Part shown: one piece after another, positions 1 to 64,000 of the stretch
Position numbering within the stretch: position 1 is the stretch's first letter
Layout of the letters: each line of letters begins with the position of its first letter
Source of the DNA: Bacilli bacterium
GTDB taxonomy: Bacteria; Bacillota_I; Bacilli_A; RF39; UBA660
Assembly (NCBI GenBank): GCA_017527675.1
Contig: JAFXPU010000002.1
Coordinates: 6,400 to 70,399, forward strand
Direction of reading: 5' to 3'
Length of the DNA: 64,000 nucleotides
Translations under genes and position numbers: made by a program
The notes under the pieces: generated by a model
What the model was told of the DNA's origin: nothing
Seen by the model: only the letters and a program-made list of their open reading frames with translations
The model's database searches: none

Positions 1-383
1 TGTAATAAACATTTGCACTTGTTGAATATCGTTTGTAGTACGAGTAATTAAAGATGCTACACCAAACTTTTTAATACTTGTATGATCATAATTAATTACT
101 TTGTCATATACCTTTAATCTTAAATCACGAGCTATTTTAGCACCTACACGGCTTGCTAAAAAACCAGTTATAACACTTGTAACAATTCCTAAGAAAGACA
201 CAAGTATCATCTTTCCACCTGTTTTTAAAATATAACTGGTTGAACCATTAATAATACCATTATTAATTATTTTAGACATATAATCAGGTAAAGCTAAATC
301 GGAATAAACTACTTGAATATATATTAAAACAAAAATAATTAATGTAGGAATGTAATATGGTTTTAAAAATTTAATTGTTTTCA
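1..383 (-). CDS. ABC exporter, N-terminal transmembrane domain (5' part only; the gene runs past the window start)
   Basis: Missing from the ORF track because it is truncated at the window edge. Reverse-strand ATG at 381-383 with GGAGGTG 7 nt upstream. Translation MKTIKFLKPYYIPTLIIFVLIYIQ...SLITRTTNDIQQVQMFIT carries the ITRxTNDxxxxQ motif typical of ABC exporter membrane domains. Confidence 0.6.
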
Positions 384-501
384 TTTACACCTCCAAATTA
401 TTTTTTAATTTTATTACCTTTTAATATTATTTATTATTAAAAAATAGTTCTTATATGAACTATTCAATTATATTACTACTTATAATATATGTCAATAAAA
501 C

Positions 502-1137
502 TTAAAATTTAAACTTAAATTTTGATTCAAAAACCATTTCTTTTTTAGTTTTAGGATCAATAATTATTAACTTATTTGCATGTAAGGCTAAACGTTTATA
601 AATATTTGTTTTAGCTCCATACTTTTTATCACCAGAAATAGGATTACCCATCTCTGACATATGAACCCTAATTTGATTTTTTCTTCCCGTTAATATCTCA
701 ATATTAACAAGACTTAAATTATTCTTCGTTTCAACAAGTTCATACTTAGTTATAGCTAGTAATCCATGTTTAGCATCTGTTGAATAAGATTTTAAGGCTT
801 TATTTTCTGTTATATAGCTTTTAATTATATCCTTATCCTTTGTTAATTTACCTTCTAAAACAGCTTGATAATATCTTTTATTATTAGACCAGTTATCTTG
901 TAATTCTTGTTTTATTTTTTGATTTTTAGCAAATAAAACTAAACCAGATGTATCTTTATCTAAACGATGAACTATAAATATACGATTGGACTTATGTTTA
1001 TTTTGTTCATACTCTAAAACATAATGGTATAAAGTACGCTCTCTTTCTTTATCAGTTGCAATAGTTAATAAATGTGGTTCCTTATCCACAACTATTATAT
1101 TTTTATCTTCATATACTATATTTAATTTCTTTTTCAT
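502..1137 (-). CDS. RluA-family 23S/tRNA pseudouridine synthase
   Basis: HRLDKDTSGLVLFAKN catalytic motif (HRLDxxTSG); about 210 aa. Confidence 0.85.
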   Translation of the reverse strand: MKKKLNIVYEDKNIIVVDKEPHLLTIATDKERERTLYHYVLEYEQNKHKSNRIFIVHRLDKDTSGLVLFAKNQKIKQELQDNWSNNKRYYQAVLEGKLTKDKDIIKSYITENKALKSYSTDAKHGLLAITKYELVETKNNLSLVNIEILTGRKNQIRVHMSEMGNPISGDKKYGAKTNIYKRLALHANKLIIIDPKTKKEMVFESKFKFKF

Positions 1138-1163
1138 ATCTCACCTAAATAAAAAAAGGCATA

Positions 1164-1325
1164 TTACATTGTTTTTGCCTTTTCTAATTCTAAGCCATAT
1201 GCCTTAGTATGATTGCTATTAAATTCAATCTTTGGCATTATCTTTGCTTTAACATGTTTATTATTATACTCTAACTTTGGAACAATTCCATAAGCTTTTT
1301 TGTGATTTTCATTATACTCTAACAT
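1164..1325 (-). CDS. Candidate small ORF (about 53 aa) with three internal repeats
   Basis: Not in the ORF track (under 60 aa). GGGAGG RBS 6 nt upstream of the ATG. Translation MLEYNENHKKAYGIVPKLEYNNKHVKAKIMPKIEFNSNHTKAYGLELEKAKTM has a 3x (L/I)E(Y/F)NxNHxKAYG repeat. Its stop codon lies inside a hairpin just upstream of the rluA-family start. Confidence 0.25.
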   Translation of the reverse strand: MLEYNENHKKAYGIVPKLEYNNKHVKAKIMPKIEFNSNHTKAYGLELEKAKTM

Positions 1326-1337
1326 TTTAAAACCTCC

Positions 1338-1589
1338 CTAACCCTTAATTGATAAAAATATAGCATTGATAGCATTTTTTTCTTCAGTAGATAAATCAGT
1401 ATTTAAATTTGAAGATCCATCATCGGTCATTTCATAAGCAGCTGCATAAAAGTGTAAGTTATTATTATCTAAATTTTTATAAATAATATAATTCTTATCA
1501 AATTGTTCTAGATTAAATTGAGCTAGCAACTCCATTTTTTCTAGAATACCCATATTATTTTCTACTTCAAAGTATACTTTGTTATCCAT
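1338..1589 (-). CDS. DUF1292 (YrzB-like) small protein
   Basis: 83 aa. The pattern FDKNYIIY ... YAAAYEMTDDGSS ... EEKNAINAIF resembles B. subtilis YrzB-family proteins (recalled, not searched). Confidence 0.5.
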   Translation of the reverse strand: MDNKVYFEVENNMGILEKMELLAQFNLEQFDKNYIIYKNLDNNNLHFYAAAYEMTDDGSSNLNTDLSTEEKNAINAIFLSIKG

Positions 1590-1653
1590 ATTACCACCAC
1601 TTTTAAGTATTATATAATATTTTTTTTGATATTACAATAACATAGTTAACAAA

Positions 1654-4600
1654 TTATAACTTATTTATCTTATTATCCATAATTGAATACAAATAAATAT
1701 TGGTTTCTTTATTTAATCTTTTTTCAATGTACTTTTTATAACCATTTAACTGTTTTAAATAGGCATCATCATCAATATATTTTAATTTATAATCAATAAT
1801 ATCAACATGATCATCATATACTAGCATAAGGTCAATTATACCATGGTAAATACTACTATTTTCTTCAAACATAAATTCATATTCTTTATAGATATTGGCT
1901 AAATTAATATTTTTAAATAAATCTTGTTTTAACATTAATGATATTTTTCCTTTAATAAATGGTTCAACATTATCATAATTAGGATTTTTTAAATCAAGCA
2001 ATTCTAATACTTCATGAACCTTTAAACCAAATTCCATATTCTTTTTAGTTTCTTCGTCAATTAGACTTACTTCGTGTTTAGAATATGTATTTGTTTCTAA
2101 TATTTCATTATCAACCTTTAATTCATCAACAACTAAATGTTTTTCAGTTGGATTAATATAGTCTTTATAATTACTATTTTTAATGGAATTATAATCCCCA
2201 GTTAGACCTAAATCATCTAAATTAATCTCTGTTATTTTATTTTCAATAACTGGATAAATTGAATTTAAAAAACCATTAAAACATTTTAAGTTTTCTTTTG
2301 CTTCCCCATTTAAGTCTTTAGTTACCATAATCATTTTTTCACGTGCTCTTGTTAAAGCAACATAAAATAAACGAATACGTTCAGAGATTTCTTCATTAAT
2401 ATAATTATCCTTATATAAATCCTTATAAATTGTATTAGTAATACCATCTAAATCAGCCGGAACAACAATACCATAATTAGAATCAAAAACAAAACTATTA
2501 TTTATTTCATCACGATTAGTATTTACACTTAATCCAGCATAGTAACATATTGGATACTCTAATCCTTTAGATGAATGAATAGTCATTAATTTAATAGCAT
2601 TGCTATTATCTTTAATACGACCAATTCTTATATCTTTTTGATCACCTAAAATATCATTTAAAAAACCAATAAAGTCTTTAACATTATAACCAATATTACT
2701 AAACGTTTGACTGTTATTTAAAAAATAATCTATTTTAGCCATACTAATGGATACATTACCCAACTTAATAATATTTTGATAGAAATCAAATTCATCAATT
2801 ATTTTTAAACTTATTTCTTTTATTGAATGATTATCTAATAATTTAGATAAATCTAAACATTTTTGATAAACAATATTGTTACTAAAATCATCATTTAAAA
2901 ATAACTTAAATATTTCTTTATCTGTCATTTCTACTAATGGACTTCTTAATATAGAAGTCATTAAATACTTAAACTCTTGATCATATTCATTTTCTTTTAT
3001 TTTAATTAATAAATGAAGTATATTTTTTAAAAGCATAAATGAAGTATCATCACTTATTTTTTCATCAGCCCATATTTCTAATGGTAATTTAAAATATTCA
3101 AATACTTTTTTATACATTTCAAATGATGTTGAACGGTCAATTAAGATAGCAAAATCTTTATAAGTTGCTTCTCTAAATTGTTTTTGCTCTTTATCATAGA
3201 TAATAGTTTTATTATCTATTTTCTTTTTAATATTAGAAGCTATAATAAATACTTCTATAACATTATCTTTATATTTAATTTCAGAATCATTATGATAATT
3301 CAATATTTCAAGTCCATTATTATTATCTGTATAAGTATCATAATCATCTTTATGATTACCATAACTCATTTGTTGTTCTAAGTAATTAACTCCACCTAAT
3401 TTATCAGTCATTAAACTATTAAAAATCGTATTAATATCTTTAACTATTTCAGCACGTGATCTAAAATTAGACGTTAAATCAATTTTAATACCATCTAAAC
3501 CATCTTTATATTTATCATATTTATCTTTAAATATTTTGGGATTAGCATTACGGAATCGATAAATAGACTGTTTAATATCACCAACCATATAAACATTATT
3601 ATTAGCAATTAAAGAAATAAACTTTTCTTGCAGGTCAGAAGTATCTTGATACTCATCAATCATTATTTCTTTAAATTGATTTTTAATTTCTTTTTTTACA
3701 TCATCATGATCATCAACTACTTTAATAGCTAATTTAGCTATATCATTAAATTCAAATAAATTATTATCATATTTATATTTAGTTATTTCTCTATTTAATT
3801 CTTTTTCAGCATCTACAATAAATGAAACAAAGTTATAAGTACTTAATATACATTTTTTCATCTCTTCTTTGCTTTCAAAATGAAGATAATCATTTATAGA
3901 AGTACGCATAGTACTAATATTATCTTTATAGATTTTTTCACTTTCTAAATTTCTTAATGTAGGAAATTTTCCTAAATCTATATTTACTAATTCATCATAT
4001 GTTTTAGCCTTAAATAAAGGTTCTAAATAATTAGTTAATATTTCACTATTTTTAGCACTAGCAATAGATGTAAATTTATCTAAATTCTCTTTAATATCAT
4101 CTATGATACTAAATATTTTATCCTCATATAATTTAATATCATTATCTATTTTTTGATAGTTAAAATGTTTATCTAAATATTCATCTAAATACTTTTCTTT
4201 ATCAATTAATAAATTTAATTTATTATCTAAAGTAATAATAAATTCTTTAATATTAGTATCATCTTTATCACAATAAGAAGTAATTATTTTAAGTAATTCG
4301 GAATTTTTATTAGAATATTTTTTATTAAAAATATTATCTAAAATAACATTCTTTTGATAATCTAATAAGTTAGCATCTATAATACTAAAATCTTTAGGAA
4401 TATTTAAAAGGTAATTATATTTTTTAACAATAGCTGAGGCAAAACTATCAAATGTACCAATATAAGCTGAATCTAAGATGTTTAATTGTTCTTTTAATTC
4501 TGGTATTTCTTTAATAGCTTTTCTAATTCTTTCTTTCATCTCTAAAGCCGCAGCATTAGTAAATGTTAAAATTAAAAGTTCATCAATTCTAACTCCATCC

Positions 4601-4722
4601 ATTAATTTACGGATAACTCTTTTCGATAAAACTGATGTTTTACCAGAACCAGCTCCAGCTGAAACAATAATATTATTATTATCTTTATTTACAGCATCAA
4701 ACTGCTCTTTGGTTAATTCCAT
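1654..4722 (-). CDS. addA: ATP-dependent helicase/nuclease subunit A (AddA, UvrD-like)
   Basis: 1022 aa. N-terminal Walker A SAGAGSGKTSVL followed by LTFTNAAALEM (UvrD/Rep motif Ia). Lies directly downstream of the AddB-like gene, the typical addB-addA order. Confidence 0.9.
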   Translation of the reverse strand: MELTKEQFDAVNKDNNNIIVSAGAGSGKTSVLSKRVIRKLMDGVRIDELLILTFTNAAALEMKERIRKAIKEIPELKEQLNILDSAYIGTFDSFASAIVKKYNYLLNIPKDFSIIDANLLDYQKNVILDNIFNKKYSNKNSELLKIITSYCDKDDTNIKEFIITLDNKLNLLIDKEKYLDEYLDKHFNYQKIDNDIKLYEDKIFSIIDDIKENLDKFTSIASAKNSEILTNYLEPLFKAKTYDELVNIDLGKFPTLRNLESEKIYKDNISTMRTSINDYLHFESKEEMKKCILSTYNFVSFIVDAEKELNREITKYKYDNNLFEFNDIAKLAIKVVDDHDDVKKEIKNQFKEIMIDEYQDTSDLQEKFISLIANNNVYMVGDIKQSIYRFRNANPKIFKDKYDKYKDGLDGIKIDLTSNFRSRAEIVKDINTIFNSLMTDKLGGVNYLEQQMSYGNHKDDYDTYTDNNNGLEILNYHNDSEIKYKDNVIEVFIIASNIKKKIDNKTIIYDKEQKQFREATYKDFAILIDRSTSFEMYKKVFEYFKLPLEIWADEKISDDTSFMLLKNILHLLIKIKENEYDQEFKYLMTSILRSPLVEMTDKEIFKLFLNDDFSNNIVYQKCLDLSKLLDNHSIKEISLKIIDEFDFYQNIIKLGNVSISMAKIDYFLNNSQTFSNIGYNVKDFIGFLNDILGDQKDIRIGRIKDNSNAIKLMTIHSSKGLEYPICYYAGLSVNTNRDEINNSFVFDSNYGIVVPADLDGITNTIYKDLYKDNYINEEISERIRLFYVALTRAREKMIMVTKDLNGEAKENLKCFNGFLNSIYPVIENKITEINLDDLGLTGDYNSIKNSNYKDYINPTEKHLVVDELKVDNEILETNTYSKHEVSLIDEETKKNMEFGLKVHEVLELLDLKNPNYDNVEPFIKGKISLMLKQDLFKNINLANIYKEYEFMFEENSSIYHGIIDLMLVYDDHVDIIDYKLKYIDDDAYLKQLNGYKKYIEKRLNKETNIYLYSIMDNKINKL

Positions 4723-7083
4723 TTACTCACCTTCTTTTAAAAATTCCTTGTAGTCTTTTTTAGTTAAATATTCAAGATTATCATTCTTTTTAAAACAAAT
4801 ATCTTGATACTTACAATATTTACAACTAACATTTTCATTATCTATTTGTTTAGGATTAATAGCAAAATTAGTATTAGTAATATTAGTAATAGCTTCATTT
4901 ATTTTTCTATCAGTTAATTTAATTAAATTATTTATTTCTAAATCACTTAATACTTTTGATTTAGCATTGATAGTACCATCTGCTTTTATACTAAATCCCT
5001 TAATTACTTTAGTATCCGTATAATTATTATCGAATAAAGATACATATTCTAAATTAGAATTAGTATAACCATCTAATTTTAATTCATTTTCCTTTAAAGC
5101 AATTAAATCTTTTTTACTATCTTTATTAGGTTTTTTATGTAGTATTTTTTGTAAATAAAAACCAATTACTTTAACATTTTTAATTTCTTTAATATTATTA
5201 GCTAAATAAACATATATAGGTAATTGCATACTTAAACCATAATAAGTATTGTTTAAATTAACATCGGGATTACCAGTTTTATAATCTATGATAACTACAT
5301 AGTTATAACCATCTATTTCTTTATATAATAGTTTATCTATCTTACCCGTAAAAGTAATTTTGATATTATTATCTTTATTAACAAAAACATTTTGTTCATA
5401 TAAACTCTTATCCAAAGATGAATATCTATTTTGTTTATTAATAGTATTAATAATAAATTTCAAATCTTCTTTTAATTTAATTAAAAAGAATTGTTCTTTA
5501 TTATTTATTTCATAGTTTTCTATTGTCTTTTTAAAACAACTATCAAAGTCAAAATTATCTTTAAAAGCTTGTTCTAAAACTTCATGAAAAATATTACCAA
5601 TAGTAGTTACAAATTTATCTTCATTTTTATTGATCTTTAAAATATTATTTAAATAAAATCTAAAACCACACTTATAATAATTATCTAAAGATGAATATGA
5701 TAAGTATAATTCATTATCAATAAATCTATTAAAGTCTTCCTTTATAACACCTTTAAAACTATTATCATATGCGGCATATGGTAGATCTTTATAGGTATTA
5801 AATAAAATATTTAAATCATCATTTATATTTTGATATTTTACTAATTCATCAAGCATTAAAGATAATTTTATTCTATTCATCTTATGAGAATAAATATTTT
5901 CTATTTTATGATTTTTAACTGTTTCATAATCTAAATCATCTATTAAACAACTAACTTCAAAATCACCAGTAGATGATTTTAATTTGTATGTTATCTCTAA
6001 ATTCTTAATACTATTTAATTTATTAATTAGTATTTCTTTATTAATTTTATTTAATTCATCTTTGGTTTCTAAACCTAATATTATTTTATCCTTATCAGAT
6101 AAGTAATCTTCATCTTTAACAATAATAGGTGCATAACCTTGATTAAAATTCATATAAAATACATAATCATTATCTGAAATAATATTATTATTTAGATCAA
6201 TTATTTCGATTTCCTTTTTGTATTTAATTGTTTTATTTTTGATATTTTTAAATTCTATTATTAATAATTCCTTAATTGAACTATAGTCTTTAACAAAATA
6301 ATATTTATTTAAAACACCTATTAATTTATCATAGATATATTGATCTACTTCATCATTTATAGTTATTGAGTTAAGATCAAAATTCTTTAAAAAATTTCGA
6401 ATAATGCTTGTTGTATAAATAGAATCATTCACAATATTAGCAAGAGGTATATTATACATTTTAAAGATTCTTGTCATTGCTAAATTATATTCTTCATTGA
6501 TATTTGCAATTTTAATATGATTAATATCTATACCACTTTTAATTAATTTAACTATTCTAGATGCTACATATTCAATTTCCTCATTTATATTTTTAAATTC
6601 ATAGATAGTATGTTTGTAATTATTACTTTCTAATTTAATAAACTTATAATTGTAATCAGATAATATTTTCTTTTCATAGTTATTTAGATAATCATATCCA
6701 TAGATAATTATTTCTTTATTTTTTAAATAGCTTTTAAATAATTCATTATAAATTAATAGATTATTCTCATCTAATTCATTTTTCATTTCAACTAAAAAAT
6801 CTAATTTAGAATTATTATAGTTTTTATTATCTATATATTTTAGATTATTTAAATACATTAAAGCTATATCATATTTAAATTTACTCATTAGATAACAAAT
6901 AGTTTTCTCATCATAGTTAAATGTTATAGTATTTAATAATTCTTCTTTAGACATTATTTTAATATTATAAATTTTATCTAGATTATTTATTTCTTCTAAT
7001 ACTGTCTTTTTTATATTATTAGGAATTACTAAAATACTATTATCATGCAAAATATTATCTAGTAACATACTATCACCTATCAA
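4723..7083 (-). CDS. addB: AddB/RexB-like nuclease subunit (short form)
   Basis: 786 aa. C-terminal RecB-like nuclease region (IIDYKTG) and the Cys pattern C...CKYCKYQDIC expected for the AddB Fe-S cluster. No N-terminal Walker A. Start codon abuts the addA start (4722/4723). Confidence 0.7.
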   Translation of the reverse strand: MIGDSMLLDNILHDNSILVIPNNIKKTVLEEINNLDKIYNIKIMSKEELLNTITFNYDEKTICYLMSKFKYDIALMYLNNLKYIDNKNYNNSKLDFLVEMKNELDENNLLIYNELFKSYLKNKEIIIYGYDYLNNYEKKILSDYNYKFIKLESNNYKHTIYEFKNINEEIEYVASRIVKLIKSGIDINHIKIANINEEYNLAMTRIFKMYNIPLANIVNDSIYTTSIIRNFLKNFDLNSITINDEVDQYIYDKLIGVLNKYYFVKDYSSIKELLIIEFKNIKNKTIKYKKEIEIIDLNNNIISDNDYVFYMNFNQGYAPIIVKDEDYLSDKDKIILGLETKDELNKINKEILINKLNSIKNLEITYKLKSSTGDFEVSCLIDDLDYETVKNHKIENIYSHKMNRIKLSLMLDELVKYQNINDDLNILFNTYKDLPYAAYDNSFKGVIKEDFNRFIDNELYLSYSSLDNYYKCGFRFYLNNILKINKNEDKFVTTIGNIFHEVLEQAFKDNFDFDSCFKKTIENYEINNKEQFFLIKLKEDLKFIINTINKQNRYSSLDKSLYEQNVFVNKDNNIKITFTGKIDKLLYKEIDGYNYVVIIDYKTGNPDVNLNNTYYGLSMQLPIYVYLANNIKEIKNVKVIGFYLQKILHKKPNKDSKKDLIALKENELKLDGYTNSNLEYVSLFDNNYTDTKVIKGFSIKADGTINAKSKVLSDLEINNLIKLTDRKINEAITNITNTNFAINPKQIDNENVSCKYCKYQDICFKKNDNLEYLTKKDYKEFLKEGE

Positions 7084-7115
7084 AATTATACCATAAAAAA
7101 AGCAATAATTTCTTA

Positions 7116-8330
7116 TTACTTTGTTAATACTTTGTCTTTTTCTTTTAAGTTATGATTGTACTTTATAATATTACCTTTATCATCAACATCCAAAAAGAAA
7201 ATATTATCAGTTTGATTTAAAAATTGAGAAATATTAGCTATGTAATGTTTATCTCCACCTTTAGCATATTTAGTATAATTAACAAATGACATATCATTTT
7301 GATTAGTAAATAATTCATCTTTTGTTTTATTCTCACCAGCACAAGTTGCATTTAAAATAACATCCATATTACCATCACCCATATTGTAATTTTGCGCTCC
7401 TAACATAATATTATTATTGTTACGTTCAATAGAATATCGTAGTATCATACAACCAGCGCGAATATTACCTTTTGGTGTATTTAAATCATTTAAAACTACT
7501 TTTTTATATTCATTATCTATAAAATCATAGCATTCAAATGAATGATTAATCCAACTTGAATAAGATATTTGCATTAAATTCTCTCTTTTACCTTTGCTTT
7601 CTTGAATAAGAATCGCCATAACTAAATTAGGGTCAAGTCCCCATCTAGTAGCCTCTTCATAAACAAGATCAAAATAGTTATCGTATGCATACTTTGTTTC
7701 ATCAGTATAAGATGTAAAATTTTTATAATCTCTTCTTTTTTCCTCTTCTAAGCGAGCTTGTTTTTCAGCCTCCACAACTTCTAAATATTTTCTCGTTTTA
7801 TCAATTACTATATCAGTATTATTTCTTGCATTAATTATAGCATCTAAATTAATTGATTCCATACTATTATTAATTTCTCTATCTATTCTAGAAACATTTT
7901 GAAAAAATACAGTTGATGATAAAATTGCTATACCTGAAAATAAGGCAAGATTACCACTCTTTAAAGCCATTTTTTTCTTGTAATGTCCTGTATAAAAAGT
8001 CATGTTATCAACTCTTATACCATCTTGATATGAATCTTTAAGCAAATTATATCTAAAAGAATTATTTATAGTTGCCATTACTTTAGGTAAAAAATCAAAA
8101 TATCTTTTATGATAAAATGTATCAACATCATTAATAATAATCATATTATGATTACTTATTAAATTCATTGAATTATCTTTTAAAATAATCTTTTTTATAT
8201 TAAAGCTATTAGCCAAATCCAGAGCTTTAATAGCTTTATCTTTTTTTAATCTATGTTCTTGAAACATATACTCATTAATACAACATAGTGATCCACCTTG
8301 ATCAAAGAAAAAATAAAAATATTGTTTCAT
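7116..8330 (-). CDS. Lytic transglycosylase (SLT) domain protein
   Basis: MAILIQESKGKRE matches the SLT catalytic E-S motif. Start moved to MKQYF (AGAGGTG RBS); the ORF-track start at 8375 has no RBS. Confidence 0.6.
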   Translation of the reverse strand: MKQYFYFFFDQGGSLCCINEYMFQEHRLKKDKAIKALDLANSFNIKKIILKDNSMNLISNHNMIIINDVDTFYHKRYFDFLPKVMATINNSFRYNLLKDSYQDGIRVDNMTFYTGHYKKKMALKSGNLALFSGIAILSSTVFFQNVSRIDREINNSMESINLDAIINARNNTDIVIDKTRKYLEVVEAEKQARLEEEKRRDYKNFTSYTDETKYAYDNYFDLVYEEATRWGLDPNLVMAILIQESKGKRENLMQISYSSWINHSFECYDFIDNEYKKVVLNDLNTPKGNIRAGCMILRYSIERNNNNIMLGAQNYNMGDGNMDVILNATCAGENKTKDELFTNQNDMSFVNYTKYAKGGDKHYIANISQFLNQTDNIFFLDVDDKGNIIKYNHNLKEKDKVLTK

Positions 8331-8402
8331 TTTCTCACCTCTTATCTGTAAGCACCCTGTCCATTTTACAAACAAAAAGAACTTTTGTCAATAAAAAAAG
8401 TA

Positions 8403-9965
8403 TCATTTAGATACTTTACTTGTAATTTTTTCATATACCTTAATTCCATCGACAGCAGCTGAAGTAATACCACCAGCATAACCAGCACCTTCACCAGCAG
8501 GATATATACCTTTTATATTACTTTCTAAATTATCATCACGAATTATTTTTATTGGCGATGATGTACGGGCTTCAACACCTGCTAATATAGTATCCGGATT
8601 ATTAAATCCTTTTATTTTAGTCCCAAAGTATTCAATACCTGATTTAATGGTATTATTAATATCATTTGAAAATATTTCATTTAAATTAGCAAAATGATAA
8701 TTACCTTTAAAAACTGGTTTAATAGTACCAAAAGATGTACTTATCTTATTATCTTTATAATCAATGTATTTAGATATTGGTATTAAACCATTACCAATTT
8801 GATAGGCTTTTTGTTCTAACTTTTCTTGAAACTTAACTCCGTCAAATAAGTTAGTACCATAATCTTTTTCATTTACTGTTACCACAAGAGCACTATTAGC
8901 TATGCCGGATTCACGTGCATAATTACTCATACCATTAATAACTAATTTATTTGCAAATGAGGAAGCATTAACAACATAGCCACCAGGACACATACAAAAA
9001 GAATAAATACCATGTCCATTTAAATTATGAATTAATTTATAACTTGCGGGTTTCATATATTTAGCATATTTACCATATTGATTTTCATTAATCATTTTTT
9101 GATCATGCATAATACGAAGTCCGACAGCAAATGGTTTATTTTCCATCATTATATTATGTTCATGTAACATATGGAAAGTATCACGAGCACTATGACCAAT
9201 AGCTAGGATTAAACAATTGGTTTTATAATGATCTTTATTATTGATTTCAATTTCTTCTATTTGATTATTATTAGTAAGTATATTAGTTAAACAAGAATTA
9301 AAATTAAATGTTCCACCTAAACTAATGATATATTCACGCATACTTTTTACTACTTCTCTTAATTTATCTGTACCAATATGAGGCATATAATCATAAGCTA
9401 TTTCTTCTGGAGCCCCATGTTTAATAAAAATATCCAATACTTTTTTAATACGATTTTTTTTATCCTTTATTTGAGTATTTAATTTACCATCTGAAAAAGT
9501 TCCAGCTCCACCTTCACCAAATTGAACATTAGAATTTAGATTTAATTTATTATTTTGCCAGAATTCATTAACATCCTTAACACGAGTATCAATATCTGCT
9601 CCTCTTTCAAAGACAACTGGTTTCAAACCTGCTTCTGCTAACATATAAGCAGCAAATAATCCACATGGACCACTACCTATAATAATTGGTTTAATATCTT
9701 TTTTAATAGGTTTAAAATTATATTCATTATTTTCTACATAACAAACATCATTACTTAGTTTTATATCTTTTTCATCTTTTAATTTAAAATCAATTTCATA
9801 AACATATAAAACATCTTCTTTATCACGAGCATCAATACTTCTCTTATTTATTTTATAACTTAATACATTATCACTTAAAATATGGGCTTTTTTCTTTGCT
9901 AAATCTACAACTAAATCTATATTATCTTTTAAAACATTTACTTTTATTTGTCTTACTCTAATCAT
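8403..9965 (-). CDS. FAD-dependent dehydrogenase (COG2509-like)
   Basis: Dinucleotide-binding motif IIIGSGPCGLFAAYMLAEAG; 520 aa, typical of NAD(FAD)-utilising dehydrogenases. Confidence 0.7.
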   Translation of the reverse strand: MIRVRQIKVNVLKDNIDLVVDLAKKKAHILSDNVLSYKINKRSIDARDKEDVLYVYEIDFKLKDEKDIKLSNDVCYVENNEYNFKPIKKDIKPIIIGSGPCGLFAAYMLAEAGLKPVVFERGADIDTRVKDVNEFWQNNKLNLNSNVQFGEGGAGTFSDGKLNTQIKDKKNRIKKVLDIFIKHGAPEEIAYDYMPHIGTDKLREVVKSMREYIISLGGTFNFNSCLTNILTNNNQIEEIEINNKDHYKTNCLILAIGHSARDTFHMLHEHNIMMENKPFAVGLRIMHDQKMINENQYGKYAKYMKPASYKLIHNLNGHGIYSFCMCPGGYVVNASSFANKLVINGMSNYARESGIANSALVVTVNEKDYGTNLFDGVKFQEKLEQKAYQIGNGLIPISKYIDYKDNKISTSFGTIKPVFKGNYHFANLNEIFSNDINNTIKSGIEYFGTKIKGFNNPDTILAGVEARTSSPIKIIRDDNLESNIKGIYPAGEGAGYAGGITSAAVDGIKVYEKITSKVSK

Positions 9966-11190
9966 TTATACCACCTACATTAATACCAGCTTTTAAACCA
10001 GATAAGACAGCAAAAGAAATATTATATCCACCACATTCTCCGGTTATATCAATAAGTTCACCAACAAAATATAACCCTTTAACTAATTTAGATTCAAATG
10101 TATCTGTATTTAATTCAGTTAATAAAAGACCTCCACTACATACTTGAGCATTATTAAAATCCTTAGTACCTACAACTTTAACTTCGTAGTTAACTAAAGC
10201 GTTTAATAATTCTAATTTACTATCACTACTTATTTCATCATAAATAATATCATTATTAATTTTATATTTTTTAAATAAAGCATTAACAATTTTATAATTT
10301 AGAATTTCTTCTAATAATTCTACTAATGTTCTTTTATTTAACAATTTATTTTGCTTACTTAAATAATTATCTAAATCAGATTCATTATTTATATTTAATC
10401 CATGAAGTAAATTAAGTTTTATTTTGACTTCTTTTCCTTCTTCTAAATATTTATTAATTGCTAATGTAAGATTATAAATACAAATTCCAGATAAACCATA
10501 ATTGGTAAATTGCAATTCACCAACTTCCTCTTTTATTGATTTACTATCTACCAATAATGTTACCTTTGTATCATTTCTTACACCGTCTAATTCATGTAAA
10601 TACTTATCATCAGTAACAACTTGTACTAAAGCTGGATAAACATTATTTACAGTGTGATTTAATATTTTAGCAAATCTATATCCATCACCTGTAGATCCTG
10701 TTTTAGGATAGGCTTTTGAACCGGTTGCTACAATAACCTTATCAGCAATATAATTTTCCTTATTAGTTTCCACAATGAATTTATCAGCTATTTTAATATT
10801 TGTTACATCAACTTCATTTATTATTTTTACACCTTTTATATCAGCTTCCTTTATTAAGGCATTTAAAACAGCATAAGCTTGATTAGAATATGGATAATAA
10901 TAACCATTTTTAATACGTGGTACTAGTCCAATACTTTGATAAAAATCTGTTAACAATTTCTTTGATTCAGATGTTATTATTTTAGATACTAATTCTAAAT
11001 TATTAGAATAATAATGCTTGTAATTATAATCATCATTAAAATAATTACAATGACCATTACCAGTAATTAGTAATTTTTTTAAACATGTTTTATTTTTTTC
11101 TAAAACAGTAACTTCATTATTAGCATTTTTAGCTTTAATAGCTGCCGTAATACCAGCTACTCCACCACCTATTATAATTATTCTTTTCAT
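9958..11190 (-). CDS. HI0933/BaiN-family flavoprotein
   Basis: IIIGGGVAGITAAIKAK ... LITGNGHCNY, characteristic of the HI0933 (aminoacetone-oxidase-like) family. Overlaps the upstream FAD-dehydrogenase gene by 8 nt. Confidence 0.75.
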   Translation of the reverse strand: MKRIIIIGGGVAGITAAIKAKNANNEVTVLEKNKTCLKKLLITGNGHCNYFNDDYNYKHYYSNNLELVSKIITSESKKLLTDFYQSIGLVPRIKNGYYYPYSNQAYAVLNALIKEADIKGVKIINEVDVTNIKIADKFIVETNKENYIADKVIVATGSKAYPKTGSTGDGYRFAKILNHTVNNVYPALVQVVTDDKYLHELDGVRNDTKVTLLVDSKSIKEEVGELQFTNYGLSGICIYNLTLAINKYLEEGKEVKIKLNLLHGLNINNESDLDNYLSKQNKLLNKRTLVELLEEILNYKIVNALFKKYKINNDIIYDEISSDSKLELLNALVNYEVKVVGTKDFNNAQVCSGGLLLTELNTDTFESKLVKGLYFVGELIDITGECGGYNISFAVLSGLKAGINVGGIND

Positions 11191-11237
11191 CTAATCACCA
11201 TATAAATTATATCATAAAAAAAGACTTCTTATGAAGT

Positions 11238-11852
11238 CTATTTTTTTAATGATTCGTATACTAATACTGATGCAATAGTCATATATGGCATTAACCAAAT
11301 ATATAAAATACCTAAAGTTAATGCTCCAAGAATTTCCCATCCAATAAATGATAGAATAAATACGAATATTTCAACTTTATGCCCGTTAGTAATATCCCAG
11401 CATTTTCTTAATGCATCAGTTACAGGTAATTCAGGATTATCAGCAATTACAAATTCATATAAAGATAAACCCATAGCAGCTATAAAACCTGGAATAATTA
11501 ATAAAATCATACCAATTAAAACATTTAAACCTACTAGTAAAGATGCAAGTAAAGAAACAACCCAATTCTTTTTAATGAACTCTAGTATATCTTTTACTTC
11601 CATTCTTTGTCCACGTACAAAACCTAAGCAATAGTATGCATAACCAACAGAAAAAATTGTAGATATTATTGAAACAATTGAACTACCAATACTACTAATT
11701 GCACCATCAGCATTTGCAGCTGTATCAATAATTCCTAATATAATTGCAAAAGGTAATACTGCTAATAATAAATATACCATTGGTTTCCAAATATACCATA
11801 AATTACCCTTTACCATTTTTCTGGCATTTTCCTTAATTAAAATTCTATCCAT
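11238..11852 (-). CDS. DUF975-like integral membrane protein
   Basis: 204 aa with several hydrophobic helices. N-terminal ILIKENARKMVKGNLW resembles DUF975. Confidence 0.45.
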   Translation of the reverse strand: MDRILIKENARKMVKGNLWYIWKPMVYLLLAVLPFAIILGIIDTAANADGAISSIGSSIVSIISTIFSVGYAYYCLGFVRGQRMEVKDILEFIKKNWVVSLLASLLVGLNVLIGMILLIIPGFIAAMGLSLYEFVIADNPELPVTDALRKCWDITNGHKVEIFVFILSFIGWEILGALTLGILYIWLMPYMTIASVLVYESLKK

Positions 11853-11936
11853 ATAATACTCCTCCTTACAAAAATTATATCATTTTTTATTGTTATAAAC
11901 AATTATTCATTATCAATTTATGTCGATTTTTGTCGA

Positions 11937-12461
11937 TTATGATACTTTTTTCTTATTATTATTTAATTTATATAAAGAAATAGTAACCAAAATAATATCT
12001 AAAACACTAACAGCTATACCAACGTATGCTTTATAATAAGCATCATATATTATTTCAAGTAAACAGGTAATAATAACTGAATACTTAATTATTTTAACTT
12101 TACCTATATATAATGCAATACTATAAAATAAAATAAGTAAAATTGGTAACAAGGTAATTAAACCATCATATGCAAGTAAGTTAAGAGCAATAACCACAAG
12201 TAAATATAGCATAAATCCCCATAATGGTACTCTTTTACCATATTTATATAAAAATATATTACGAAAAATAGCTAAAAAAGAACATATTGCTCCGGTTATA
12301 GCATTAAGTAATAAATACTGAACACCACTAAAAAAATTATAAATACCATTATAAGTAAATATTTTCTTTTTATTATTAGAACGATCTCCAACTACATAGA
12401 AAAAAGAACTAATAAGTTTAAATATTTGAGCTAAAATTATATTCATACTATCTATCCTCAA
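11937..12461 (-). CDS. Small integral membrane protein (YgjV-like)
   Basis: 174 aa, about 5 predicted TM helices. Confidence 0.4.
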   Translation of the reverse strand: MRIDSMNIILAQIFKLISSFFYVVGDRSNNKKKIFTYNGIYNFFSGVQYLLLNAITGAICSFLAIFRNIFLYKYGKRVPLWGFMLYLLVVIALNLLAYDGLITLLPILLILFYSIALYIGKVKIIKYSVIITCLLEIIYDAYYKAYVGIAVSVLDIILVTISLYKLNNNKKKVS

Positions 12462-12482
12462 ATTAATTATAACATATGTAAA

Positions 12483-12947
12483 TTACTTAAATACCAATGA
12501 TTTAACCATTTTTTCTTTTGGTTTACGCATTTTCAAGTATCTATCTACTCTATTATTTAATTGATCTAGTTTATTTATATTATTTAGAATTAAATCTATT
12601 TCATTTTTATTAATACTTATATCACGGCTTAAATATTTTCTATATATAATTGGACTAACTCCCATAATTTTTTTAAACATTTCTGAATAGTATTCTAATG
12701 AATTAAAACCATTATTATAAGCTATATAACTAACATAATTATCATAATTATACATTGATAAACTATTAAATATTCTAAGAGAGTTTAGATAATCAAAAAT
12801 AGTAATATTAATTTCCTTTTTAAATCTTTTCATAATATATGTTTTATTAAAATGAAATATATTAGCAAGTTCATCAATTGTTATTTCCTTATTTAGATTT
12901 TGTTTTAAAAATATTAAAATATCACATACCAATTCATTAGAAAACAT
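12483..12947 (-). CDS. AraC-family HTH transcriptional regulator (DNA-binding domain only)
   Basis: 154 aa. ITIDELANIFHFNKTYIMKRFKKEINITIFDYLNSLRI resembles the AraC HTH pair. Confidence 0.5.
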   Translation of the reverse strand: MFSNELVCDILIFLKQNLNKEITIDELANIFHFNKTYIMKRFKKEINITIFDYLNSLRIFNSLSMYNYDNYVSYIAYNNGFNSLEYYSEMFKKIMGVSPIIYRKYLSRDISINKNEIDLILNNINKLDQLNNRVDRYLKMRKPKEKMVKSLVFK

Positions 12948-13042
12948 TTAATCACCATCATAATTATATCACAAAAAGCCATTATTGTTTAAACAATATC
13001 AAAAAGAGTAATATATACTTAAATCACAAGGGAGGGATATTA

Positions 13043-14380
13043 ATGATATATTCAAGATGGGCAAGTAAAGAAGAAATATTAAATAAAACTACCCAAATAA
13101 ACAATGATTCTGATATTAAAAAATCAGGAATAGAATTCATGTATGACGAAAATAACTTATATATTGATGATAGTGAAGTACATAATCTAGTTATTGGTTC
13201 AACAGGATCAGGGAAAACACAAGCTACTATGTTACCACAATTAAGATTAGCTATTAAAGCTAATGAATCATTTGTTGTAAATGATATAAAAGGTGAAATT
13301 TATAATGTATTAAGTGGAGAATTAGCTAAACAAGGATATAAAGTATATACTATTAACCTAGCTGCTACTAAAAAAGGTAATAATTTTAATCCATTTGCTT
13401 TACCATACAAATTATATAAAGATGGTGATATAGATACCGCTTTGGAAATGATTGAAAACATTGGATACTATTTTGTATCAAACGATACATTTGATCCAAA
13501 TCAAGATCCATTCTGGGAAATATCTGCTGCTAATCTATTTACCGGATTAGTACTATATTTATTTGAAAACGAAAAAATAGATAACATAACAATTAACAAC
13601 GTTTCTAATTTAGTTAATGATGTTAAAAAGATGGAAAACTATTTAAATGACATTAGTAAAGATTCTTTAATATATACTTATTTATCAACTATTTATAATG
13701 CTCCAAGTGATACCAAGGGTTCAATTATTACTGTATTTAAACAAAAGATTAAATTATATACCGTAAGAGAAAGTCTATCTAGTATTCTTAGTTACAATAA
13801 CATTGATTTACTTAATATTCAAAAAGATAAAACAGCAATTTTCATTATTAATGAGAATAAATCAACAACTAAAAATTTAGTTTCAATGATTATTGATCAA
13901 TGTTATTATACAACTAATATTCTTAAATACAAAGAAAGAAGACTAAACTTTTATATTGATGATTTTGAGAATATTAAAGACATTAAACATTTTGTTAATA
14001 TTTTAAATTTAGCTAGAGGAAACAATATTAGATTCAATATTTATTTAAAAAGTTTTTTAGAGCTTGATACTATCTATGGTAAACAAGGTGCCGATTTATT
14101 AAAAATGAGTTTTGGAAATATTATTTATTTACTTGCAAATGATATTGAAACATTAAATCAAATATCAAAATTATGTGGACGTAGTGAAGAAAATACCCCA
14201 TTAATAAGTGAAGAAGAATTAAAAACACTTAATTATTTTGAGGCTATAATTATTTCACCACGTATGCATCCAATTAAAACAAAATTACTTCCAGATTATC
14301 AAATTGATTGGAAATTTGAAAAAAAAGTTGTAGAACAACCAGATTTGCCTAATAAAAATGAAAATGTATATGATATTTAA
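13043..14380 (+). CDS. Type IV secretion coupling protein-like ATPase (TraD/TraG/VirD4 family)
   Basis: Walker A LVIGSTGSGKTQATMLPQL and the overall size and layout of T4SS_DNA_transfer ATPases. GGGAGGG RBS. No other conjugation genes nearby. Confidence 0.55.
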   Translation: MIYSRWASKEEILNKTTQINNDSDIKKSGIEFMYDENNLYIDDSEVHNLVIGSTGSGKTQATMLPQLRLAIKANESFVVNDIKGEIYNVLSGELAKQGYKVYTINLAATKKGNNFNPFALPYKLYKDGDIDTALEMIENIGYYFVSNDTFDPNQDPFWEISAANLFTGLVLYLFENEKIDNITINNVSNLVNDVKKMENYLNDISKDSLIYTYLSTIYNAPSDTKGSIITVFKQKIKLYTVRESLSSILSYNNIDLLNIQKDKTAIFIINENKSTTKNLVSMIIDQCYYTTNILKYKERRLNFYIDDFENIKDIKHFVNILNLARGNNIRFNIYLKSFLELDTIYGKQGADLLKMSFGNIIYLLANDIETLNQISKLCGRSEENTPLISEEELKTLNYFEAIIISPRMHPIKTKLLPDYQIDWKFEKKVVEQPDLPNKNENVYDI

Positions 14381-14435
14381 AAGATTTAGTCAAACTAAAT
14401 CTTTTTGTATGTTATAATTTATTTAGGAGGTATTT

Positions 14436-15110
14436 ATGATAAAATCTAAAGGATGGAATTGGAAAATAATTACAGATGATGCCGCAAATTATTGGAAAAA
14501 TCCCAGTATTGAGTCATTTTATTTATTAAATAGATGGCAATCTCTAGATTTAAAAAGCTTCTTAGATTTAGGTTGCGGATTAGGCAGACACAGTGTTTTA
14601 TTCGCCAAGAATGGTTTTAATACATCATGTTTTGATATAAGTGATGAAGCAATTAAGCAAACCAAAGAATGGTGTGAAAAGGAAAATTTAAAATGTGATT
14701 ATAAAATTGGTGATATGCTTAAATTACCATACAAAGATAATTCTTTTGATTGCATTTTATGCCGCAATGTTATATCACATACAGATACTGAAGGAATCAA
14801 AAAAATAATAAACGAATTAAAAAGAGTCTTAAAAAAAGACGGGGAATGTTATTTAACATTGGGTTCTAAAGATACTTGGGGATTTAAGCAAGAAGATTGG
14901 CCTCTGCAAGATCCAAATACTAGACTTAGAATGGAAGAAGGGCCAGAATACATGACCCCTCATTTTTACGCAGATTATGAATTATGCAAAGAATTATTTA
15001 AAGATTTTAAAATAATTGAAATTTATCAAATTATTAACTATCACGAAAGAAATGATAAAGTATGTGATGAATATCATTATCATTTATTAATAAAAAAAGT
15101 TATAGATTAA
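14436..15110 (+). CDS. Class I SAM-dependent methyltransferase
   Basis: Motif I LDLGCGLGRH; 224 aa. Confidence 0.75.
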   Translation: MIKSKGWNWKIITDDAANYWKNPSIESFYLLNRWQSLDLKSFLDLGCGLGRHSVLFAKNGFNTSCFDISDEAIKQTKEWCEKENLKCDYKIGDMLKLPYKDNSFDCILCRNVISHTDTEGIKKIINELKRVLKKDGECYLTLGSKDTWGFKQEDWPLQDPNTRLRMEEGPEYMTPHFYADYELCKELFKDFKIIEIYQIINYHERNDKVCDEYHYHLLIKKVID

Positions 15111-15123
15111 AACTATAACTTTT

Positions 15124-16191
15124 TTATTTCCATTGGTAGTTAACAGAATCATCTTTCCATAATACTGGTTTATATACTGTACCCATAAAGAAAATTGTAT
15201 TTGTTGCTTTATCTCTAACAACAATAATAAATGGTTTATTAATATTTATATATAATTTTTCCCTCTCAATAGGTAAAGCACATCCACATAACATTTCCAT
15301 TATAGTAGCACTCGCTGCTTTTAAGCCTTTTTCAGAGAAATCTATTTTTGATTTATGAATAACATTTAAATCACATCTATCATTAATAATTTTTTGTAAA
15401 TTAGGACTGTCTATGGTCTTAAACCCCATTTGTCTTAAACTATCCATAGCATTTAAACTATATTCAAAAGAAAATTTAGGAACAGATATATGTATTTCTC
15501 TTGGATCATCTTTCAATGGTTGAAGATTATTTAATATATGATAAATATTATCATCATTAATACCATTTATATATTCAGTTAATGAAATATTTTTAGGTTG
15601 AATTAATACACAATCAAATTGATCAAAATATTTTTTTAAATTTAGTCCTAAAGCAATAGTATGATCATCTTCATAATATGAAGAATTATAACCTTGAAAA
15701 CCATATATATAACTGGCTTCTATATTATCATTAAAAATTCCTTTATTAACTTTAGTAGGTGATACCTCATTTTCCCATTGCATATCAACTGCTATTGTAT
15801 TGATTAATAGTAAATTACCATTTATTTTGTCTAAAATATTTTTTATTTGTCCAAATGTTTTTTTCTCAACATAACTATTAATTACATCTACATCTAAAGT
15901 ATCAACTTCTAATTCAGCATTATATTTAGTGTTTAAATTATCTAAAAAATCCTGACTAATTGAATTAGAAATACTTTTATCAACATATATTTTATTGAAT
16001 ATACATAATACATCCTGAATATTGGCATATTTATAAATATCCTCATCACTTAATAATCTATCTAGTTCTTCCTTAGTTTCACCAGTTGCACCCTCATATA
16101 ACATAGATAATGCTATCATGAGTGAATAAGGGCTTAAAACTGTATTTTCCTCTTTATTATTTAACTTTAAATAATCTATTTTGTTCATCAT
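15124..16191 (-). CDS. Serpin (serine protease inhibitor) family protein
   Basis: N-terminal SPYSLMIALSMLYEGATGET (serpin hB region) and C-terminal PFIIVVRDKATNTIFFMGTVYKP (serpin signature region). Confidence 0.75.
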   Translation of the reverse strand: MMNKIDYLKLNNKEENTVLSPYSLMIALSMLYEGATGETKEELDRLLSDEDIYKYANIQDVLCIFNKIYVDKSISNSISQDFLDNLNTKYNAELEVDTLDVDVINSYVEKKTFGQIKNILDKINGNLLLINTIAVDMQWENEVSPTKVNKGIFNDNIEASYIYGFQGYNSSYYEDDHTIALGLNLKKYFDQFDCVLIQPKNISLTEYINGINDDNIYHILNNLQPLKDDPREIHISVPKFSFEYSLNAMDSLRQMGFKTIDSPNLQKIINDRCDLNVIHKSKIDFSEKGLKAASATIMEMLCGCALPIEREKLYININKPFIIVVRDKATNTIFFMGTVYKPVLWKDDSVNYQWK

Positions 16192-16255
16192 ATCACCTAA
16201 ATATATTGTATCATATTAATTTAAAAAAGTGCTAACATTTGTTAGCACTCTCTAT

Positions 16256-16681
16256 TTATTGTTGTTTTACTTTTTCAATATTATTTAAATATATTGCAAG
16301 ACTATCTAAATTATCAAATACTTTTGCACCATTTTCAGCAACTAATTTCATAGTTTTCAAAGCACATTTTTTAGTATGTCCTTCAAACTCCTTACCATTA
16401 GCTGATTCTAAAAGGCATAAAATTGTTCTTTCTGGTCTTTTATTACTATCATCAGTTACTTCGACAAAACTATAAAATCCTGTACCTTCTGGAGTTATTA
16501 CATATAAACAGATATCATCATTTTTTCTATGGTAATCTTCTTCAATTTGACATTCTTTAGTCCAATTTGGAACAACTGGATTAAAAGTCTCAATTCTATC
16601 TTCGTCCAATCTTCTTAATAATTCATCTCTCCATGTTGAACTTGCACAAGTACCACCTAAAAACACTTTTACTTTTTCCAT
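16256..16681 (-). CDS. Nucleoside 2-deoxyribosyltransferase-like protein
   Basis: VFLGGTCASSTWRDELL N-terminus resembles the Nuc_deoxyri_tr2 family. Confidence 0.45.
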   Translation of the reverse strand: MEKVKVFLGGTCASSTWRDELLRRLDEDRIETFNPVVPNWTKECQIEEDYHRKNDDICLYVITPEGTGFYSFVEVTDDSNKRPERTILCLLESANGKEFEGHTKKCALKTMKLVAENGAKVFDNLDSLAIYLNNIEKVKQQ

Positions 16682-16887
16682 TTAAATCACACTCCTTTAT
16701 TTTCATAAAGGTCTTGATCAAAAAGTAAATTTTATATAAAAAAGACAAGACCTTTATACTTAAAAGTCTTGCCCAAGATACTCTTTATTATACCGGTTAT
16801 TGCTAACGTGTGACGATATAATACATTTAAGGACTACTCCCTTTCAATTGAGATATATAGTAGCACAAAAAGGCTTATTTGTCAAAT

Positions 16888-17151
16888 TTATCTATGTCTT
16901 CCATTAACCTTTTCTAATACTTTCTCAATAGTTTCGGCAGTTGGATTTAAATATTCTTCTTCTGTTATTCCATATTGTTCATATAATTCTTCATCACTAA
17001 TGTCTTCTAGAATACCAATTAAATCCATTAATTGTTCTGAATAAACATTTTCATTATAATTATAACTATTTAATCCACTTGTAATATCATAATTATTTTG
17101 TTCTGGATTAGTATATTCTCTGAATTCCATATTAACCTCATTTCTGTTCAA
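16888..17151 (-). CDS. Small acidic hypothetical protein
   Basis: 87 aa. Its start overlaps the stop of the VWA gene by 14 nt, so it is likely co-transcribed. Confidence 0.4.
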   Translation of the reverse strand: MNRNEVNMEFREYTNPEQNNYDITSGLNSYNYNENVYSEQLMDLIGILEDISDEELYEQYGITEEEYLNPTAETIEKVLEKVNGRHR

Positions 17152-20098
17152 AATATTTTAAATCTTCTTCTAAAGAAGGACTAATTCTTAATTTCTCATC
17201 TATCCAACGATAATATCCATTTAATTCTGTTAAACATTGATTGTTCTTACAATAAATTTGTAGATATCTCTTCTCACCTGGGTAATTATTATCATATACA
17301 CCTATATAGTATCTATTAGGATCTTCTAAAGATTGAATTAAGTTAATAGCATTTATACCATGATTACTAGTTGAGATAACAACTGGATCATTATCATTTA
17401 ATCTTCTTCTTAATATAGCTAAGAAGGCTTCTGAATTGCCACCTTCATATGTCTCACCAGATATAATATCTCTTACAACATATGCAGATGAGAATGCTGA
17501 TGAATAGTAAGTTGATAGATCTTGTTTTCTAAGCAAATAATATAAAGCATTAAATAATTGTTTATCTTCATTTTCAATTGATCTACTTGTTTGCATTGAT
17601 TCCTTATCATCTAATATTGTCCATTCTTTCTTATTATAATCACTATTACCCTTTACCTTACTTGTTTTAATAGTAAATAATCCATCATTTTCAATTTCTT
17701 CTTTATATTTATCATTGTAACGTTTTATTTTTTTATCTTTATCAACTATGTATAAATCCGCTGGTGCTGTTTCATCAAATATATCAAAAGATTTATAATA
17801 TCCTGGGTAACCATAATATTTTAAAGCTTTAGATTTAAATTTAAAGTCGTATAAATTATTTGTATAGTTTTTAAAATATGAATATGATAAATCGTAACCA
17901 CGTACTTCATCTTTACCTATTTTTTTATCATTAGCTTTTAATGGTAGTAGTTTTTTATAGTATAACTCAGCAAACGTTGCCATTCCATAACAATGACCGC
18001 CATTATCTGTTGTAGATACATAGTTTTCAAATGAGAATCCATCACGATTAACGATAAATCCGCTATCAGCAACAAGAATACCATCATACTCTCCATCATC
18101 ATTAATATCAACAAGATCATCGTTTAATTCTGTTTGAACATCCAAGAATAATTCTTCAAGACCTTTAGCATCTGATGATGCATAAAACTTGCACCCAGTT
18201 CCTGCTGATATTTCTTCTAAGTTTTTATTAGTTGCACCTTCGCCAAATCCAATAGCACATACTTTAACATTATTTTCTTGTGCTTTTTTAATAACTTCTT
18301 CTTTTCTATAACTTGTTTCTGTATCATGACCATCAGTTAAAATAATAATGTATTTGTAGTCTGTATCATCACTGAATTCTTTCATACCCTCAACAATACC
18401 GCGGCTTGTATTTGTACCAGCAGTTGTTGTAACAAAAGTACCATTCATTTTAGGTAATTTTTTCTTTATATCACTTTTCTTACTTCCAATTGGAAGAACA
18501 TTAGCATAGTCTTTTCTAAATTCAGATACACCAATTTGATAATTGTCACTAGATAGTTTATCTACTAGTTCACTAGTTAAACTAAATCTAACACCATCAG
18601 CATCATTACCAGCTAAATCACTTGAATCAAACCAGCCACCGCTATACTCTTCACCAGTTATTTTCTTATATTGCTCATTAGTATACATACTCCAAGAATT
18701 ATCTAAAACAAATAACACTTGATATGTTGCTGTTTCATTTAATATTTCGCTATCACCTACAACATATGGTGAGAAATGCTTTAATGTAGCCGTAACTGTT
18801 TTATTATTCTTATCAACTACACTATCAATTTTTTCATATTTTGCTTCCTTTTCATTGTAATAGAATATAGCTAAATTATCTTCATTTAATCCATACTTAG
18901 CTAATTCTTCATCAGTATAAGTAATTGTTAAAGTTGCTTCTTTAATACTACCATCAGTATGTAATAAATATAGGTTATCAATTAATCCTTTTTTACCACT
19001 TATTTTAGTATTTGAATTAATTTCAGCAACAGTCGAAGCAATGTTTCCTTTACCATTAATAGTTATTTTTACATTGTCTTTTTCATAATTATAAGTTAAT
19101 TCCCTTTTTCCATCTTTAGTTCCATCACCTTTAGAATCGGCTTTTAAAGGATCAAGTTCTAACTTCAATTCATCATAATCGCTTAAACTATCATTATCTG
19201 AATCGGCTTTAGTTGGATCAGTCTTACTAGTTTTAATCTCATAGCCATCATCTAATCCATCTTTATCTGTATCACCAATTAAGGCATCAGTTTTATATTT
19301 CTTCTCTTCTTTATTAGTTAAACCATCATTATCTAAATCTTCATCAGAATCATAATCTATTTTTTCTTTTTCATCATAATTAATTTCTATTTTTTCTTTT
19401 GAATCATCAAAAACATGATATTTTTTGCTAATTTTTTTTAGTTTATAACTAACTTCAATTTTACAATCACCAGATGCTTCAGTTAAATCCCATATAATTT
19501 CACTACTATTTGGTTTTTCATAAGAACCACATGTTGTTTTAATTTTTACTTCATCAATTTTACTCTCATTAGATATATCAAAACCCAATTTTATCTTATT
19601 AGGCATAATATAATCTATATTGTAATCACTATAATTTTCATTCCAACTAAGTTTTATAGAGCCACCCATTTTTTTATAGGCAATTAATCCACCTACTACT
19701 ACGCCAGCAACTAAAACTAAGCCAATAACTATCCAAAGCAATATTTTCTTAAATTTTCCATTGGATTTTTTTATTTTCGGCTCTGCTATTGTAACGCTCT
19801 CCTCAGCAGGAACTTCCTCCACTTTATTTTCCTCTATAACCGTAGCATCATTTTTCTCTTCTTCTTTATTATCTACCGGAGTAGCTTCCTCAGTTATAGG
19901 TTCTGCAGGTACTTCTTCTTTAGTATTTTCTTCTGCATTTGTTTCTTCAACTACTTCTTCAGTTGTTTCAACTTTTTCTTCAAATGTTGCTTCTTCTTTG
20001 GCTTTATTTTCCAAATACTCTTTTATTTTATCTTGATCACATACTGCACACAAAGTTGCATTTTTAGGTAATTTTCTACCACATTTTTGGCAATACAT
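17138..20098 (-). CDS. Zinc-ribbon / thrombospondin-type-3 repeat / von Willebrand factor A protein
   Basis: N-terminal CQKCGRK...CAVC zinc ribbon, an acidic Glu-rich stretch, one TM helix (ILLWIVIGLVLVAGVVVGGLIA), Ca-binding DxDxDGxxDxxE repeats (DNDGLTNKEE, DTDKDGLDDGYE, DSDNDSLSDYDE) and a VWA MIDAS motif VLFVLDNSWSM. Confidence 0.8.
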   Translation of the reverse strand: MYCQKCGRKLPKNATLCAVCDQDKIKEYLENKAKEEATFEEKVETTEEVVEETNAEENTKEEVPAEPITEEATPVDNKEEEKNDATVIEENKVEEVPAEESVTIAEPKIKKSNGKFKKILLWIVIGLVLVAGVVVGGLIAYKKMGGSIKLSWNENYSDYNIDYIMPNKIKLGFDISNESKIDEVKIKTTCGSYEKPNSSEIIWDLTEASGDCKIEVSYKLKKISKKYHVFDDSKEKIEINYDEKEKIDYDSDEDLDNDGLTNKEEKKYKTDALIGDTDKDGLDDGYEIKTSKTDPTKADSDNDSLSDYDELKLELDPLKADSKGDGTKDGKRELTYNYEKDNVKITINGKGNIASTVAEINSNTKISGKKGLIDNLYLLHTDGSIKEATLTITYTDEELAKYGLNEDNLAIFYYNEKEAKYEKIDSVVDKNNKTVTATLKHFSPYVVGDSEILNETATYQVLFVLDNSWSMYTNEQYKKITGEEYSGGWFDSSDLAGNDADGVRFSLTSELVDKLSSDNYQIGVSEFRKDYANVLPIGSKKSDIKKKLPKMNGTFVTTTAGTNTSRGIVEGMKEFSDDTDYKYIIILTDGHDTETSYRKEEVIKKAQENNVKVCAIGFGEGATNKNLEEISAGTGCKFYASSDAKGLEELFLDVQTELNDDLVDINDDGEYDGILVADSGFIVNRDGFSFENYVSTTDNGGHCYGMATFAELYYKKLLPLKANDKKIGKDEVRGYDLSYSYFKNYTNNLYDFKFKSKALKYYGYPGYYKSFDIFDETAPADLYIVDKDKKIKRYNDKYKEEIENDGLFTIKTSKVKGNSDYNKKEWTILDDKESMQTSRSIENEDKQLFNALYYLLRKQDLSTYYSSAFSSAYVVRDIISGETYEGGNSEAFLAILRRRLNDNDPVVISTSNHGINAINLIQSLEDPNRYYIGVYDNNYPGEKRYLQIYCKNNQCLTELNGYYRWIDEKLRISPSLEEDLKYFEQK

Positions 20099-20312
20099 AT
20101 CTTCCCTTCTTTCATATTATATAAATCACCTTAATTATATCATAGTTTATTAATTAAAAAAATAGAAATATAAATTAATAAAATATTTATTATTTTATAT
20201 GATAAAATAGATATATATTTAAATGTTATTAAAACGGGCTAATATTCCGGTCAAAATTGGTAGAGAAAAAACTATAATAATTATATTATTGTATTAGAAA
20301 GAGGGAATAATT

Positions 20313-20903
20313 ATGGAAATTGGAAAAAAGATTATGGATTTAAGAAAGAAAAATGGTCTTTCTCAAGAAGAACTTGCTGAAAAAGTAGGTGTTGCTAGAC
20401 AAACCATTTCAAAATGGGAATTAGGAGAAACATCACCTGATTTAAAACAAGCAAAAGAACTATCTAAAATATTTAATGCTAGTTTAGATGAATTAGTTAA
20501 TAATGATATTAAAGATATTTTAGTTGAAAAAACATCTAATACAGAAAAATTAGCTGGTTTAATTTTAAAACTTATTAAATTTATTGTTGTTTTTATAATA
20601 ATTGCACCTATTCTACTAATTGCTCTACGAATTATATTTAAAAATATTCACGAAAAAAATTCTGGAAGATTAATGAATACTAAAATTAATTGTACTTTGC
20701 ATGATGAAACATATGGATATGAATTTAATTTTTATGAAACTACGGGAGGTATTAAAGAAGCAGGTGGAGATGGTTATTTGGCAAACATTACTAATATTGG
20801 CAAATATGAAGACGCTTATCAGGCTTTAGATATAATAGATGCATATGTAAAAAATAATGGTGGAACTTGTACAAGAAGCGAGGCTAAACCAGTTAAAAAA
20901 TGA
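20313..20903 (+). CDS. XRE-family HTH regulator with a TM segment
   Basis: LSQEELAEKVGVARQTISKWELGET HTH; central hydrophobic helix; GAGGG RBS. Confidence 0.8.
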   Translation: MEIGKKIMDLRKKNGLSQEELAEKVGVARQTISKWELGETSPDLKQAKELSKIFNASLDELVNNDIKDILVEKTSNTEKLAGLILKLIKFIVVFIIIAPILLIALRIIFKNIHEKNSGRLMNTKINCTLHDETYGYEFNFYETTGGIKEAGGDGYLANITNIGKYEDAYQALDIIDAYVKNNGGTCTRSEAKPVKK

Positions 20904-21055
20904 TCTAACACAATCTAGATCATTTTTTATTGCTAAATATCACAATAATCATGGTTATAGAAAACGTAACAATACAATTAAAACATAAATTAATAATTAT
21001 ATGTTTATGTGAAAAATTAACAATTGCGTAGTATAATAAAATTATAGGAGGATCT

Positions 21056-21568
21056 ATGAAGAGAAAATACATATATCTATTAATGATTATTACCACTTTA
21101 TTTTTAACTAGTTGTAAAAAGACAAAAAAGATTACAATTAATTCATGTAAGAATTGTGCATTTGCATTTTATAATGAAGAATCTAGTAAAGAATTTGGCA
21201 AAAATGTTTATTTAAAAGATTTTACTTATGATTACCACGAATTAAAAAATCAAAATGGTGAAACACGAAAAATGTTTTTAGGACATATTTTAAATAATGG
21301 GAAAATTAAAAGAGGTTTTGCCTGTGGAATAAATAATGGAAATGTATTTTGCATTGAAGGAACTTATGATGGTTCAAAATACGAAGACAACGTACAAATA
21401 TTGAAAAATGTATTTGGTGATATAAACTGTAAAGAAGATGATTACTTTATATCCTGTAAGGATGATATTTTTGCAGGAACTAATAGAGATGGTACGGCAA
21501 ATGTTGGTGTTTCAGCCAGCGATATAGAATGTAACGCAATTAGCAATGGAACTATGAATTGTAGTTAA
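21056..21568 (+). CDS. Lipoprotein (Cys-rich)
   Basis: Signal peptide with lipobox LFLTSC. Confidence 0.6.
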   Translation: MKRKYIYLLMIITTLFLTSCKKTKKITINSCKNCAFAFYNEESSKEFGKNVYLKDFTYDYHELKNQNGETRKMFLGHILNNGKIKRGFACGINNGNVFCIEGTYDGSKYEDNVQILKNVFGDINCKEDDYFISCKDDIFAGTNRDGTANVGVSASDIECNAISNGTMNCS

Positions 21569-21606
21569 TTTAGAAACTTTATATTTATTTAAAATTAGGT
21601 GATTAT

Positions 21607-22113
21607 ATGGGACTAATTAATAATCAAGTATATTTAGAAAATAATTATAAAATATGGAAAAAAATTTTTTCTGAAGAAAAAGAAAAATTAAATAAAATTT
21701 TTTCTGAAGATAATTTTGAAATTGAACATGTTGGATCAACCGCCATTGAAAACTTGTCAGCTAAGCCAATTGTAGATATTGCCATTGGTGTACCAAGTTT
21801 TGATAATTTTAAAAAATATTTAAATAAACTTTCAAAATTATATATAATTAAAGAAAACTATGAAAATGATGAGATTTTATTAATAAAGGAAAAAGGTAAT
21901 GAGACTTTTTTTCTTATTCATGTTATTCCTATCAATTGTATTCGTTATAAAAATATGATTGCTTTTAGAGATATATTAAGAGTTAATTGTAATATATTAA
22001 AAAAGTACGAAATGTTAAAGATTAATTTGGCTAATAAATATTCTAATAACAGACAAATGTATACTAAATCTAAAAATGATTTTATCAATGAAATACTAAA
22101 AAACACTAACTAA
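21607..22113 (+). CDS. GrpB-family protein
   Basis: IEHVGSTAIENLSAKPIVDIAIGV is characteristic of GrpB/UPF0157. Confidence 0.7.
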   Translation: MGLINNQVYLENNYKIWKKIFSEEKEKLNKIFSEDNFEIEHVGSTAIENLSAKPIVDIAIGVPSFDNFKKYLNKLSKLYIIKENYENDEILLIKEKGNETFFLIHVIPINCIRYKNMIAFRDILRVNCNILKKYEMLKINLANKYSNNRQMYTKSKNDFINEILKNTN

Positions 22114-22239
22114 ATAGTTAGTGTTTTAATATTCTAAATGGCACGATAATTATATGGGTTTAAAACTATTAGAATATATTTTACTGCAAATATAAGTAAT
22201 TTAAAACATATGATATAATATTATTTGAGGTGTAATAAT

Positions 22240-22647
22240 ATGATTGAAATAAATAAACTAACTATTGACGAGTATTATAAATTATTAGATGCATTAAATT
22301 GGAAAAGGCCTTCAGAAAGGTTATTAAAAATAAGTTTAGATAATGGAATAAATGTAAAATATGTGCTTAATGGTAAAACTATTGGAATGGCAAGGTTTGT
22401 AACAGATGGTGGATATGCTGGATTAATAATGGATGTAATAGTGCTTCCAGAATATCATGGTAATGGTTATGGCACCGAAATGATTAGTGCTTTAATTGAA
22501 TATATAAAAGATGGCATTAAAGAGGATGAAGAAATAATGATTCAACTTTTATCAGCTCCAGGTAAACAAGATTTTTATTCAAAGTTTGGATTTAAAGTGA
22601 AAAAAGAGGTTGCTGAAGATGGTATGTATATGTGGTTAAAAAAATGA
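22240..22647 (+). CDS. GNAT-family N-acetyltransferase
   Basis: Acetyl-CoA-binding region HGNGYGTEMISALIEY. Start moved to MIEINK (GAGGTG RBS). Confidence 0.75.
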   Translation: MIEINKLTIDEYYKLLDALNWKRPSERLLKISLDNGINVKYVLNGKTIGMARFVTDGGYAGLIMDVIVLPEYHGNGYGTEMISALIEYIKDGIKEDEEIMIQLLSAPGKQDFYSKFGFKVKKEVAEDGMYMWLKK

Positions 22648-22875
22648 TTTAGGGAGACCTAAATCATTTTAATTATCTATGGCATCAGTAGTTACCTATT
22701 GGGAAACTACATTTATACCATTCAACTGCTATAAATAATATAACATAAATCAATATTTTAGTAAATAGATTAAAATACCTTTTAAAAACATTTTTAAAAG
22801 CTCATATAAGATAGTTTCTATAAAATATGAATAAATATACTTGAATCTATATTTATTTAAATTAGGTGTTAAAAA

Positions 22876-23076
22876 ATGAAATTTACCGAAGGTGGATTTA
22901 CCACTTCGGTAAAACCGTCAACGGAAAACCCCAAAGAACTAAAGAATAAATATAAAAAAGATATAATAGATAAATATCCATATGTACGGTATGAACGAAC
23001 ATGTGGATACCGCTTAGATATAATAAATACTATAATAATAAAGATAAAGAAGATATATATTATAGAAGATTATTAA
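22876..23076 (+). CDS. Small hypothetical protein
   Basis: 66 aa. AGGTG RBS 7 nt upstream. Overlaps the 3' end of the convergent 427-aa gene. Confidence 0.3.
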   Translation: MKFTEGGFTTSVKPSTENPKELKNKYKKDIIDKYPYVRYERTCGYRLDIINTIIIKIKKIYIIEDY

Positions 23077-24343
23077 TTTCATAATATATATTATTATGAC
23101 AAGAAGATTCCATCAATGATAAATCTATTTTTATTAATTTATAAATATTTAATAGTAGGATATCAAAAACAAAATAAGAATAATATTGTTGTTCCTCATC
23201 AGACAGTTGTTTTCTTTTTTTATTATAATGTATATAATAAACTCTTGCTTCTTTAACATTGTCAGCAATTATAGGAATATCACTTATATTACATTTTAAA
23301 ATTACATTTATATTTGCAATTAAATGTTCCACTTTATCAACATAATCAGGTTCTTTTGCTTTTGGCTTTTTTTGTTTTGTTAAACTTAATGCATTAACAA
23401 AATCATATTCATTTGAAAAATACTCCAAAGCTGTTGTTCCCAATATAAATCTATTAATATTTGGTATAAAACAAGATATTGTATTATAGTATACATCTAA
23501 TGCAGGTAATAATTGTAAATACTGATTTTGAAACTCTTGATACACTTCACTTATATTAGTAATCTTTTCAATTTTAACCATCTTATGAGCAAATAACTCT
23601 TCATCTATTGGATAAACTTTATCAATTCTGCAGTCTATTAATTGATACTCACTATTATCTATTGATATAATTTGTCTTGAAACAGTTATGTGCTTTCTCA
23701 AAAGAATAATTAAAAAACATCTAAATTTATATATTTCATTTAATGTATTTGATAAACTTAAATTTTTTTTAAAAGTAAAGTCAACTATAGTTTCTCTTTC
23801 AACTGACAGCAATTTTTGTCCATTACGATTTTTACAAGAAAAACAAATATTTATATCTGATTCATTAGTATTTATTTTATAATTAGATGGTGTTACTTTA
23901 TATGTCATAGTAGTAGTATCTAATTCGTATGGCTGATCATTAGTAAATGAATCAATGTTATCATAAATTACATTTGCTTTTGAGAATAGTTTTCTATCAA
24001 TTTTTGATACTTTTTTTCCAAGTAATATTCTATCAATAATAAACTCAGCTTCATATATATTTTTTTGAGGCTCATTTTTAAACATAGTATAAGGGCTTCC
24101 ACAATAAGTACAATTAATTAAAGTTATATCAATATTTTCAACAACAATACTTCCACATATAGTATCTCTATTTGCATTGATTTTCCTCCAATGTTCAATG
24201 TCTTTTGACATGTTTATAGATAATGTAATATGGTTATTATTTGTATTTAAAGATCCATAATATATTTTTTTATCAATATTTACTTTTAAAGAAACATTAT
24301 TAAAATCTTTATAAGTATTGTATTTTGATTTCATAATAATCAT
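23060..24343 (-). CDS. Hypothetical 427-aa protein (possible C-terminal HEPN-like Rx4H motif)
   Basis: Long ORF with AT-rich but consistent coding. The C-terminal EARVYYIHYNKKR fits an R-x4-H pattern. Lies upstream of the SWIM/SNF2 pair. Confidence 0.5.
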   Translation of the reverse strand: MIIMKSKYNTYKDFNNVSLKVNIDKKIYYGSLNTNNNHITLSINMSKDIEHWRKINANRDTICGSIVVENIDITLINCTYCGSPYTMFKNEPQKNIYEAEFIIDRILLGKKVSKIDRKLFSKANVIYDNIDSFTNDQPYELDTTTMTYKVTPSNYKINTNESDINICFSCKNRNGQKLLSVERETIVDFTFKKNLSLSNTLNEIYKFRCFLIILLRKHITVSRQIISIDNSEYQLIDCRIDKVYPIDEELFAHKMVKIEKITNISEVYQEFQNQYLQLLPALDVYYNTISCFIPNINRFILGTTALEYFSNEYDFVNALSLTKQKKPKAKEPDYVDKVEHLIANINVILKCNISDIPIIADNVKEARVYYIHYNKKRKQLSDEEQQYYSYFVFDILLLNIYKLIKIDLSLMESSCHNNIYYEINNLL

Positions 24344-24469
24344 CTCCTAAATATAATTATATCATACAGATATAAAGAATAATCCGTTAGTGGGCTACTC
24401 ATTTTTATTCTATACTAATTTATCATAATTCTAGCCCACAATTCATCACATTGTTTTTGTCTATAAAAC

Positions 24470-24506
24470 AAAGTAAAAATAAAAATAAAATCCCACAATT
24501 GTGGGA
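24470..24506 (-). terminator. Palindrome CCCACAATTGTGGG followed (on the minus strand) by a T-rich tract; candidate terminator of the SNF2-SWIM operon
   Basis: Perfect 14-nt palindrome at 24492-24505 flanked by an A/T run. A second palindrome, TTTTGCAAGTGCAAAA, sits at 24510-24526. Confidence 0.4.
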
Positions 24507-24670
24507 TAATTTTGCAAGTGCAAAATAAGTTTGATATCACTCTTTTTCTTATGAAATAAGGAAATATTGAGTATATAGATATCATTCTCTTATGCTCTTG
24601 CTAAAATATTCTATAAAATTCCATGATTTGTGGGACATTATAGCCCATTTATGGGATTATAAGTCAATAA

Positions 24671-25651
24671 TTATTTCTTACTAAAAATACTAAAAAATTT
24701 TGAAAACAAACTTTTTTTATTATTAGTATTTTGATTAACATAAGGTTCTTGTGATTCAGTGCTGTTAATTAATCCTTTAGAATCTTCAAAATCATTTGAA
24801 GATGAAAAATTGGTAATAAATGTACTCTCATCTATTTCATTAATTTCTTCAGAAGATTGTTCTTCATTTAATTCATCTGTAATAGGTTTTTCTAGAATAT
24901 TCGTTGTCTGATTTAACAATTCTTTATTAGCTGAATTAGTATCTGAATACAATATTTTGTTTACATCAATTTTTTCATTATCATCTTCATAATCAACACC
25001 AAACAATGATGAAATATCGTTGTCACTAATTTTTCTATCAGATTCCGAATTAATTTTATCCCAAACATACTCATTTTCTTTTTTAACAATTTTCTTTGTA
25101 AACTCTGTTAAATCAATACCTCGTAACTTAAAGAAAATTAATGGATCCTTATCTAATTTATTACCGATTGCATACATTGTAGCAGCAATATGCTTACACA
25201 TATGCATATTTGTTAAATAGTCAAGACATGTGCAGTTATAATCTATCTCATTACTTTTTGGAAATAATCCATATTCTTCATCGGTAAAAAATTGCTGATA
25301 TTCTTTTGGGAAAGACCCAGTCATTAATGATTCAAGATTGTCAACCGAATTTTCACATGTATTCAATATATTATCATATTTGTTTTTATCAATTGTTTTA
25401 ATATTTATTATCACTTTATATGGTTCTTTTGAATGACCCTGCACCAATGATTCTGCACAATTACTCGATATAGAAAGATTTTTTACTGTATTTTGCCTAA
25501 TATATGTTCTTCCTCTTTCTAATCTATTTCGTAAGTCACTATAATTTTCAATGTTTCTACACCACATTTGTCCCCACCAAGATGAGGATATTATTCTTCC
25601 ATCTATTTTTACTTCACCATAATCTAATTTATCATTCATTATTTTATTCAC
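24671..25651 (-). CDS. SWIM zinc-finger protein
   Basis: CTCLDYLTNMHMCKHIAATMYAIG fits the SWIM CxCx(n)CxH motif. Start overlaps the SNF2 stop by 8 nt. Confidence 0.8.
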   Translation of the reverse strand: MNKIMNDKLDYGEVKIDGRIISSSWWGQMWCRNIENYSDLRNRLERGRTYIRQNTVKNLSISSNCAESLVQGHSKEPYKVIINIKTIDKNKYDNILNTCENSVDNLESLMTGSFPKEYQQFFTDEEYGLFPKSNEIDYNCTCLDYLTNMHMCKHIAATMYAIGNKLDKDPLIFFKLRGIDLTEFTKKIVKKENEYVWDKINSESDRKISDNDISSLFGVDYEDDNEKIDVNKILYSDTNSANKELLNQTTNILEKPITDELNEEQSSEEINEIDESTFITNFSSSNDFEDSKGLINSTESQEPYVNQNTNNKKSLFSKFFSIFSKK

Positions 25652-28256
25652 CTCTATATTGAATTGCTTTTAATAATTCTTCTGTTGATAGTTTATTAAA
25701 TACATTATTATCAACATTATCTAATACAGAATCTGATAATTTTGTTTTAGTTTCCATTAATGCAGCGATAATTTCTTCTATGGTATCTCTAGTCGTAAAT
25801 TTATAAACATTAACACATTTCTTCTGACCAATTCTATACGCTCTATCTGTTGCTTGATTTTCAACTGCTGGGTTCCACCATCTATCAAAATGAATAACAT
25901 TAGTTGCACTTGTTAAATTTAATCCGACACCTGCAGCCTTTAACGACAAAATCATGTACGGAACATCGCCATTTTGAAACTCATTAACATATTTATCTCT
26001 TTGAGTTGTAGATGTATCACCAGTAATGATAAATCCCTCTTTATGAAAGACTTCTTTTAGTAAATTATTAAGTGGTTCTGTTATTTCTTTAAATTGAGTA
26101 AATATAAGAACTTTTTCTCTTTTCTCGAAAATAGTTTCGCATAATTCTTTTAATGCTACAAATTTTCCACTATCTAAAATTGAAAAATCCTCATCACCAG
26201 TAAATTGAGATGGATGGTTACAAATTTGTTTTAAGTGTAAAATTGCAGTGAGCACAATTCTTTTTTGAGCAAACTGATTTTCTTCACTTATTTTTTTATC
26301 ATCCAATTCTGAAACAATTTTTTTATATAAAACAATTTGTTTTTTAGTTAATTCTGTAAATAAGACATTTTCATTTTTTTCTGGTAAATCATCTATTATT
26401 TTTTTATCTGTCTTTAATCTTCTTAAAATAAATGGCTTTATAATCTTACTTAAACTTGAAACATTATTGGTATTTGCACTTTTTATATTATAATTTTTTC
26501 TAAATTCGGATTCACTACCAAGTAAACCAGGATTTAAAAAATCAAAAACAGACCATAGATTTAATAAGTTATTTTCAATAGGTGTTCCAGTTAAAGCAAT
26601 TGAAGTTTCTCTTTTAATAGATTTTATTTTTTTAGCAGTCTTTGTATCGGGATTTTTAATTGCTTGTGCTTCATCTAAAATAGTTATTCCCCAATCAATA
26701 TCATACAATGTAGTTAAACTTTGTGATACTTGATATGTAGTTATTGTTAAAAAAGATTTTTTGATTTTCAAAGCGTCTGAGTTAATATATCTAGCAATAT
26801 AGTAATCCATTGTAGGAGTAAACTTTTGTATTTCTCTTTCCCAGTTTCCTAATAGTGATGCTGGAACAATTAACAATACATGTTTATCAGAAAATTTACT
26901 ATAAGACAAAAGAAACGCAAGAATTTGAATTGTCTTTCCCAATCCCATATCGTCTGCAAGACAAACTCCAAAACCAAATTGACTCATACCTAAAAGCCAC
27001 TTAAACCCGTCCATTTGATAAGGTCTTAGTTTTCCATTAAAATTATTTGAAATATCAAGTAACTCAGGAGTACTATCTAAATTTTTATTTACTAAGTTTT
27101 GAATCCAATTATCGTTTGTAAATTCTATTTTAATATCGTCATCTTTATAAGTATTTATCCTTGTATAATGAACTAATTCTGAAAAACTTGAACCATCATT
27201 TTTTATTATTTCATATTCATCAAGTAATTTTTTAAGTTTATTTTTATCAATTTCAACCCATTTACCTTTAATAACAGATAATCCTTCAGTTTTTACTAAT
27301 AATTCTTCTATTTCGTCTTGAGTTATATCTATTCCTTGATATTTCATTTTTGGAGAAAATCCGATTAAATTTCCAATATTAAAATACCCAAATCCATCTT
27401 TTTTCTTTTGCTCAATATCAACTTCTATGGATGTAGATTTGCTTCTTTGACTCCACCAATTTGGAATGCGGCAAACAATTCCATTTTTTTCATAAATTGA
27501 GATTTCTTTCAAAAAAGTATATGCCTCTTCTGTATTTAAATAAATTGGTGAGAAAATTTCTCCATTCTGAATTAAATTATTAATAAAAGTGCTTTCCTTT
27601 GCAACTTTATAAAGTGATTTTGTTAATTCACGAAATTCAGTTTCCATATTGTTGTACTCTTTTAATGCTTGACGTAATGGAAAGTGCTTTATACTACCAT
27701 CTTTTATTGTGGTATATGTAACCATAAAAGCAAATGGAGCATCACCATTAGGTGCTTCTACCATGTGAAAATAAACACGTGAAGGAACAATTAATGTCTT
27801 GTTTTTATTTGTAAAATATAAATCAACACTTCCTTCAAATTTAGAAATTTCACTTTTATAAATATCGAGTAAATTGTTAATTATGTTTTTAATCCAATCT
27901 AAATTAATAAACTCATTTCCAATACAAAAAGGTGTATCTTCTAATAGTTCATTTAATTCAAAATCATCATAATTAATTTCAATATTATTTCTAACAATTT
28001 CAAGTCCAGGAATATTTAATATATATCTTATTAATCTTTTTGATATTTTTTGCAAATATCTTGTTGATTCAAATTCTATATTTTCATTATCTTCAAATGC
28101 CAAATTAAAAACAATTGAATATTTATTATCATTAATATAATCGATATTGTCGGTGCTTAGATTAACATAGTCTGATTTAAAATCTAATTCGGTAAAAATA
28201 AAATTAACTGAGTTCAAATCTATCACCTCTTTATAATTATAACATGAAATATACAT
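25644..28256 (-). CDS. SNF2-family helicase with an N-terminal SNF2-associated domain
   Basis: LRPYQMDGFKWLL...LADDMGLGKTIQ (motifs I/Ia), DEAQAIKN (DExx box), and C-terminal helicase motifs (QATDRAYRIGQKK). Confidence 0.9.
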   Translation of the reverse strand: MYISCYNYKEVIDLNSVNFIFTELDFKSDYVNLSTDNIDYINDNKYSIVFNLAFEDNENIEFESTRYLQKISKRLIRYILNIPGLEIVRNNIEINYDDFELNELLEDTPFCIGNEFINLDWIKNIINNLLDIYKSEISKFEGSVDLYFTNKNKTLIVPSRVYFHMVEAPNGDAPFAFMVTYTTIKDGSIKHFPLRQALKEYNNMETEFRELTKSLYKVAKESTFINNLIQNGEIFSPIYLNTEEAYTFLKEISIYEKNGIVCRIPNWWSQRSKSTSIEVDIEQKKKDGFGYFNIGNLIGFSPKMKYQGIDITQDEIEELLVKTEGLSVIKGKWVEIDKNKLKKLLDEYEIIKNDGSSFSELVHYTRINTYKDDDIKIEFTNDNWIQNLVNKNLDSTPELLDISNNFNGKLRPYQMDGFKWLLGMSQFGFGVCLADDMGLGKTIQILAFLLSYSKFSDKHVLLIVPASLLGNWEREIQKFTPTMDYYIARYINSDALKIKKSFLTITTYQVSQSLTTLYDIDWGITILDEAQAIKNPDTKTAKKIKSIKRETSIALTGTPIENNLLNLWSVFDFLNPGLLGSESEFRKNYNIKSANTNNVSSLSKIIKPFILRRLKTDKKIIDDLPEKNENVLFTELTKKQIVLYKKIVSELDDKKISEENQFAQKRIVLTAILHLKQICNHPSQFTGDEDFSILDSGKFVALKELCETIFEKREKVLIFTQFKEITEPLNNLLKEVFHKEGFIITGDTSTTQRDKYVNEFQNGDVPYMILSLKAAGVGLNLTSATNVIHFDRWWNPAVENQATDRAYRIGQKKCVNVYKFTTRDTIEEIIAALMETKTKLSDSVLDNVDNNVFNKLSTEELLKAIQYRGE

Positions 28257-28496
28257 TTTTCAGTCATTAGGTTCAAACCAATAATAATGTTTTAATGTTA
28301 TGTGGATTATTGTGGCTTTATTATGACCACAATTTATTAATTTTTTATGTACAAAAAAGTAACAGGATAAGACGCTGACACCCACACTTCAAAAATTCTT
28401 AGATAATATCTAGAAATTTGTGGTGTCAAACTTATTTCGAACTTTCGAAATTGCTCCTAAAAACTAATAAAATTTTTACAAAGCTAGGTAATACCT

Positions 28497-28546
28497 AATA
28501 AAAAGTGCTCCCAAATTGATATTTTTGTGATACCTTTTTGGGAGCA
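28497..28546 (-). terminator. Hairpin GCTCCCA...TGGGAGC followed by ACTTTTT (minus strand)
   Basis: 7-bp GC-containing stem and a 26-nt loop, downstream of the small ORF at 28579..28782. Confidence 0.3.
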
Positions 28547-28578
28547 AAAATTACTAAAATTAAATTATTAACATATGC

Positions 28579-28782
28579 TTAATCTGAATAATTAAAGAAT
28601 AGAATCATAAAATTATCAAGTACTGCTTTATGTGGTTCAAGATAAGTAAGATTAGTTGTATTTAGTTTAACTAGATTACCGCAAATATACTTTGGTTTTA
28701 ATGACATACTTTTTAGACTAAAATCTACTTTATTTTTAATTGTCTTATCCATATCAATTTTAGTTTTTTTAATTTTTAACAT
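28579..28782 (-). CDS. Small hypothetical protein (67 aa)
   Basis: AAAGGAG RBS about 10 nt upstream; no recognisable motif. Confidence 0.3.
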   Translation of the reverse strand: MLKIKKTKIDMDKTIKNKVDFSLKSMSLKPKYICGNLVKLNTTNLTYLEPHKAVLDNFMILFFNYSD

Positions 28783-28864
28783 AAAAAATCGACTCCTTTC
28801 TGGAATCGAATTTTCTTTTATAAACTGGAACTTTGAACTTGTTTGTCCGCAGTAACTAACTAAA

Positions 28865-28938
28865 TGGCAGGGGTAGCAGGAGTCGAACCCACATCAGCGG
28901 TTTTGGAGACCGTTATTCTACCATTGAACTATACCCCT
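28865..28938 (-). tRNA. tRNA-Trp (anticodon CCA)
   Basis: Reverse complement AGGGGTATAGTTCAATGGTAGAATAACGGTCTCCAAAACCGCTGATGTGGGTTCGACTCCTGCTACCCCTGCCA. Cloverleaf with anticodon loop CTCCAAA and an encoded 3' CCA. Confidence 0.85.
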
Positions 28939-28949
28939 AGAGCAAAGTA

Positions 28950-28978
28950 ATTATAACATAAATGAAAAGACATTTCAA
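28950..28978 (-). promoter_or_regulatory. Sigma70-type promoter for tRNA-Trp
   Basis: Minus-strand TTGAAA, 17 nt spacer, TATAAT, ending about 12 nt before the tRNA 5' end. Confidence 0.7.
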
Positions 28979-29019
28979 CTACTTTTACACAATAAAGACA
29001 CATTATTTTAAAAAAAGTA

Positions 29020-29048
29020 TTGACTTTAAACTTATTTTCATATATACT
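29020..29048 (+). promoter_or_regulatory. Sigma70-type promoter for tRNA-Ala
   Basis: TTGACT, 17 nt spacer, TATACT, about 26 nt upstream of the tRNA. Confidence 0.7.
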
Positions 29049-29074
29049 TAACTAGTAATGTTTCATTACAAGTT

Positions 29075-29151
29075 GGGGAATTAGCTCAGCTGGCTAGAGC
29101 ACCTGCCCTGCACGCAGGGGGTCAAGGGTTCGAATCCCTCATTCTCCACCA
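29075..29151 (+). tRNA. tRNA-Ala (anticodon UGC)
   Basis: GGGGAATTAGCTCAGCTGGCTAGAGCACCTGCCCTGCACGCAGGGGGTCAAGGGTTCGAATCCCTCATTCTCCACCA. G3:U70 alanine identity pair; anticodon stem CCTGC/GCAGG; loop CCTGCAC with anticodon TGC. Confidence 0.8.
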
Positions 29152-29161
29152 TTTGAATATT

Positions 29162-29185
29162 AACTCGCTTATGCGAGTTTTTTTG
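29162..29185 (+). terminator. Intrinsic terminator after tRNA-Ala
   Basis: ACTCGC-TTAT-GCGAGT hairpin followed by TTTTTT. Confidence 0.75.
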
Positions 29186-29207
29186 TGTTTATTGAATATA
29201 ATTTAAT

Positions 29208-29588
29208 ATGAATTATGATTTAGAAGAAAAATTAAAACAATTAAAAATAGAAGATTTTATTTGGGTAATTTATATTGGTATTATTTTTTTAAGTTGGTAT
29301 TCTAATAGTTTGGAAAGAAAATATTATGTTTATCATGATATTAATAGTAAAAACAAATATAGATATATATTAATACTTATTTTTGCTATTTTATTAATTG
29401 TTTATTTTTATTTTTTAAAAGATGCATTAGATGATTATAGAAATTTAAAGGATACAGATAGTGACAAAAAAAAGAACCTTGTAACACTATCTTTACTTGG
29501 TTCTCTATTTATTTTTATAAGTGGAATTATTTTCCTATATATTGCTTATGCTGATGAAGATTTAAATGTTGAAATTGCTTTTAACTAA
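29208..29588 (+). CDS. Small membrane protein
   Basis: 126 aa, three hydrophobic helices. Confidence 0.4.
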   Translation: MNYDLEEKLKQLKIEDFIWVIYIGIIFLSWYSNSLERKYYVYHDINSKNKYRYILILIFAILLIVYFYFLKDALDDYRNLKDTDSDKKKNLVTLSLLGSLFIFISGIIFLYIAYADEDLNVEIAFN

Positions 29589-30852
29589 GACTATATATTA
29601 CCTCTTTTATTTTATTTATTAATTTTTCTTCATTAATATCTAAACATAGTTTTTTATCTTTCATTAGGATTTCACCATTTATCATAGTCATATCAACATT
29701 ATTATAAGCATTATGAACTACATTTGTAATAACATCTGTTCCTGGAGATGTTAGGGAATCATTCATATCTAACATAATAATATCAGCCTTTTTTCCTGAT
29801 TTTATACTTCCTATTTCTCTTTCTAATCCTAAGGCTTTAGCACCATTAATAGTAGCCATTTTAAGTACATCATATGAAGAGAATACAGTTGGATCTTCGT
29901 ATTTTCCTTTTTGTAGTAAATCAACAAAAGACATATGATAAAACATATTCAAGTTATTACCACTACCCTGTCCATCAGTGCCTAATGCCACATTAACGTA
30001 TTTTTTATATTTAACTATGTCTGCTATACCACAACCTAAATTTAAATTACTAACTGGATTATGAACAAAAGATACGTCTTTACCTTTAAAATATTCTAAA
30101 GAATCATCATCAATAAAGGTAGCATGAGCAAGAATTAATTTATTATTAATTAGTCCGGTATCAATTAAAACACTTAGTGGACTTTTATTATATTGCTCTA
30201 AAGTACCTTCTATTTCAGCTTTGTTTTCACAATAATGAAAGTGTACTGGTAAATTTAAATTTGTAGCTAATTCAGAACACTCAGTTAAGTATTCATGATT
30301 ACATGTATATAAAGCATGAGGGGCAACGGCAAATGATAATAACTTATTATATTTGTTTTCCTCGTATAATTTAATAAATTCATCAATTTTTTCATGACCT
30401 TTTTGATCACTATCCATTAAGGTTCTAGTAAACATACATCTAAATTTTGTTTCATTTAAAGCCTTTAAAGCACCAGCACAATTAAAATACATGTCATTAG
30501 CACATGTTGTACCCGTTTTAATCATTTCAATAATTGAAAGTAATGTTCCATAGTAGTTATCTTCATCATCTAACTTATCTTCAAGTGGCCATATCATATC
30601 GTTTAGCCATTTTTGTAAAGTTAAATTGTCATTAGTAGCTCTAAAATAACTCATTCCTAAATGAGTATGAGCATTTATTAAACCAGGCATAACTATTTTT
30701 CCTGTCGCATCAATTATCTCATCATAACTACCATCATATTTTTCAGTTACTTCAACTATGGTATCATCTTTAATAACAATATCTAATTTTTCAATTCTTT
30801 TTCTTTCTTCATCCATCGTAATAACATTACCATTTTTTATTATTTTTATCAT
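29581..30852 (-). CDS. Amidohydrolase, MtaD/chlorohydrolase-like (5-methylthioadenosine/S-adenosylhomocysteine deaminase family)
   Basis: PGLINAHTHLGMSYFRA metal-binding HxH region; 423 aa. Confidence 0.75.
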   Translation of the reverse strand: MIKIIKNGNVITMDEERKRIEKLDIVIKDDTIVEVTEKYDGSYDEIIDATGKIVMPGLINAHTHLGMSYFRATNDNLTLQKWLNDMIWPLEDKLDDEDNYYGTLLSIIEMIKTGTTCANDMYFNCAGALKALNETKFRCMFTRTLMDSDQKGHEKIDEFIKLYEENKYNKLLSFAVAPHALYTCNHEYLTECSELATNLNLPVHFHYCENKAEIEGTLEQYNKSPLSVLIDTGLINNKLILAHATFIDDDSLEYFKGKDVSFVHNPVSNLNLGCGIADIVKYKKYVNVALGTDGQGSGNNLNMFYHMSFVDLLQKGKYEDPTVFSSYDVLKMATINGAKALGLEREIGSIKSGKKADIIMLDMNDSLTSPGTDVITNVVHNAYNNVDMTMINGEILMKDKKLCLDINEEKLINKIKEVIYSLS

Positions 30853-30911
30853 AATATCACCATCTATATCATATCATAAAAATAGAGTTATTACATAATA
30901 AGAGGTGATAT

Positions 30912-31397
30912 ATGACATTAATTATACATGATATGAATGATGAAGACTTTAAAAAAACTACTTTTTCACAGATGGAAAATAGTAAAGTTATAAAGATTGA
31001 TAATATTAAACCATGTGTAGGTTGTTTTAATTGTTGGTTAAAAACACCAGGTATATGTTCTTTAGATGATGATTATAAACTAAATGGCTATTTGCTTGGT
31101 AAGTGTGATAGACTAATTGTTATTTCAAAAAATTACTATGGAATGTTTAGTCCTAACATTAAAAATTTCTTTGATAGATCCATTAGTTATGTTAAACCCT
31201 ATTTTAAAATAATATATGGTGAAATGCATCATTATAAAAAGTATAAAAAAACCTTGAATATTGATTACTATTTTTATGGTGATATAACTAATAAAGAAGA
31301 AAAAACTTTAAGCAAATTAGTTAAAGCCAATAGTGAAAATCTACATAGTAATAATCGTATAGCATTTATAACTAATTGGGAGGAATACTATGTCTAA
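30912..31397 (+). CDS. Flavodoxin-like fold / NADPH-dependent FMN reductase-like protein
   Basis: CVGCFNCWLKTPGIC motif, as in iron-sulfur flavoprotein / multimeric flavodoxin families. Confidence 0.55.
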   Translation: MTLIIHDMNDEDFKKTTFSQMENSKVIKIDNIKPCVGCFNCWLKTPGICSLDDDYKLNGYLLGKCDRLIVISKNYYGMFSPNIKNFFDRSISYVKPYFKIIYGEMHHYKKYKKTLNIDYYFYGDITNKEEKTLSKLVKANSENLHSNNRIAFITNWEEYYV

Positions 31398-31956
31398 TAT
31401 TATTGGTATAAGTGGTAGTCCTAGAATTAATAAAGGATCATCATATAACTATTTAAAAAGAGTAACTAACAAAATAATAAGTAGTTATATATATAATAGT
31501 AAGGACCTTAAATTAATTAAAAAAAGCGATACAATTATTTTTTCTTTTCCTTTATTTGTTGATTGTCTGCCTTCACATTTCTTAAAATTCTTAATAGAAT
31601 TAGATAATAATAAAATAACTAATAAAAATATCTATGTAATATGTAATTTAGGTTTTTATGAAGGAAAACAAGGTAATATAGCTATTGAGATTATGAAGAA
31701 TTGGTGTCACAGAACCAATAATAATTATATGGGCGCTTTAGTAATTGGTGGAGGTCCATTATTTAACTATCCTGTTATTAAACTTAAACCAAATCACTAT
31801 TTAAAAAAACTAAGTGATTGTGCTATTAATAGTAAATTATTTAACGATAAATATATAGCTCCCCTATTACCTAGATGTATTTACTATAGATGTGGTAATA
31901 TGAGTTTTAAAAATGATATAAAGAAAAATGTAGTCAAAAAGAAAACCATTATTTAA
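31390..31956 (+). CDS. Flavodoxin-family protein
   Basis: Overlaps the previous gene by 8 nt; similar size and layout. Confidence 0.45.
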   Translation: MSNIIGISGSPRINKGSSYNYLKRVTNKIISSYIYNSKDLKLIKKSDTIIFSFPLFVDCLPSHFLKFLIELDNNKITNKNIYVICNLGFYEGKQGNIAIEIMKNWCHRTNNNYMGALVIGGGPLFNYPVIKLKPNHYLKKLSDCAINSKLFNDKYIAPLLPRCIYYRCGNMSFKNDIKKNVVKKKTII

Positions 31957-31961
31957 ATAAT
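31936..31961. terminator. Bidirectional hairpin overlapping convergent stop codons
   Basis: AAAACCATTA-TTTAAA-TAATGGTTTT, a perfect 10-bp stem. Confidence 0.5.
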
Positions 31962-32345
31962 GGTTTTTTCATTTTCATCTTTCATAGGCATCACAATATA
32001 TTCTGCACCATCACTATTAGTAATATAAGCATCACTATTAATATTCTTTATAAGGTTAAAATCACTTTTGTCTAGTTTGTCAAGGTGCTTTTCTAACAAT
32101 GATTTATCAATATTATTACCTTTTATAGTATAAATATATACGTTCTTATCTAAATAAAGAAAATCACAACTATTATTGTCTTTTAAATAATATATTGGTC
32201 TTAAATTATTCTTTTTAGCATTTAGCAAATCTTTAAATGATTGAACAAAGATAATATTTTTAGAAAATAGTCTAGGAATATTAACTATTTCTACTAGAAT
32301 GTTATCATACTTTTTTAAAGTATCTTTAATTAATTTATTTCCCAT
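31953..32345 (-). CDS. Hypothetical 130-aa protein, last gene of the TasA/SipW-like cluster
   Basis: Start overlaps the stop of the SipW-like paralog by 11 nt. Confidence 0.4.
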   Translation of the reverse strand: MGNKLIKDTLKKYDNILVEIVNIPRLFSKNIIFVQSFKDLLNAKKNNLRPIYYLKDNNSCDFLYLDKNVYIYTIKGNNIDKSLLEKHLDKLDKSDFNLIKNINSDAYITNSDGAEYIVMPMKDENEKTII

Positions 32346-33540
32346 TAATATTTCCTTTTACTAAATCCTTAAACCAAATAGTTGGATAAGCTATTTTTTT
32401 AACTTTAAAGTTATTATAAATACCTATTAAATCTTTTTTAGAAATATATTTATATGTATATTTATTATTTGTTTTAGTCTTTTTAACATATAAACTAACT
32501 ACATCATCTTCATTAACTTCCTTTAAAGCAATACGATCAATAATAATTTTATTCTTTGATTTATATGCTATAATATCACCTTTTTCATAATCATCATATT
32601 TTAGTCCTTTATAGATAATAATAGCATCACCTTTTTCAATTTTAGGGCCAATTGCTGATGTATCTACACCAATTAAATGATATGAGAAAATACCAGATAT
32701 TAAACCAACAAAGATAGTTATAATAATAATTAAAGGTATATCTAGTAAGAATACTCTTAAAGTATTTAATTTTTTATTTGGTTTTTTATTCTCAGGATTC
32801 TTTTCATATTCTTTTTCTTTAACATAGTATGTAATCATACGACTACCATATATATATAATAATGTTGGGAAACATATATTAATAATACTAGTTAAATAGT
32901 TACCTAAATCTGGAACAGATGGCACTAAATAAATATATAATCCTAAAGTTATAACATATATTAAACATGGTAAGTAACCAACTTTATCTGTAAAATATGT
33001 TAATACAATATTTTTAAATATAACTGGTATAATAACAACTGTTAAGAAAATAAACATATTTTCAGCTGTTACATCAAATGTATAAAAACATAAACTAATA
33101 TCAAAGAAGATAATAATTAGTATACCAAGCAATTTAGCATAATTATATTCACGATTATTAGTAATATAAATATATCTAAATACTTCTAAGGCTGTTACAC
33201 TTATAAGTGGAGCCCAGATGTTTTTTAGAATACTTACAAATCTTAAGGAATAAGAATTTCTTAAAAATCCAGTAAATAATCCAAGTAAATATATAAAAGT
33301 GAAATAGATAAATATTCCAATAATAAATTCATAGATTATTTTTTTAGTTATTTTAGTTATTTTTATTTTTTTATAATCATAAATAAATATACTTATAATA
33401 GTAATTATTAGAATGAAGAATGCACTTAATGTATGTGCTAAATTAGGTAACTTTGGAACAATTAAAATAAAATAAATAAATGTATAAATGAAGGTAGCTG
33501 TTAAGACTAATAAATTTTTAACTGTATTTTTATTTATCAC
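32335..33540 (-). CDS. SipW-like (S26B-type) signal peptidase paralog fused to a polytopic membrane domain; probably catalytically degenerate
   Basis: 401 aa. About 8 TM helices (aa 1-270) followed by a peptidase-like fold GVDTSAIGPKIEKGDAIIIYK...IIIDRIAL. It is homologous to 52948..54135, but Ser-Met is replaced by Ala-Ile and the HRI His by Asp. Confidence 0.55.
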   Translation of the reverse strand: MINKNTVKNLLVLTATFIYTFIYFILIVPKLPNLAHTLSAFFILIITIISIFIYDYKKIKITKITKKIIYEFIIGIFIYFTFIYLLGLFTGFLRNSYSLRFVSILKNIWAPLISVTALEVFRYIYITNNREYNYAKLLGILIIIFFDISLCFYTFDVTAENMFIFLTVVIIPVIFKNIVLTYFTDKVGYLPCLIYVITLGLYIYLVPSVPDLGNYLTSIINICFPTLLYIYGSRMITYYVKEKEYEKNPENKKPNKKLNTLRVFLLDIPLIIIITIFVGLISGIFSYHLIGVDTSAIGPKIEKGDAIIIYKGLKYDDYEKGDIIAYKSKNKIIIDRIALKEVNEDDVVSLYVKKTKTNNKYTYKYISKKDLIGIYNNFKVKKIAYPTIWFKDLVKGNINGK

Positions 33541-33548
33541 TTTAACAC

Positions 33549-34247
33549 CTACTTTTCAACATAGACAATCTGATATTCAAGACTAAGCATTTGAGCTTCA
33601 TCTGGTAAATCAGAGGCCTCTATATCAGTTCTAAATTTTAAAACAAACTTAATTGTCTTTTTACTATGTGCACTTAGTGTATCATTTATATCTATTTTTG
33701 TTCCATCTTTATACGTAATTTCATAATTTAAATATCTTTTTTGTCTAGTTGTTAAACCTTTATTAATTATTTCAAATATTTTAGCATCATGAGAACCGCT
33801 ATTAACTATATCAACTGTAAATTCATAATAGTCACCTGGTTCTTCTAATTTAACTTCATAATAAATATCTGTTTTATTATTAGCTATTTTGGCTTTAGTA
33901 ATTGGTTCAACTGAACCATCTTTTTCTTTTAGATTTTCAAATTCAATATGCCAATCTAAATCTTTAATTTCGGTTGTTCCTGTTTCAACTGGAATATATA
34001 CAGCAGGCAAGACACGACCTGGTTCTTTATCTGGCTTTTGAGGTTCTGGTTCAGGTTGTGGTTTATCTGGTTCAACCGGTTTAGGTTCATTTCTTTTTAT
34101 AACTTTTATACCTAAATTAAAGGCTAAAGAGGCATATGCAATAGATATTAAAATTAAAACAACAATAAATGATAAAAAGTATACTGGTTTAGCTTTAGTA
34201 TCTTCTATTTCAATGTCATCTATTTCCTTTTTTACTTCCTCATTCAT
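33549..34247 (-). CDS. Membrane-anchored TasA/camelysin-like domain protein
   Basis: 232 aa. TM anchor FLSFIVVLILISIAYASLAF, a Pro-rich spacer (EPKPVEPDKPQPEPEPQKPDKEP), then a domain aligning with the giant protein N-domain (EPGDYYEFTVDIVNSGSHDAKI ... LSLEYQIVYVEK). Only 8 nt gap to the SipW-like gene. Confidence 0.5.
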   Translation of the reverse strand: MNEEVKKEIDDIEIEDTKAKPVYFLSFIVVLILISIAYASLAFNLGIKVIKRNEPKPVEPDKPQPEPEPQKPDKEPGRVLPAVYIPVETGTTEIKDLDWHIEFENLKEKDGSVEPITKAKIANNKTDIYYEVKLEEPGDYYEFTVDIVNSGSHDAKIFEIINKGLTTRQKRYLNYEITYKDGTKIDINDTLSAHSKKTIKFVLKFRTDIEASDLPDEAQMLSLEYQIVYVEK

Positions 34248-34299
34248 ATTATCACCTATTGTTATAATTTTACCATAAATAAGCTTTTTTTTCTATATA

Positions 34300-34336
34300 T
34301 GAAAAAAAAAGATGAATTATTAATTCATCTTTTTTC
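34300..34336 (-). terminator. Intrinsic terminator downstream of the giant gene
   Basis: AGATGAATTA/TAATTCATCT hairpin flanked by a T9 run on the minus strand (A9 at 34301-34309). The T run at 34328-34336 also allows plus-strand function. Confidence 0.7.
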
Positions 34337-34339
34337 GTT

Positions 34340-37300
34340 TTACATCATAAATTCAAGAATGCAGTATTCATATTGGTCATCAACGGCAGGTACTATCTTG
34401 ATTTGGTAATTTCTTTCAGTATCAGATGTTGCAGATCCAGCTGTACGAGCATTTGTTGAACCTGTAAATTTACCATCATAGAAGTTGAATGCACCATTAC
34501 CACGAGATATACCATAACCAGTTGTTGTACCTATTGCTTCAATATATGGATCAATTGTTGATGTTGTAGTTGAATCAAAACCAGTGTTTTCTTTAATACC
34601 TAATGTTATAGAACCACTAGTTGAATTATCATCTATTCTTACACCATATGCTGTAGCAGCATGAGCATAAATATTACCAGTTTCAATTGTATATGAACCA
34701 TTATTAACAAACGCACCATAAGCTGATGTTGTACCATTTACATGATAATCAGCATTACGTGTTACTAATGTTCCTTTATCCACATAGACACCATATGTAT
34801 TAACTGAATCAGTTGAATTAAATTCACCACCATCAACTGTAATATTACTATTAGTATTATCTGCATAAATACCAAAGGCATTATTAGCTCTATTAATATT
34901 AATTTCAATATTACTGATTGTTGATGAATTAGAAGAATTATCAAGTATAGCATACATTCTCTCAGCTTTATTCATTGTAAATGTATCTCCATTAGATGTT
35001 AAGATAGCTGTATTATATATACCAGCTTCATATCTATAATAATATGTTCCATTTTCATAAGTACGATTTAAAGTATAATCATTACCAGTAGTATTTAATG
35101 TACCACTATTGCTAATAATTCTTACATAATTATTAGTACCTGAATAAGTATCTGTAAATACAACCGTATTATTATTCAATGTTAAAATACCACTATTACT
35201 TATCATATTAAATTCAGAATAATTACCATAACTATGTGTAATATTAGCTTTCTTAATTGTTGTTGTACCTGTATTAGAAATAGTTCCTTTAATATCTTTA
35301 ATATTTGTATTACTAATACTTAATGTACCATTTGTTTTAGTATTGTTAATATTACCAGTTATTTCTGTATCAGTTATTGTTACATTAGGTGTTGAATTAA
35401 TATAAATTGAATTTGTACCTTGTAATATAGAATCACTAATTGTATTTGTTTTAGTTGAATTATCATATATTACATAATTACTTCCTTTAACAGTTGAATC
35501 ACTGATTGTATATTTTCCTGAATTTATAATTGCTTGATTACGTGAAATATTTGTAGCATAAGTTATTGTTAATACTCCATTTTCATCATTATCAACAGCA
35601 TTATAATTTTCTAATTCAATATTACTAATTGTTAAATTATCTTTATTAATAAGTGCTGTAACAGATAAACTGTTGCTTAATTTTGAATCATTATTTGTAT
35701 CTAAATTTGTAATAACTAATGTACCATTGTTGGTAATTGATTTTGTCATATTAAGATTATGACCATGTAAATCAATAGTAATTGTCTTACCTGTTGGAAT
35801 TGTTACAGCATATGACAAGTTAGCATCAGCATTAAATTCTAATGTTGCACCATCATCTGCTAAATCAATAGCCGTTTGTAAATTAGAACGTGGTTCTGAA
35901 GGATTACTACTATCTATAATGAAAGGTTGTTCTAACACAAGATAGATTTCCTTAATAAATTCTGAGGCATAGATTGGTTCAACTTCATAGCCATACATTC
36001 TCTTATTATATAAGTTTGGATTAGCTATATAACCAGATCCACCTCCAGCTCCACCATGACCGCGGTTAGATCCACCACCACCGTAGTAACCACCACCGCC
36101 ACCGGCGCCGCCGTAGCCTGAATTACAGAAATTAGATCCTTGGCCAAATGAACCATAGCCACAACTACCATTAGCTAATTTACCACCTGATGTTTGTGTA
36201 GCACCGGTACCATTATATGAGGTGTATGAATTATTATATCCATCGTAACCAGAGTTACCTTTATAACCACCAGCATTTCCACCTGGTGAAGTAGTACTAG
36301 AACCTCCAGCTCCACCACCACCAGCAGCTACGATTATAATTGCATCTTTATTACTTTCAAGTGTTGATAATAATCCTGAGGCTGTAGCAATGTGTGTTGC
36401 TCCACCACCGCCATATGACCATTGGCCGCCGCCTGAGCCACCATTACCACCGCCGTTGTAACCGCCATCATATTGAGTTCCAACACCACCAACATTAATA
36501 TATAATGTTTCACCAGCAGTTAAATCAATATAACCTTCTGAATATCCACCATAACCACCATTTGAGCCTCCACCTTGAGCACCCCATGCTTCTAATCTAT
36601 ATGTTCCTGTACAAGGAACAGTAAATGTATTTTCAGCATTTTCAGGTAAATATGAATATTCGTGATTTTGTTCACATACTCCCTCAACAGTTTCACCAAC
36701 ATAAGTAATTTTAGCATAACCATTATTCATTTTTGCATAATGACTAATTGGATCCTCAGATACACTTGTTGTTGAATATGTTCTATATTTTTGATTATCT
36801 AATGATATTTCCCCAGCATTACTTTCAAATATTTCATAACCACTTCTAACATTTGAAATAATACTATTAACAGCTTCATTAGTACCAATAATATGACCAG
36901 AATATATATTTACACTTGCATTAGAAGAATATATACCAAATAAACCACCATTAACATATGGATCAGTTATATCATTTTCATCTTCTAAATTACCGATTGT
37001 TACATATATCGTTTCACTAGCTTGTTGTATACCATAAATTGGAGCTATTATTGTTCCTTTATTTAAGTTTAATGTTGTTGAACTATATGCAGGATAAGAA
37101 TACATATATACACCAACATTACCTGATGTTATTTCTCCACCATTAATGTTTATTGTTTCATGACTTTGTGAATAATAACCCGGACTACTATAACGGTATA
37201 TACCATAAGCATCTGCACCTGGTGTTGTAATTATCGTATTACCATTTATTTCTAGGTAACCACGTTCATCATTTATACCAAATGCGTTACTTGCACCAGC

Positions 37301-40300
37301 ATTGATTGTTACATCTGTTAATGTTACTGGAGCATATTTATATATACCAGAAGCATTATCTGCAGTTATAGTAATATCACTTATATTACAGTTAGATTCT
37401 GATGTACAATATATTGCATAATAATCTCTATTAGTTGCAGTTGTGATTACTTCGGTATCACTACCACTGATAGTTAAATTATCATATTGTGATCTAATTG
37501 TATGTTCACCACCAGTAAATGTTCCACCAGTAATAGTTATTGTTCCTTTTGGATTCTTATAAGAATCACTATAAATAGCTGAACTATTTGTCGATGTAAT
37601 AGTACCATCTTCAACTTTTACTTTTGTACCATATCCAGCTAACCTAATTGATTCTGCTGTTGTTTGAATTGAACCATCTTTCATTTCTAACTCACTATTT
37701 TGACCATTTAGATAAATAGCAACATTTGTTAAATCAAATGAACCATTATTCATAATTATCTTTTGAGCTGAATCAAGATAGATTCCACGATATCCTTCAA
37801 ATGTTGGATTATTTTGTAATGTTATTGTTCCTGTTCCAGATGAACCATAAATAGAACTTCCAGCAGATTTTAGATGAGCACCATCTAATACCATTATTCC
37901 TTTGTTTTCAATAGTATTAGTAATAGTATTATCTAATAAACCTGAACCATTATCGTAAATAGTTAAAGTTCCTTCATTAACAAGTGGTTGAGTCATTGTT
38001 AATGTTTTACCATTCATATTAATAGTAATATTTTTTGAACTTGGAATTGTTGCACCAGATTGTACAAAAGCAGATGACTTAACTAAAATTGTTCCTGTAT
38101 CTTCAATTGCACCAATTGCTGCAGTAAATGAATTGTATTCATCACCATTTACTATTAAGAAGGCTTCTTTTGGAACTAGATAATTAACTATCCAAATATC
38201 AGTTGGAATTTGGTAACCATACATTTCTCCACTAATTATATTTACATCTTTTATGTAGCCTGAGCCACCGCCGCCAGATCCGGCAATGTCTGAATTAACA
38301 CCAGAACTACCACCACCGTAGTAGCCACCGCCACCACCAGATGAATAGTCTGTTCCATTTGCACCTTTACCAAATGAACCAGCAGCACCATTATTATATG
38401 TACCTTCACCAGCAGCACCACCTGCAGTTTGAGTACCACCACCAGCTAATTTAGTTAACGATGGTTTAGACTGACCACCATGGCCACCTTCATTACCACC
38501 ACCAGATCCACCTTGAGCATTGTATGATCCGTAGCTACCACCGCCACCACCACCGGCAACAATGATAATATCATCTCTATTATTTTCAAATGTAGTAAGT
38601 AAGCCAGATGATTTAGCTATATGAGTAGCTCCACCACCAGCATAATAGTTATCACCAGTAGAATTACCACCACCATTATAGCCACCTGTTGAACCAACAC
38701 CTTGACCACCTACATTAATATATAGAGTATCTCCAGCAGTTAAATTAATTTTACATGTTGAGTAACCACCATAACCACCATTTGGTGATCCACCTTGAGC
38801 ACCCCATACTTCTAATTCGTATGTTCCTGTTTCAGTAACATTAAATGTTTGTTCTCCATTTGTAAAACTAAATGTTTCAGTTTCATCTTCAGCAATGAAT
38901 GTTATCTTAGCATAACCGTTTCCTTGTTTAGCTTTCTTACTAACTGGATCCTCTGATACTTCTTCTGTTGAATTTGTAATTATATTACCAGTTACTGAAG
39001 AACTCTCTTGTACTGTAGCAATATCATATGCTTCACGAGTTGAAGAGAAATCACTATTATATCCAGCAGAACTTCCTCTTAAACGTCCTGAATAGAAATT
39101 AGCAGTACCAGCTTCTTTATAGATACCATATGTTCCACCTGATACATATGGATCATAGATATCATTCTCATTATTTAAATTACCAATAGTTGTATATACA
39201 GTGCTAGATGTTTGTTGAATACCATAATTCTTACCTGTTATAGAACCATTATTCATATTAAGAGTTGTTGAACTATAAGAAGGATAAGAATACATATATA
39301 CACCAACATTACCTGATGTTATTTCAATATCATTAATAGTAATTGTTTCATAACTTTGTGAATAATAACTTGGACTACTATAACGGTATATACCAAAAGC
39401 ATTTGAACCTGGTGTATTAATTACTGTATTACCATTTATTTCTAAGTAACCGCGTTCATCATTAATACCAAATCCATTGCTTGCGCCAGCATTGATTGTT
39501 ACATCTGTTAATGTTACTGGAGCATATTTATATATACCAGAAGCATTATCTGCAGTTATGGTAATATCACTTATAATGCAATTAGAATCTGATGAACAAT
39601 ATATTGCATAATTATCTCTATTTGTTGCGGTTGAAATAACCTTTGTATCGCTACCACTAATAGTTAAATTATCATATTGTGATCTAATTGTATGTGTTCC
39701 ACCAGTAAATGTTCCACCAGTTATATTAATTGTTCCTTTTGGATTCTTGTAAGAATCACTATAAATAGCTGAATTATTCGTTGATGTTACAGTACCATTT
39801 TCAACTGTAAGTTTTGTATTGTAACCAACTAATCTAATTGATTCACTACCAGTTGATATTTCTCCATTTTTCATCTCAAATTCACTGTTTTGAGCATTAA
39901 GATAAACACCTACACCTGTAGTATTAATTGTTCCGTTATTCATGATAACCTTTTGAGCAGAATCAACATAAATACCATTATATCCTTCAATAGTTGGATT
40001 GTTTTGTAATGTTATTGTTCCTGTTCCAGCGTTTCCACGAATAGCGTAATTAGTAGATTTAATACTTGCATTATCAATTACTAATGTACCTTTATTGATA
40101 ATAGCATCAGATGCTTTATTATCAATTTTACCTGTTAATCCAGGTTCATTCATTATCGTCAATGTTCCTTCATTAGTAATTGGTTGAGTCATTGTTAAAG
40201 TATGACCTTGTAGATCTAGAGTAATATTATTTTCACTTGGTACGGTTGCTAATTCTTGTAGACTTGCATTTTTAAATACATAAATTGTACCTGTATCCTC

Positions 40301-43300
40301 TACATCACCAATAGCAGCTTCAAGTGAATTATATTCAGTTCCGTTATATATCAAGAATGCTTCCTTATTAACTAAATAATTTACAGTCATTGAATTTCCA
40401 TAGTCAGAATAAGTATACATTACTTTATTGCTTAAGCGACTGTTGTTATTATAACCAGAACCTCCGCCACCAGCTGTAGCATAGTTGTTACCAGCAGCAC
40501 CACCACCGTAGTAACCACCACCACCGGCACCACCCATAATTTTATTTGAAATTGTTGATTCAGGACTACCACCTTTACCAAATGATCCATTTCCTAAATT
40601 ATTATTATAGGCAAAGTATCCAGGTCTATTTACTGTTGCACCAGTACCATAGTACTGTGGATAAGATGGAGATGGAACACCATCTGCAGCTCTGTAACCA
40701 CCGGCATCTCCACCAGAACCATATTCTGAAGAGCTCCAGTAACCAGAACCACCACCACCACCGGCAACAATTAAAATTGCTTCTTTATTATTTTCTAATG
40801 TTGATAACTCACCTGATGTTGTAGCAACATGTGTTGCTCCACCACCAGATCCAGAATAGAATCTTGTTGATGGATAAAGCATTACAGCATCTCCACCACC
40901 ATTATAACCACCTGGAATAGTAGTGTTATTATCATAACCTATTGTACCAGCACCACCAACATTAACATATAGTGTTTCACCAATACTTAATTCAATTTCA
41001 CCTGTAGCATATGAACCATATCCACCACGAATTGATTCACTATATGAACCACCTTGAGCACCCCATACTTCTATTTTGTATAAGCCAGCACATGGAGCAC
41101 TAAATGGTGCTTCTCCAGGTTCAGTAAATGAAGTAACAGAATTTTGTTCGCATACACCCTCAATAGTTTCGCCTAAATATGTTATCTTAGCATAACCATT
41201 ATTCATTTTTGCATATTCACTAATCGCTTCATCAGAAACATTATTAGTGACAATTGTTAAATTCTCTGATGTATTTTCATGTTCACTAGTAATTTCTTTT
41301 GCAGCACGTAATGCATTAAAATCTTGATTATATCCGCCTGATAAACCTCTTAAACGTCCTGAGTAGAAATTTGATGTACCACCATTTTTATATAATCCAA
41401 ATAATCCACCTGATACATATGGATCATAAATATCATTTTCAGCATTTGGATTACCAATTGTAACATATACAGTACTTGAAGCAGCATGGATACCATATGT
41501 ATCACCAACTACTGAACCATTATTCATTACTAATGTTGTTGTACTATAACTTTGTCCTGAGAACATATATATACCAACATTACCAGATTTAATATCAACA
41601 TCATTTATAGTTATAGTATTATAACTTTGACCATAATAACCTGGATTACTATAACGGTATATACCATAAGCACTACCTCCAGGTGTATTAATTATAGTAT
41701 CACCATTAATATTTAAATTACCACGTTCATCATTAATACCAAATGAATTATTAGCATTTGCATTTATTTCAACATCTGTTAATGTTACACTACTATATGC
41801 ATATACACCTGAGGCATTTTCAGCTGTCATTGTTGAATTTGTAATATTACAATCAGATTCAGAATAACAATATAAAACATACTTGTCATTACCTGAACCA
41901 GTAACAATCATATCCGTACCACTAACTGTTAAATTATCATAGTAAACTCTAACAGCACTTGATACACCAGTTATAACACTATCAGTTATCTTTATAGTTC
42001 CTCTTGGACTCTTATAAGAATCACTAAAGTAACCATAAGTACCTGTTGAAGTAATATTACTTCCATCAATTGATACCTTAGTATTATATCCTAATGTTCT
42101 AATTGCCTCATTTACTGCTGTAATAGAACTATCATTAACTTCTAATTGACAATTAGTATTTTCTAGTCTTATACCAACATTAGTTGCATTAATATCTGCT
42201 TCATTAACCACAAATTTTGAATTATCTTTGTTACATGTTAAAGCATTATAACTATTTATAGTTGTACCATCTAATGTTGCTGTTGTATTTGCATTAGTAA
42301 ATTGAATAGATGCACGTTGTCCATTATCAATAATATTCGTATCACCAATTGTTACATTTTTAGCAACTTCAATACCTTGAATATTACCACCACTAATAAC
42401 ATAATCTTCATGATTACTTAATAAAGCATATGTATCACTTTTTAAGTAAGAATCATTATCCATTGTAAATGTACCAACGTTATTAACAGCATAACCATTT
42501 TTAGCTTCAATACTAGAATTAGTAATATTTAATGTTCCATTATTATTAATAGTATTACTATTTGTAACTTGTTTTAAAATAATATTTTCAATAGTTAACT
42601 CGCCATCATTAGTAATTGGACTTGCACTTGTAATTGAACCTGGATTTTCAGATATATCATAGATTCTTAAAGTACCATTATTAGTTATTGGACTACCTGT
42701 TGTAATATTGTAACTTTGCATATTTATTTCAATATCATAATCTTCTCTTATTTCAATAGCATATGATGCCTCAAAATCTCTTACAATATTAACTGGTTTA
42801 CCCATATAGTTAGCTGTATCTATTGCATTTTGAAGATTGAAGAAATATTGAACATTTTCTCCACCATTTTCAATGATTGCAACAGCATTAGCTGGGTTAC
42901 CATTTAAGAAACTTCTTTGATATATTGTTCCAATTACTGGTTCTGTATAGAATGTATATCCACGAGGTAATGAATTAACTCCACCATTTAGAGTAAATTG
43001 ACCTTGTAAATATCCATCATAGAAGTTAAATGAGCCATTTTGTTCTAATGCTACTGTTGAACCAATAATAGCAATTGCTTCTGTTTCAATAGTTCCGTCA
43101 TTAACACCCATTGTTAAAGTTTTATTATTAACAAGACCAGTACCATCTGGATTATTAATAGTACCATTTAATAAAATCATAATACCATTATTAATAAATG
43201 CACCAGTTAAAGTATGACCACCTAAGTTGAAGGTTACATTCTTATTATTAGTTACATTTTCAGTTGTATCTTTAATAAGTTCAATTGTATCATTTTCATT

Positions 43301-46300
43301 TGCAGCTGCTAAAGCTTCAGCAATAGATACATAGTATTCATCGCCTATTTTAGCAACAGCATCATCATTAACTGTCCAAACAGCTGTAACAGTAGCATCT
43401 GATAAATTCATTGTTACAGTATTACCATCTAAGATTCCAGCCTCAGATGCTTCCCAATGATTGAATGTACAAGCATGTTTTTCAAGTTCACTTGGATTAT
43501 CAATTAATAGATATGGTTCACCATGTTTTAAGTAAACTAATCTAACTTCTTTTGATCCTTTATAGTATCCAGATTTTGGATCTATTGTTAAATATAAATC
43601 TGTATTACCAGCTATAATATCATCTATTGATAATGATTGAAGATATTTTCTTTCACTTTGTTCTTCATGTTTTGTAACAACACGTGCAAGATTAGCAATA
43701 GATGTTATTTCACCTTCCATAGCTTGGCTACCTTCAATATAACCATCATACATATTAAATGTATTATTGTTTTGTACAGCTATATTTTCACTTATTATTC
43801 TTATACTAACACTTGATACAGCTTCATCATTTTGACCCATGTTAAATGTACCATTATTAACAACAGCATAATCATCAAAGTTCATGATTGTACCATTATA
43901 AATATCAAGTGTACCATTGTTAGTTACTTTGGCTGTAATACTATATCCACCTAAATTAACTACTGCTTTACGACCAGAAGCAACTTCAATTTCGGTTTCA
44001 TCAGAAATTGGTTTTAATAAAGTAATCACACCACCTAATTCTTCATCATAAGCATTAATAGCAAGTTGTAATGATGAATAATAAGTTTCACGATATACAG
44101 CAACAGTTTGTCCACCGTAATCATTTTTAATATTTTCTAGCCATGCATATTCATAACTAGTTTCTTCATCGACATATGTTGTAACTTCTTGATCTTTTTC
44201 AACTAATGTAGTAGTTCCTACTTTAGCAAAACGAGAAGCCCAGATAACACCATCGTAGAAATTGAATGATCCATTTTCTTTATCTACACCAATACCTTTT
44301 GTAGTACCAATTGAGTGGATAACTGGATTTTCTTGAGATACATTATCTACTGAGTTGTCATAATGACCCATGATAAATGTACCTGGATTAATGTAAGCAC
44401 CATAAGTTGTTGGAGCATCAGATACATTAATTGAACCAGTTAATAATGTAGTTTGGGCATTAGCAGTAACCATATAAACACCATAGTTTTCAGCACTACC
44501 AACGGCATTTATTTCTGAATTATCAATTAAAGTGTTACCGCTGCCACTAGTTTCAATACCATAGTATTTACCAGTTTTTTGTTCAGCATGTCCAACAGTT
44601 AAACTACTTTCATTTTCTAATGTTAAAGAACCTGTATTAGAAATACCTTTAACGTAATATTTATAAGTATTAGTCTCATCAACTTTAATATTTGTATTAT
44701 TGATATCCATTGTTCCACTATTATAAATAGCTACATAAGTATCACTATAATTATAGTTTTGTGGACTACCTAAATTAATATTTGAATTATTAATAGTCAT
44801 AGTTGCTGAGTTACTAATTGAACCACCATTTGTATTAGTAACATTTACTCTTTCGAATGTTGCAATAGAATTACTTGAATTTGATATTGATCCATTAGAA
44901 CCAATTATGATATTAGTATCAGTTACATCTAAAGTAGTTCTTATACTTTCAATGTTTCCATCAAGTACTGTATTAATTCCATTACCAACAACAGTTACAG
45001 TTGCTTGGGAATTATCATTAGAATAAATACTATAGTTTTCACCACTATAATTACCACCAGTAATAGTAACATTTTTAGTATTATTAATTGCAATTTTACT
45101 AGCTACAATATTTGAAGAAGTTATATCTAATGAATTTGTATTATAAATTGCATTAATAGCATTCATTCTTGAATTATTAATTACTAAATTACTTGTATTG
45201 TTAATTATATAATTTGATGAACTAACATTAGTTAATTTAATGTTATTAATATTTAGAGTTCCATTATTATTAATTAAATTGATTGCAGATGAAGTTTTAA
45301 TATTTGCTTCATTTTCTGAATCATTAATTAAAGTAATGTTACCATTATTCGTTATTGTTTTATTTGTTGAAATTGTATAACCATGTAAGTCTAAGTTGAA
45401 ATGTTTAGTATTATTATTTGTAACAGAATAGTATAAAGGAACATTAGCTACTAAGACAACTGTTTGATCTGTATCAGCATCATTTATAGCTTCTTGTAAG
45501 TTAGTATATTCAACTCCTGTTTCCCTGTTATATGCTATAACACTTTCCATAATTAAATATTTAACTTTATAAGTTTCACCATCAATAATTTCTGTATCTG
45601 GGAATATTTGAGCATGAGGAGGAATATTAGAAATAATTCCATATTCAGCTTCTGTTGTTCCTTTTAAGATACCATCATAGAAATTAGTTGTTCCACCATC
45701 AATATATAAACCATAGAAAGTACCTTGAATCATTGGTTGAGTTATATCAATGCTATTATCTTCCACAACACCTAATATTGTTGTTCCAGTTGTATAAACA
45801 CCATAAGCACCACCAATAATAGAACCACCTGTAATAACACAGTTATCAGATGATGTATTTAAACCATTGTTATCTTCACCAGTAATAATACCGCCTGTAA
45901 TTAAGATTGTATTACCTGAATTAGTATTTGCAACACCATTTGTTTTACCAGTGATTGTACCACCATTGATAACTACATGGCCTAAAGCATAATAACTACC
46001 CTTAGTAACAGATACAGCAGTGCCAACTGTAGATGTAATAGTACCATCATTGATAGTTGTTGTACCATCTTGAATAGCAACAGCATTACTATTTGCTACA
46101 TTTGATGTAATAGTACCGCCATTAATAGTTGTTGTACCCCAGCTATCTAATGAATATGTATCAGTTCCTTCAATAGTACCACCATTAATTGTTAGAGTAC
46201 CACTACTATATACACCACCATAGTTATTAATTGTTAAATTATCAATTGTTAAAGTACCACCATTGTTAATAGCATAATCTTGATCAGCATTATATGTACC

Positions 46301-49300
46301 ACCTTCAATAGTAAGAGTACCAGTGTTATAAACAGCAGCAGTATTATATCCATCCGCATTACCATTTGAACGGATATTAGTTATACCACCATTACCAACA
46401 CTATCTTTAATTGTGTTAGTACCTTTAGTTTGAAGTGGTTGAGTCATAATAACTGAATGACCATTTAAATCGAATGTTATGATTTTACCATATGGAAGTT
46501 CTTGTTCATAATCAACATAAGCATCAGCAATAACTTCAATTGTACCTTCAGAATCAATTGCTGCTGTTGCGTTAGTTAAGGTATTATATTCAACTCCATT
46601 AACTCTTAACCAGTTACCAACTGGAACTAAATATTGAGTTTTATAATAATCACGATCAATATAAGTATAATCATCTTTGATCATATAAGCATCAGGTATT
46701 AAACCAATTAAACCATTATGTGGTTCTTCCATACCTTGTAAAACGCCATCAAAGAATTTTGTATAAGCAGTTGTATTTAAACCATATCTTTTACCAGTTA
46801 ATGATGGAGATTCAATTGATACATTTTTCTCATCATCACCTATTTGCGTTTCAGTTGATGTATAAACTCCATCAACTTCACCAATTATTTCACCAGCATG
46901 GATAGATAATTTAGCACCAATTGCATGAATACCATAAGAATCAGTACCTTTAACTTTACCACCAGTTATGTTTATGTCGTGGTAATAGCATCCACCCCAT
47001 CCAGAGTAATAACAGATATGTTCAATACCCATTGTACCAGTTACTTCACCGCCTGATACATTAGTTACCTGAGCTGTAACAACAGCAACACTATTATTAG
47101 ATTTAACTTCACCATTGGAAACTGTAATACTACCATAGTAAGAATATAAAGCATTATGAGCATTAGCTTCTACACTACCACCATCAACATGAATAGTAGC
47201 ACCAGCTCCCCCAATACCATAATTTTCGCCAAATATTGTTCCACCATCAACATAAACAGTTCCAACATTATAGTTGTATGGTGATGAAATACCCATATCT
47301 GAACCAGTAATAGTACCACCATGAACAGTTGTGTTACCTCTGTTGTTAATACCAGCAAATGATTCTTCAATATTGATATCATTTATAACTAAATTAGCAT
47401 CGTTAGTAATTGCATATTTATTAACATTAAAATAAGCATTGTTAATTGTAAGTAGACCAGATTCATTTATGATAACTTCATCTACTACTTCTGATAAATA
47501 ATTACCAGCTTCAATAGTTAATTTATTTCTATTTGTAATACCAGCAATTCTTGTTGGTTTTATTGTACCTAAATTACTGTCATCAACAATTGTTACATCA
47601 GAATCATTGTATATTGTTTGAGTACTTGTAATTGTATGACCATTTAAATCAAATGTAATATGTTTATAGCCAGTTTCTTCTGTACCATTATCAACAAAAT
47701 GTTGAGTAAATACTAAATCAGCATCTTTAATAACTGTAATGGTACCTGTTTCACCTTCACCAATAGCTTTAGATGCAGCATCGATAGAATTATATTCTGT
47801 ATCACCAACTTTTAACCAATTTTCATAATGAACAATAAAATCAGTTTGATATAAGTTTCCATCAATTTCTTCTTCACCTTCACCACCAACGCAGGCAAGT
47901 GGTAAACCAGTAATACGACCTTCATAACCATCTACTTGACCTTTTAAAATACCATCATAGAAATTAGTAACAGGTCCATCAATATATAAACCATAAGCAC
48001 CACCAATAATTACTGGATAATCTTCTGGCTCATCTTCATCAGTGTCTTCAAAACTGCCTATTGTTAAAGATCCTTTATTATAAACGCCATAGTTTTCACC
48101 ATAGATATCTGTTTCACTACCTGTAATTGTACCAGTACCCATTACCGTAATGGCATTAGCTTCACTACTATGTACTTTACCACCACTGATATTTAAGTTA
48201 GTTGTAACCAATGCATCATTTGCTGATAACACTTCACCACCAGAAATAGTAGCAGATGAAACCGAAACTGCACGACTTTCTGATGTAACCTTACCACCAG
48301 TAACTGTTAAAGAATTATTTGAATAAACACCATAATTTTTACCAGTTATCTCACCAGCAGAAATATTAACGTTGCAACTACTGATACCAATATTTTCACC
48401 TTTAACAAGTCCACCATAAACATTAACAGTTTGACCACCGCAAGATATAGCAGTATCGTTATCAGAATAAACATCACCAGCATAAACATTAACAGTTGCA
48501 CCACTAATAGCAATTCCATTAACTGATTTAATTTCGCCATTATTATTAACATTAACAGTACCTGATGAAATAGCATTACCTTGGCTAGTTATTAAACCAC
48601 CATTAGCATTAACAGTACCATAGCCATCATAGTAATTAGATATACCTGTTGTTTGAGATGAAATAGTACCATCATTTACAGTAATAGTTCCTCTATTGTA
48701 TATCATTGTTGTATCATAGTTTGTACTTATTTCACCAGCATTCATTGTAATAGTTCCTGTATTAGTAATAGCTGGAATATAATTTCTATCATCTATTTTA
48801 TAAACATGTAATTTAGTATTTTCATCTAAGACAATTGAACCAGTATTATATAAACCATAAATAGTACCATCATCAACAACTAAATTATCTGATTTATTAT
48901 ATAAACCATAATTACCAGTTGAATCAATTAATGTATCCTCAGTAAAGGTAATTACGGCATCAGTATTATTATAAATACCATATCCACCTTTAGAAGTAAT
49001 TTCTGTATCATCTAAGTTTAAAGTATTATTATTTTGAATTACGTTACTATCAGTTGTTGCTACAAGATCAACATCATCAATATCCATAACACCATTATTA
49101 ATGATTGTAAATGATGTTTTTAATTTACCATCGTCTTCAGCAGAACTTAGTATCTTGAAATATCCATTATTAGTAACTGTATTACCAATTGATACTGTAT
49201 GACCCATAGTGTCAAAGAATAATCTTGAGTTTTCAGGAATTTCTATTTCATAAGGTGCTTCAAAATTACGATGAGCATAAACTATAAAGTTTGAATCTAA

Positions 49301-50749
49301 ATCTGGTGTTAAGGCTTCTTTGTTTAATTTAGCTGAAATAAAAGCGTCTTGTAAATTGTAATAATAAACATCTTTTGTATATGGAGTTGACGTACGAGCA
49401 ACAGCACGTGATGGATTACGTACTAAATATATTCTTTGACAATTTCTTTCATCATTATGGTCAGCAAATACATAATAGTTTTCTGCTTTATCAGTATAAC
49501 CACCAACTAAACCTGATAAACCTTCAATATAACCATCATAGAAATAGAATTCAGAACCGTCTTTATTAGTTAAACCAACAGCATTACCAATTAAAGCAAT
49601 ACTATTTTCAACATAAACAAATCCATCATTTAAACCTAAATCCAAATGACCATAGTTTATAAAGGCTTCTTTGTCTTCTGTTCTAGCAACTACACGTCCA
49701 TTTGTTAAAGCAATATTACCAGCAGCTGAATTGGTAATCGTTCCATTTACTGTATGACCACCTAAGTTAAATACAAAATCGTCAGTAGTATTATTTACTG
49801 GATATTCTGTTGTATCTTTCAATAAATAAACTGTATTATCAGCAAAGTCAGCATGCTTAGCAGCATCAAAAGCATCTTGAATAGTTGGATAATATGTTGT
49901 CATAATACGAGCAACATAATCTCCTTCTTCCCAAGTAGCTTCAATTGTTACGTCTTCATCACCCATAGTAAATACATCATTAGTAAAATCATATGTTCCA
50001 TTTTCTTCTGGTGATGTAACTGTCCAACCCTTAAAGTTATATAATTCACGTGTTGGCATTGCAACTGTATATGTTTCATTTTTCTCAAGATAAATTCTTG
50101 TATCAGCTAAACGATTAGCATATACACCACCTTTAGGTTTAATTGTTAAAACATGTTGATTTTTTCTAGGTTCAGGCGTACATGTATTTTGTTTTTGAAC
50201 ATAATTAATATTAAAGAATAATTCTAGATGCACATCTTCTGTTGGATAATCTTCTAAAGGTAAATGATCTTTAAATTTAACTATAGCTTTAATCCATCTT
50301 CTTGTACCAGCATCAAGTGGATCACAAGGTAAGATTGGATCACCATTATCATAAGTAACATCAAAATCTAAATAAGCTTTTTGTTCATCAGTTAATTCAA
50401 ACTTATCAATAGATTCTACCATGGCATCAATAGAACCATCGTTTACTGTATATACCGTAAATTCATAAAAGTCGCCAGGTTGTTTTAAGTCAGCTTCAAA
50501 CTCAATACGGGTTTTAGCTCGATCGACAATTTTAGCATCATTTTCTGATTCAACTGAATCAATAGATTTTTCTACATCATCAAAATAGATAATCCAACTG
50601 CTCTTTTTAATTGTTGAATTACCATTAATTGATAATGTGCTTTTTAAAAATGCACTTCCTAAAGAAATAGACACTATTAAAAACAAGACTACGCTTGCTA
50701 TTATAGTGAATTTATTTAATTTTAATTTTAAAGCTAACTTCTTAATCAT
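34340..50749 (-). CDS. Giant (5,469 aa) secreted repeat protein: SipW-cognate-type signal peptide + TasA-like N-domain + Flg_new repeats + beta-helix-like repeats + three glycine-rich domains
   Basis: Uninterrupted 16,410-nt ORF. N-terminal KLNKFTIIASVVLFLIVSISLGSAFLKSTLSINGN then LKQPGDFYEFTVYTVNDGSIDAMV...LELFFNINYVQKQ (TasA/camelysin-like). Listeria/Bacteroides repeats (PTRELYNFKGWTV...ATW; CTFNHWEAS...AVWT). Hundreds of NxG/T-rich repeats of the parallel beta-helix type. Three Gly-rich modules (GGGATH...AGGGGGSGY). No LPXTG and no recognised C-terminal anchor. Confidence 0.9.
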   Translation of the reverse strand: MIKKLALKLKLNKFTIIASVVLFLIVSISLGSAFLKSTLSINGNSTIKKSSWIIYFDDVEKSIDSVESENDAKIVDRAKTRIEFEADLKQPGDFYEFTVYTVNDGSIDAMVESIDKFELTDEQKAYLDFDVTYDNGDPILPCDPLDAGTRRWIKAIVKFKDHLPLEDYPTEDVHLELFFNINYVQKQNTCTPEPRKNQHVLTIKPKGGVYANRLADTRIYLEKNETYTVAMPTRELYNFKGWTVTSPEENGTYDFTNDVFTMGDEDVTIEATWEEGDYVARIMTTYYPTIQDAFDAAKHADFADNTVYLLKDTTEYPVNNTTDDFVFNLGGHTVNGTITNSAAGNIALTNGRVVARTEDKEAFINYGHLDLGLNDGFVYVENSIALIGNAVGLTNKDGSEFYFYDGYIEGLSGLVGGYTDKAENYYVFADHNDERNCQRIYLVRNPSRAVARTSTPYTKDVYYYNLQDAFISAKLNKEALTPDLDSNFIVYAHRNFEAPYEIEIPENSRLFFDTMGHTVSIGNTVTNNGYFKILSSAEDDGKLKTSFTIINNGVMDIDDVDLVATTDSNVIQNNNTLNLDDTEITSKGGYGIYNNTDAVITFTEDTLIDSTGNYGLYNKSDNLVVDDGTIYGLYNTGSIVLDENTKLHVYKIDDRNYIPAITNTGTITMNAGEISTNYDTTMIYNRGTITVNDGTISSQTTGISNYYDGYGTVNANGGLITSQGNAISSGTVNVNNNGEIKSVNGIAISGATVNVYAGDVYSDNDTAISCGGQTVNVYGGLVKGENIGISSCNVNISAGEITGKNYGVYSNNSLTVTGGKVTSESRAVSVSSATISGGEVLSANDALVTTNLNISGGKVHSSEANAITVMGTGTITGSETDIYGENYGVYNKGSLTIGSFEDTDEDEPEDYPVIIGGAYGLYIDGPVTNFYDGILKGQVDGYEGRITGLPLACVGGEGEEEIDGNLYQTDFIVHYENWLKVGDTEYNSIDAASKAIGEGETGTITVIKDADLVFTQHFVDNGTEETGYKHITFDLNGHTITSTQTIYNDSDVTIVDDSNLGTIKPTRIAGITNRNKLTIEAGNYLSEVVDEVIINESGLLTINNAYFNVNKYAITNDANLVINDINIEESFAGINNRGNTTVHGGTITGSDMGISSPYNYNVGTVYVDGGTIFGENYGIGGAGATIHVDGGSVEANAHNALYSYYGSITVSNGEVKSNNSVAVVTAQVTNVSGGEVTGTMGIEHICYYSGWGGCYYHDINITGGKVKGTDSYGIHAIGAKLSIHAGEIIGEVDGVYTSTETQIGDDEKNVSIESPSLTGKRYGLNTTAYTKFFDGVLQGMEEPHNGLIGLIPDAYMIKDDYTYIDRDYYKTQYLVPVGNWLRVNGVEYNTLTNATAAIDSEGTIEVIADAYVDYEQELPYGKIITFDLNGHSVIMTQPLQTKGTNTIKDSVGNGGITNIRSNGNADGYNTAAVYNTGTLTIEGGTYNADQDYAINNGGTLTIDNLTINNYGGVYSSGTLTINGGTIEGTDTYSLDSWGTTTINGGTITSNVANSNAVAIQDGTTTINDGTITSTVGTAVSVTKGSYYALGHVVINGGTITGKTNGVANTNSGNTILITGGIITGEDNNGLNTSSDNCVITGGSIIGGAYGVYTTGTTILGVVEDNSIDITQPMIQGTFYGLYIDGGTTNFYDGILKGTTEAEYGIISNIPPHAQIFPDTEIIDGETYKVKYLIMESVIAYNRETGVEYTNLQEAINDADTDQTVVLVANVPLYYSVTNNNTKHFNLDLHGYTISTNKTITNNGNITLINDSENEANIKTSSAINLINNNGTLNINNIKLTNVSSSNYIINNTSNLVINNSRMNAINAIYNTNSLDITSSNIVASKIAINNTKNVTITGGNYSGENYSIYSNDNSQATVTVVGNGINTVLDGNIESIRTTLDVTDTNIIIGSNGSISNSSNSIATFERVNVTNTNGGSISNSATMTINNSNINLGSPQNYNYSDTYVAIYNSGTMDINNTNIKVDETNTYKYYVKGISNTGSLTLENESSLTVGHAEQKTGKYYGIETSGSGNTLIDNSEINAVGSAENYGVYMVTANAQTTLLTGSINVSDAPTTYGAYINPGTFIMGHYDNSVDNVSQENPVIHSIGTTKGIGVDKENGSFNFYDGVIWASRFAKVGTTTLVEKDQEVTTYVDEETSYEYAWLENIKNDYGGQTVAVYRETYYSSLQLAINAYDEELGGVITLLKPISDETEIEVASGRKAVVNLGGYSITAKVTNNGTLDIYNGTIMNFDDYAVVNNGTFNMGQNDEAVSSVSIRIISENIAVQNNNTFNMYDGYIEGSQAMEGEITSIANLARVVTKHEEQSERKYLQSLSIDDIIAGNTDLYLTIDPKSGYYKGSKEVRLVYLKHGEPYLLIDNPSELEKHACTFNHWEASEAGILDGNTVTMNLSDATVTAVWTVNDDAVAKIGDEYYVSIAEALAAANENDTIELIKDTTENVTNNKNVTFNLGGHTLTGAFINNGIMILLNGTINNPDGTGLVNNKTLTMGVNDGTIETEAIAIIGSTVALEQNGSFNFYDGYLQGQFTLNGGVNSLPRGYTFYTEPVIGTIYQRSFLNGNPANAVAIIENGGENVQYFFNLQNAIDTANYMGKPVNIVRDFEASYAIEIREDYDIEINMQSYNITTGSPITNNGTLRIYDISENPGSITSASPITNDGELTIENIILKQVTNSNTINNNGTLNITNSSIEAKNGYAVNNVGTFTMDNDSYLKSDTYALLSNHEDYVISGGNIQGIEVAKNVTIGDTNIIDNGQRASIQFTNANTTATLDGTTINSYNALTCNKDNSKFVVNEADINATNVGIRLENTNCQLEVNDSSITAVNEAIRTLGYNTKVSIDGSNITSTGTYGYFSDSYKSPRGTIKITDSVITGVSSAVRVYYDNLTVSGTDMIVTGSGNDKYVLYCYSESDCNITNSTMTAENASGVYAYSSVTLTDVEINANANNSFGINDERGNLNINGDTIINTPGGSAYGIYRYSNPGYYGQSYNTITINDVDIKSGNVGIYMFSGQSYSTTTLVMNNGSVVGDTYGIHAASSTVYVTIGNPNAENDIYDPYVSGGLFGLYKNGGTSNFYSGRLRGLSGGYNQDFNALRAAKEITSEHENTSENLTIVTNNVSDEAISEYAKMNNGYAKITYLGETIEGVCEQNSVTSFTEPGEAPFSAPCAGLYKIEVWGAQGGSYSESIRGGYGSYATGEIELSIGETLYVNVGGAGTIGYDNNTTIPGGYNGGGDAVMLYPSTRFYSGSGGGATHVATTSGELSTLENNKEAILIVAGGGGGSGYWSSSEYGSGGDAGGYRAADGVPSPSYPQYYGTGATVNRPGYFAYNNNLGNGSFGKGGSPESTISNKIMGGAGGGGYYGGGAAGNNYATAGGGGSGYNNNSRLSNKVMYTYSDYGNSMTVNYLVNKEAFLIYNGTEYNSLEAAIGDVEDTGTIYVFKNASLQELATVPSENNITLDLQGHTLTMTQPITNEGTLTIMNEPGLTGKIDNKASDAIINKGTLVIDNASIKSTNYAIRGNAGTGTITLQNNPTIEGYNGIYVDSAQKVIMNNGTINTTGVGVYLNAQNSEFEMKNGEISTGSESIRLVGYNTKLTVENGTVTSTNNSAIYSDSYKNPKGTINITGGTFTGGTHTIRSQYDNLTISGSDTKVISTATNRDNYAIYCSSDSNCIISDITITADNASGIYKYAPVTLTDVTINAGASNGFGINDERGYLEINGNTVINTPGSNAFGIYRYSSPSYYSQSYETITINDIEITSGNVGVYMYSYPSYSSTTLNMNNGSITGKNYGIQQTSSTVYTTIGNLNNENDIYDPYVSGGTYGIYKEAGTANFYSGRLRGSSAGYNSDFSSTREAYDIATVQESSSVTGNIITNSTEEVSEDPVSKKAKQGNGYAKITFIAEDETETFSFTNGEQTFNVTETGTYELEVWGAQGGSPNGGYGGYSTCKINLTAGDTLYINVGGQGVGSTGGYNGGGNSTGDNYYAGGGATHIAKSSGLLTTFENNRDDIIIVAGGGGGGSYGSYNAQGGSGGGNEGGHGGQSKPSLTKLAGGGTQTAGGAAGEGTYNNGAAGSFGKGANGTDYSSGGGGGYYGGGSSGVNSDIAGSGGGGSGYIKDVNIISGEMYGYQIPTDIWIVNYLVPKEAFLIVNGDEYNSFTAAIGAIEDTGTILVKSSAFVQSGATIPSSKNITINMNGKTLTMTQPLVNEGTLTIYDNGSGLLDNTITNTIENKGIMVLDGAHLKSAGSSIYGSSGTGTITLQNNPTFEGYRGIYLDSAQKIIMNNGSFDLTNVAIYLNGQNSELEMKDGSIQTTAESIRLAGYGTKVKVEDGTITSTNSSAIYSDSYKNPKGTITITGGTFTGGEHTIRSQYDNLTISGSDTEVITTATNRDYYAIYCTSESNCNISDITITADNASGIYKYAPVTLTDVTINAGASNAFGINDERGYLEINGNTIITTPGADAYGIYRYSSPGYYSQSHETININGGEITSGNVGVYMYSYPAYSSTTLNLNKGTIIAPIYGIQQASETIYVTIGNLEDENDITDPYVNGGLFGIYSSNASVNIYSGHIIGTNEAVNSIISNVRSGYEIFESNAGEISLDNQKYRTYSTTSVSEDPISHYAKMNNGYAKITYVGETVEGVCEQNHEYSYLPENAENTFTVPCTGTYRLEAWGAQGGGSNGGYGGYSEGYIDLTAGETLYINVGGVGTQYDGGYNGGGNGGSGGGQWSYGGGGATHIATASGLLSTLESNKDAIIIVAAGGGGAGGSSTTSPGGNAGGYKGNSGYDGYNNSYTSYNGTGATQTSGGKLANGSCGYGSFGQGSNFCNSGYGGAGGGGGYYGGGGSNRGHGGAGGGSGYIANPNLYNKRMYGYEVEPIYASEFIKEIYLVLEQPFIIDSSNPSEPRSNLQTAIDLADDGATLEFNADANLSYAVTIPTGKTITIDLHGHNLNMTKSITNNGTLVITNLDTNNDSKLSNSLSVTALINKDNLTISNIELENYNAVDNDENGVLTITYATNISRNQAIINSGKYTISDSTVKGSNYVIYDNSTKTNTISDSILQGTNSIYINSTPNVTITDTEITGNINNTKTNGTLSISNTNIKDIKGTISNTGTTTIKKANITHSYGNYSEFNMISNSGILTLNNNTVVFTDTYSGTNNYVRIISNSGTLNTTGNDYTLNRTYENGTYYYRYEAGIYNTAILTSNGDTFTMNKAERMYAILDNSSNSSTISNIEININRANNAFGIYADNTNSNITVDGGEFNSTDSVNTYGVYVDKGTLVTRNADYHVNGTTSAYGAFVNNGSYTIETGNIYAHAATAYGVRIDDNSTSGSITLGIKENTGFDSTTTSTIDPYIEAIGTTTGYGISRGNGAFNFYDGKFTGSTNARTAGSATSDTERNYQIKIVPAVDDQYEYCILEFMM
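35900..42300 (-). repeat. Three tandem coding repeats of about 2.2 kb each (about 750 aa) inside the giant gene
   Basis: The nucleotide landmark CCTTGAGCACCCCATRCTTCTA recurs at about 36595, 38815 and 41075. Protein units 2 and 3 are about 85% identical (TITLQNNPT(I/F)EGY...YDPYV(S/N)GG...EVWGAQGG...GGGSGY); unit 1 is about 65%. Boundaries are approximate. Confidence 0.7.
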
Positions 50750-50812
50750 ATAAACCCATACCTTTACTATCTTATTATCTTATTATACATAATAATTTTA
50801 TCACATTTTAGC

Positions 50813-50842
50813 CTAAAAAAAAAGCAAACTTGATAAGTTTAC
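50813..50842 (-). terminator. Intrinsic terminator between the 249-aa gene and the giant gene
   Basis: Minus-strand hairpin GTAAACTT-ATC-AAGTTTGC followed by T8-9 (A run at 50815-50823). Overlaps the upstream gene's stop codon. A TATAAT element lies about 40 nt upstream of the giant gene ATG. Confidence 0.5.
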
Positions 50843-51588
50843 TTGATTTTTTCTATTATTAATTTATTATCCTTAACAGCAAATTCAACAATTACATCAT
50901 TATCAACTTTTCCTATCTTGGAAATATTGTCTTTAGTAATCATTTTTTTAACTTCTTTAGCCTTAGCTTTTCCCTTTAAATAATCAGATATAGCCTTAGT
51001 ATCAACGTTATTTTGGTTATCTTTAAATTTATTATTTAAAAGACTAATATCATTATAATAATTCAAGATTTTATAAGGATTATCAACTACATATTTACTA
51101 AATGTTACTTCAAATTTTTTGTTATTTATTTTTTTAATTTTCTTTAATTCAAATTTAACAATTTTAGTTTTCGCAATGTCTGATTTTATATTAGATTTAT
51201 TATAAGTATAACTAGCATTACTAAGATCAAACACAATTCCCTTATCAGCCATATAAGGAGTAATTCCAATACTTGCAACTGCATCAATATCATATTCTTT
51301 ATCAAAATATTTGTTAACAACTTCAATTATTTCATTAGCGCTAAAAACGTTTTTATCGGTATTATTATAAAGATATTCAATAGCAAAACAAATATATTTA
51401 CCGCTTTCATCATCATGTTCTGTTATTTCCTCTAAATAATCAGCTATTTCATTACTAGTTTCTTCAACTTTTATTTTCTCTAAATTAGTCATTTTCTTTG
51501 ATTTTTTAAAGAAAATGAAGCAAGCTAAAAGAATAATTAAAAATGCTATAGCTATTATAAAATACTTATTAGTTAATACTTTTTTCAT
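50839..51588 (-). CDS. Membrane-anchored hypothetical protein (paralog A)
   Basis: 249 aa, N-terminal TM helix. Paralog of 51596..52351 (shared GITPYMxD, KKxKVT(F/Y)xKYV(V/I)(D/E)NPY(K/E)(I/V)LNYY). Confidence 0.5.
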   Translation of the reverse strand: MKKVLTNKYFIIAIAFLIILLACFIFFKKSKKMTNLEKIKVEETSNEIADYLEEITEHDDESGKYICFAIEYLYNNTDKNVFSANEIIEVVNKYFDKEYDIDAVASIGITPYMADKGIVFDLSNASYTYNKSNIKSDIAKTKIVKFELKKIKKINNKKFEVTFSKYVVDNPYKILNYYNDISLLNNKFKDNQNNVDTKAISDYLKGKAKAKEVKKMITKDNISKIGKVDNDVIVEFAVKDNKLIIEKIK

Positions 51589-51595
51589 ACTTCAC

Positions 51596-52351
51596 CTACT
51601 TTATCTTATCTATTAATAATTCATCATCTTTGACAACAAAAATAATACTAATTTTTTTATCATATTTAGCAAAATTCTTAATATCATCCTCATTGATTAC
51701 TTTTTTAAATGATGATAACGAACCAGAACCCATTAAATAACTTTTTATTGGGCTTAAATCGATTAAATCTTGTTCTTTTTTTTGCGTATTTTGTTCCATA
51801 TAATAATTTAAAACTTCATATGGATTTTCAATAACATATTTTTCATATGTAACCTTATATTTCTTACGGTTTACCTTACTCATTTTTTTTACTTTATAGT
51901 ATGCTATTTCTTTTTTAGAAATAGTACTAGCATCAACAGTATTAAAAACTATTGAATAAGTATCATTTCCAGGTTCATAAGATACATTATTATCTAACAT
52001 ATATGGTGTAATACCAACATTTTTAATATCATCTTTAGTAATTTCTTTATTAAAATTATCCTTAATAAATGTTGCTATTTCTTCACCCGTTAACCTATTT
52101 TTATTTAATTCTATTTTATTATATATCAAAGCATAAACAATATATTTTTCGTCATCTTTTGCATCTACATCTAAGTAATTTAAATAGTTAATTATTTCAC
52201 TATTTTTCTCTCTAATATTCTTCTTTTCTAATGATGATAAAGATCTAAAATGAAATAAATATATCAAAATAGTTACTAAGAATATAAAGCCTAATCCACA
52301 TAATACTATTAGGCCTAATCTACGGTTATCAACGTTTATTTTATTTTTCAT
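51596..52351 (-). CDS. Membrane-anchored hypothetical protein (paralog B)
   Basis: 251 aa, N-terminal TM helix; 7 nt gap to paralog A. Confidence 0.5.
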   Translation of the reverse strand: MKNKINVDNRRLGLIVLCGLGFIFLVTILIYLFHFRSLSSLEKKNIREKNSEIINYLNYLDVDAKDDEKYIVYALIYNKIELNKNRLTGEEIATFIKDNFNKEITKDDIKNVGITPYMLDNNVSYEPGNDTYSIVFNTVDASTISKKEIAYYKVKKMSKVNRKKYKVTYEKYVIENPYEVLNYYMEQNTQKKEQDLIDLSPIKSYLMGSGSLSSFKKVINEDDIKNFAKYDKKISIIFVVKDDELLIDKIK

Positions 52352-52382
52352 AATTACTCCTAACTAATTCTATTATACTACA

Positions 52383-52940
52383 TTATTTCTTGATTAAAAT
52401 AACTTTATATGTTTTATCATTACTTAATTTAACAATTGTATTTGAATCAATATCATCTGTTAATTTTTTCTCATCTATTAAATCTAAATGTTTGTTAATT
52501 TTTTCAACAAACAAGGATTTACTTTTATCATTTTTATAAAAAACATAATATAATAATTCCTTATCAGTTTTAACCATAAAAACACTAGAATTATCCTCGC
52601 CTAAGTACATAATAGGTGTATCTAATTGCTCATGAGCTTTTACAAGATCATTAAAACTTTTTACCTTTAAAACATCATCATTAGCAAAATTATATTCGTT
52701 TTCCAAATAAACAATATCTGAATTATATATACGCAATATTCTTTTTATAGTTCTTAAATAATTAGATTCGTCGTCTGTTTTTCTAATCATTAAATATACT
52801 AAATAAATAATTAGAATTGCCATAATAGTTACAAAAACAATGGCATAATTAATAGCATCATTTAAAAATGATATAAATGAAGCCAAAAATAATCCTAATA
52901 TTAAAAATCCTAATACTATTATTTTATTTGTATTATTCAT
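52383..52940 (-). CDS. Small membrane protein (2 TM) of unknown function
   Basis: 185 aa; start 8 nt after the SipW-like stop. Confidence 0.45.
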   Translation of the reverse strand: MNNTNKIIVLGFLILGLFLASFISFLNDAINYAIVFVTIMAILIIYLVYLMIRKTDDESNYLRTIKRILRIYNSDIVYLENEYNFANDDVLKVKSFNDLVKAHEQLDTPIMYLGEDNSSVFMVKTDKELLYYVFYKNDKSKSLFVEKINKHLDLIDEKKLTDDIDSNTIVKLSNDKTYKVILIKK

Positions 52941-52947
52941 ATTTCAC

Positions 52948-54135
52948 CTACTTAAACATAATAGCCGGATATGCTATATAAGGTATACTAAAAACAACTT
53001 TACCTTTAATTTGCTCTTTTTTTACATATCCTTTATCAGCTACATTATTATAATCACCTTTGGTAATAAATGTATTATCACTATTAACTTTAATAATACG
53101 ATGAACAATTAATTCTTTTTCATCAGTTTTAAAGGCAATAATGTCGCCTTCTTTTAACTTGTCAACACTAAAATTTTTAGATATTATAACCGCATCCCCA
53201 ACATTTAATCTTGGAGTCATTGATCCAGTTTCAATACCCACTAATTTATAAGGCCCAATACCCGCAATTAAGCAGTATATTATAACAGCTGCAACAGCAA
53301 ATGGAATATCACTCAATTTAAAGAATGAACGTTTTTCTTCTTCTAATTTGACTTTTGAATCCGTTTGTCTAGACATTGTTATAGTGATTAAAAATGGTAA
53401 TAATAATAGGCCCAAACTATTAATATAATCATTTAAATCAGGTACAATTGGTACAATAAATATATATAATTCAGTTAAAAATCTATATAATAATGGTCCT
53501 TTATAATCAGCATAGTATACTGCATAAGTACACATTATATTTTTAAGAATTGATGGTAACATAATCGTAGATACTACATCAAACAATTCATAACTATCAG
53601 TTAAAACATCAAATCTTATATTAATAATTATATCTAATAAAGCTAATATTAAGGTAAAAACAATAATATTTGCTTTACTCTTTTTATTAGCTTTAATATA
53701 AACAAATCTAAGTATTTCCTCTAATATAATAATTAATATTAAAAAAAATGTATTATTTATAATTGATAATGGTTTTAAGGAATAAGCATTTTTTAAAAAA
53801 GACGAAGTAAAACCAATACCATATATTAAAGCAAAATACAAAGTTGCAAAAATAGCTATAATTGATATAAATACTTTATTGTGTTTTAAATTAACCTTTC
53901 TTTTAAAGCCATAAAAATAAATAGCCAAAGAAGTAATAATCATTAACACAGATGTAGTTATAGCATCAGCATATTTTAATACATTTGAGTACACAAAAAA
54001 TCTATATATTAAAATATATATAAGAATACTTGTTAAAATAACTAAATTGTAAATATTTTTCTTCTTCTTCTCTATCATACTATCCCTATATTCCATTATA
54101 ATTTTATCATTTTTTTGATATAAAAAAAAGAGCAT
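52948..54135 (-). CDS. SipW-like (S26B-type) signal peptidase fused to a polytopic membrane domain; catalytic Ser and His present
   Basis: 395 aa. About 7-8 TM helices, then IETGSMTPRLNVGDAVIISK (GSMxP Ser box) and ELIVHRII (His box) as in SipW/Sec11-type peptidases. Begins 9 nt after the TasA-like gene. Confidence 0.6.
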   Translation of the reverse strand: MLFFLYQKNDKIIMEYRDSMIEKKKKNIYNLVILTSILIYILIYRFFVYSNVLKYADAITTSVLMIITSLAIYFYGFKRKVNLKHNKVFISIIAIFATLYFALIYGIGFTSSFLKNAYSLKPLSIINNTFFLILIIILEEILRFVYIKANKKSKANIIVFTLILALLDIIINIRFDVLTDSYELFDVVSTIMLPSILKNIMCTYAVYYADYKGPLLYRFLTELYIFIVPIVPDLNDYINSLGLLLLPFLITITMSRQTDSKVKLEEEKRSFFKLSDIPFAVAAVIIYCLIAGIGPYKLVGIETGSMTPRLNVGDAVIISKNFSVDKLKEGDIIAFKTDEKELIVHRIIKVNSDNTFITKGDYNNVADKGYVKKEQIKGKVVFSIPYIAYPAIMFK

Positions 54136-54144
54136 TTAATACTC

Positions 54145-54717
54145 TTATTGATTTTGAACATAGTCTAATTCATATGATTTTGAGAATGTGAAATCAGCAC
54201 CTGGTAAATCTTCAGCATTTATATCAAATGGGAATTCAACTCTAATAACAACATGTTGATAATTAGCTGATCCTGGAGCTAAAGTACTACCTTCAGCTGG
54301 CATACCAGTTACAGAATAAGTTACATAAGCTAAAGATGAAACATCATCACCATTTTCTCTTAAATCATCTAATAAAGCTACTAATGTACCATCATTAGCA
54401 ATATCAAAACCAAATTCAAAAAATTGACCTGGTTCTTTTAAAGTTACATTAAAAGTAATTTTAGTATCATCTGTTGTATCAATTACAGCAGTATTTCCAG
54501 GTTCAGATGTTGTTGCATCTGGATTTAAATAAGAACCGTTTGTAATAGCTAAATTTTTGAAATGTACATTCCAACCTACTCTTGAAATCTTAGCGTCACC
54601 ATTGATACTTAAAGTTGTTTTTAACTCTGCATAACCAAAACTAATTCCTGCAATTAATGCTATAAATAAAGCAATAAATAAATATCTTTTTTTGAAAACA
54701 ACGTTTTCTCTTTTCAT
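54145..54717 (-). CDS. TasA/camelysin-like secreted protein with a SipW-cognate-type signal peptide
   Basis: Signal FIALFIALIAGISFGYAELKTTLSINGD, then LKEPGQFFEFGFDIANDGTLVALL (compare B. subtilis TasA NLKPGDKLTKDFQFENNGSLAIKEV) and C-terminal YELDYVQNQ shared with the giant protein N-domain. Start moved to the ATG with AGAGGTG RBS (track start 54726 is a GTG). Confidence 0.55.
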   Translation of the reverse strand: MKRENVVFKKRYLFIALFIALIAGISFGYAELKTTLSINGDAKISRVGWNVHFKNLAITNGSYLNPDATTSEPGNTAVIDTTDDTKITFNVTLKEPGQFFEFGFDIANDGTLVALLDDLRENGDDVSSLAYVTYSVTGMPAEGSTLAPGSANYQHVVIRVEFPFDINAEDLPGADFTFSKSYELDYVQNQ

Positions 54718-54798
54718 TACACACACCTCTATCTTAGTACATTATAACATATTAATTCAATTATTGTTATATTTTTTTGAAAAAAAACAAAAAAAGAG

Positions 54799-55968
54799 TT
54801 AAAACCCTTTTCCATATTTATGATATTGGCTAATTAAATAATCATCTGTCATACCAGCTATATAATCAACAACCTTTTGTTCATCAGATGTATTATTCAT
54901 ATAATCATCACACATATAATCAAGATAAACTTTATATATATCAGCATCTTTAATATCATTTTTAACATGATATAAACATGCTTCAAATAGTTTATTAAAC
55001 ATTAATTTATAATTATCAATTTGTTCTTTAGTATTAGCCTTACTATAAATATTTTCATAATTAAATTTCTTTAAATCAACAATTGCTTTATAAATATCAT
55101 CACTTAATTTAATATATGGTTTATCCAAACTATTATTTAAAATATCCATAATAACTGTATTTATTATTTCTCCATTAGTAGTACCCAAAACCGCACGAAT
55201 ATTAGCAGGAATATCATTAATATCAATAACATTTAGGCGAATGGCATCCTCAATATCGCGTCCTATATAACCAATTACATCAGATATTCTCACAACACAT
55301 CCCTCAAGCGTCATTGGTCTTAAATGTTTTAAGGTTTCCGTATCAGCATAACATCTTTCATATTCATCCAAAAATTCTTCTTTAGTTTTTGTTTTAGGAT
55401 AATACTCATTGGAAACAAATTCCCCATTATGACATAATGCTCCATCAAGAACTTGAATACTTATATTAAATCCTTTACCATTGTTTTCAACATCCTTTAA
55501 AATACGCATACTATGAACATTATGATTAAACATACGACCAGTATATTTTAAAGTAATATCATTTAAAATATATTCACCTGTATGGCCAAATGGTACATGA
55601 CCTAAATCATGAGCTAAAGCAATAGCCTCTGTTAAATCCTCATTTAAACCTAAACCACGACTAATAGTTCGAGCTATTTTACTAACCATTTGAACATGTG
55701 TCATGCGTTTACTAATATTATCATTTTCATTATTACTAAATACCTGTGTTTTATCAATATATCTTGTATAAGATAAAGAATAAATAATTCGATCAATATC
55801 ACGAAAGAAACTAGGACGAATATCCGCATCAAATTTATCTAATCTAATACTTTCTTCGTCCTTTGTCGCATAAGGACTTAAATATAAATTGTGTCTATTC
55901 ATGTTATCTTTAATAGTCATACAATCACCTAAAAATATTATACTATATTTTTTAATTAGTTCAAGCAA
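54799..55968 (-). CDS. dGTP triphosphohydrolase-like HD-domain protein
   Basis: HVQMVSKIARTI...LAHDLGHVPFGH HD motif. Confidence 0.8.
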   Translation of the reverse strand: MLELIKKYSIIFLGDCMTIKDNMNRHNLYLSPYATKDEESIRLDKFDADIRPSFFRDIDRIIYSLSYTRYIDKTQVFSNNENDNISKRMTHVQMVSKIARTISRGLGLNEDLTEAIALAHDLGHVPFGHTGEYILNDITLKYTGRMFNHNVHSMRILKDVENNGKGFNISIQVLDGALCHNGEFVSNEYYPKTKTKEEFLDEYERCYADTETLKHLRPMTLEGCVVRISDVIGYIGRDIEDAIRLNVIDINDIPANIRAVLGTTNGEIINTVIMDILNNSLDKPYIKLSDDIYKAIVDLKKFNYENIYSKANTKEQIDNYKLMFNKLFEACLYHVKNDIKDADIYKVYLDYMCDDYMNNTSDEQKVVDYIAGMTDDYLISQYHKYGKGF

Positions 55969-56035
55969 GATGTATTGTATTATTTAACTTTAAATGTTAT
56001 AATTTTATATAGTAAAAGAATAGAGGAGTGATGAT

Positions 56036-57202
56036 ATGTTTAAAGCAAATATTGGGCATAGTACCATTTCTGATAGCTATATGAGTGGTCAACAAACTAT
56101 TACAAGTGCCTTAAAAGAAATAGAAAATCCTAAAGTTGCTTTAGTTTTTACATCAGAGGAACATGATTTAGAAAAAATTAGTGAAGGTATTAAAAGTGTA
56201 ACTGATATTCCATTTATTGGTTGTACTTCATCTGAAGCTATTGTTACAAATGATGGATTCCTATCTGAAGCAACTGGTCAAACAGCAGCCATGGTTTTTG
56301 CAGATGATGATATTAGAATTGGTTGTGGAATAGTTGAAAATGAAGGTAATGCTCGTGAAGCAGGTAAAAAAGCAACTATTGCTGCTATTAAAAATTCAAA
56401 TTGTAGCATTAAACCATCTTACATCTATATGTTAGCAACACCAGGTGAAGAAGAAAATTATTTAAAAGGTGTTCAAGATGTAGTTGGACGTATTCCAGTA
56501 TTTGGTGGTAGTGCTGCTGATAACGAATTTGAAGGTAAATGGAAAGTATTTACTAATGAAAAAATTGTTACTAATGGTTGTGCTATTATGTTAATTTATA
56601 ACAAAAAAGGTATTAATGCTGTATATGAAGTTCCTTATAAAGAAACAGGTACTTCTGGTATTATAACTAAAATTGAAGATGAAAGAACAATAGCTGAAAT
56701 TGATAATCAACCAGCATTAGTTAAATTCTCTGAATGGACTAAATTCCCACTTGAAGATGTTAAAGGTATTAATGCTTTAGATGCATCAGTTATTTATCCA
56801 TTTAGTGTTAAAGATCCAATTAATTCAGTAACATTAGTAAGACAACCAGTATTCTCTAAAGAAGACAATACAGTTATTATGAGTAATAATGTAGCTGTTG
56901 GTACATGTATTAATTTAATGCATGCAACTGGAGAAGATTTTGTTGATTGCTTAGATAACTCTATTGATAAATTAAATGCTAAAACTAAAGGTGAAGCTGG
57001 AGCATATTTATTCTTCCATTGTGGAAAAAGAAAATATATTATGAGTGATGAAGAATTAATGTCTATGTATAACATTATGAAAGAAAAAACAAATGGAGCA
57101 CCATTTATTTGTGCATTTACATTTGGTGAATATGGGTTTAATGATCACTCAGCAAACTCTTGTGGTAGTTTAATGTTATCATGTGTCGACATCGAAAAAT
57201 AA
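56036..57202 (+). CDS. FIST-domain protein
   Basis: 388 aa; its layout resembles FIST N/C sensory domains (recalled, moderate). Confidence 0.45.
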   Translation: MFKANIGHSTISDSYMSGQQTITSALKEIENPKVALVFTSEEHDLEKISEGIKSVTDIPFIGCTSSEAIVTNDGFLSEATGQTAAMVFADDDIRIGCGIVENEGNAREAGKKATIAAIKNSNCSIKPSYIYMLATPGEEENYLKGVQDVVGRIPVFGGSAADNEFEGKWKVFTNEKIVTNGCAIMLIYNKKGINAVYEVPYKETGTSGIITKIEDERTIAEIDNQPALVKFSEWTKFPLEDVKGINALDASVIYPFSVKDPINSVTLVRQPVFSKEDNTVIMSNNVAVGTCINLMHATGEDFVDCLDNSIDKLNAKTKGEAGAYLFFHCGKRKYIMSDEELMSMYNIMKEKTNGAPFICAFTFGEYGFNDHSANSCGSLMLSCVDIEK

Positions 57203-57873
57203 ATAAAAAAATCCAAGTAATCTTATTACTTGGGTTTCTTATTTTAACTGGATGTAATAGCAAAAAAGAAGAAATAAAAAAAGAAAAGAAAGAGATTAAA
57301 CCGCAAGAACAAGAAGAGGTAAAAATAGAAGAAGAAAAATATGTAGACGATAATCCAATAACCATTGGTTTATATGAGGACTATTCTACATTGGTTAAAG
57401 ATTATTATACAGATAAAACATCTTTAAAAGATTTATTCTTTAGTGCTTTTTATACTAATGATGAAAGCATCGTACAAGGATATGTTAAAAATAGATTTTT
57501 AAATTATATGAACAACTATGAAAATGTTAATGATTATAAAATAGGTTATACCATATCATTCTATGTTGGAGATGAATATATTTCTAAAACCATAACAGAA
57601 ATAACAGATGAATATGTTTTTAATCCATATTTCTACGTTTATTTATATGATGACGTTAATCAAGAAATTGGTGCATGGTATAGTCATTTAACTAAAGATG
57701 ATGTTAAAGACTATAATCTATTTACTTCTATTAAATTATATTTAGTAGAAATAGATAAAGTAACATCACCTATTGAATTAACTGTATTTACTTATGATAC
57801 TGAAGATGACTTTGATGATAAAGGAAACTATAGAGGTAATAGTAAATATACTATAAATATAAATTGGAATTAA
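57181..57873 (+). CDS. Lipoprotein
   Basis: Lipobox LILTGC after a basic N-terminus, then a Lys/Glu-rich linker. Confidence 0.6.
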   Translation: MCRHRKINKKIQVILLLGFLILTGCNSKKEEIKKEKKEIKPQEQEEVKIEEEKYVDDNPITIGLYEDYSTLVKDYYTDKTSLKDLFFSAFYTNDESIVQGYVKNRFLNYMNNYENVNDYKIGYTISFYVGDEYISKTITEITDEYVFNPYFYVYLYDDVNQEIGAWYSHLTKDDVKDYNLFTSIKLYLVEIDKVTSPIELTVFTYDTEDDFDDKGNYRGNSKYTININWN

Positions 57874-57903
57874 AAAAAAGAGAAATAATATTTCTCTTTT
57901 TTA
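57874..57903. terminator. Bidirectional intrinsic terminator between convergent genes
   Basis: AAAAGAGAAATA-A-TATTTCTCTTTT hairpin flanked by A/T runs. Confidence 0.7.
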
Positions 57904-59406
57904 TATTGTTGGATATGTATTAACACCAATTTTAAATCCTAATAAATACCAACCTACAATTATTACTAACCAAACAATTGTTAAAATCAATGTAATTGGA
58001 GCAATTTTTTTCATAGTTGCAAACATCTTAACCTCTTCACCATTATCATCATGCTTATAAAGTAAACCAAGCATAACAATAAAGTAAATATAAATTGGAC
58101 TAAAACATTTACCAGCAGAATCAGCAGATTGAAAAATCATCTGAGAAAAAGCAGGAGAAATATTTGCTCTTAATAATAGTGGTACCATAATTGGTGATAA
58201 AATCATCCATTTATCTGTTGTTGTTGGCATAAAGATAGTCATCAACATACAAATTATAAATACAGGAATAATTAAGAATAAACCATTAAATTCCAAAGAT
58301 CCCATAAATTCCACTAGATTTAAACATATTACATCATCTATTTGCGTATATTCTAAAATACTTAACATAATAGAATAAAAGAATAATATTGCAAATAAGA
58401 ACCCTGTATTTTCAAATGATTTAGATATAGATTTATTATATTCACGAGTATTTTTAATATTTCTTGAAATTCTACCATATATATAACCACATATCATAGC
58501 AATAGCAAGTATAGCTAATAAATGACCTTCTTTAAAAGGAGCATAATCACTTAACAATTTAGTTATATATAATCCATCTTCTTGATCAAGTAATAATCCT
58601 GAAAAAGGTAATCCTGGAATAATTGAATAAATAACAAATGCAATTAATAATGTAAAAACAACACTTGTTACTTTTAAAGCCGTTGGAGATTCAATAAATT
58701 TTTCTTCATCTGCTTCACTTTTACGTACTTTTTTATTAAATTTTTTATCAACAACATTTGTTCCAACTATTGCTAAGATAAATGTTGATATTATTTTTAT
58801 ATATATTAATGACATTGGTTCATATTTAAAATCTGAAATAACATCTTGTGCTGCTAATGCACTATAATCACTTAAGAAAATATCTTGATAATTATAAAAT
58901 AAGCCAGAAGCATAACCCATAGTAATACCAACAAATGATATCATAATACCATTTTTAGGATTACGTCCTAAATATTTATAAACTAAACCAAATAATGGTA
59001 GTAACAATGCATAGCAATAATCACCAAAAAAGGTAGATATCATACTTACAAATAAAACTATAAATGTTATATAATTTGATTTAATATTTCTAAATGGTTT
59101 TAATAAATGATTTAAAAGACCACTTGCTTCTAATATTGATAAAGCTATAAATGACATAATTAATATAGAAATTGGTTCAATCATTTTAAAATGGAAAACT
59201 GAATTACCAAAAATATATTTTAGTCCTTCTTTACTAAATATGTTATTAACAGTTACAATGGTTTTTTGATGTGTTTGAGCATCAGTCATATAACCTTTAA
59301 AACCTATTTTATTTAGTAAGAAACTCAATATTAGTAATGCTATACTTATAAAAATAATAAGCATTATTGGCCCAATATCTAATTTTTTTAACTTCTTAGT
59401 CGCCAT
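57901..59406 (-). CDS. AbgT-family transporter (aminobenzoyl-glutamate transporter-like)
   Basis: 501 aa, at least 10 TM helices, layout typical of AbgT. Confidence 0.55.
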   Translation of the reverse strand: MATKKLKKLDIGPIMLIIFISIALLILSFLLNKIGFKGYMTDAQTHQKTIVTVNNIFSKEGLKYIFGNSVFHFKMIEPISILIMSFIALSILEASGLLNHLLKPFRNIKSNYITFIVLFVSMISTFFGDYCYALLLPLFGLVYKYLGRNPKNGIMISFVGITMGYASGLFYNYQDIFLSDYSALAAQDVISDFKYEPMSLIYIKIISTFILAIVGTNVVDKKFNKKVRKSEADEEKFIESPTALKVTSVVFTLLIAFVIYSIIPGLPFSGLLLDQEDGLYITKLLSDYAPFKEGHLLAILAIAMICGYIYGRISRNIKNTREYNKSISKSFENTGFLFAILFFYSIMLSILEYTQIDDVICLNLVEFMGSLEFNGLFLIIPVFIICMLMTIFMPTTTDKWMILSPIMVPLLLRANISPAFSQMIFQSADSAGKCFSPIYIYFIVMLGLLYKHDDNGEEVKMFATMKKIAPITLILTIVWLVIIVGWYLLGFKIGVNTYPTI

Positions 59407-59414
59407 TTTTCCTC

Positions 59415-59600
59415 CTAATATGTTTCAACTTTTTTTAATTTTTTGTTAAATTCAATTCGTGGTAACATTATTGTTCTACCACAATTTAAACATTTAATTT
59501 TAATATCGGCACCCATTCTAACAATTTGCCATTTATTAGCACCACATGGATGTTCCTTTTTCATAATTACAACGCTATCTAATTTATAATTATTTTCCAT
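59415..59600 (-). CDS. DUF951 small zinc-ribbon protein
   Basis: KEHPCGANKWQIVRMGADIKIKCLNCGRTIMLPR. Start moved to MENNYK to avoid a 59-nt overlap with mscS. Confidence 0.5.
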   Translation of the reverse strand: MENNYKLDSVVIMKKEHPCGANKWQIVRMGADIKIKCLNCGRTIMLPRIEFNKKLKKVETY

Positions 59601-60375
59601 TATGAACCACCACCTGTGGGAATGGTATTTCAATACCTTCTTTATCAAATGTTAATTTTACTTCTTCTTTGAATTTTCGTCCTAAAGATATTCTTTCTTC
59701 ATAAGGACAAGTAATAGCTACTTTAATAACTACTCCATTATCTCCTAAATCATCTACACCTAAAACTTCGTATATATAGTCTGTTCCTTTTGCTTGTTTT
59801 TTACAAATATCATCTAATACTTTTTTAACTTTTGGAATATCATCTGAGTAAGAAACCATAACATCAATTAAGAAAATATTTTCATTAACTGTATAGTTAA
59901 TTAATTCTGAAATATTACGGTTAGCAACTATTTTAACCTCACCAGTATAAGCTTTAATTCTAGTTGTTCTAACACCAAATTTAGTTACTGTTCCTTTAAA
60001 TCCATTAATTTCTACAATATCTCCAATTGCAAATTGATCTTCTAGTAACACAGCTATACCAACAATAAAATCCTTTAAGACATCTTGTAGAGCTAAACCA
60101 GCTACTAAACTTAATACTCCAAGAGAAGCTATAATAGATTTAGTATCAATGCCATATACTTCCAAAATCATCGTTAAATCAACAACAATAATAAAGTATT
60201 TAATAATGTTATTGACTATACTTTTTAAAGTATTTCTCTTTTTATCATTTTGACGTGCTACTTTTATCTTATGAATACGATTAACAATATGTATTAAAAT
60301 ATAATAAATAATAACACTAACAAAAATAATTACAACAGGAGCAATTACTTCTTTTTTTAATAAAAAATCTACCAT
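59590..60375 (-). CDS. Small-conductance mechanosensitive channel (MscS family)
   Basis: GDIVEINGFKGTVTKFGVRTTRIKAYTGEVKIVANRNISELINY (MscS beta domain) after 3 TM helices. Confidence 0.8.
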   Translation of the reverse strand: MVDFLLKKEVIAPVVIIFVSVIIYYILIHIVNRIHKIKVARQNDKKRNTLKSIVNNIIKYFIIVVDLTMILEVYGIDTKSIIASLGVLSLVAGLALQDVLKDFIVGIAVLLEDQFAIGDIVEINGFKGTVTKFGVRTTRIKAYTGEVKIVANRNISELINYTVNENIFLIDVMVSYSDDIPKVKKVLDDICKKQAKGTDYIYEVLGVDDLGDNGVVIKVAITCPYEERISLGRKFKEEVKLTFDKEGIEIPFPQVVVHNGK

Positions 60376-60377
60376 TT

Positions 60378-61262
60378 CTAATCACCTAAATTTATTGTAT
60401 CTAAAATTCTATTTAAATCAGCTGTATTAGTAAAAGAAATAACAATTTTATTGTCTTGAATTCTTACTCTAGTATCTAACTTTTCTCTTAATAATTCTTC
60501 AGCATAAATATATTCTTTATCTCTTTCTTTAACAGGCTTATTTATTTTTACCTTTTTCTCTTCAACAGTTGCTTTTCTTTCAATATCACGAACTGGTAAT
60601 TTATTGTCTACTATTTCATGAGCTAAAGCAATTATTTTATCATTATCTTCAAGCTTAGATAATACACGAGCATGACCCATACTTAATGAATTATTAGCTA
60701 CCATTTCTTGTACTTCAGCAGGTAATCTAAGTAATCCTAAAGTATTAGTAACATGACTTCTACTTTTACCTACTTTTTCACTTAATTCATCTTGAGTAAT
60801 AGCAAACTTTTCAAGCATTGCTTTATAAGCTAAAGCTTCTTCAATAGCATTTAAATTTTCTCTTTGAAGATTTTCTAGTAAAGCTATTTCCATCATTTGA
60901 CCATCATCTAAATCACGGATAATAGCTGGAACTTTATCTAATCCAGCTTTTTTAGCAGCTCTAACACGTCTTTCACCAGCTATTATTTCATAACCTTTAA
61001 TACTTCTTTTAACAATAATAGGTTGAAAAATTCCGTGTTCTCTTATTGAAGCAGTTAAATCATCTAAAGCTTCATCATCAAAAACACGACGTGGTTGATA
61101 TGGATTCGGTCTTAATTCATTAACATCAACATCCACAATTTCTTCTTTATTTATTGATTCATAAACACTTTGTTCAAAACTATTTAAATCAATACTTTCA
61201 TTATCAAATAATTGTTCTAAACCACGTCCTAAAGCGCGTTTTTTATTTTCCATTTCTTTCAA
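60378..61262 (-). CDS. parB: Chromosome partitioning protein ParB/Spo0J
   Basis: ALGRGLEQLF, ELRPNPYQPRR, GERRVRAAKKAGL ParB boxes. Confidence 0.9.
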   Translation of the reverse strand: MKEMENKKRALGRGLEQLFDNESIDLNSFEQSVYESINKEEIVDVDVNELRPNPYQPRRVFDDEALDDLTASIREHGIFQPIIVKRSIKGYEIIAGERRVRAAKKAGLDKVPAIIRDLDDGQMMEIALLENLQRENLNAIEEALAYKAMLEKFAITQDELSEKVGKSRSHVTNTLGLLRLPAEVQEMVANNSLSMGHARVLSKLEDNDKIIALAHEIVDNKLPVRDIERKATVEEKKVKINKPVKERDKEYIYAEELLREKLDTRVRIQDNKIVISFTNTADLNRILDTINLGD

Positions 61263-62037
61263 TCACCTCTTTAGCTAAGTTTAGGTAAGCTGTTGTACCA
61301 TGACTCTTAGCATCATATGCGTATATTGGTTTTCCATGACTAGGAGCTTCTGATAACTTAACTAATCTTGGAATAATTGTATCATATACCTTTTCTTTAA
61401 AATAACTTTTTATTTCTTCAACTACTTCCAAACCTAAATTAGTACGACTATCTAACATAGTTAATAATACACCTTCTATTTGAAGATTTGGATTTAATTT
61501 CTTTTGAGCTAATACAATTGAATTTAATAGTTGCATTATTCCTTCAAGAGCAAAAAATTCACATTGAACAGGAATAATTACTGAATTAGCAGCTGTTAAA
61601 GCATTAGTAGTAATTAAATTTAAAGATGGTGGACAATCGATGATGATATAATCAAATAATTTAGATATACGATCTAAATGCTTTTTTAATTGTCTTTGTG
61701 GAACAAATCCTTGTTGTGTACGAGCTATTTCAACTAATTCCATATCAGCACCAGCTAAATTAATTGAAGCTGGAATAACATATAAATTATCAAATTCAGA
61801 ACGTACAATTACATCCTTTAATTCAGCTTTATCAGTTAATAATTCATAAACACTAGCTTTTATTTCGCCTTTATTAATACCTATACCTGTTGTTGTATTA
61901 CCTTGTGGATCTAAATCGATTAATAAAGTTTTTTTACCTAACAACCCTAAAGATGCTGCAAGATTTATACTTGAAGTAGTTTTTCCTACTCCACCCTTTT
62001 GATTAACAAATGCAATTATCTTTCCCATCTTTTTCAC
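61243..62037 (-). CDS. parA: Chromosome partitioning ATPase ParA/Soj
   Basis: KGGVGKTTSSINLAASL deviant Walker A; DLDPQGN. Confidence 0.9.
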   Translation of the reverse strand: MKKMGKIIAFVNQKGGVGKTTSSINLAASLGLLGKKTLLIDLDPQGNTTTGIGINKGEIKASVYELLTDKAELKDVIVRSEFDNLYVIPASINLAGADMELVEIARTQQGFVPQRQLKKHLDRISKLFDYIIIDCPPSLNLITTNALTAANSVIIPVQCEFFALEGIMQLLNSIVLAQKKLNPNLQIEGVLLTMLDSRTNLGLEVVEEIKSYFKEKVYDTIIPRLVKLSEAPSHGKPIYAYDAKSHGTTAYLNLAKEVIERNGK

Positions 62038-62129
62038 CTTTTTTCTTATACATATCTAGTTTATCATAATTTTGAAAATAAATCTATTTTAAAAGCAATA
62101 TTATCTTATTTTCACATAAAATTTATTAG

Positions 62130-63104
62130 GTGATTTATATAAAAAAAATATTAATTTTATTTGGCAGTAATTCTTATGAACATGAAGTGTCTTGTGATTC
62201 TGTTAATTTTGTAATTAAAAATATTGATACTAAAAAATACAATTACGATATAGTTGGTATTGATTATAACAATAATTGGTATTTATTAAATAAAAATATC
62301 AAAATAACGCCCAAATGGTTAAAAGAAGATAAAAAAATAATTGATAATACTATTAAATTTGCTAAAAAATATGATGTAGTAATTCCAATTATTCATGGTA
62401 ATACATTTGAAGATGGTAAATTACAAAGTTTATTTGAATTAAATAATATAAACTATGTAGGTTGTGATTCTTATTCCAGTATAATTTCCTATGATAAATT
62501 ACTAACCAAACTAATACTTGAAAAATATAATATTAAGCAAGTAAAGTACTATATATATCAAAAAGATATGAATTTAAATGAAATTGAATACCCAATAATT
62601 ATTAAACCTTGTAAGTGTGGTTCTTCTTTAGGTATTAATGTTGCCAAAAACAAAAAAGAAGCTTTAAAATGTATTAATGAAGCATTAAAATATGATAATA
62701 GCATTATATTAGAACAATATATTGAAAATAAAGAAGAATATGAATGTGCAATTTTACAGGATAAAAAGAAAACTATTGTTTCGGATATTGGAATTATTTT
62801 AAATAATGGTTGTATTTATGATTATAAGGCTAAATATAAAACCAAAATTGAAACTGATATAGCTAATATAAATACTAAATTAAAAAAAGAAATTCAATCA
62901 ACAGCTAAAAAAATATTTCATATTCTAGGTTGTAAAGATTTAAGTAGAGTTGATTTTTTATATGACATTGACAATAAAGAAATCTATTTTAATGAAATAA
63001 ACACTATGCCTGGTTTTACTGAAATAAGTATGTACCCCAAATTAATGAATATTAAAGGAGTAAATGCTAAAAAATTAATATCAATTTTAATTGAAAATAA
63101 TTAA
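62130..63104 (+). CDS. ddl: D-alanine--D-alanine ligase
   Basis: ILILFGSNSYEHEVSC N-terminus and ATP-grasp C-terminus (EINTMPGFTEISMYPKL). GTG start as given in the track. Confidence 0.8.
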   Translation: MIYIKKILILFGSNSYEHEVSCDSVNFVIKNIDTKKYNYDIVGIDYNNNWYLLNKNIKITPKWLKEDKKIIDNTIKFAKKYDVVIPIIHGNTFEDGKLQSLFELNNINYVGCDSYSSIISYDKLLTKLILEKYNIKQVKYYIYQKDMNLNEIEYPIIIKPCKCGSSLGINVAKNKKEALKCINEALKYDNSIILEQYIENKEEYECAILQDKKKTIVSDIGIILNNGCIYDYKAKYKTKIETDIANINTKLKKEIQSTAKKIFHILGCKDLSRVDFLYDIDNKEIYFNEINTMPGFTEISMYPKLMNIKGVNAKKLISILIENN

Positions 63105-63131
63105 AAAATATGGCCTAAGCCATATTTTTCT
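63104..63131. terminator. Bidirectional terminator between ddl and typA
   Basis: AAAAATATGGC-CTAA-GCCATATTTTT hairpin. Confidence 0.7.
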
Positions 63132-64000
63132 TTGCATCTGCTTTTTTTCTTAATTCAGTATTTAAGATTTTTTTGCGCATTCTATAACTTTTTGGGGTTA
63201 CTTCAACTAATTCATCATCATTAATATAATCTAAACATACTTCCAAAGATAATACTCTTGGTCTTTTTAATACAACAGTATGATCTTTTGATGAACTACG
63301 TGTATTAGTTAAGTTTTTACCTTTAACAACATTAACAGCTAAATCGTTATCATGATTATTTTCACCAACAATCATACCCTCATATACTTCAGTACCTGGT
63401 TCAATAAACATAACACCACGATCTTCTAATGCACCAAGTGAATAAGCAGTAGCACTACCATTTTCCATAGAAACAAGTACACCAGCTTTTCTTCTACCTA
63501 CTGTAGCACCAGCAAGTGGACGATATTCACGGAATGCATGATTAATAATTCCATATCCTTTTGTCATAGTCATAAACTCAGTCATAAAACCGATTAAACC
63601 ACGCGTTGGAACAATATAATTAAGTCTAACTTGACCATTATTATTAACCATATTTTCCATTGTTCCTTCACGGTTACCTAATGCTTCAATAACAGAACCT
63701 ACATATTCATCGGAAACATCAATTTGAACATCTTCAAATGGTTCACATTTTTTACCATCTATTTCTTTTTCAATTATTTGAGGTTTAGATACTTGAAGTT
63801 CAAATCCTTCACGACGCATATTTTCAATTAAAATAGATAAATGTAATTCTCCACGACCTGATACAATAAATGATTCAGCATCATTTGGAGCAACTTTTAA
63901 AGATACATCCCTTTCAGTTTCTTTTATTAATCTTTCTTCTATCTTACGAGCAGTAACTATTTTACCTTCTCTACCACAGAATGGTGATGTATTAACACCA
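63115..64000 (-). CDS. typA: Translational GTPase TypA/BipA (C-terminal part; gene runs past the window end)
   Basis: The reading frame stays open upstream of the track's internal Met to the window edge. C-terminal BipA-specific domain (VNVVKGKNLTNTRSS...LRKK). Confidence 0.85.
   Translation of the reverse strand, partial: GVNTSPFCGREGKIVTARKIEERLIKETERDVSLKVAPNDAESFIVSGRGELHLSILIENMRREGFELQVSKPQIIEKEIDGKKCEPFEDVQIDVSDEYVGSVIEALGNREGTMENMVNNNGQVRLNYIVPTRGLIGFMTEFMTMTKGYGIINHAFREYRPLAGATVGRRKAGVLVSMENGSATAYSLGALEDRGVMFIEPGTEVYEGMIVGENNHDNDLAVNVVKGKNLTNTRSSSKDHTVVLKRPRVLSLEVCLDYINDDELVEVTPKSYRMRKKILNTELRKKADAKKNMA

Follow-up and report, generated by a model that had tools for sequence, protein, structure and literature searches.

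The analysed window, a 64,000-nt stretch of contig JAFXPU010000002.1 (assembly GCA_017527675.1), comes from the MAG of an uncultured rumen “Bacilli bacterium” and contains one giant gene (Table 1), the product of which is deposited at NCBI as a “hypothetical protein” (MBR3523190.1). The reading frame is uninterrupted across 16.4 kb, and purifying selection was detected between strains (pN/pS 0.03–0.35), except in three short low-divergence segments. The giant protein is probably extracellular. Its N-terminus consists of a signal anchor followed by a domain of about 190 aa that is common to two small neighbouring proteins; the body is formed by a series of beta-helix modules, each ending in a (F/Y)YDG/FYSG motif, and three glycine-rich domains (GRDs) of the ALK/LTK type are present. 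No Pfam or NCBIfam family matched aa 1–2800 or the helix parts, and the NCBIfam search of the giant protein gave only one sub-threshold repeat match.

The gene is flanked by two signal peptidase genes and by the genes of the two small proteins. The product of the signal peptidase I gene matched TIGR02228 with 86.1 bits (cut-off 51.85) and missed the SipW equivalog cut-off (67 bits vs 190). The adjoining SipW-type peptidases probably aid the export of the giant protein. This arrangement is similar to the TasA/SipW biofilm-fibre operon of Bacillus in that a SipW-type peptidase adjoins small secreted-looking proteins, which here share their N-terminal domain with the giant protein. However, the peptidases of the window carry a fused membrane domain of ~270 aa, and no TasA/camelysin (Peptidase_M73) match was found: the 193-aa and 232-aa proteins had no Pfam match at all, and no Pfam family indicated such homology in aa 1–2800 of the giant protein.

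Table 1. Genes, repeat units, domains and recombination-related features at the giant-protein locus (positions in the window).
Feature	Position (nt)	Strand	Protein (aa)	Remarks
Signal peptidase paralogue	32335–33540			TIGR02228 43.4 bits, below cut-off
Small protein	33549–34247	minus	232	C-terminal 144 aa 40% identical to giant protein aa 43–186
Giant protein	34340–50749	minus	5469	single ORF
Signal peptidase I	52948–54135	minus		SipW/archaeal-type domain in C-terminal ~115 aa, fused to membrane N-terminal part
Second small paralogue	54145–54726		193	
Unit U1	40382–42922	minus	2610–3456	
Unit U2	38186–40381	minus	3457–4188	732 aa
Unit U3	35945–38185	minus	4189–4935	747 aa
Helix core H1	41330–42124	minus	2876–3140	61% to H2, 57% to H3, ≤41% to any homologue
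Helix core H2	39059–39859	minus	3631–3897	78% to H3
Helix core H3	36869–37669	minus	4361–4627	
GRD G1	40406–41137	minus	3205–3448	
GRD G2	38210–38875	minus	3959–4180	
GRD G3	35984–36658	minus	4698–4922	
NGYAKIT strand before G3	36704–36724	minus		modelled beta-strand of TNF-like part
NGYAKIT-equivalent strand before G2	38900–38920	minus		
NGYAKIT-equivalent strand before G1	41180–41200	minus		
45-nt exact repeat	37091–37135; partner 39281–39325	minus		contains the 36-mer
Candidate gene-conversion tract in U2	39537–39566	minus		11 window/L008 differences in 30 nt
Further U2 patches	39314–39341; 39258–39263	minus		window vs L008

A preliminary description of the locus had proposed a recent tandem triplication of units of about 2.2 kb inside the gene. 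The three consecutive in-frame units are indeed present. Direct repeats of several families extend over 35.9–42.9 kb with periods of 2190 and 2271 nt, and self-BLASTP with 250-aa tiles gave offsets of ~730 and ~755 aa (E down to 1e-120). The proposed order of motifs also recurs three times: NGYAKIT at aa 3184, 3944, and 4676, WGAQGG at aa 3229, 3982, and 4722, and (N)YLV at aa 3457, 4189, and 4936. Repetition of this kind is far beyond chance. The long identical nucleotide stretches were likewise recovered, with the quoted 36-mer lying exactly at 37100 and 39290, within the 45-nt match, and with the longest exact match between units (74 nt) at 37296 and 39486. However, units U2 and U3, previously put at about 85% protein identity, shared 64% (71% at the DNA level, dS ~0.67), and U1 shared 47–49% protein identity with either of them. 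All pairs of units had DNA identity of 62–71% (29–39% divergence), with exact matches of 74, 45, and 36 nt at the longest, and were not near-identical over long uninterrupted stretches. The overall dS between units of ~0.67–0.80, with values of 0.2–0.45 at best, in the helix core, does not agree with the word “recent.”

The similarity among the units is a mosaic. The cores H2 and H3 were 78% identical over 264 aa, and in 50-codon windows the identity was 80–92% for the protein and up to 93% for the nucleotides, with dS down to 0.2–0.45; the 74-, 45- and 36-nt exact matches all sit in these two cores. In the GRD windows of the same U2/U3 profile, dS was near or above 1. In U1, the helix core alone resembles U2 and U3; apart from the similarity general to the modules, the first ~266 aa (N1) are not homologous to the N-parts of U2 and U3.

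The Gly-rich domain that had been noted in every unit was identified as Pfam PF12810 (ALK_LTK_GRD), which matched three stretches within aa 2801–5469 with 284.3 bits in sum (gathering cut-off 24.5, E=1.4e-84). A profile search also matched C. elegans ALK (SCD-2; 7LIR, E=2.8e-5) and human LTK. For the AlphaFold (AF2) model of aa 4640–4945, which covers G3 (pLDDT 74, pTM 0.79), the top 21 Foldseek matches in PDB were all ALK/LTK TG domains (E 1e-5 to 2e-3, probability 1.00, TM 0.25–0.40). In this model of moderate quality, G3 is predicted to combine a TNF-like beta-sandwich with a glycine-rich subdomain, like the solved TG domains (7LIR, 7NX0/7NX1, 7LS0, 7MZY, and 7N00). DSSP assigned most of the modelled Gly-rich stretch to “other,” which is compatible with a polyglycine-II helix lattice and is no proof of it. 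The likeness to ALK/LTK lies in the presence of PF12810 in all three units, the profile matches, and the predicted fold, whereas the sequence identity is ~20%, the protein is bacterial, and it holds three such domains within 5469 aa, each preceded by a beta-helix and without kinase, EGF, or MAM/LDLa context. Unlike in stand-alone bacterial GRD proteins, where the NGYAKIT strand is C-terminal, here the strand is N-terminal to the GRD.

The beta-helix block of the preliminary description agreed with both the model and its structural matches. The AF2 model of aa 4189–4645 (pLDDT 90.9) consisted only of ~50 short strands predicted to form a right-handed parallel beta-helix, and its PDB matches (TM ≤0.54, E ≥0.014) were beta-helix proteins only, namely HxuA, pertactin, tailspikes, and PL6 lyases. 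With HxuA (4RT6, a TPS exoprotein), pertactin (2IOU_G, an autotransporter), and the tailspikes (7EEA, TM 0.54), the model shares the right-handed parallel beta-helix with many repeats. However, the E-values are weak, and the protein described here belongs to a Bacilli MAG with adjoining SipW-type peptidases; TPS or autotransporter machinery was not seen nearby.

The profile search returned 11,220 matches at E≤0.001, most of which share the GRD part only. The giant protein was colinear with its homologues from aa 1 to ~3450, and G3 mapped to the last GRD of P0043, P0045, and P0046. The number of units and of extra GRDs differed across the family: with H for helix and G for GRD, the architecture is HGHGHG here and HGHGHGG, HGHGHGGG, HGHGGHGG, HGHGG, and more in the others. 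In the nearest-neighbour comparison by segment, with which NJ trees agreed, H1, H2, and H3 were mutual closest relatives; together with the N-parts of U2 and U3, they had 57–78% identity within the protein vs ≤44% to homologues (≤41% for the cores). The N-part of U1 (aa 2610–2875) and its GRD aligned colinearly with P0042, P0044, P0045, P0048, and P0054 and had their closest relatives at the corresponding positions of these homologues.

The GRDs had other affinities. The nearest relatives of G1 were the first GRDs of homologues (P0045, 56%; P0044, 54%), not G2 or G3. G3 shared 69% identity with the last GRD of the distant homologue P0046 and 63–64% with GRDs of P0042 and P0043, vs 53–54% with G2. 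None of the top five relatives of G1 or of G3 came from their own protein. The affinity of G2 was ambiguous (53–54% to G3; 51–53% to GRDs of P0041, P0046, and P0045). The trees were NJ distance trees without bootstrap, built on short glycine-rich alignments with homologues from other 50%-identity clusters. Judged from these sequence comparisons, G1–G3 are old paralogues, the placement of G2 being ambiguous. Since G1 and G3 are nearer to the homologues while only the helix parts group within the protein, the array is old.

Strain L008 differed from the window by 3.9% across 9907 aligned nt with zero indels. Its U2 carries U1-like patches where U2 of the window is U3-like: at 16 informative sites the window resembled U3 and L008 resembled U1, vs 5 sites of the reverse kind, and the sites fell into three patches. 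The candidate tract of Table 1 was the densest 30-nt window of the 9.9 kb compared (Poisson P=5e-8 before correction). The clustering of these differences and their match to other units support the earlier expectation that the units recombine with one another. This test covers two strains, from which the direction may be either U3 into U2 in the lineage of the window or U1 into U2 in L008; all sequences are short-read metagenome assemblies, and the patches could in principle come partly from a mixture of co-existing strains. The visible recombination is short-tract gene conversion, which alters sequence and not length. Thus, of the two signs of concerted evolution, similarity within the protein exceeding that to homologues was observed in the helix cores and the N-parts of U2 and U3 and not in G1 and G3, and clustered strain substitutions copying another unit were observed in U2.

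The repeat-number variation predicted in the preliminary description was not observed. Three units were found in each of four contiguous assemblies, which are four different ENA assemblies: that of the window (L001), the colinear L003 and L010, and the diverged strain L008. The three distinct complete protein variants of the 90% cluster were all 5469 aa long, and neither these nor the alignment with L008 revealed length polymorphism among close strains. The copy number is thus stable in every available assembly, where two clearly distinct strains span all three units, a scope that leaves low-frequency polymorphism out of reach. The warning that the repeats are an assembly hazard applied to small k: among the Logan contigs (k=31), L004 and L006 stop at 37120, where the first 30-mer common to the other copy of the 45-nt exact repeat has its final base. 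These breaks, together with the N gaps of scaffold L002 at 37901 and 35410 within the gene, are what favours an artefact in which short-read assembly collapsed or expanded the locus and the true number of units is different. However, the four concordant assemblies include at least one MEGAHIT k141 contig and one different strain, and the open frame under purifying selection also speaks against an artefact. Moreover, collapse of diverged copies is unlikely: with ~29% DNA divergence between units and no exact repeat as long as k=141 (or, we assume, as the reads), the paths are unambiguous at large k; this argument does not extend to a further copy with the very sequence of one of the three units. 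We consider an artefact highly improbable. The locus assembles at large k and fragments at k=31; judged from a similarity map alone, it would seem more unstable, and riskier to assemble, than it is.

A recent triplication of the whole 2.2-kb unit, with near-identical copies driving unequal crossing-over and length polymorphism, would agree with the in-frame position and regular periods of the units, with the high identity and exact blocks of the U2/U3 core, and with the different unit numbers of the homologues, which point to gain and loss of units over evolutionary time. Nevertheless, it is unlikely in view of the overall divergence of the units, the constant length, and the closer affinity of G1 and G3 to GRDs of distant homologues than to each other. 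In addition, recombination between sequences that are ~10–30% diverged is strongly suppressed. The similarity of the helix cores might also be explained without gene conversion, if after an old triplication they had been held alike by stronger purifying selection than the GRDs, and the low strain-level pN/pS in most segments does show that constraint is present. However, the synonymous divergence of the cores is low too (dS 0.2–0.45 vs ≥1 elsewhere), the helix tiles are less conserved between orthologues (26–45%) than the GRD tiles (46–56%), and the U2 differences between strains are clustered and match other units; selection alone is therefore quite improbable. The apparent recent triplication is better described as an array of modules that is old and has evolved partly in concert: probably, the helix parts of an old three-module array were homogenised by gene conversion while the GRDs diverged and the number of units remained constant.

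According to this reading of an old, partly homogenised array, the C-terminal third of the giant extracellular protein would comprise three modules, each with a right-handed beta-helix stalk followed by a TNF-like and glycine-rich (TG) domain of the ALK/LTK type, and a final beta-helix module would close the array. For the first unit and for the last GRD, positional counterparts exist in homologues of other 50%-identity clusters. Non-reciprocal recombination between units would have homogenised the helix parts, as well as the N-parts of U2 and U3, in this lineage, which would account for the core of high identity and for the exact matches of 36–74 nt, while the GRDs went on diverging. Among strains, conversion probably continues as short tracts, with the number of units fixed in all available assemblies. 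The event is of an ordinary kind, in an uncharacterised family of giant surface proteins. Surface proteins whose repeat arrays evolve in concert and vary in repeat number include repeat adhesins of staphylococci and streptococci. The array described here is similar in its in-frame tandem modules, its intragenic homogenisation, and the variable number of units among family members; it differs in the size of the units (730–850 aa), their DNA divergence, the partial homogenisation, and the lack of length polymorphism among the close strains compared.

The domain layout is also reminiscent of phage fibres with glycine-rich tips, such as gp24 of cyanophage Pam3 and gp38 of Salmonella phage S16. In the Pam3 tail fibre gp24, a TNF-like beta-sandwich leads into a glycine-rich lattice, and this part was proposed to be the tip recognising the host receptor, with variable distal loops (PMC9608196). 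The GRD of the giant protein matched the phage families phrog_1589, phrog 5811, and phrog 7388. Unlike the fibres, it has no phage context, is predicted to be monomeric, and has no recognised chaperone gene nearby. By analogy with ALK/LTK and with these fibres, the GRDs may be ligand-binding tips and the helices spacers, and the giant protein may be a multivalent adhesin. If the GRDs are binding tips, the proteins might attach rumen Bacilli to the host, feed particles, or other microbes, and would provide a bacterial system in which the fold of the ALK ligand-binding domain could be studied. It is conceivable, albeit doubtful, that the protein is a multivalent adhesin with three anciently diverged TG tips, in which gene conversion of the helix units is a built-in source of mosaic alleles for a gut commensal; this would represent cassette-free surface variation in a large, uncharacterised SipW-linked family of giant proteins. 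The members of this bacterial family are 4000–7000 aa in length and bear no annotation other than “hypothetical protein”; in them, beta-helix stalks occur together with the GRD of the ALK/LTK type, which is otherwise rare.

The entire repeat region was located within a single open reading frame on the minus strand encoding a giant protein, whose residue i is encoded by window positions 50749-3(i-1) to 50750-3i; the G+C content across the window was very low (20–34%). A repeat search over 33–52 kb revealed two families present in three copies with spacings of 2190 and 2271 nt (D2 and D3), and three further families (D7, D9, and D13) spaced 2208–2259 nt apart; every spacing was divisible by three. 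Untiled self-BLAST of the protein matched only itself, and the self-comparison was performed by querying the whole sequence with 250-aa tiles in BLASTP. Off-diagonal matches were found at an offset of ~730 aa between the second and third units, U2 and U3 (E down to 1e-120), and of ~755 aa between the first unit, U1, and U2 (E down to 1e-77). A period of ~2.2 kb, as expected from the preliminary description, was therefore observed in both the repeat search and the tiled comparison. The motif order given there was also recovered, with NGYAKIT, WGAQGG, and (N)YLV each found three times, and the 36-mer it quoted occurred in exact copies at 37100 and 39290, within a 45-nt exact match. The coordinates of these and other features are listed in the table.

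Features of the giant gene and its surroundings (residues of the giant protein; positions in the window)
Feature	Residues	Window position	Strand	Remark
Giant gene		34340-50749	(-)	5469 codons
Block after N-terminal domain	201-633	~48851-50149
Recurrence of this block	2387-2793	~42371-43591
Internal module	1751-2205
U1	2610-3456	40382-42922	(-)	unit bounds as set in this analysis
U2	3457-4188	38186-40381	(-)
U3	4189-4935	35945-38185	(-)
NGYAKIT (three units)	3184, 3944, 4676	41180-41200, 38900-38920, 36704-36724
WGAQGG (three units)	3229, 3982, 4722
(N)YLV	3457, 4189, 4936
Final beta-helix module	4936-5469			ends the protein
C-terminal module	4957-5466			resembles internal module
Low-divergence segment	3898-4360	~37670-39058
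SipW-like fused peptidase		52948-54135		TIGR02228, 86 bits (cut-off 51.85)
SipW-like fused peptidase, second		32335-33540		TIGR02228, 43 bits, under cut-off
g193		54145-54726
g232		33549-34247
Flanking region 1		31953-34247
Flanking region 2		50839-54726
DUF5305-like protein		52383-52940		resembles 31953-32345
Paired flanking proteins		51596-52351, 50839-51588		35% identity
Variable island		20159-28863		~8.7 kb
Island content: tRNA-Trp		28865-28938
Island content: SNF2+DUF3670 helicase		25644-28256
Island content: ApeA-like HEPN protein		23060-24343

The tiled comparison also revealed older, larger internal duplications with 28–35% identity. The block following the N-terminal domain recurs 2185 aa further on, and an internal module resembles the C-terminal one.

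According to the codon alignment of the units, U2 and U3 shared 64% of amino acids and 71% of nucleotides (dS 0.67), U1 and U2 47% and 62% (dS 0.80), and U1 and U3 49% and 62% (dS 0.80). Exact matches reached 74 nt between U2 and U3 (at 37296 and 39486), and those of U1 with the other units did not exceed 29 nt. In 50-codon windows, the U2 and U3 helix cores had 80–92% amino acid and up to 93% nucleotide identity with a dS of 0.2–0.45; the glycine-rich domains (GRDs) had 39–69% identity, with dS often above 1. Thus, the ~85% protein identity proposed earlier for U2 and U3 holds locally, in the helix core, but not over the whole unit. The similarity profile across the units is mosaic: where the helix ends, around the FYSG motif, U1 and U2 were the closest pair (68–69% vs 47–58% for U2 and U3), and in the linker containing NGYAKIT and cysteines the closest pair was U1 and U3 (57–65%).

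The Pfam search identified three ALK_LTK_GRD stretches (PF12810; 284 bits, E=1.4e-84) and no further family anywhere in the 5469 residues; the NCBIfam search of the giant protein assigned no family. A single-sequence phmmer query with the GRD region gave no match among PDB sequences, and a profile was needed: that of the linker and GRD matched the Caenorhabditis elegans ALK homologue SCD-2 (7LIR, E=2.8e-5) and human LTK (7NX0, E=0.056). The AlphaFold model of residues 4640–4945 (mean pLDDT 74, pTM 0.79), in which NGYAKITY forms a predicted strand of the GRD domain, was compared with the PDB using Foldseek. The top 21 matches were all TG domains of ALK/LTK (E 1e-5 to 2e-3, probability 1.00, TM 0.25–0.40), and all others had E≥2. 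The model of residues 4189–4645 (pLDDT 90.9) comprised about fifty short strands and matched HxuA, pertactin, phage tailspikes, and PL6 lyases, all right-handed parallel beta-helices (E≥0.014, TM up to 0.54). Each unit thus consists of a beta-helix stalk and, after it, a TNF-like plus glycine-rich domain. In the giant protein, the GNGYAKIT strand precedes every GRD; in the stand-alone GRD proteins P0001, P0002, P0004, and P0010 it follows the GRD, at the C-terminus. With this difference in placement, the TNF-like sandwich appears to be circularly permuted.

An exhaustive profile search built on the three units (E≤0.001) yielded 11,220 homologous proteins, many of them giant (4000–7000 aa). Helix-specific patterns matched no relative in species-representative genome contigs (searched with one unit and with the three-unit alignment) or in metagenome contigs, which, given that specificity, does not show that relatives are absent; in the literature on bacterial PF12810 proteins no description of the giant-protein family was found. 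The giant protein was colinear with giant homologues from residue 1 to ~3450, i.e., through U1, with tile identities of 30–67%. Architectures were determined with separate helix (H) and GRD (G) profiles (hmmsearch --max --nobias), as default filters missed some GRDs; in P0056 and P0057, whose GRDs are short, these were under-counted owing to the 60% coverage filter. The window protein had the architecture HGHGHG, and homologues had HGHGHGG (P0042), HGHGHGGG (P0043), HGHGGHGG (P0044), HGHGG (P0045), or runs of 4–8 GRDs. Over long periods, the family has therefore both gained and lost units. Across the giant homologues P0041–P0078, the number of C-terminal GRDs ranged from 1 to 8 or more.

The affinities of individual segments were explored using nearest-neighbour BLASTP and NJ trees. 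The helix cores of the three units were mutual best matches (57–78%; any homologue ≤41%), as were the N-parts of U2 and U3 (61%; homologues ≤44%), and the N-part of U1 was nearest to colinear positions in homologues (41–45%). The GRD of U1 was nearest to the first GRDs of P0045 (56%) and P0044 (54%). The GRD of U3 was nearest to the last GRD of P0046 (69%), followed by GRDs of P0042 and P0043 (63–64%), and had 54% and 51% identity with its own paralogues in U2 and U1. Since the GRDs are not sister sequences, the data argue against a recent duplication of whole units, and the triplication cannot be called recent, as had been proposed. Stronger constraint on the helix could make the helices alike, but it cannot explain the pattern, because helix tiles are less conserved between orthologues than GRD tiles (26–45% vs 46–56%) and synonymous sites are alike in the helix core as well. 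The simplest account is that the array is old and that, in the lineage of the window, gene conversion homogenised its helix parts or partial duplications replaced them. In the NJ trees, the second and third helices of P0043 and the first and second of P0051 behaved likewise in other lineages.

Conversion at the strain level was assessed by comparing the window with the contig of a diverged strain, L008. Sites were scored only where the other two units were fixed and differed from each other; those with identical paralogues, uninformative as to which paralogue is copied, were left out. At 16 informative sites of U2 the window matched U3 and L008 matched U1, vs 5 sites with the reverse pattern, and they formed three patches (~39539–39694, 39314–39335, and 39258–39259). 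Over the whole 9.9 kb, strain differences were most concentrated in the 30 nt at ~39539–39568, with 11 differences vs ~1.2 expected (Poisson P=5e-8; ~5e-4 after correction for the number of windows). In the alignment of this stretch, U2 of L008 carries the U1 pattern and that of the window is identical to U3; the 74-nt exact match also falls in this zone. Thus, one or more short conversions have taken place after the two strains diverged; with two strains compared, the direction could have been either. Purifying selection on the gene was detected between the strains, with pN/pS at 0.03–0.35 outside three short low-divergence segments. Synonymous divergence was 0–0.04 in the low-divergence segment listed in the table and 0.11–0.16 in most other segments, which suggests a recent between-strain exchange there.

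Other contigs carrying the locus were retrieved via a neighbouring 232-aa protein and the variants in its 90% cluster. All three units were present in the window (100%), L003 from another sample (99.98% identity to the window), the k141 contig L010 from another ENA assembly (99.98%), and L008 from a third data set (96.4% over 15.2 kb), the last three being colinear with the window. L008 differed by 387 substitutions and no indels over 9907 nt of the gene, and the giant protein's cluster at 90% identity contained three distinct full-length members, all of 5469 aa, on five contigs. The anticipated variation in repeat number was thus absent from four contiguous sequences and from the complete variants; recombination between units does occur, but as gene conversion, with no change in length observed. 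The scaffold L002, in which N stretches interrupt the gene (35392–35418 and 37900–37901), adds little to the copy count.

The assembly hazard raised in the preliminary description applies at small k. The Logan contigs L004 and L006 stop at 37120, where the first 30-mer (37091–37120) common to 39281–39310 ends; a k=31 graph must branch at precisely this point. As the longest exact repeat measures 74 nt, the path through the units is unique for k=141 and for reads exceeding that length. The true locus may hold an extra copy identical to an existing unit, which would be detectable by read depth. Contigs L005 and L007 end at 35393, where the window has no repeated 30-mer; this break may result from strain variation or a repeat elsewhere in the genome.

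The TG domain is the ligand-binding part of ALK/LTK. For the fibre protein gp24 of cyanophage Pam3, host-receptor recognition via variable distal loops of a TNF-like plus glycine-rich domain has been proposed (PMC9608196). Because of these two analogies, we infer that the array may present three binding tips, kept apart by beta-helix stalks, and that this giant extracellular protein may be a multivalent adhesin. The GRD of U3 was under strong constraint (pN/pS 0.03), which, together with the conserved first and last GRDs, would fit distinct, maintained specificities. Such evolutionary behaviour is common for giant repeat-bearing surface proteins; here it concerns an uncharacterised family with an uncommon domain.

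Exact-sequence matching assigned the window proteins to MBR3523160–MBR3523194 (locus tag IKN87_) of the MAG 'Bacilli bacterium', and the window sequence was also present in several ENA and Logan metagenome assemblies, which, judging by study names, we take to be from ruminant gut. The NCBI name of the giant protein, the one family member whose name was looked up, is 'hypothetical protein'. Two paralogous proteins, each with an archaeal/SipW-type signal peptidase I as its C-terminal part, are encoded on the two sides of its gene, and the small proteins g193 and g232 had 29–40% identity to residues 16–187 of the giant protein. This setting is in keeping with secretion or surface display of the giant protein and its handling by a SipW-like peptidase; TasA/camelysin homology was not found among the proteins of the flanking genes. 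The GRD matched three phage families of unknown function; a phage origin was rejected, since the surrounding genes were not phage-like and the PHROG matches had no known function.

The flanking genes form two paralogous sets, in which the fused peptidases share 31% identity; the arrangement suggests that a module for export or assembly was duplicated. Farther away, the variable island, possibly defence-related, is replaced in strains L009 and L011 by ~2.2 kb that encode three proteins, one of them with an HRDC domain.

Follow-up and report, generated by a model that had tools for sequence, protein, structure and literature searches.

A SipW/Sec11-type signal peptidase fused to a membrane domain of predicted, degenerate CPBP fold in a Bacilli surface-protein locus

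Judged from its motifs and profile matches, the C-terminal part of a 395-codon gene in a 64,000-nucleotide stretch of Bacilli DNA (the whole of which is termed here the window) is a true signal peptidase of the SipW/Sec11 (Ser-His) type, with every catalytic residue in place; the N-terminal domain to which it is covalently joined is, according to structural models, a CPBP/Rce1 (type II CAAX protease) fold with eight TM helices and degenerate catalytic motifs. The interpretation favored here, with a probability of roughly 0.6, is that of a dedicated Ser-His signal peptidase whose membrane anchor has been extended by a non-catalytic CPBP-fold scaffold, which positions the catalytic domain and probably docks the cognate signal anchor, with DUF5305 as an accessory. 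The contacts, the docking, the substrates of the fusion and the direction of the scaffold's effect are what we infer. The parts of the gene are as follows.

52948..54135 (-), the whole open reading frame, 395 codons, uninterrupted
53356..54078 (-), N-terminal 8-TM domain, aa 20-260, predicted CPBP/Rce1 fold with degenerate catalytic motifs
53770..53799 (-), FLKNAYSLKP, aa 113-122, conserved extracytoplasmic loop 3-4, a short beta strand in the AlphaFold2 model
53707..53718 (-), E140-I-L-R143 on TM4, putative remnant of CPBP motif 1 (EExxxR), with Glu and Arg each 100% conserved
aa 139-149 (-), EEILRFVYIKA, a motif at the position that the earlier note gave
53632..53634 (-), D168 on TM5, E/D in 90% of the family, the likely motif-2 His position by helix order and spacing
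53416..53448 (-), IVPDLNDYINS, aa 230-240, conserved extracytoplasmic loop 7-8, a short strand in the model, with P229 and P232 at 99%
53311..53361 (-), charged cytoplasmic linker, aa 259-275, of low model confidence, the break point of a split-gene variant
53260..53310 (-), TM9, aa 276-292, the membrane anchor that belongs to the peptidase itself, from the AlphaFold2 model and the SEC11 alignment
52951..53259 (-), ER/archaeal-type signal peptidase catalytic domain
53221-53223 (-), catalytic codon of Ser305
53101-53103 (-), catalytic codon of His345
53053-53055 (-), catalytic codon of Asp361
53035-53037 (-), catalytic codon of Asp367

By the open reading frame call, the minus-strand frame is one gene without a break, in agreement with the earlier note of this DNA, which had reported a single frame of 395 codons and whose quoted motifs (FLKNAYSLKP, EEILRFVYIKA, IVPDLNDYINS, GSMTP and IVHRII) all lie where it had placed them. 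The real start is probably M20 at 54078, giving a protein of 376 aa, because homologues of ~377 aa begin at the equivalent of M20 and because AGGGA occurs 4 nt upstream of that codon. (The G+C content of the window is 26%.)

Within the C-terminal part, residues ~281-392 match TIGR02228 (sigpep_I_arch) at 86.1 bits against a cut-off of 51.85, and PF10502 (Peptidase_S26) is matched at 32.3 bits against a cut-off of 22.9, so that the S26 similarity on which the earlier reading depended is present by both models. A profile of 80 family members, when compared with PDB sequences, retrieves human SEC11C and SEC11A (7P2Q and 7P2P) at E-values of 7.6e-17 and 2.6e-16, respectively. In this alignment Ser305 (of GSMTP) is in register with the Ser of SGSMEP in SEC11A/C; His345 (of the VHR box, IVHRII) is in register with IVHRV of SEC11; and TKGD361YNNVAD367 is in register with TKGDNN..D. 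Each of these four residues--that is, the Ser, the His and both Asp--is 100% conserved in the active clade, and all four occur together in 263 of the 328 collected members of at least 340 aa. The general base is thus a His, rather than the Lys that serves as general base in bacterial P-type signal peptidases. The domain comprises ~120 aa, and its share of the protein is nearer 30% than the one third given in the earlier note.

Strictly speaking, the fusion is not a SipW orthologue, though it is SipW-type, because it falls far below the cut-off of the SipW equivalog NF046067 (67.3 versus 190 bits). SipW itself is a protein of ~190 aa with one or two TM helices. The fusion resembles both SipW of B. 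subtilis and Sec11/SEC11A/C (S26B, TIGR02228) in the SM-P Ser, VHR His and GDxN Asp boxes, in the single TM anchor that precedes the catalytic domain, and in the operon link to secreted fibre-type proteins; it differs from them in having an additional 8-TM N-terminal domain and in lacking a C-terminal TM helix.

The covalent arrangement recurs across a large family. A search with the whole protein yields 185 clusters, for which the 120 matches listed are nearly all 350-390 aa in length and cover ~90-95% of the query. A profile of the N-terminal domain only, searched against 1.84 billion representatives, yields 1,499 clusters at E<=1e-3, of which 1,098 remain at E<=1e-10 (clusters being counted at 50% identity), and the best 150 of the 1,499 are almost all fusions of 370-390 aa; a divergent seed recovers a further 362 clusters of identical architecture. 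All of the named sources are metagenome-assembled genomes, assigned to Bacilli, Tenericutes, Erysipelotrichaceae or Firmicutes and obtained from human, ruminant or mouse gut, with no cultured organism among them.

A survey of other genomes for the N-terminal domain with or without the peptidase, as the earlier note had proposed, thus encounters mostly fusions; the exception is a lineage (L022/L023) in which the N-terminal domain (247 aa) and the peptidase (143 aa) are encoded by separate, overlapping genes. The split falls within the cytoplasmic linker, beside runs of five and seven A residues (A5 and A7), and the split peptidase gene has its own ATG, preceded at six bases by GAGGA. Two samples share identical DNA here, and the split is present on four contigs. 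A genuine two-gene arrangement, a pseudogene and a homopolymer error are all candidate explanations. A genuine split would provide a link between the fusion in cis and the trans pairs of S. aureus that are considered below.

Assignment of the N-terminal domain to a fold class comes from structure prediction. Residues 1-270 have no credible match to Pfam or NCBIfam even at E<=10; the family profile finds no match for this domain among PDB sequences; and PF02517 (CPBP) is matched by none of 27 family N-domains, again even at E<=10. Its CPBP/Rce1 fold lies beyond the reach of sequence methods. An AlphaFold2 model of the full-length protein, based on the family alignment (pLDDT 86.4, pTM 0.75), consists in order of eight TM helices (aa ~26-258), the low-confidence charged linker, an anchor helix (276-291) and a beta domain; when modelled alone, the N-terminal domain attains a pLDDT of 89.7 and a pTM of 0.87, and its fold matches are to CPBP proteins only. 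The earlier description of a membrane domain of seven or eight helices agrees with this model; its view that the domain is of no recognised family needs revision, in that the model assigns the domain to a known fold class.

Lys and Arg residues are concentrated in the predicted cytoplasmic loops (12.6 on average, versus 3.0 in the outside loops), which places the N-terminus on the inside and the peptidase domain on the outside, this being the orientation needed for catalysis. The two most conserved loops, GFLKNSYSL (3-4) and VPIxPDLGDY (7-8), both face outward, as the catalytic domain does, and the model gives each of them a short strand. Among 241 full-length members, G108, E140 and R143 are 100% conserved, P229 and P232 are at 99%, N128 at 95%, Y217 and P194 at 94%, E/D168 at 90%, R218 at 83% and E/D222 at 79%; by the same measure the domain has no conserved His, the highest column being 21% His. 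An exosortase-like domain was considered as well: in exosortases and archaeosortases a polytopic domain carries a catalytic Cys-Arg-His triad. This candidate was rejected, as neither Cys nor His occurs in the invariant or near-invariant columns and the fold matches are confined to CPBP proteins.

Active CPBP enzymes carry EExxxR on TM4, FxxxH on TM5 and HxxxN/D on TM7 (PMC12260438, PMC11980579). On helix 4 of the fusion family there is instead x-E140-x-x-R143, the spacing of which is one or two residues shorter than that of EExxxR and the first Glu of which is not conserved (a single family member has AEEYIRG there). TM5 lacks FxxxH and contains [L/F]164-x-x-x-[E/D]168, and TM7 lacks HxxxN/D and contains Y217-R218-x-x-x-[E/D]222, with no His. 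A pattern search of the retrieved loci for canonical CPBP genes (EExxxR...FxxxH...HxxxN/D) found none that could serve for a profile-profile alignment, and the equivalence of the motifs is therefore based on helix order and spacing. On this mapping motif 1 appears to be a shortened remnant and both catalytic histidines appear to have been replaced, and the domain is probably not a protease. The strict conservation of E140, R143, E/D168 and Y217 could, however, mark a catalytic or ion-binding rather than a structural site.

A paralog of the fusion, also within the window, bears upon what the membrane domain does. It and the features associated with it are as follows.

32335..33540 (-), 401-aa paralog with the same predicted CPBP-fold domain and a catalytically dead signal peptidase domain
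32644-32661 (-), TSAIGP, with Ala at the Ser position
32527-32544 (-), IIDRIA, with Asp at the His position
33549..34247 (-), subunit paralog of 232 aa, its anchor followed by a Pro-rich stalk of 41 aa, the likely cognate of the dead paralog
31953..32345 (-), C-terminal DUF5305-like fragment of 130 aa, 3' of the dead paralog, a weak match at E 0.016

The paralog is 31% identical to the fusion over its full length (E 3e-40), and the two share the membrane domain, as the earlier note said. It is not another peptidase, a point that the earlier note had missed, since the Ser and the His are absent and the two catalytic Asp positions hold Lys and Thr. By its conservation pattern, it is a member of a conserved clade of dead enzymes rather than a case of one-off decay: in a dead clade of at least 60 clusters, the Ser position is occupied by A (52%), N (15%) or other residues and the His position by D (80%), while G108, E140 and R143 are kept at 100% and D168, P194, Y217, P229/P232, G313-D314 and Y389-P390 at 80-100%. 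Because this clade preserves the invariant residues of the N-terminal domain, that domain must have a function for which peptidase catalysis is not needed, most simply binding. The window and four other loci (L003, L019, L020 and L021) share one arrangement: the dead paralog occurs 3' of a distinct type of subunit (with the anchor ...ISIAYASLAxNLGxK and usually a Pro-rich stalk), 5' of a DUF5305 gene, and beside a giant protein with ALK/LTK glycine-rich domains, whose length is 5,469 aa in the window, as against 5,900-7,300 aa in the other four.

The genes that surround the active fusion in the window suggest what its substrates and partners may be.

54145..54726 (-), 193-aa secreted subunit, the probable substrate, with an anchor ...GISFGYA followed by ELKTTLSINGDAKI and then a beta-rich domain
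52383..52940 (-), 185-aa truncated DUF5305-like protein (PF17231 at 28.0 bits against a cut-off of 29), proposed signal peptidase accessory subunit
34340..50749 (-), 5469-aa surface protein, with signal anchor and N-domain as in the 193-aa subunit and three ALK/LTK glycine-rich domains

The usual order, in most loci examined, is a secreted subunit of ~180 aa, the fusion peptidase, DUF5305 and often larger proteins, with the equivalent of the 193-aa gene directly upstream of the fusion. In the ~180-aa subunits the signal anchor ends in ...G(I/V)GYA, and the motifs (A)L(S/T)xTLxIxGxxxI and then W(D/N)VHF come after it; the larger proteins, of 300-1,300 aa or more, start with an anchor and domain of this same type. 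The relationship extends to the 5469-aa protein, whose N-terminus matches the 193-aa subunit at E 2e-20 and whose three glycine-rich domains match PF12810 at 118 bits, and to the 232-aa protein, which shares the anchor and domain at an hhalign probability of 99.9. The GYA site conforms to the rule of small residues at -3 and -1, and the residues that follow it alternate in hydrophobicity in the manner of a beta strand; such a strand would be compatible with a donor strand, though this is not evidence for one. From gene adjacency and the AxA-like GYA site, the substrates of the fusion are probably these adjacent secreted proteins.

The DUF5305 copy next to the fusion has two TM helices and a cytoplasmic part; its score falls just short of the PF17231 cut-off, which the neighbour at the same position passes in all ten of the other loci tested. 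DUF5305 (TafG) has been proposed to be an accessory subunit of the dedicated signal peptidase of archaeal Tat-fimbriae and AbpX loci, and fimbriae are lost when the TafD peptidase is deleted (PMC11821415, PMC12337348, bioRxiv 10.64898/2026.01.04.697558). The polytopic signal peptidase I of AbpX, Tafi and TasA-superfamily loci, as described, is like the fusion in having a TIGR02228 peptidase and many TM helices, and in its location beside subunits, DUF5305 and tip or adhesin proteins (10.64898/2026.01.04.697558; PMC11821415). The AbpX-associated enzyme was described in January 2026, in one sentence, as having 'ten TM helices', with its fold unnamed and with no mention of CAAX, CPBP or Rce1 (bioRxiv 10.64898/2026.01.04.697558); the fusion has nine TM helices in the model.

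Sequence matches do not support homology of the window subunits to the AbpX/TasA subunits. A profile of 17 subunits, when searched against Pfam and PDB sequences, matched neither TasA, camelysin, AbpA nor any other fibre protein, and returned only weak Ig/Fn-like matches, with one of the 17 matching PF12389 at E 0.012. The designation 'TasA-like', which the earlier note had given to the 193-aa protein, therefore stays at the level of a hypothesis that these searches did not bear out.

Outside of these loci, a close parallel is the SpbR-SpsB pair of S. aureus, in which a degenerate, polytopic CAAX-protease-like protein is likewise paired with a type I signal peptidase; SpbR was found in 2025 to bind and control the peptidase, contacting both its TM helix and its extracellular domain, and it has the motifs HELYMR, FIYLD and QIVAI, in which mutation of the retained Glu and Arg was without effect (PMC12260438). 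SpbR and the fusion are alike in keeping the Glu and Arg of motif 1 and in having an acidic residue in place of the motif-2 His (for the fusion, by the spacing-based mapping); they differ in that SpbR and SpsB are separate proteins, SpsB being a peptidase of the bacterial Ser-Lys type and the effect of SpbR inhibitory, whereas here there is one polypeptide with a peptidase of Ser-His type. A second S. aureus complex, SpdC(LyrA)-SagB (PDB 6U0O), offers a precedent for a scaffold that orients a membrane-anchored hydrolase, though its partner is a glucosaminidase and unfused, and the sequence identity is 9-10%. From Rce1 and other CPBP glutamic proteases, including the myxosortase MrtX, the fusion differs in lacking the histidines of FxxxH and HxxxN/D and a PF02517 match, and in having the spacing ExxR rather than EExxxR. 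For the paralog at 32335..33540, the precedent is SipA/LepA of S. pyogenes (PDB 4N31), an inactive signal-peptidase homologue that is required for pilus polymerisation (PMC4049620); there, too, an S26 fold without catalytic residues is kept in a pilus or fibre operon, although SipA lacks a polytopic domain and the pili that it serves are assembled by sortase.

From these observations the following mechanism is proposed. The CPBP-fold domain itself would cut nothing; rather, it would pack on the TM helix of the peptidase and fix both how high above the membrane the catalytic domain stands and how it is oriented. Its lateral, membrane-embedded cavity and its two conserved outer loops would dock the long signal anchor of the cognate subunits, bringing the GYA site to Ser305 and His345, with DUF5305 as a likely accessory subunit. 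Once cleaved, the subunits and the giant adhesin would each have a free beta strand (xLxTTLxIxG) at the N-terminus, available for assembly at the cell surface. In the dead paralog, the docking domain may likewise hold a cognate subunit, in many cases a type with a Pro-rich stalk, but leave it uncut, so that this paralog might serve as an anchor or as an assembly chaperone.

SpbR inhibits rather than helps its peptidase, so that the effect of the fused domain could go in either direction. The CPBP-fold domain could instead be a built-in regulator or gate, holding the peptidase in check until the restraint is lifted by a cognate substrate or by DUF5305, in which case cleavage would be limited to fibre proteins or timed to assembly. 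It is in favor of such a gate that the only characterised pair of a CPBP homologue with a signal peptidase, SpbR-SpsB, is inhibitory (PMC12260438), that fold and motif degeneracy are common to both, and that the proposed change of the motif-2 His to an acidic residue matches FIYLD of SpbR. A permanent, covalent 1:1 inhibitor of a dedicated enzyme is hard to rationalise, however, and the dead paralog keeps the domain though nothing is left to inhibit; a gating function is thus considered rather unlikely. Somewhat more doubtful still is that the domain is a catalytically active intramembrane protease whose site is non-canonical (E140 and E/D168, with R218/E222 in place of the oxyanion His/Asn), which would clear the released signal anchor in the manner of signal-peptide peptidase or make a second cut in the substrate. 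This would account for the invariant polar residues on TM4, TM5 and TM7, the helices that bear CPBP motifs 1-3 (PMC11980579), and there are active CPBP enzymes, myxosortase among them, that act on sorting signals. But both catalytic histidines are missing throughout the family, so that the sortase-like role which the earlier note had entertained lacks the residues that it would need; PF02517 is unmatched by any of the N-domains tested; and the characterised CPBP homologues of degenerate motif, SpdC, SpbR and LnsB, are non-catalytic, with mutation of the retained motif-1 residues of SpbR having no effect (PMC12260438).

Two further explanations carry very little weight. That the domain forms a channel, a transporter or a translocon reserved for the subunits is suggested by the fusion of a polytopic domain to a secretion-related enzyme, but neither a channel nor a polymerase role has supporting evidence, and this explanation is rejected as highly improbable; of the roles listed in the earlier note, positioning of the peptidase is the one that best fits the evidence. 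That the fusion reflects no more than misassembly or a frameshift between two genes, a condition under which the earlier note would have withdrawn its reading, could appeal to the L022/L023 lineage, in which the modules are separate overlapping genes near A-runs. This explanation is refuted by the continuous frame in the window and by the family-wide fusion architecture (360-400 aa overall, with the 370-390-aa form coming from hundreds of independent assemblies), to which the split form is the exception; its probability is close to nil.

The scaffolded signal peptidase remains the preferred reading, and two more speculative extensions of it, together given a low probability, may be envisioned. 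In one, the CPBP-fold domain is a signal-anchor receptor, and the active and dead paralogs together constitute an undescribed, sortase-independent fibre-assembly machine of monoderm gut bacteria: cuts made by the active fusion in the subunits and the giant adhesin would expose a donor strand, and the dead fusion would retain a stalked subunit, uncleaved, as a membrane-embedded base or usher. In the other, the domain is a new catalytic variant of CPBP, with carboxylates and Arg in place of His.

A full-text literature search found no description of a fusion between a signal peptidase and a CPBP domain, and public annotation labels the family simply as 'signal peptidase I'. The type of peptidase, the concept of a CPBP scaffold, and the fibre locus combining a signal peptidase with DUF5305 are already known separately; what is new here is the covalent combination, the fold assignment, the conserved sister clade of dead peptidases and the split form. 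The fusion (in ~1,500 clusters), the split lineage and the dead clade are an independent, evolutionary line of evidence for CPBP-fold scaffolds and signal peptidases functioning as a unit. Being compact and a single chain, the fusion also lends itself to structural studies of signal peptidase positioning at the membrane and of substrate recognition. Finally, it gives a fold to a domain hidden under the label of 'signal peptidase I', and it points to an uncharacterised system of surface fibres and giant adhesins in abundant, uncultured gut bacteria.

Besides the fusion peptidase, which joins an eight-helix CPBP/Rce1-fold domain to a SipW/Sec11-type signal peptidase, the window encodes a 401-aa paralog, with equivalents at related loci from other genomes:

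Window 32335..33540 (-), paralog
L003 14268-15479, equivalent
L019 10001-11185, equivalent
L020 10001-11170, equivalent
L021 10001-11182, equivalent

The window paralog is a conserved pseudo-peptidase. Across its clade (at least 60 clusters), the position of the nucleophile Ser is occupied by Ala in 52% and by Asn in 15%, and that of the general-base His by Asp in 80%; the invariant residues of the CPBP-fold domain are retained despite these altered catalytic residues. At all of these loci the pseudo-peptidase gene is bordered by a distinct subunit gene and by a DUF5305 gene.

The fusion itself is found in a split form at two further loci:

L022 2738-3875, split fusion
L023 2689-3826, split fusion

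Here one gene encodes the 247-aa N-terminal domain and a separate, overlapping gene encodes the 143-aa peptidase, the latter with its own ATG and a GAGGA. The split point lies within the cytoplasmic linker, next to A5/A7 runs, and the DNA of this region is identical between the two samples; the split could represent a genuine two-gene form, a pseudogene or an error in a homopolymer run. One other family member, P0229 (812 aa), which came from the search of representative sequences, has a degenerate peptidase region followed by calcineurin-like phosphoesterase and 5'-nucleotidase C-terminal domains, and may be an additional fusion or a mis-joined gene call.

The DUF5305 partner occurs in two forms:

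Window 52383..52940 (-), window clade
L016 10951-12027, divergent locus
L017 8662-9717, divergent locus
L018 10924-11973, divergent locus

At the divergent loci the protein is full-length (~350 aa) and spans the entire Pfam model; within the window's clade it is truncated to 135-265 aa, retaining only profile positions ~118-215, which comprise two TM helices and the cytoplasmic part.

Other genes nearby are as follows:

Window 54799..55968 (-), HD + HD_assoc phosphohydrolase (dGTPase-like)
Window 51596..52351 (-), ~250-aa single-pass membrane protein
Window 50839..51588 (-), ~250-aa single-pass membrane protein
L007 312-800, type IV pilin-like
L009 219-713, type IV pilin-like
L018 2401-3000, type IV pilin-like

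The phosphohydrolase gene, an ordinary housekeeping context upstream of the fusion-peptidase operon, likely marks the operon boundary. The two membrane proteins, whose genes are flanked by the DUF5305 gene on one side and that of the giant adhesin on the other, are paralogous and gave no family match; counterparts are conserved in L003, at 311 and 277 aa, and in L021, at 263 and 257 aa. Several related genomes encode type IV pilin-like proteins (MKK..KGFTLVELL...) ~10 kb or less from the fusion-peptidase operon.

Two further window genes lie beside that of the pseudo-peptidase:

Window 33549..34247 (-), 232-aa subunit
Window 34340..50749 (-), 5,469-aa ORF

Subunits beside the pseudo-peptidase carry ISIAYASLAxNLGxK as their anchor, and often have a Pro-rich stalk as well. 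In the 232-aa subunit a stalk-like, 41-residue Pro/Glu/Lys-rich insertion (PKPVEPDKPQPEPEPQKPDKEPG...) separates the post-anchor strand from the beta domain; it recurs in the L003 and L019 subunits and is absent from that of L020. At its N-terminus the 5,469-aa protein shares the signal anchor and beta domain of the 193-aa subunit. Further along, long beta-helix-like repeats surround three ALK/LTK glycine-rich domains (PF12810, 118 bits), with WGAQGG at aa 3229, 3982 and 4722. At L003, L019, L020 and L021 the giant proteins are 5,900-7,300 aa long and carry this glycine-rich domain too; there, as in the window, such a protein always adjoins the pseudo-peptidase.
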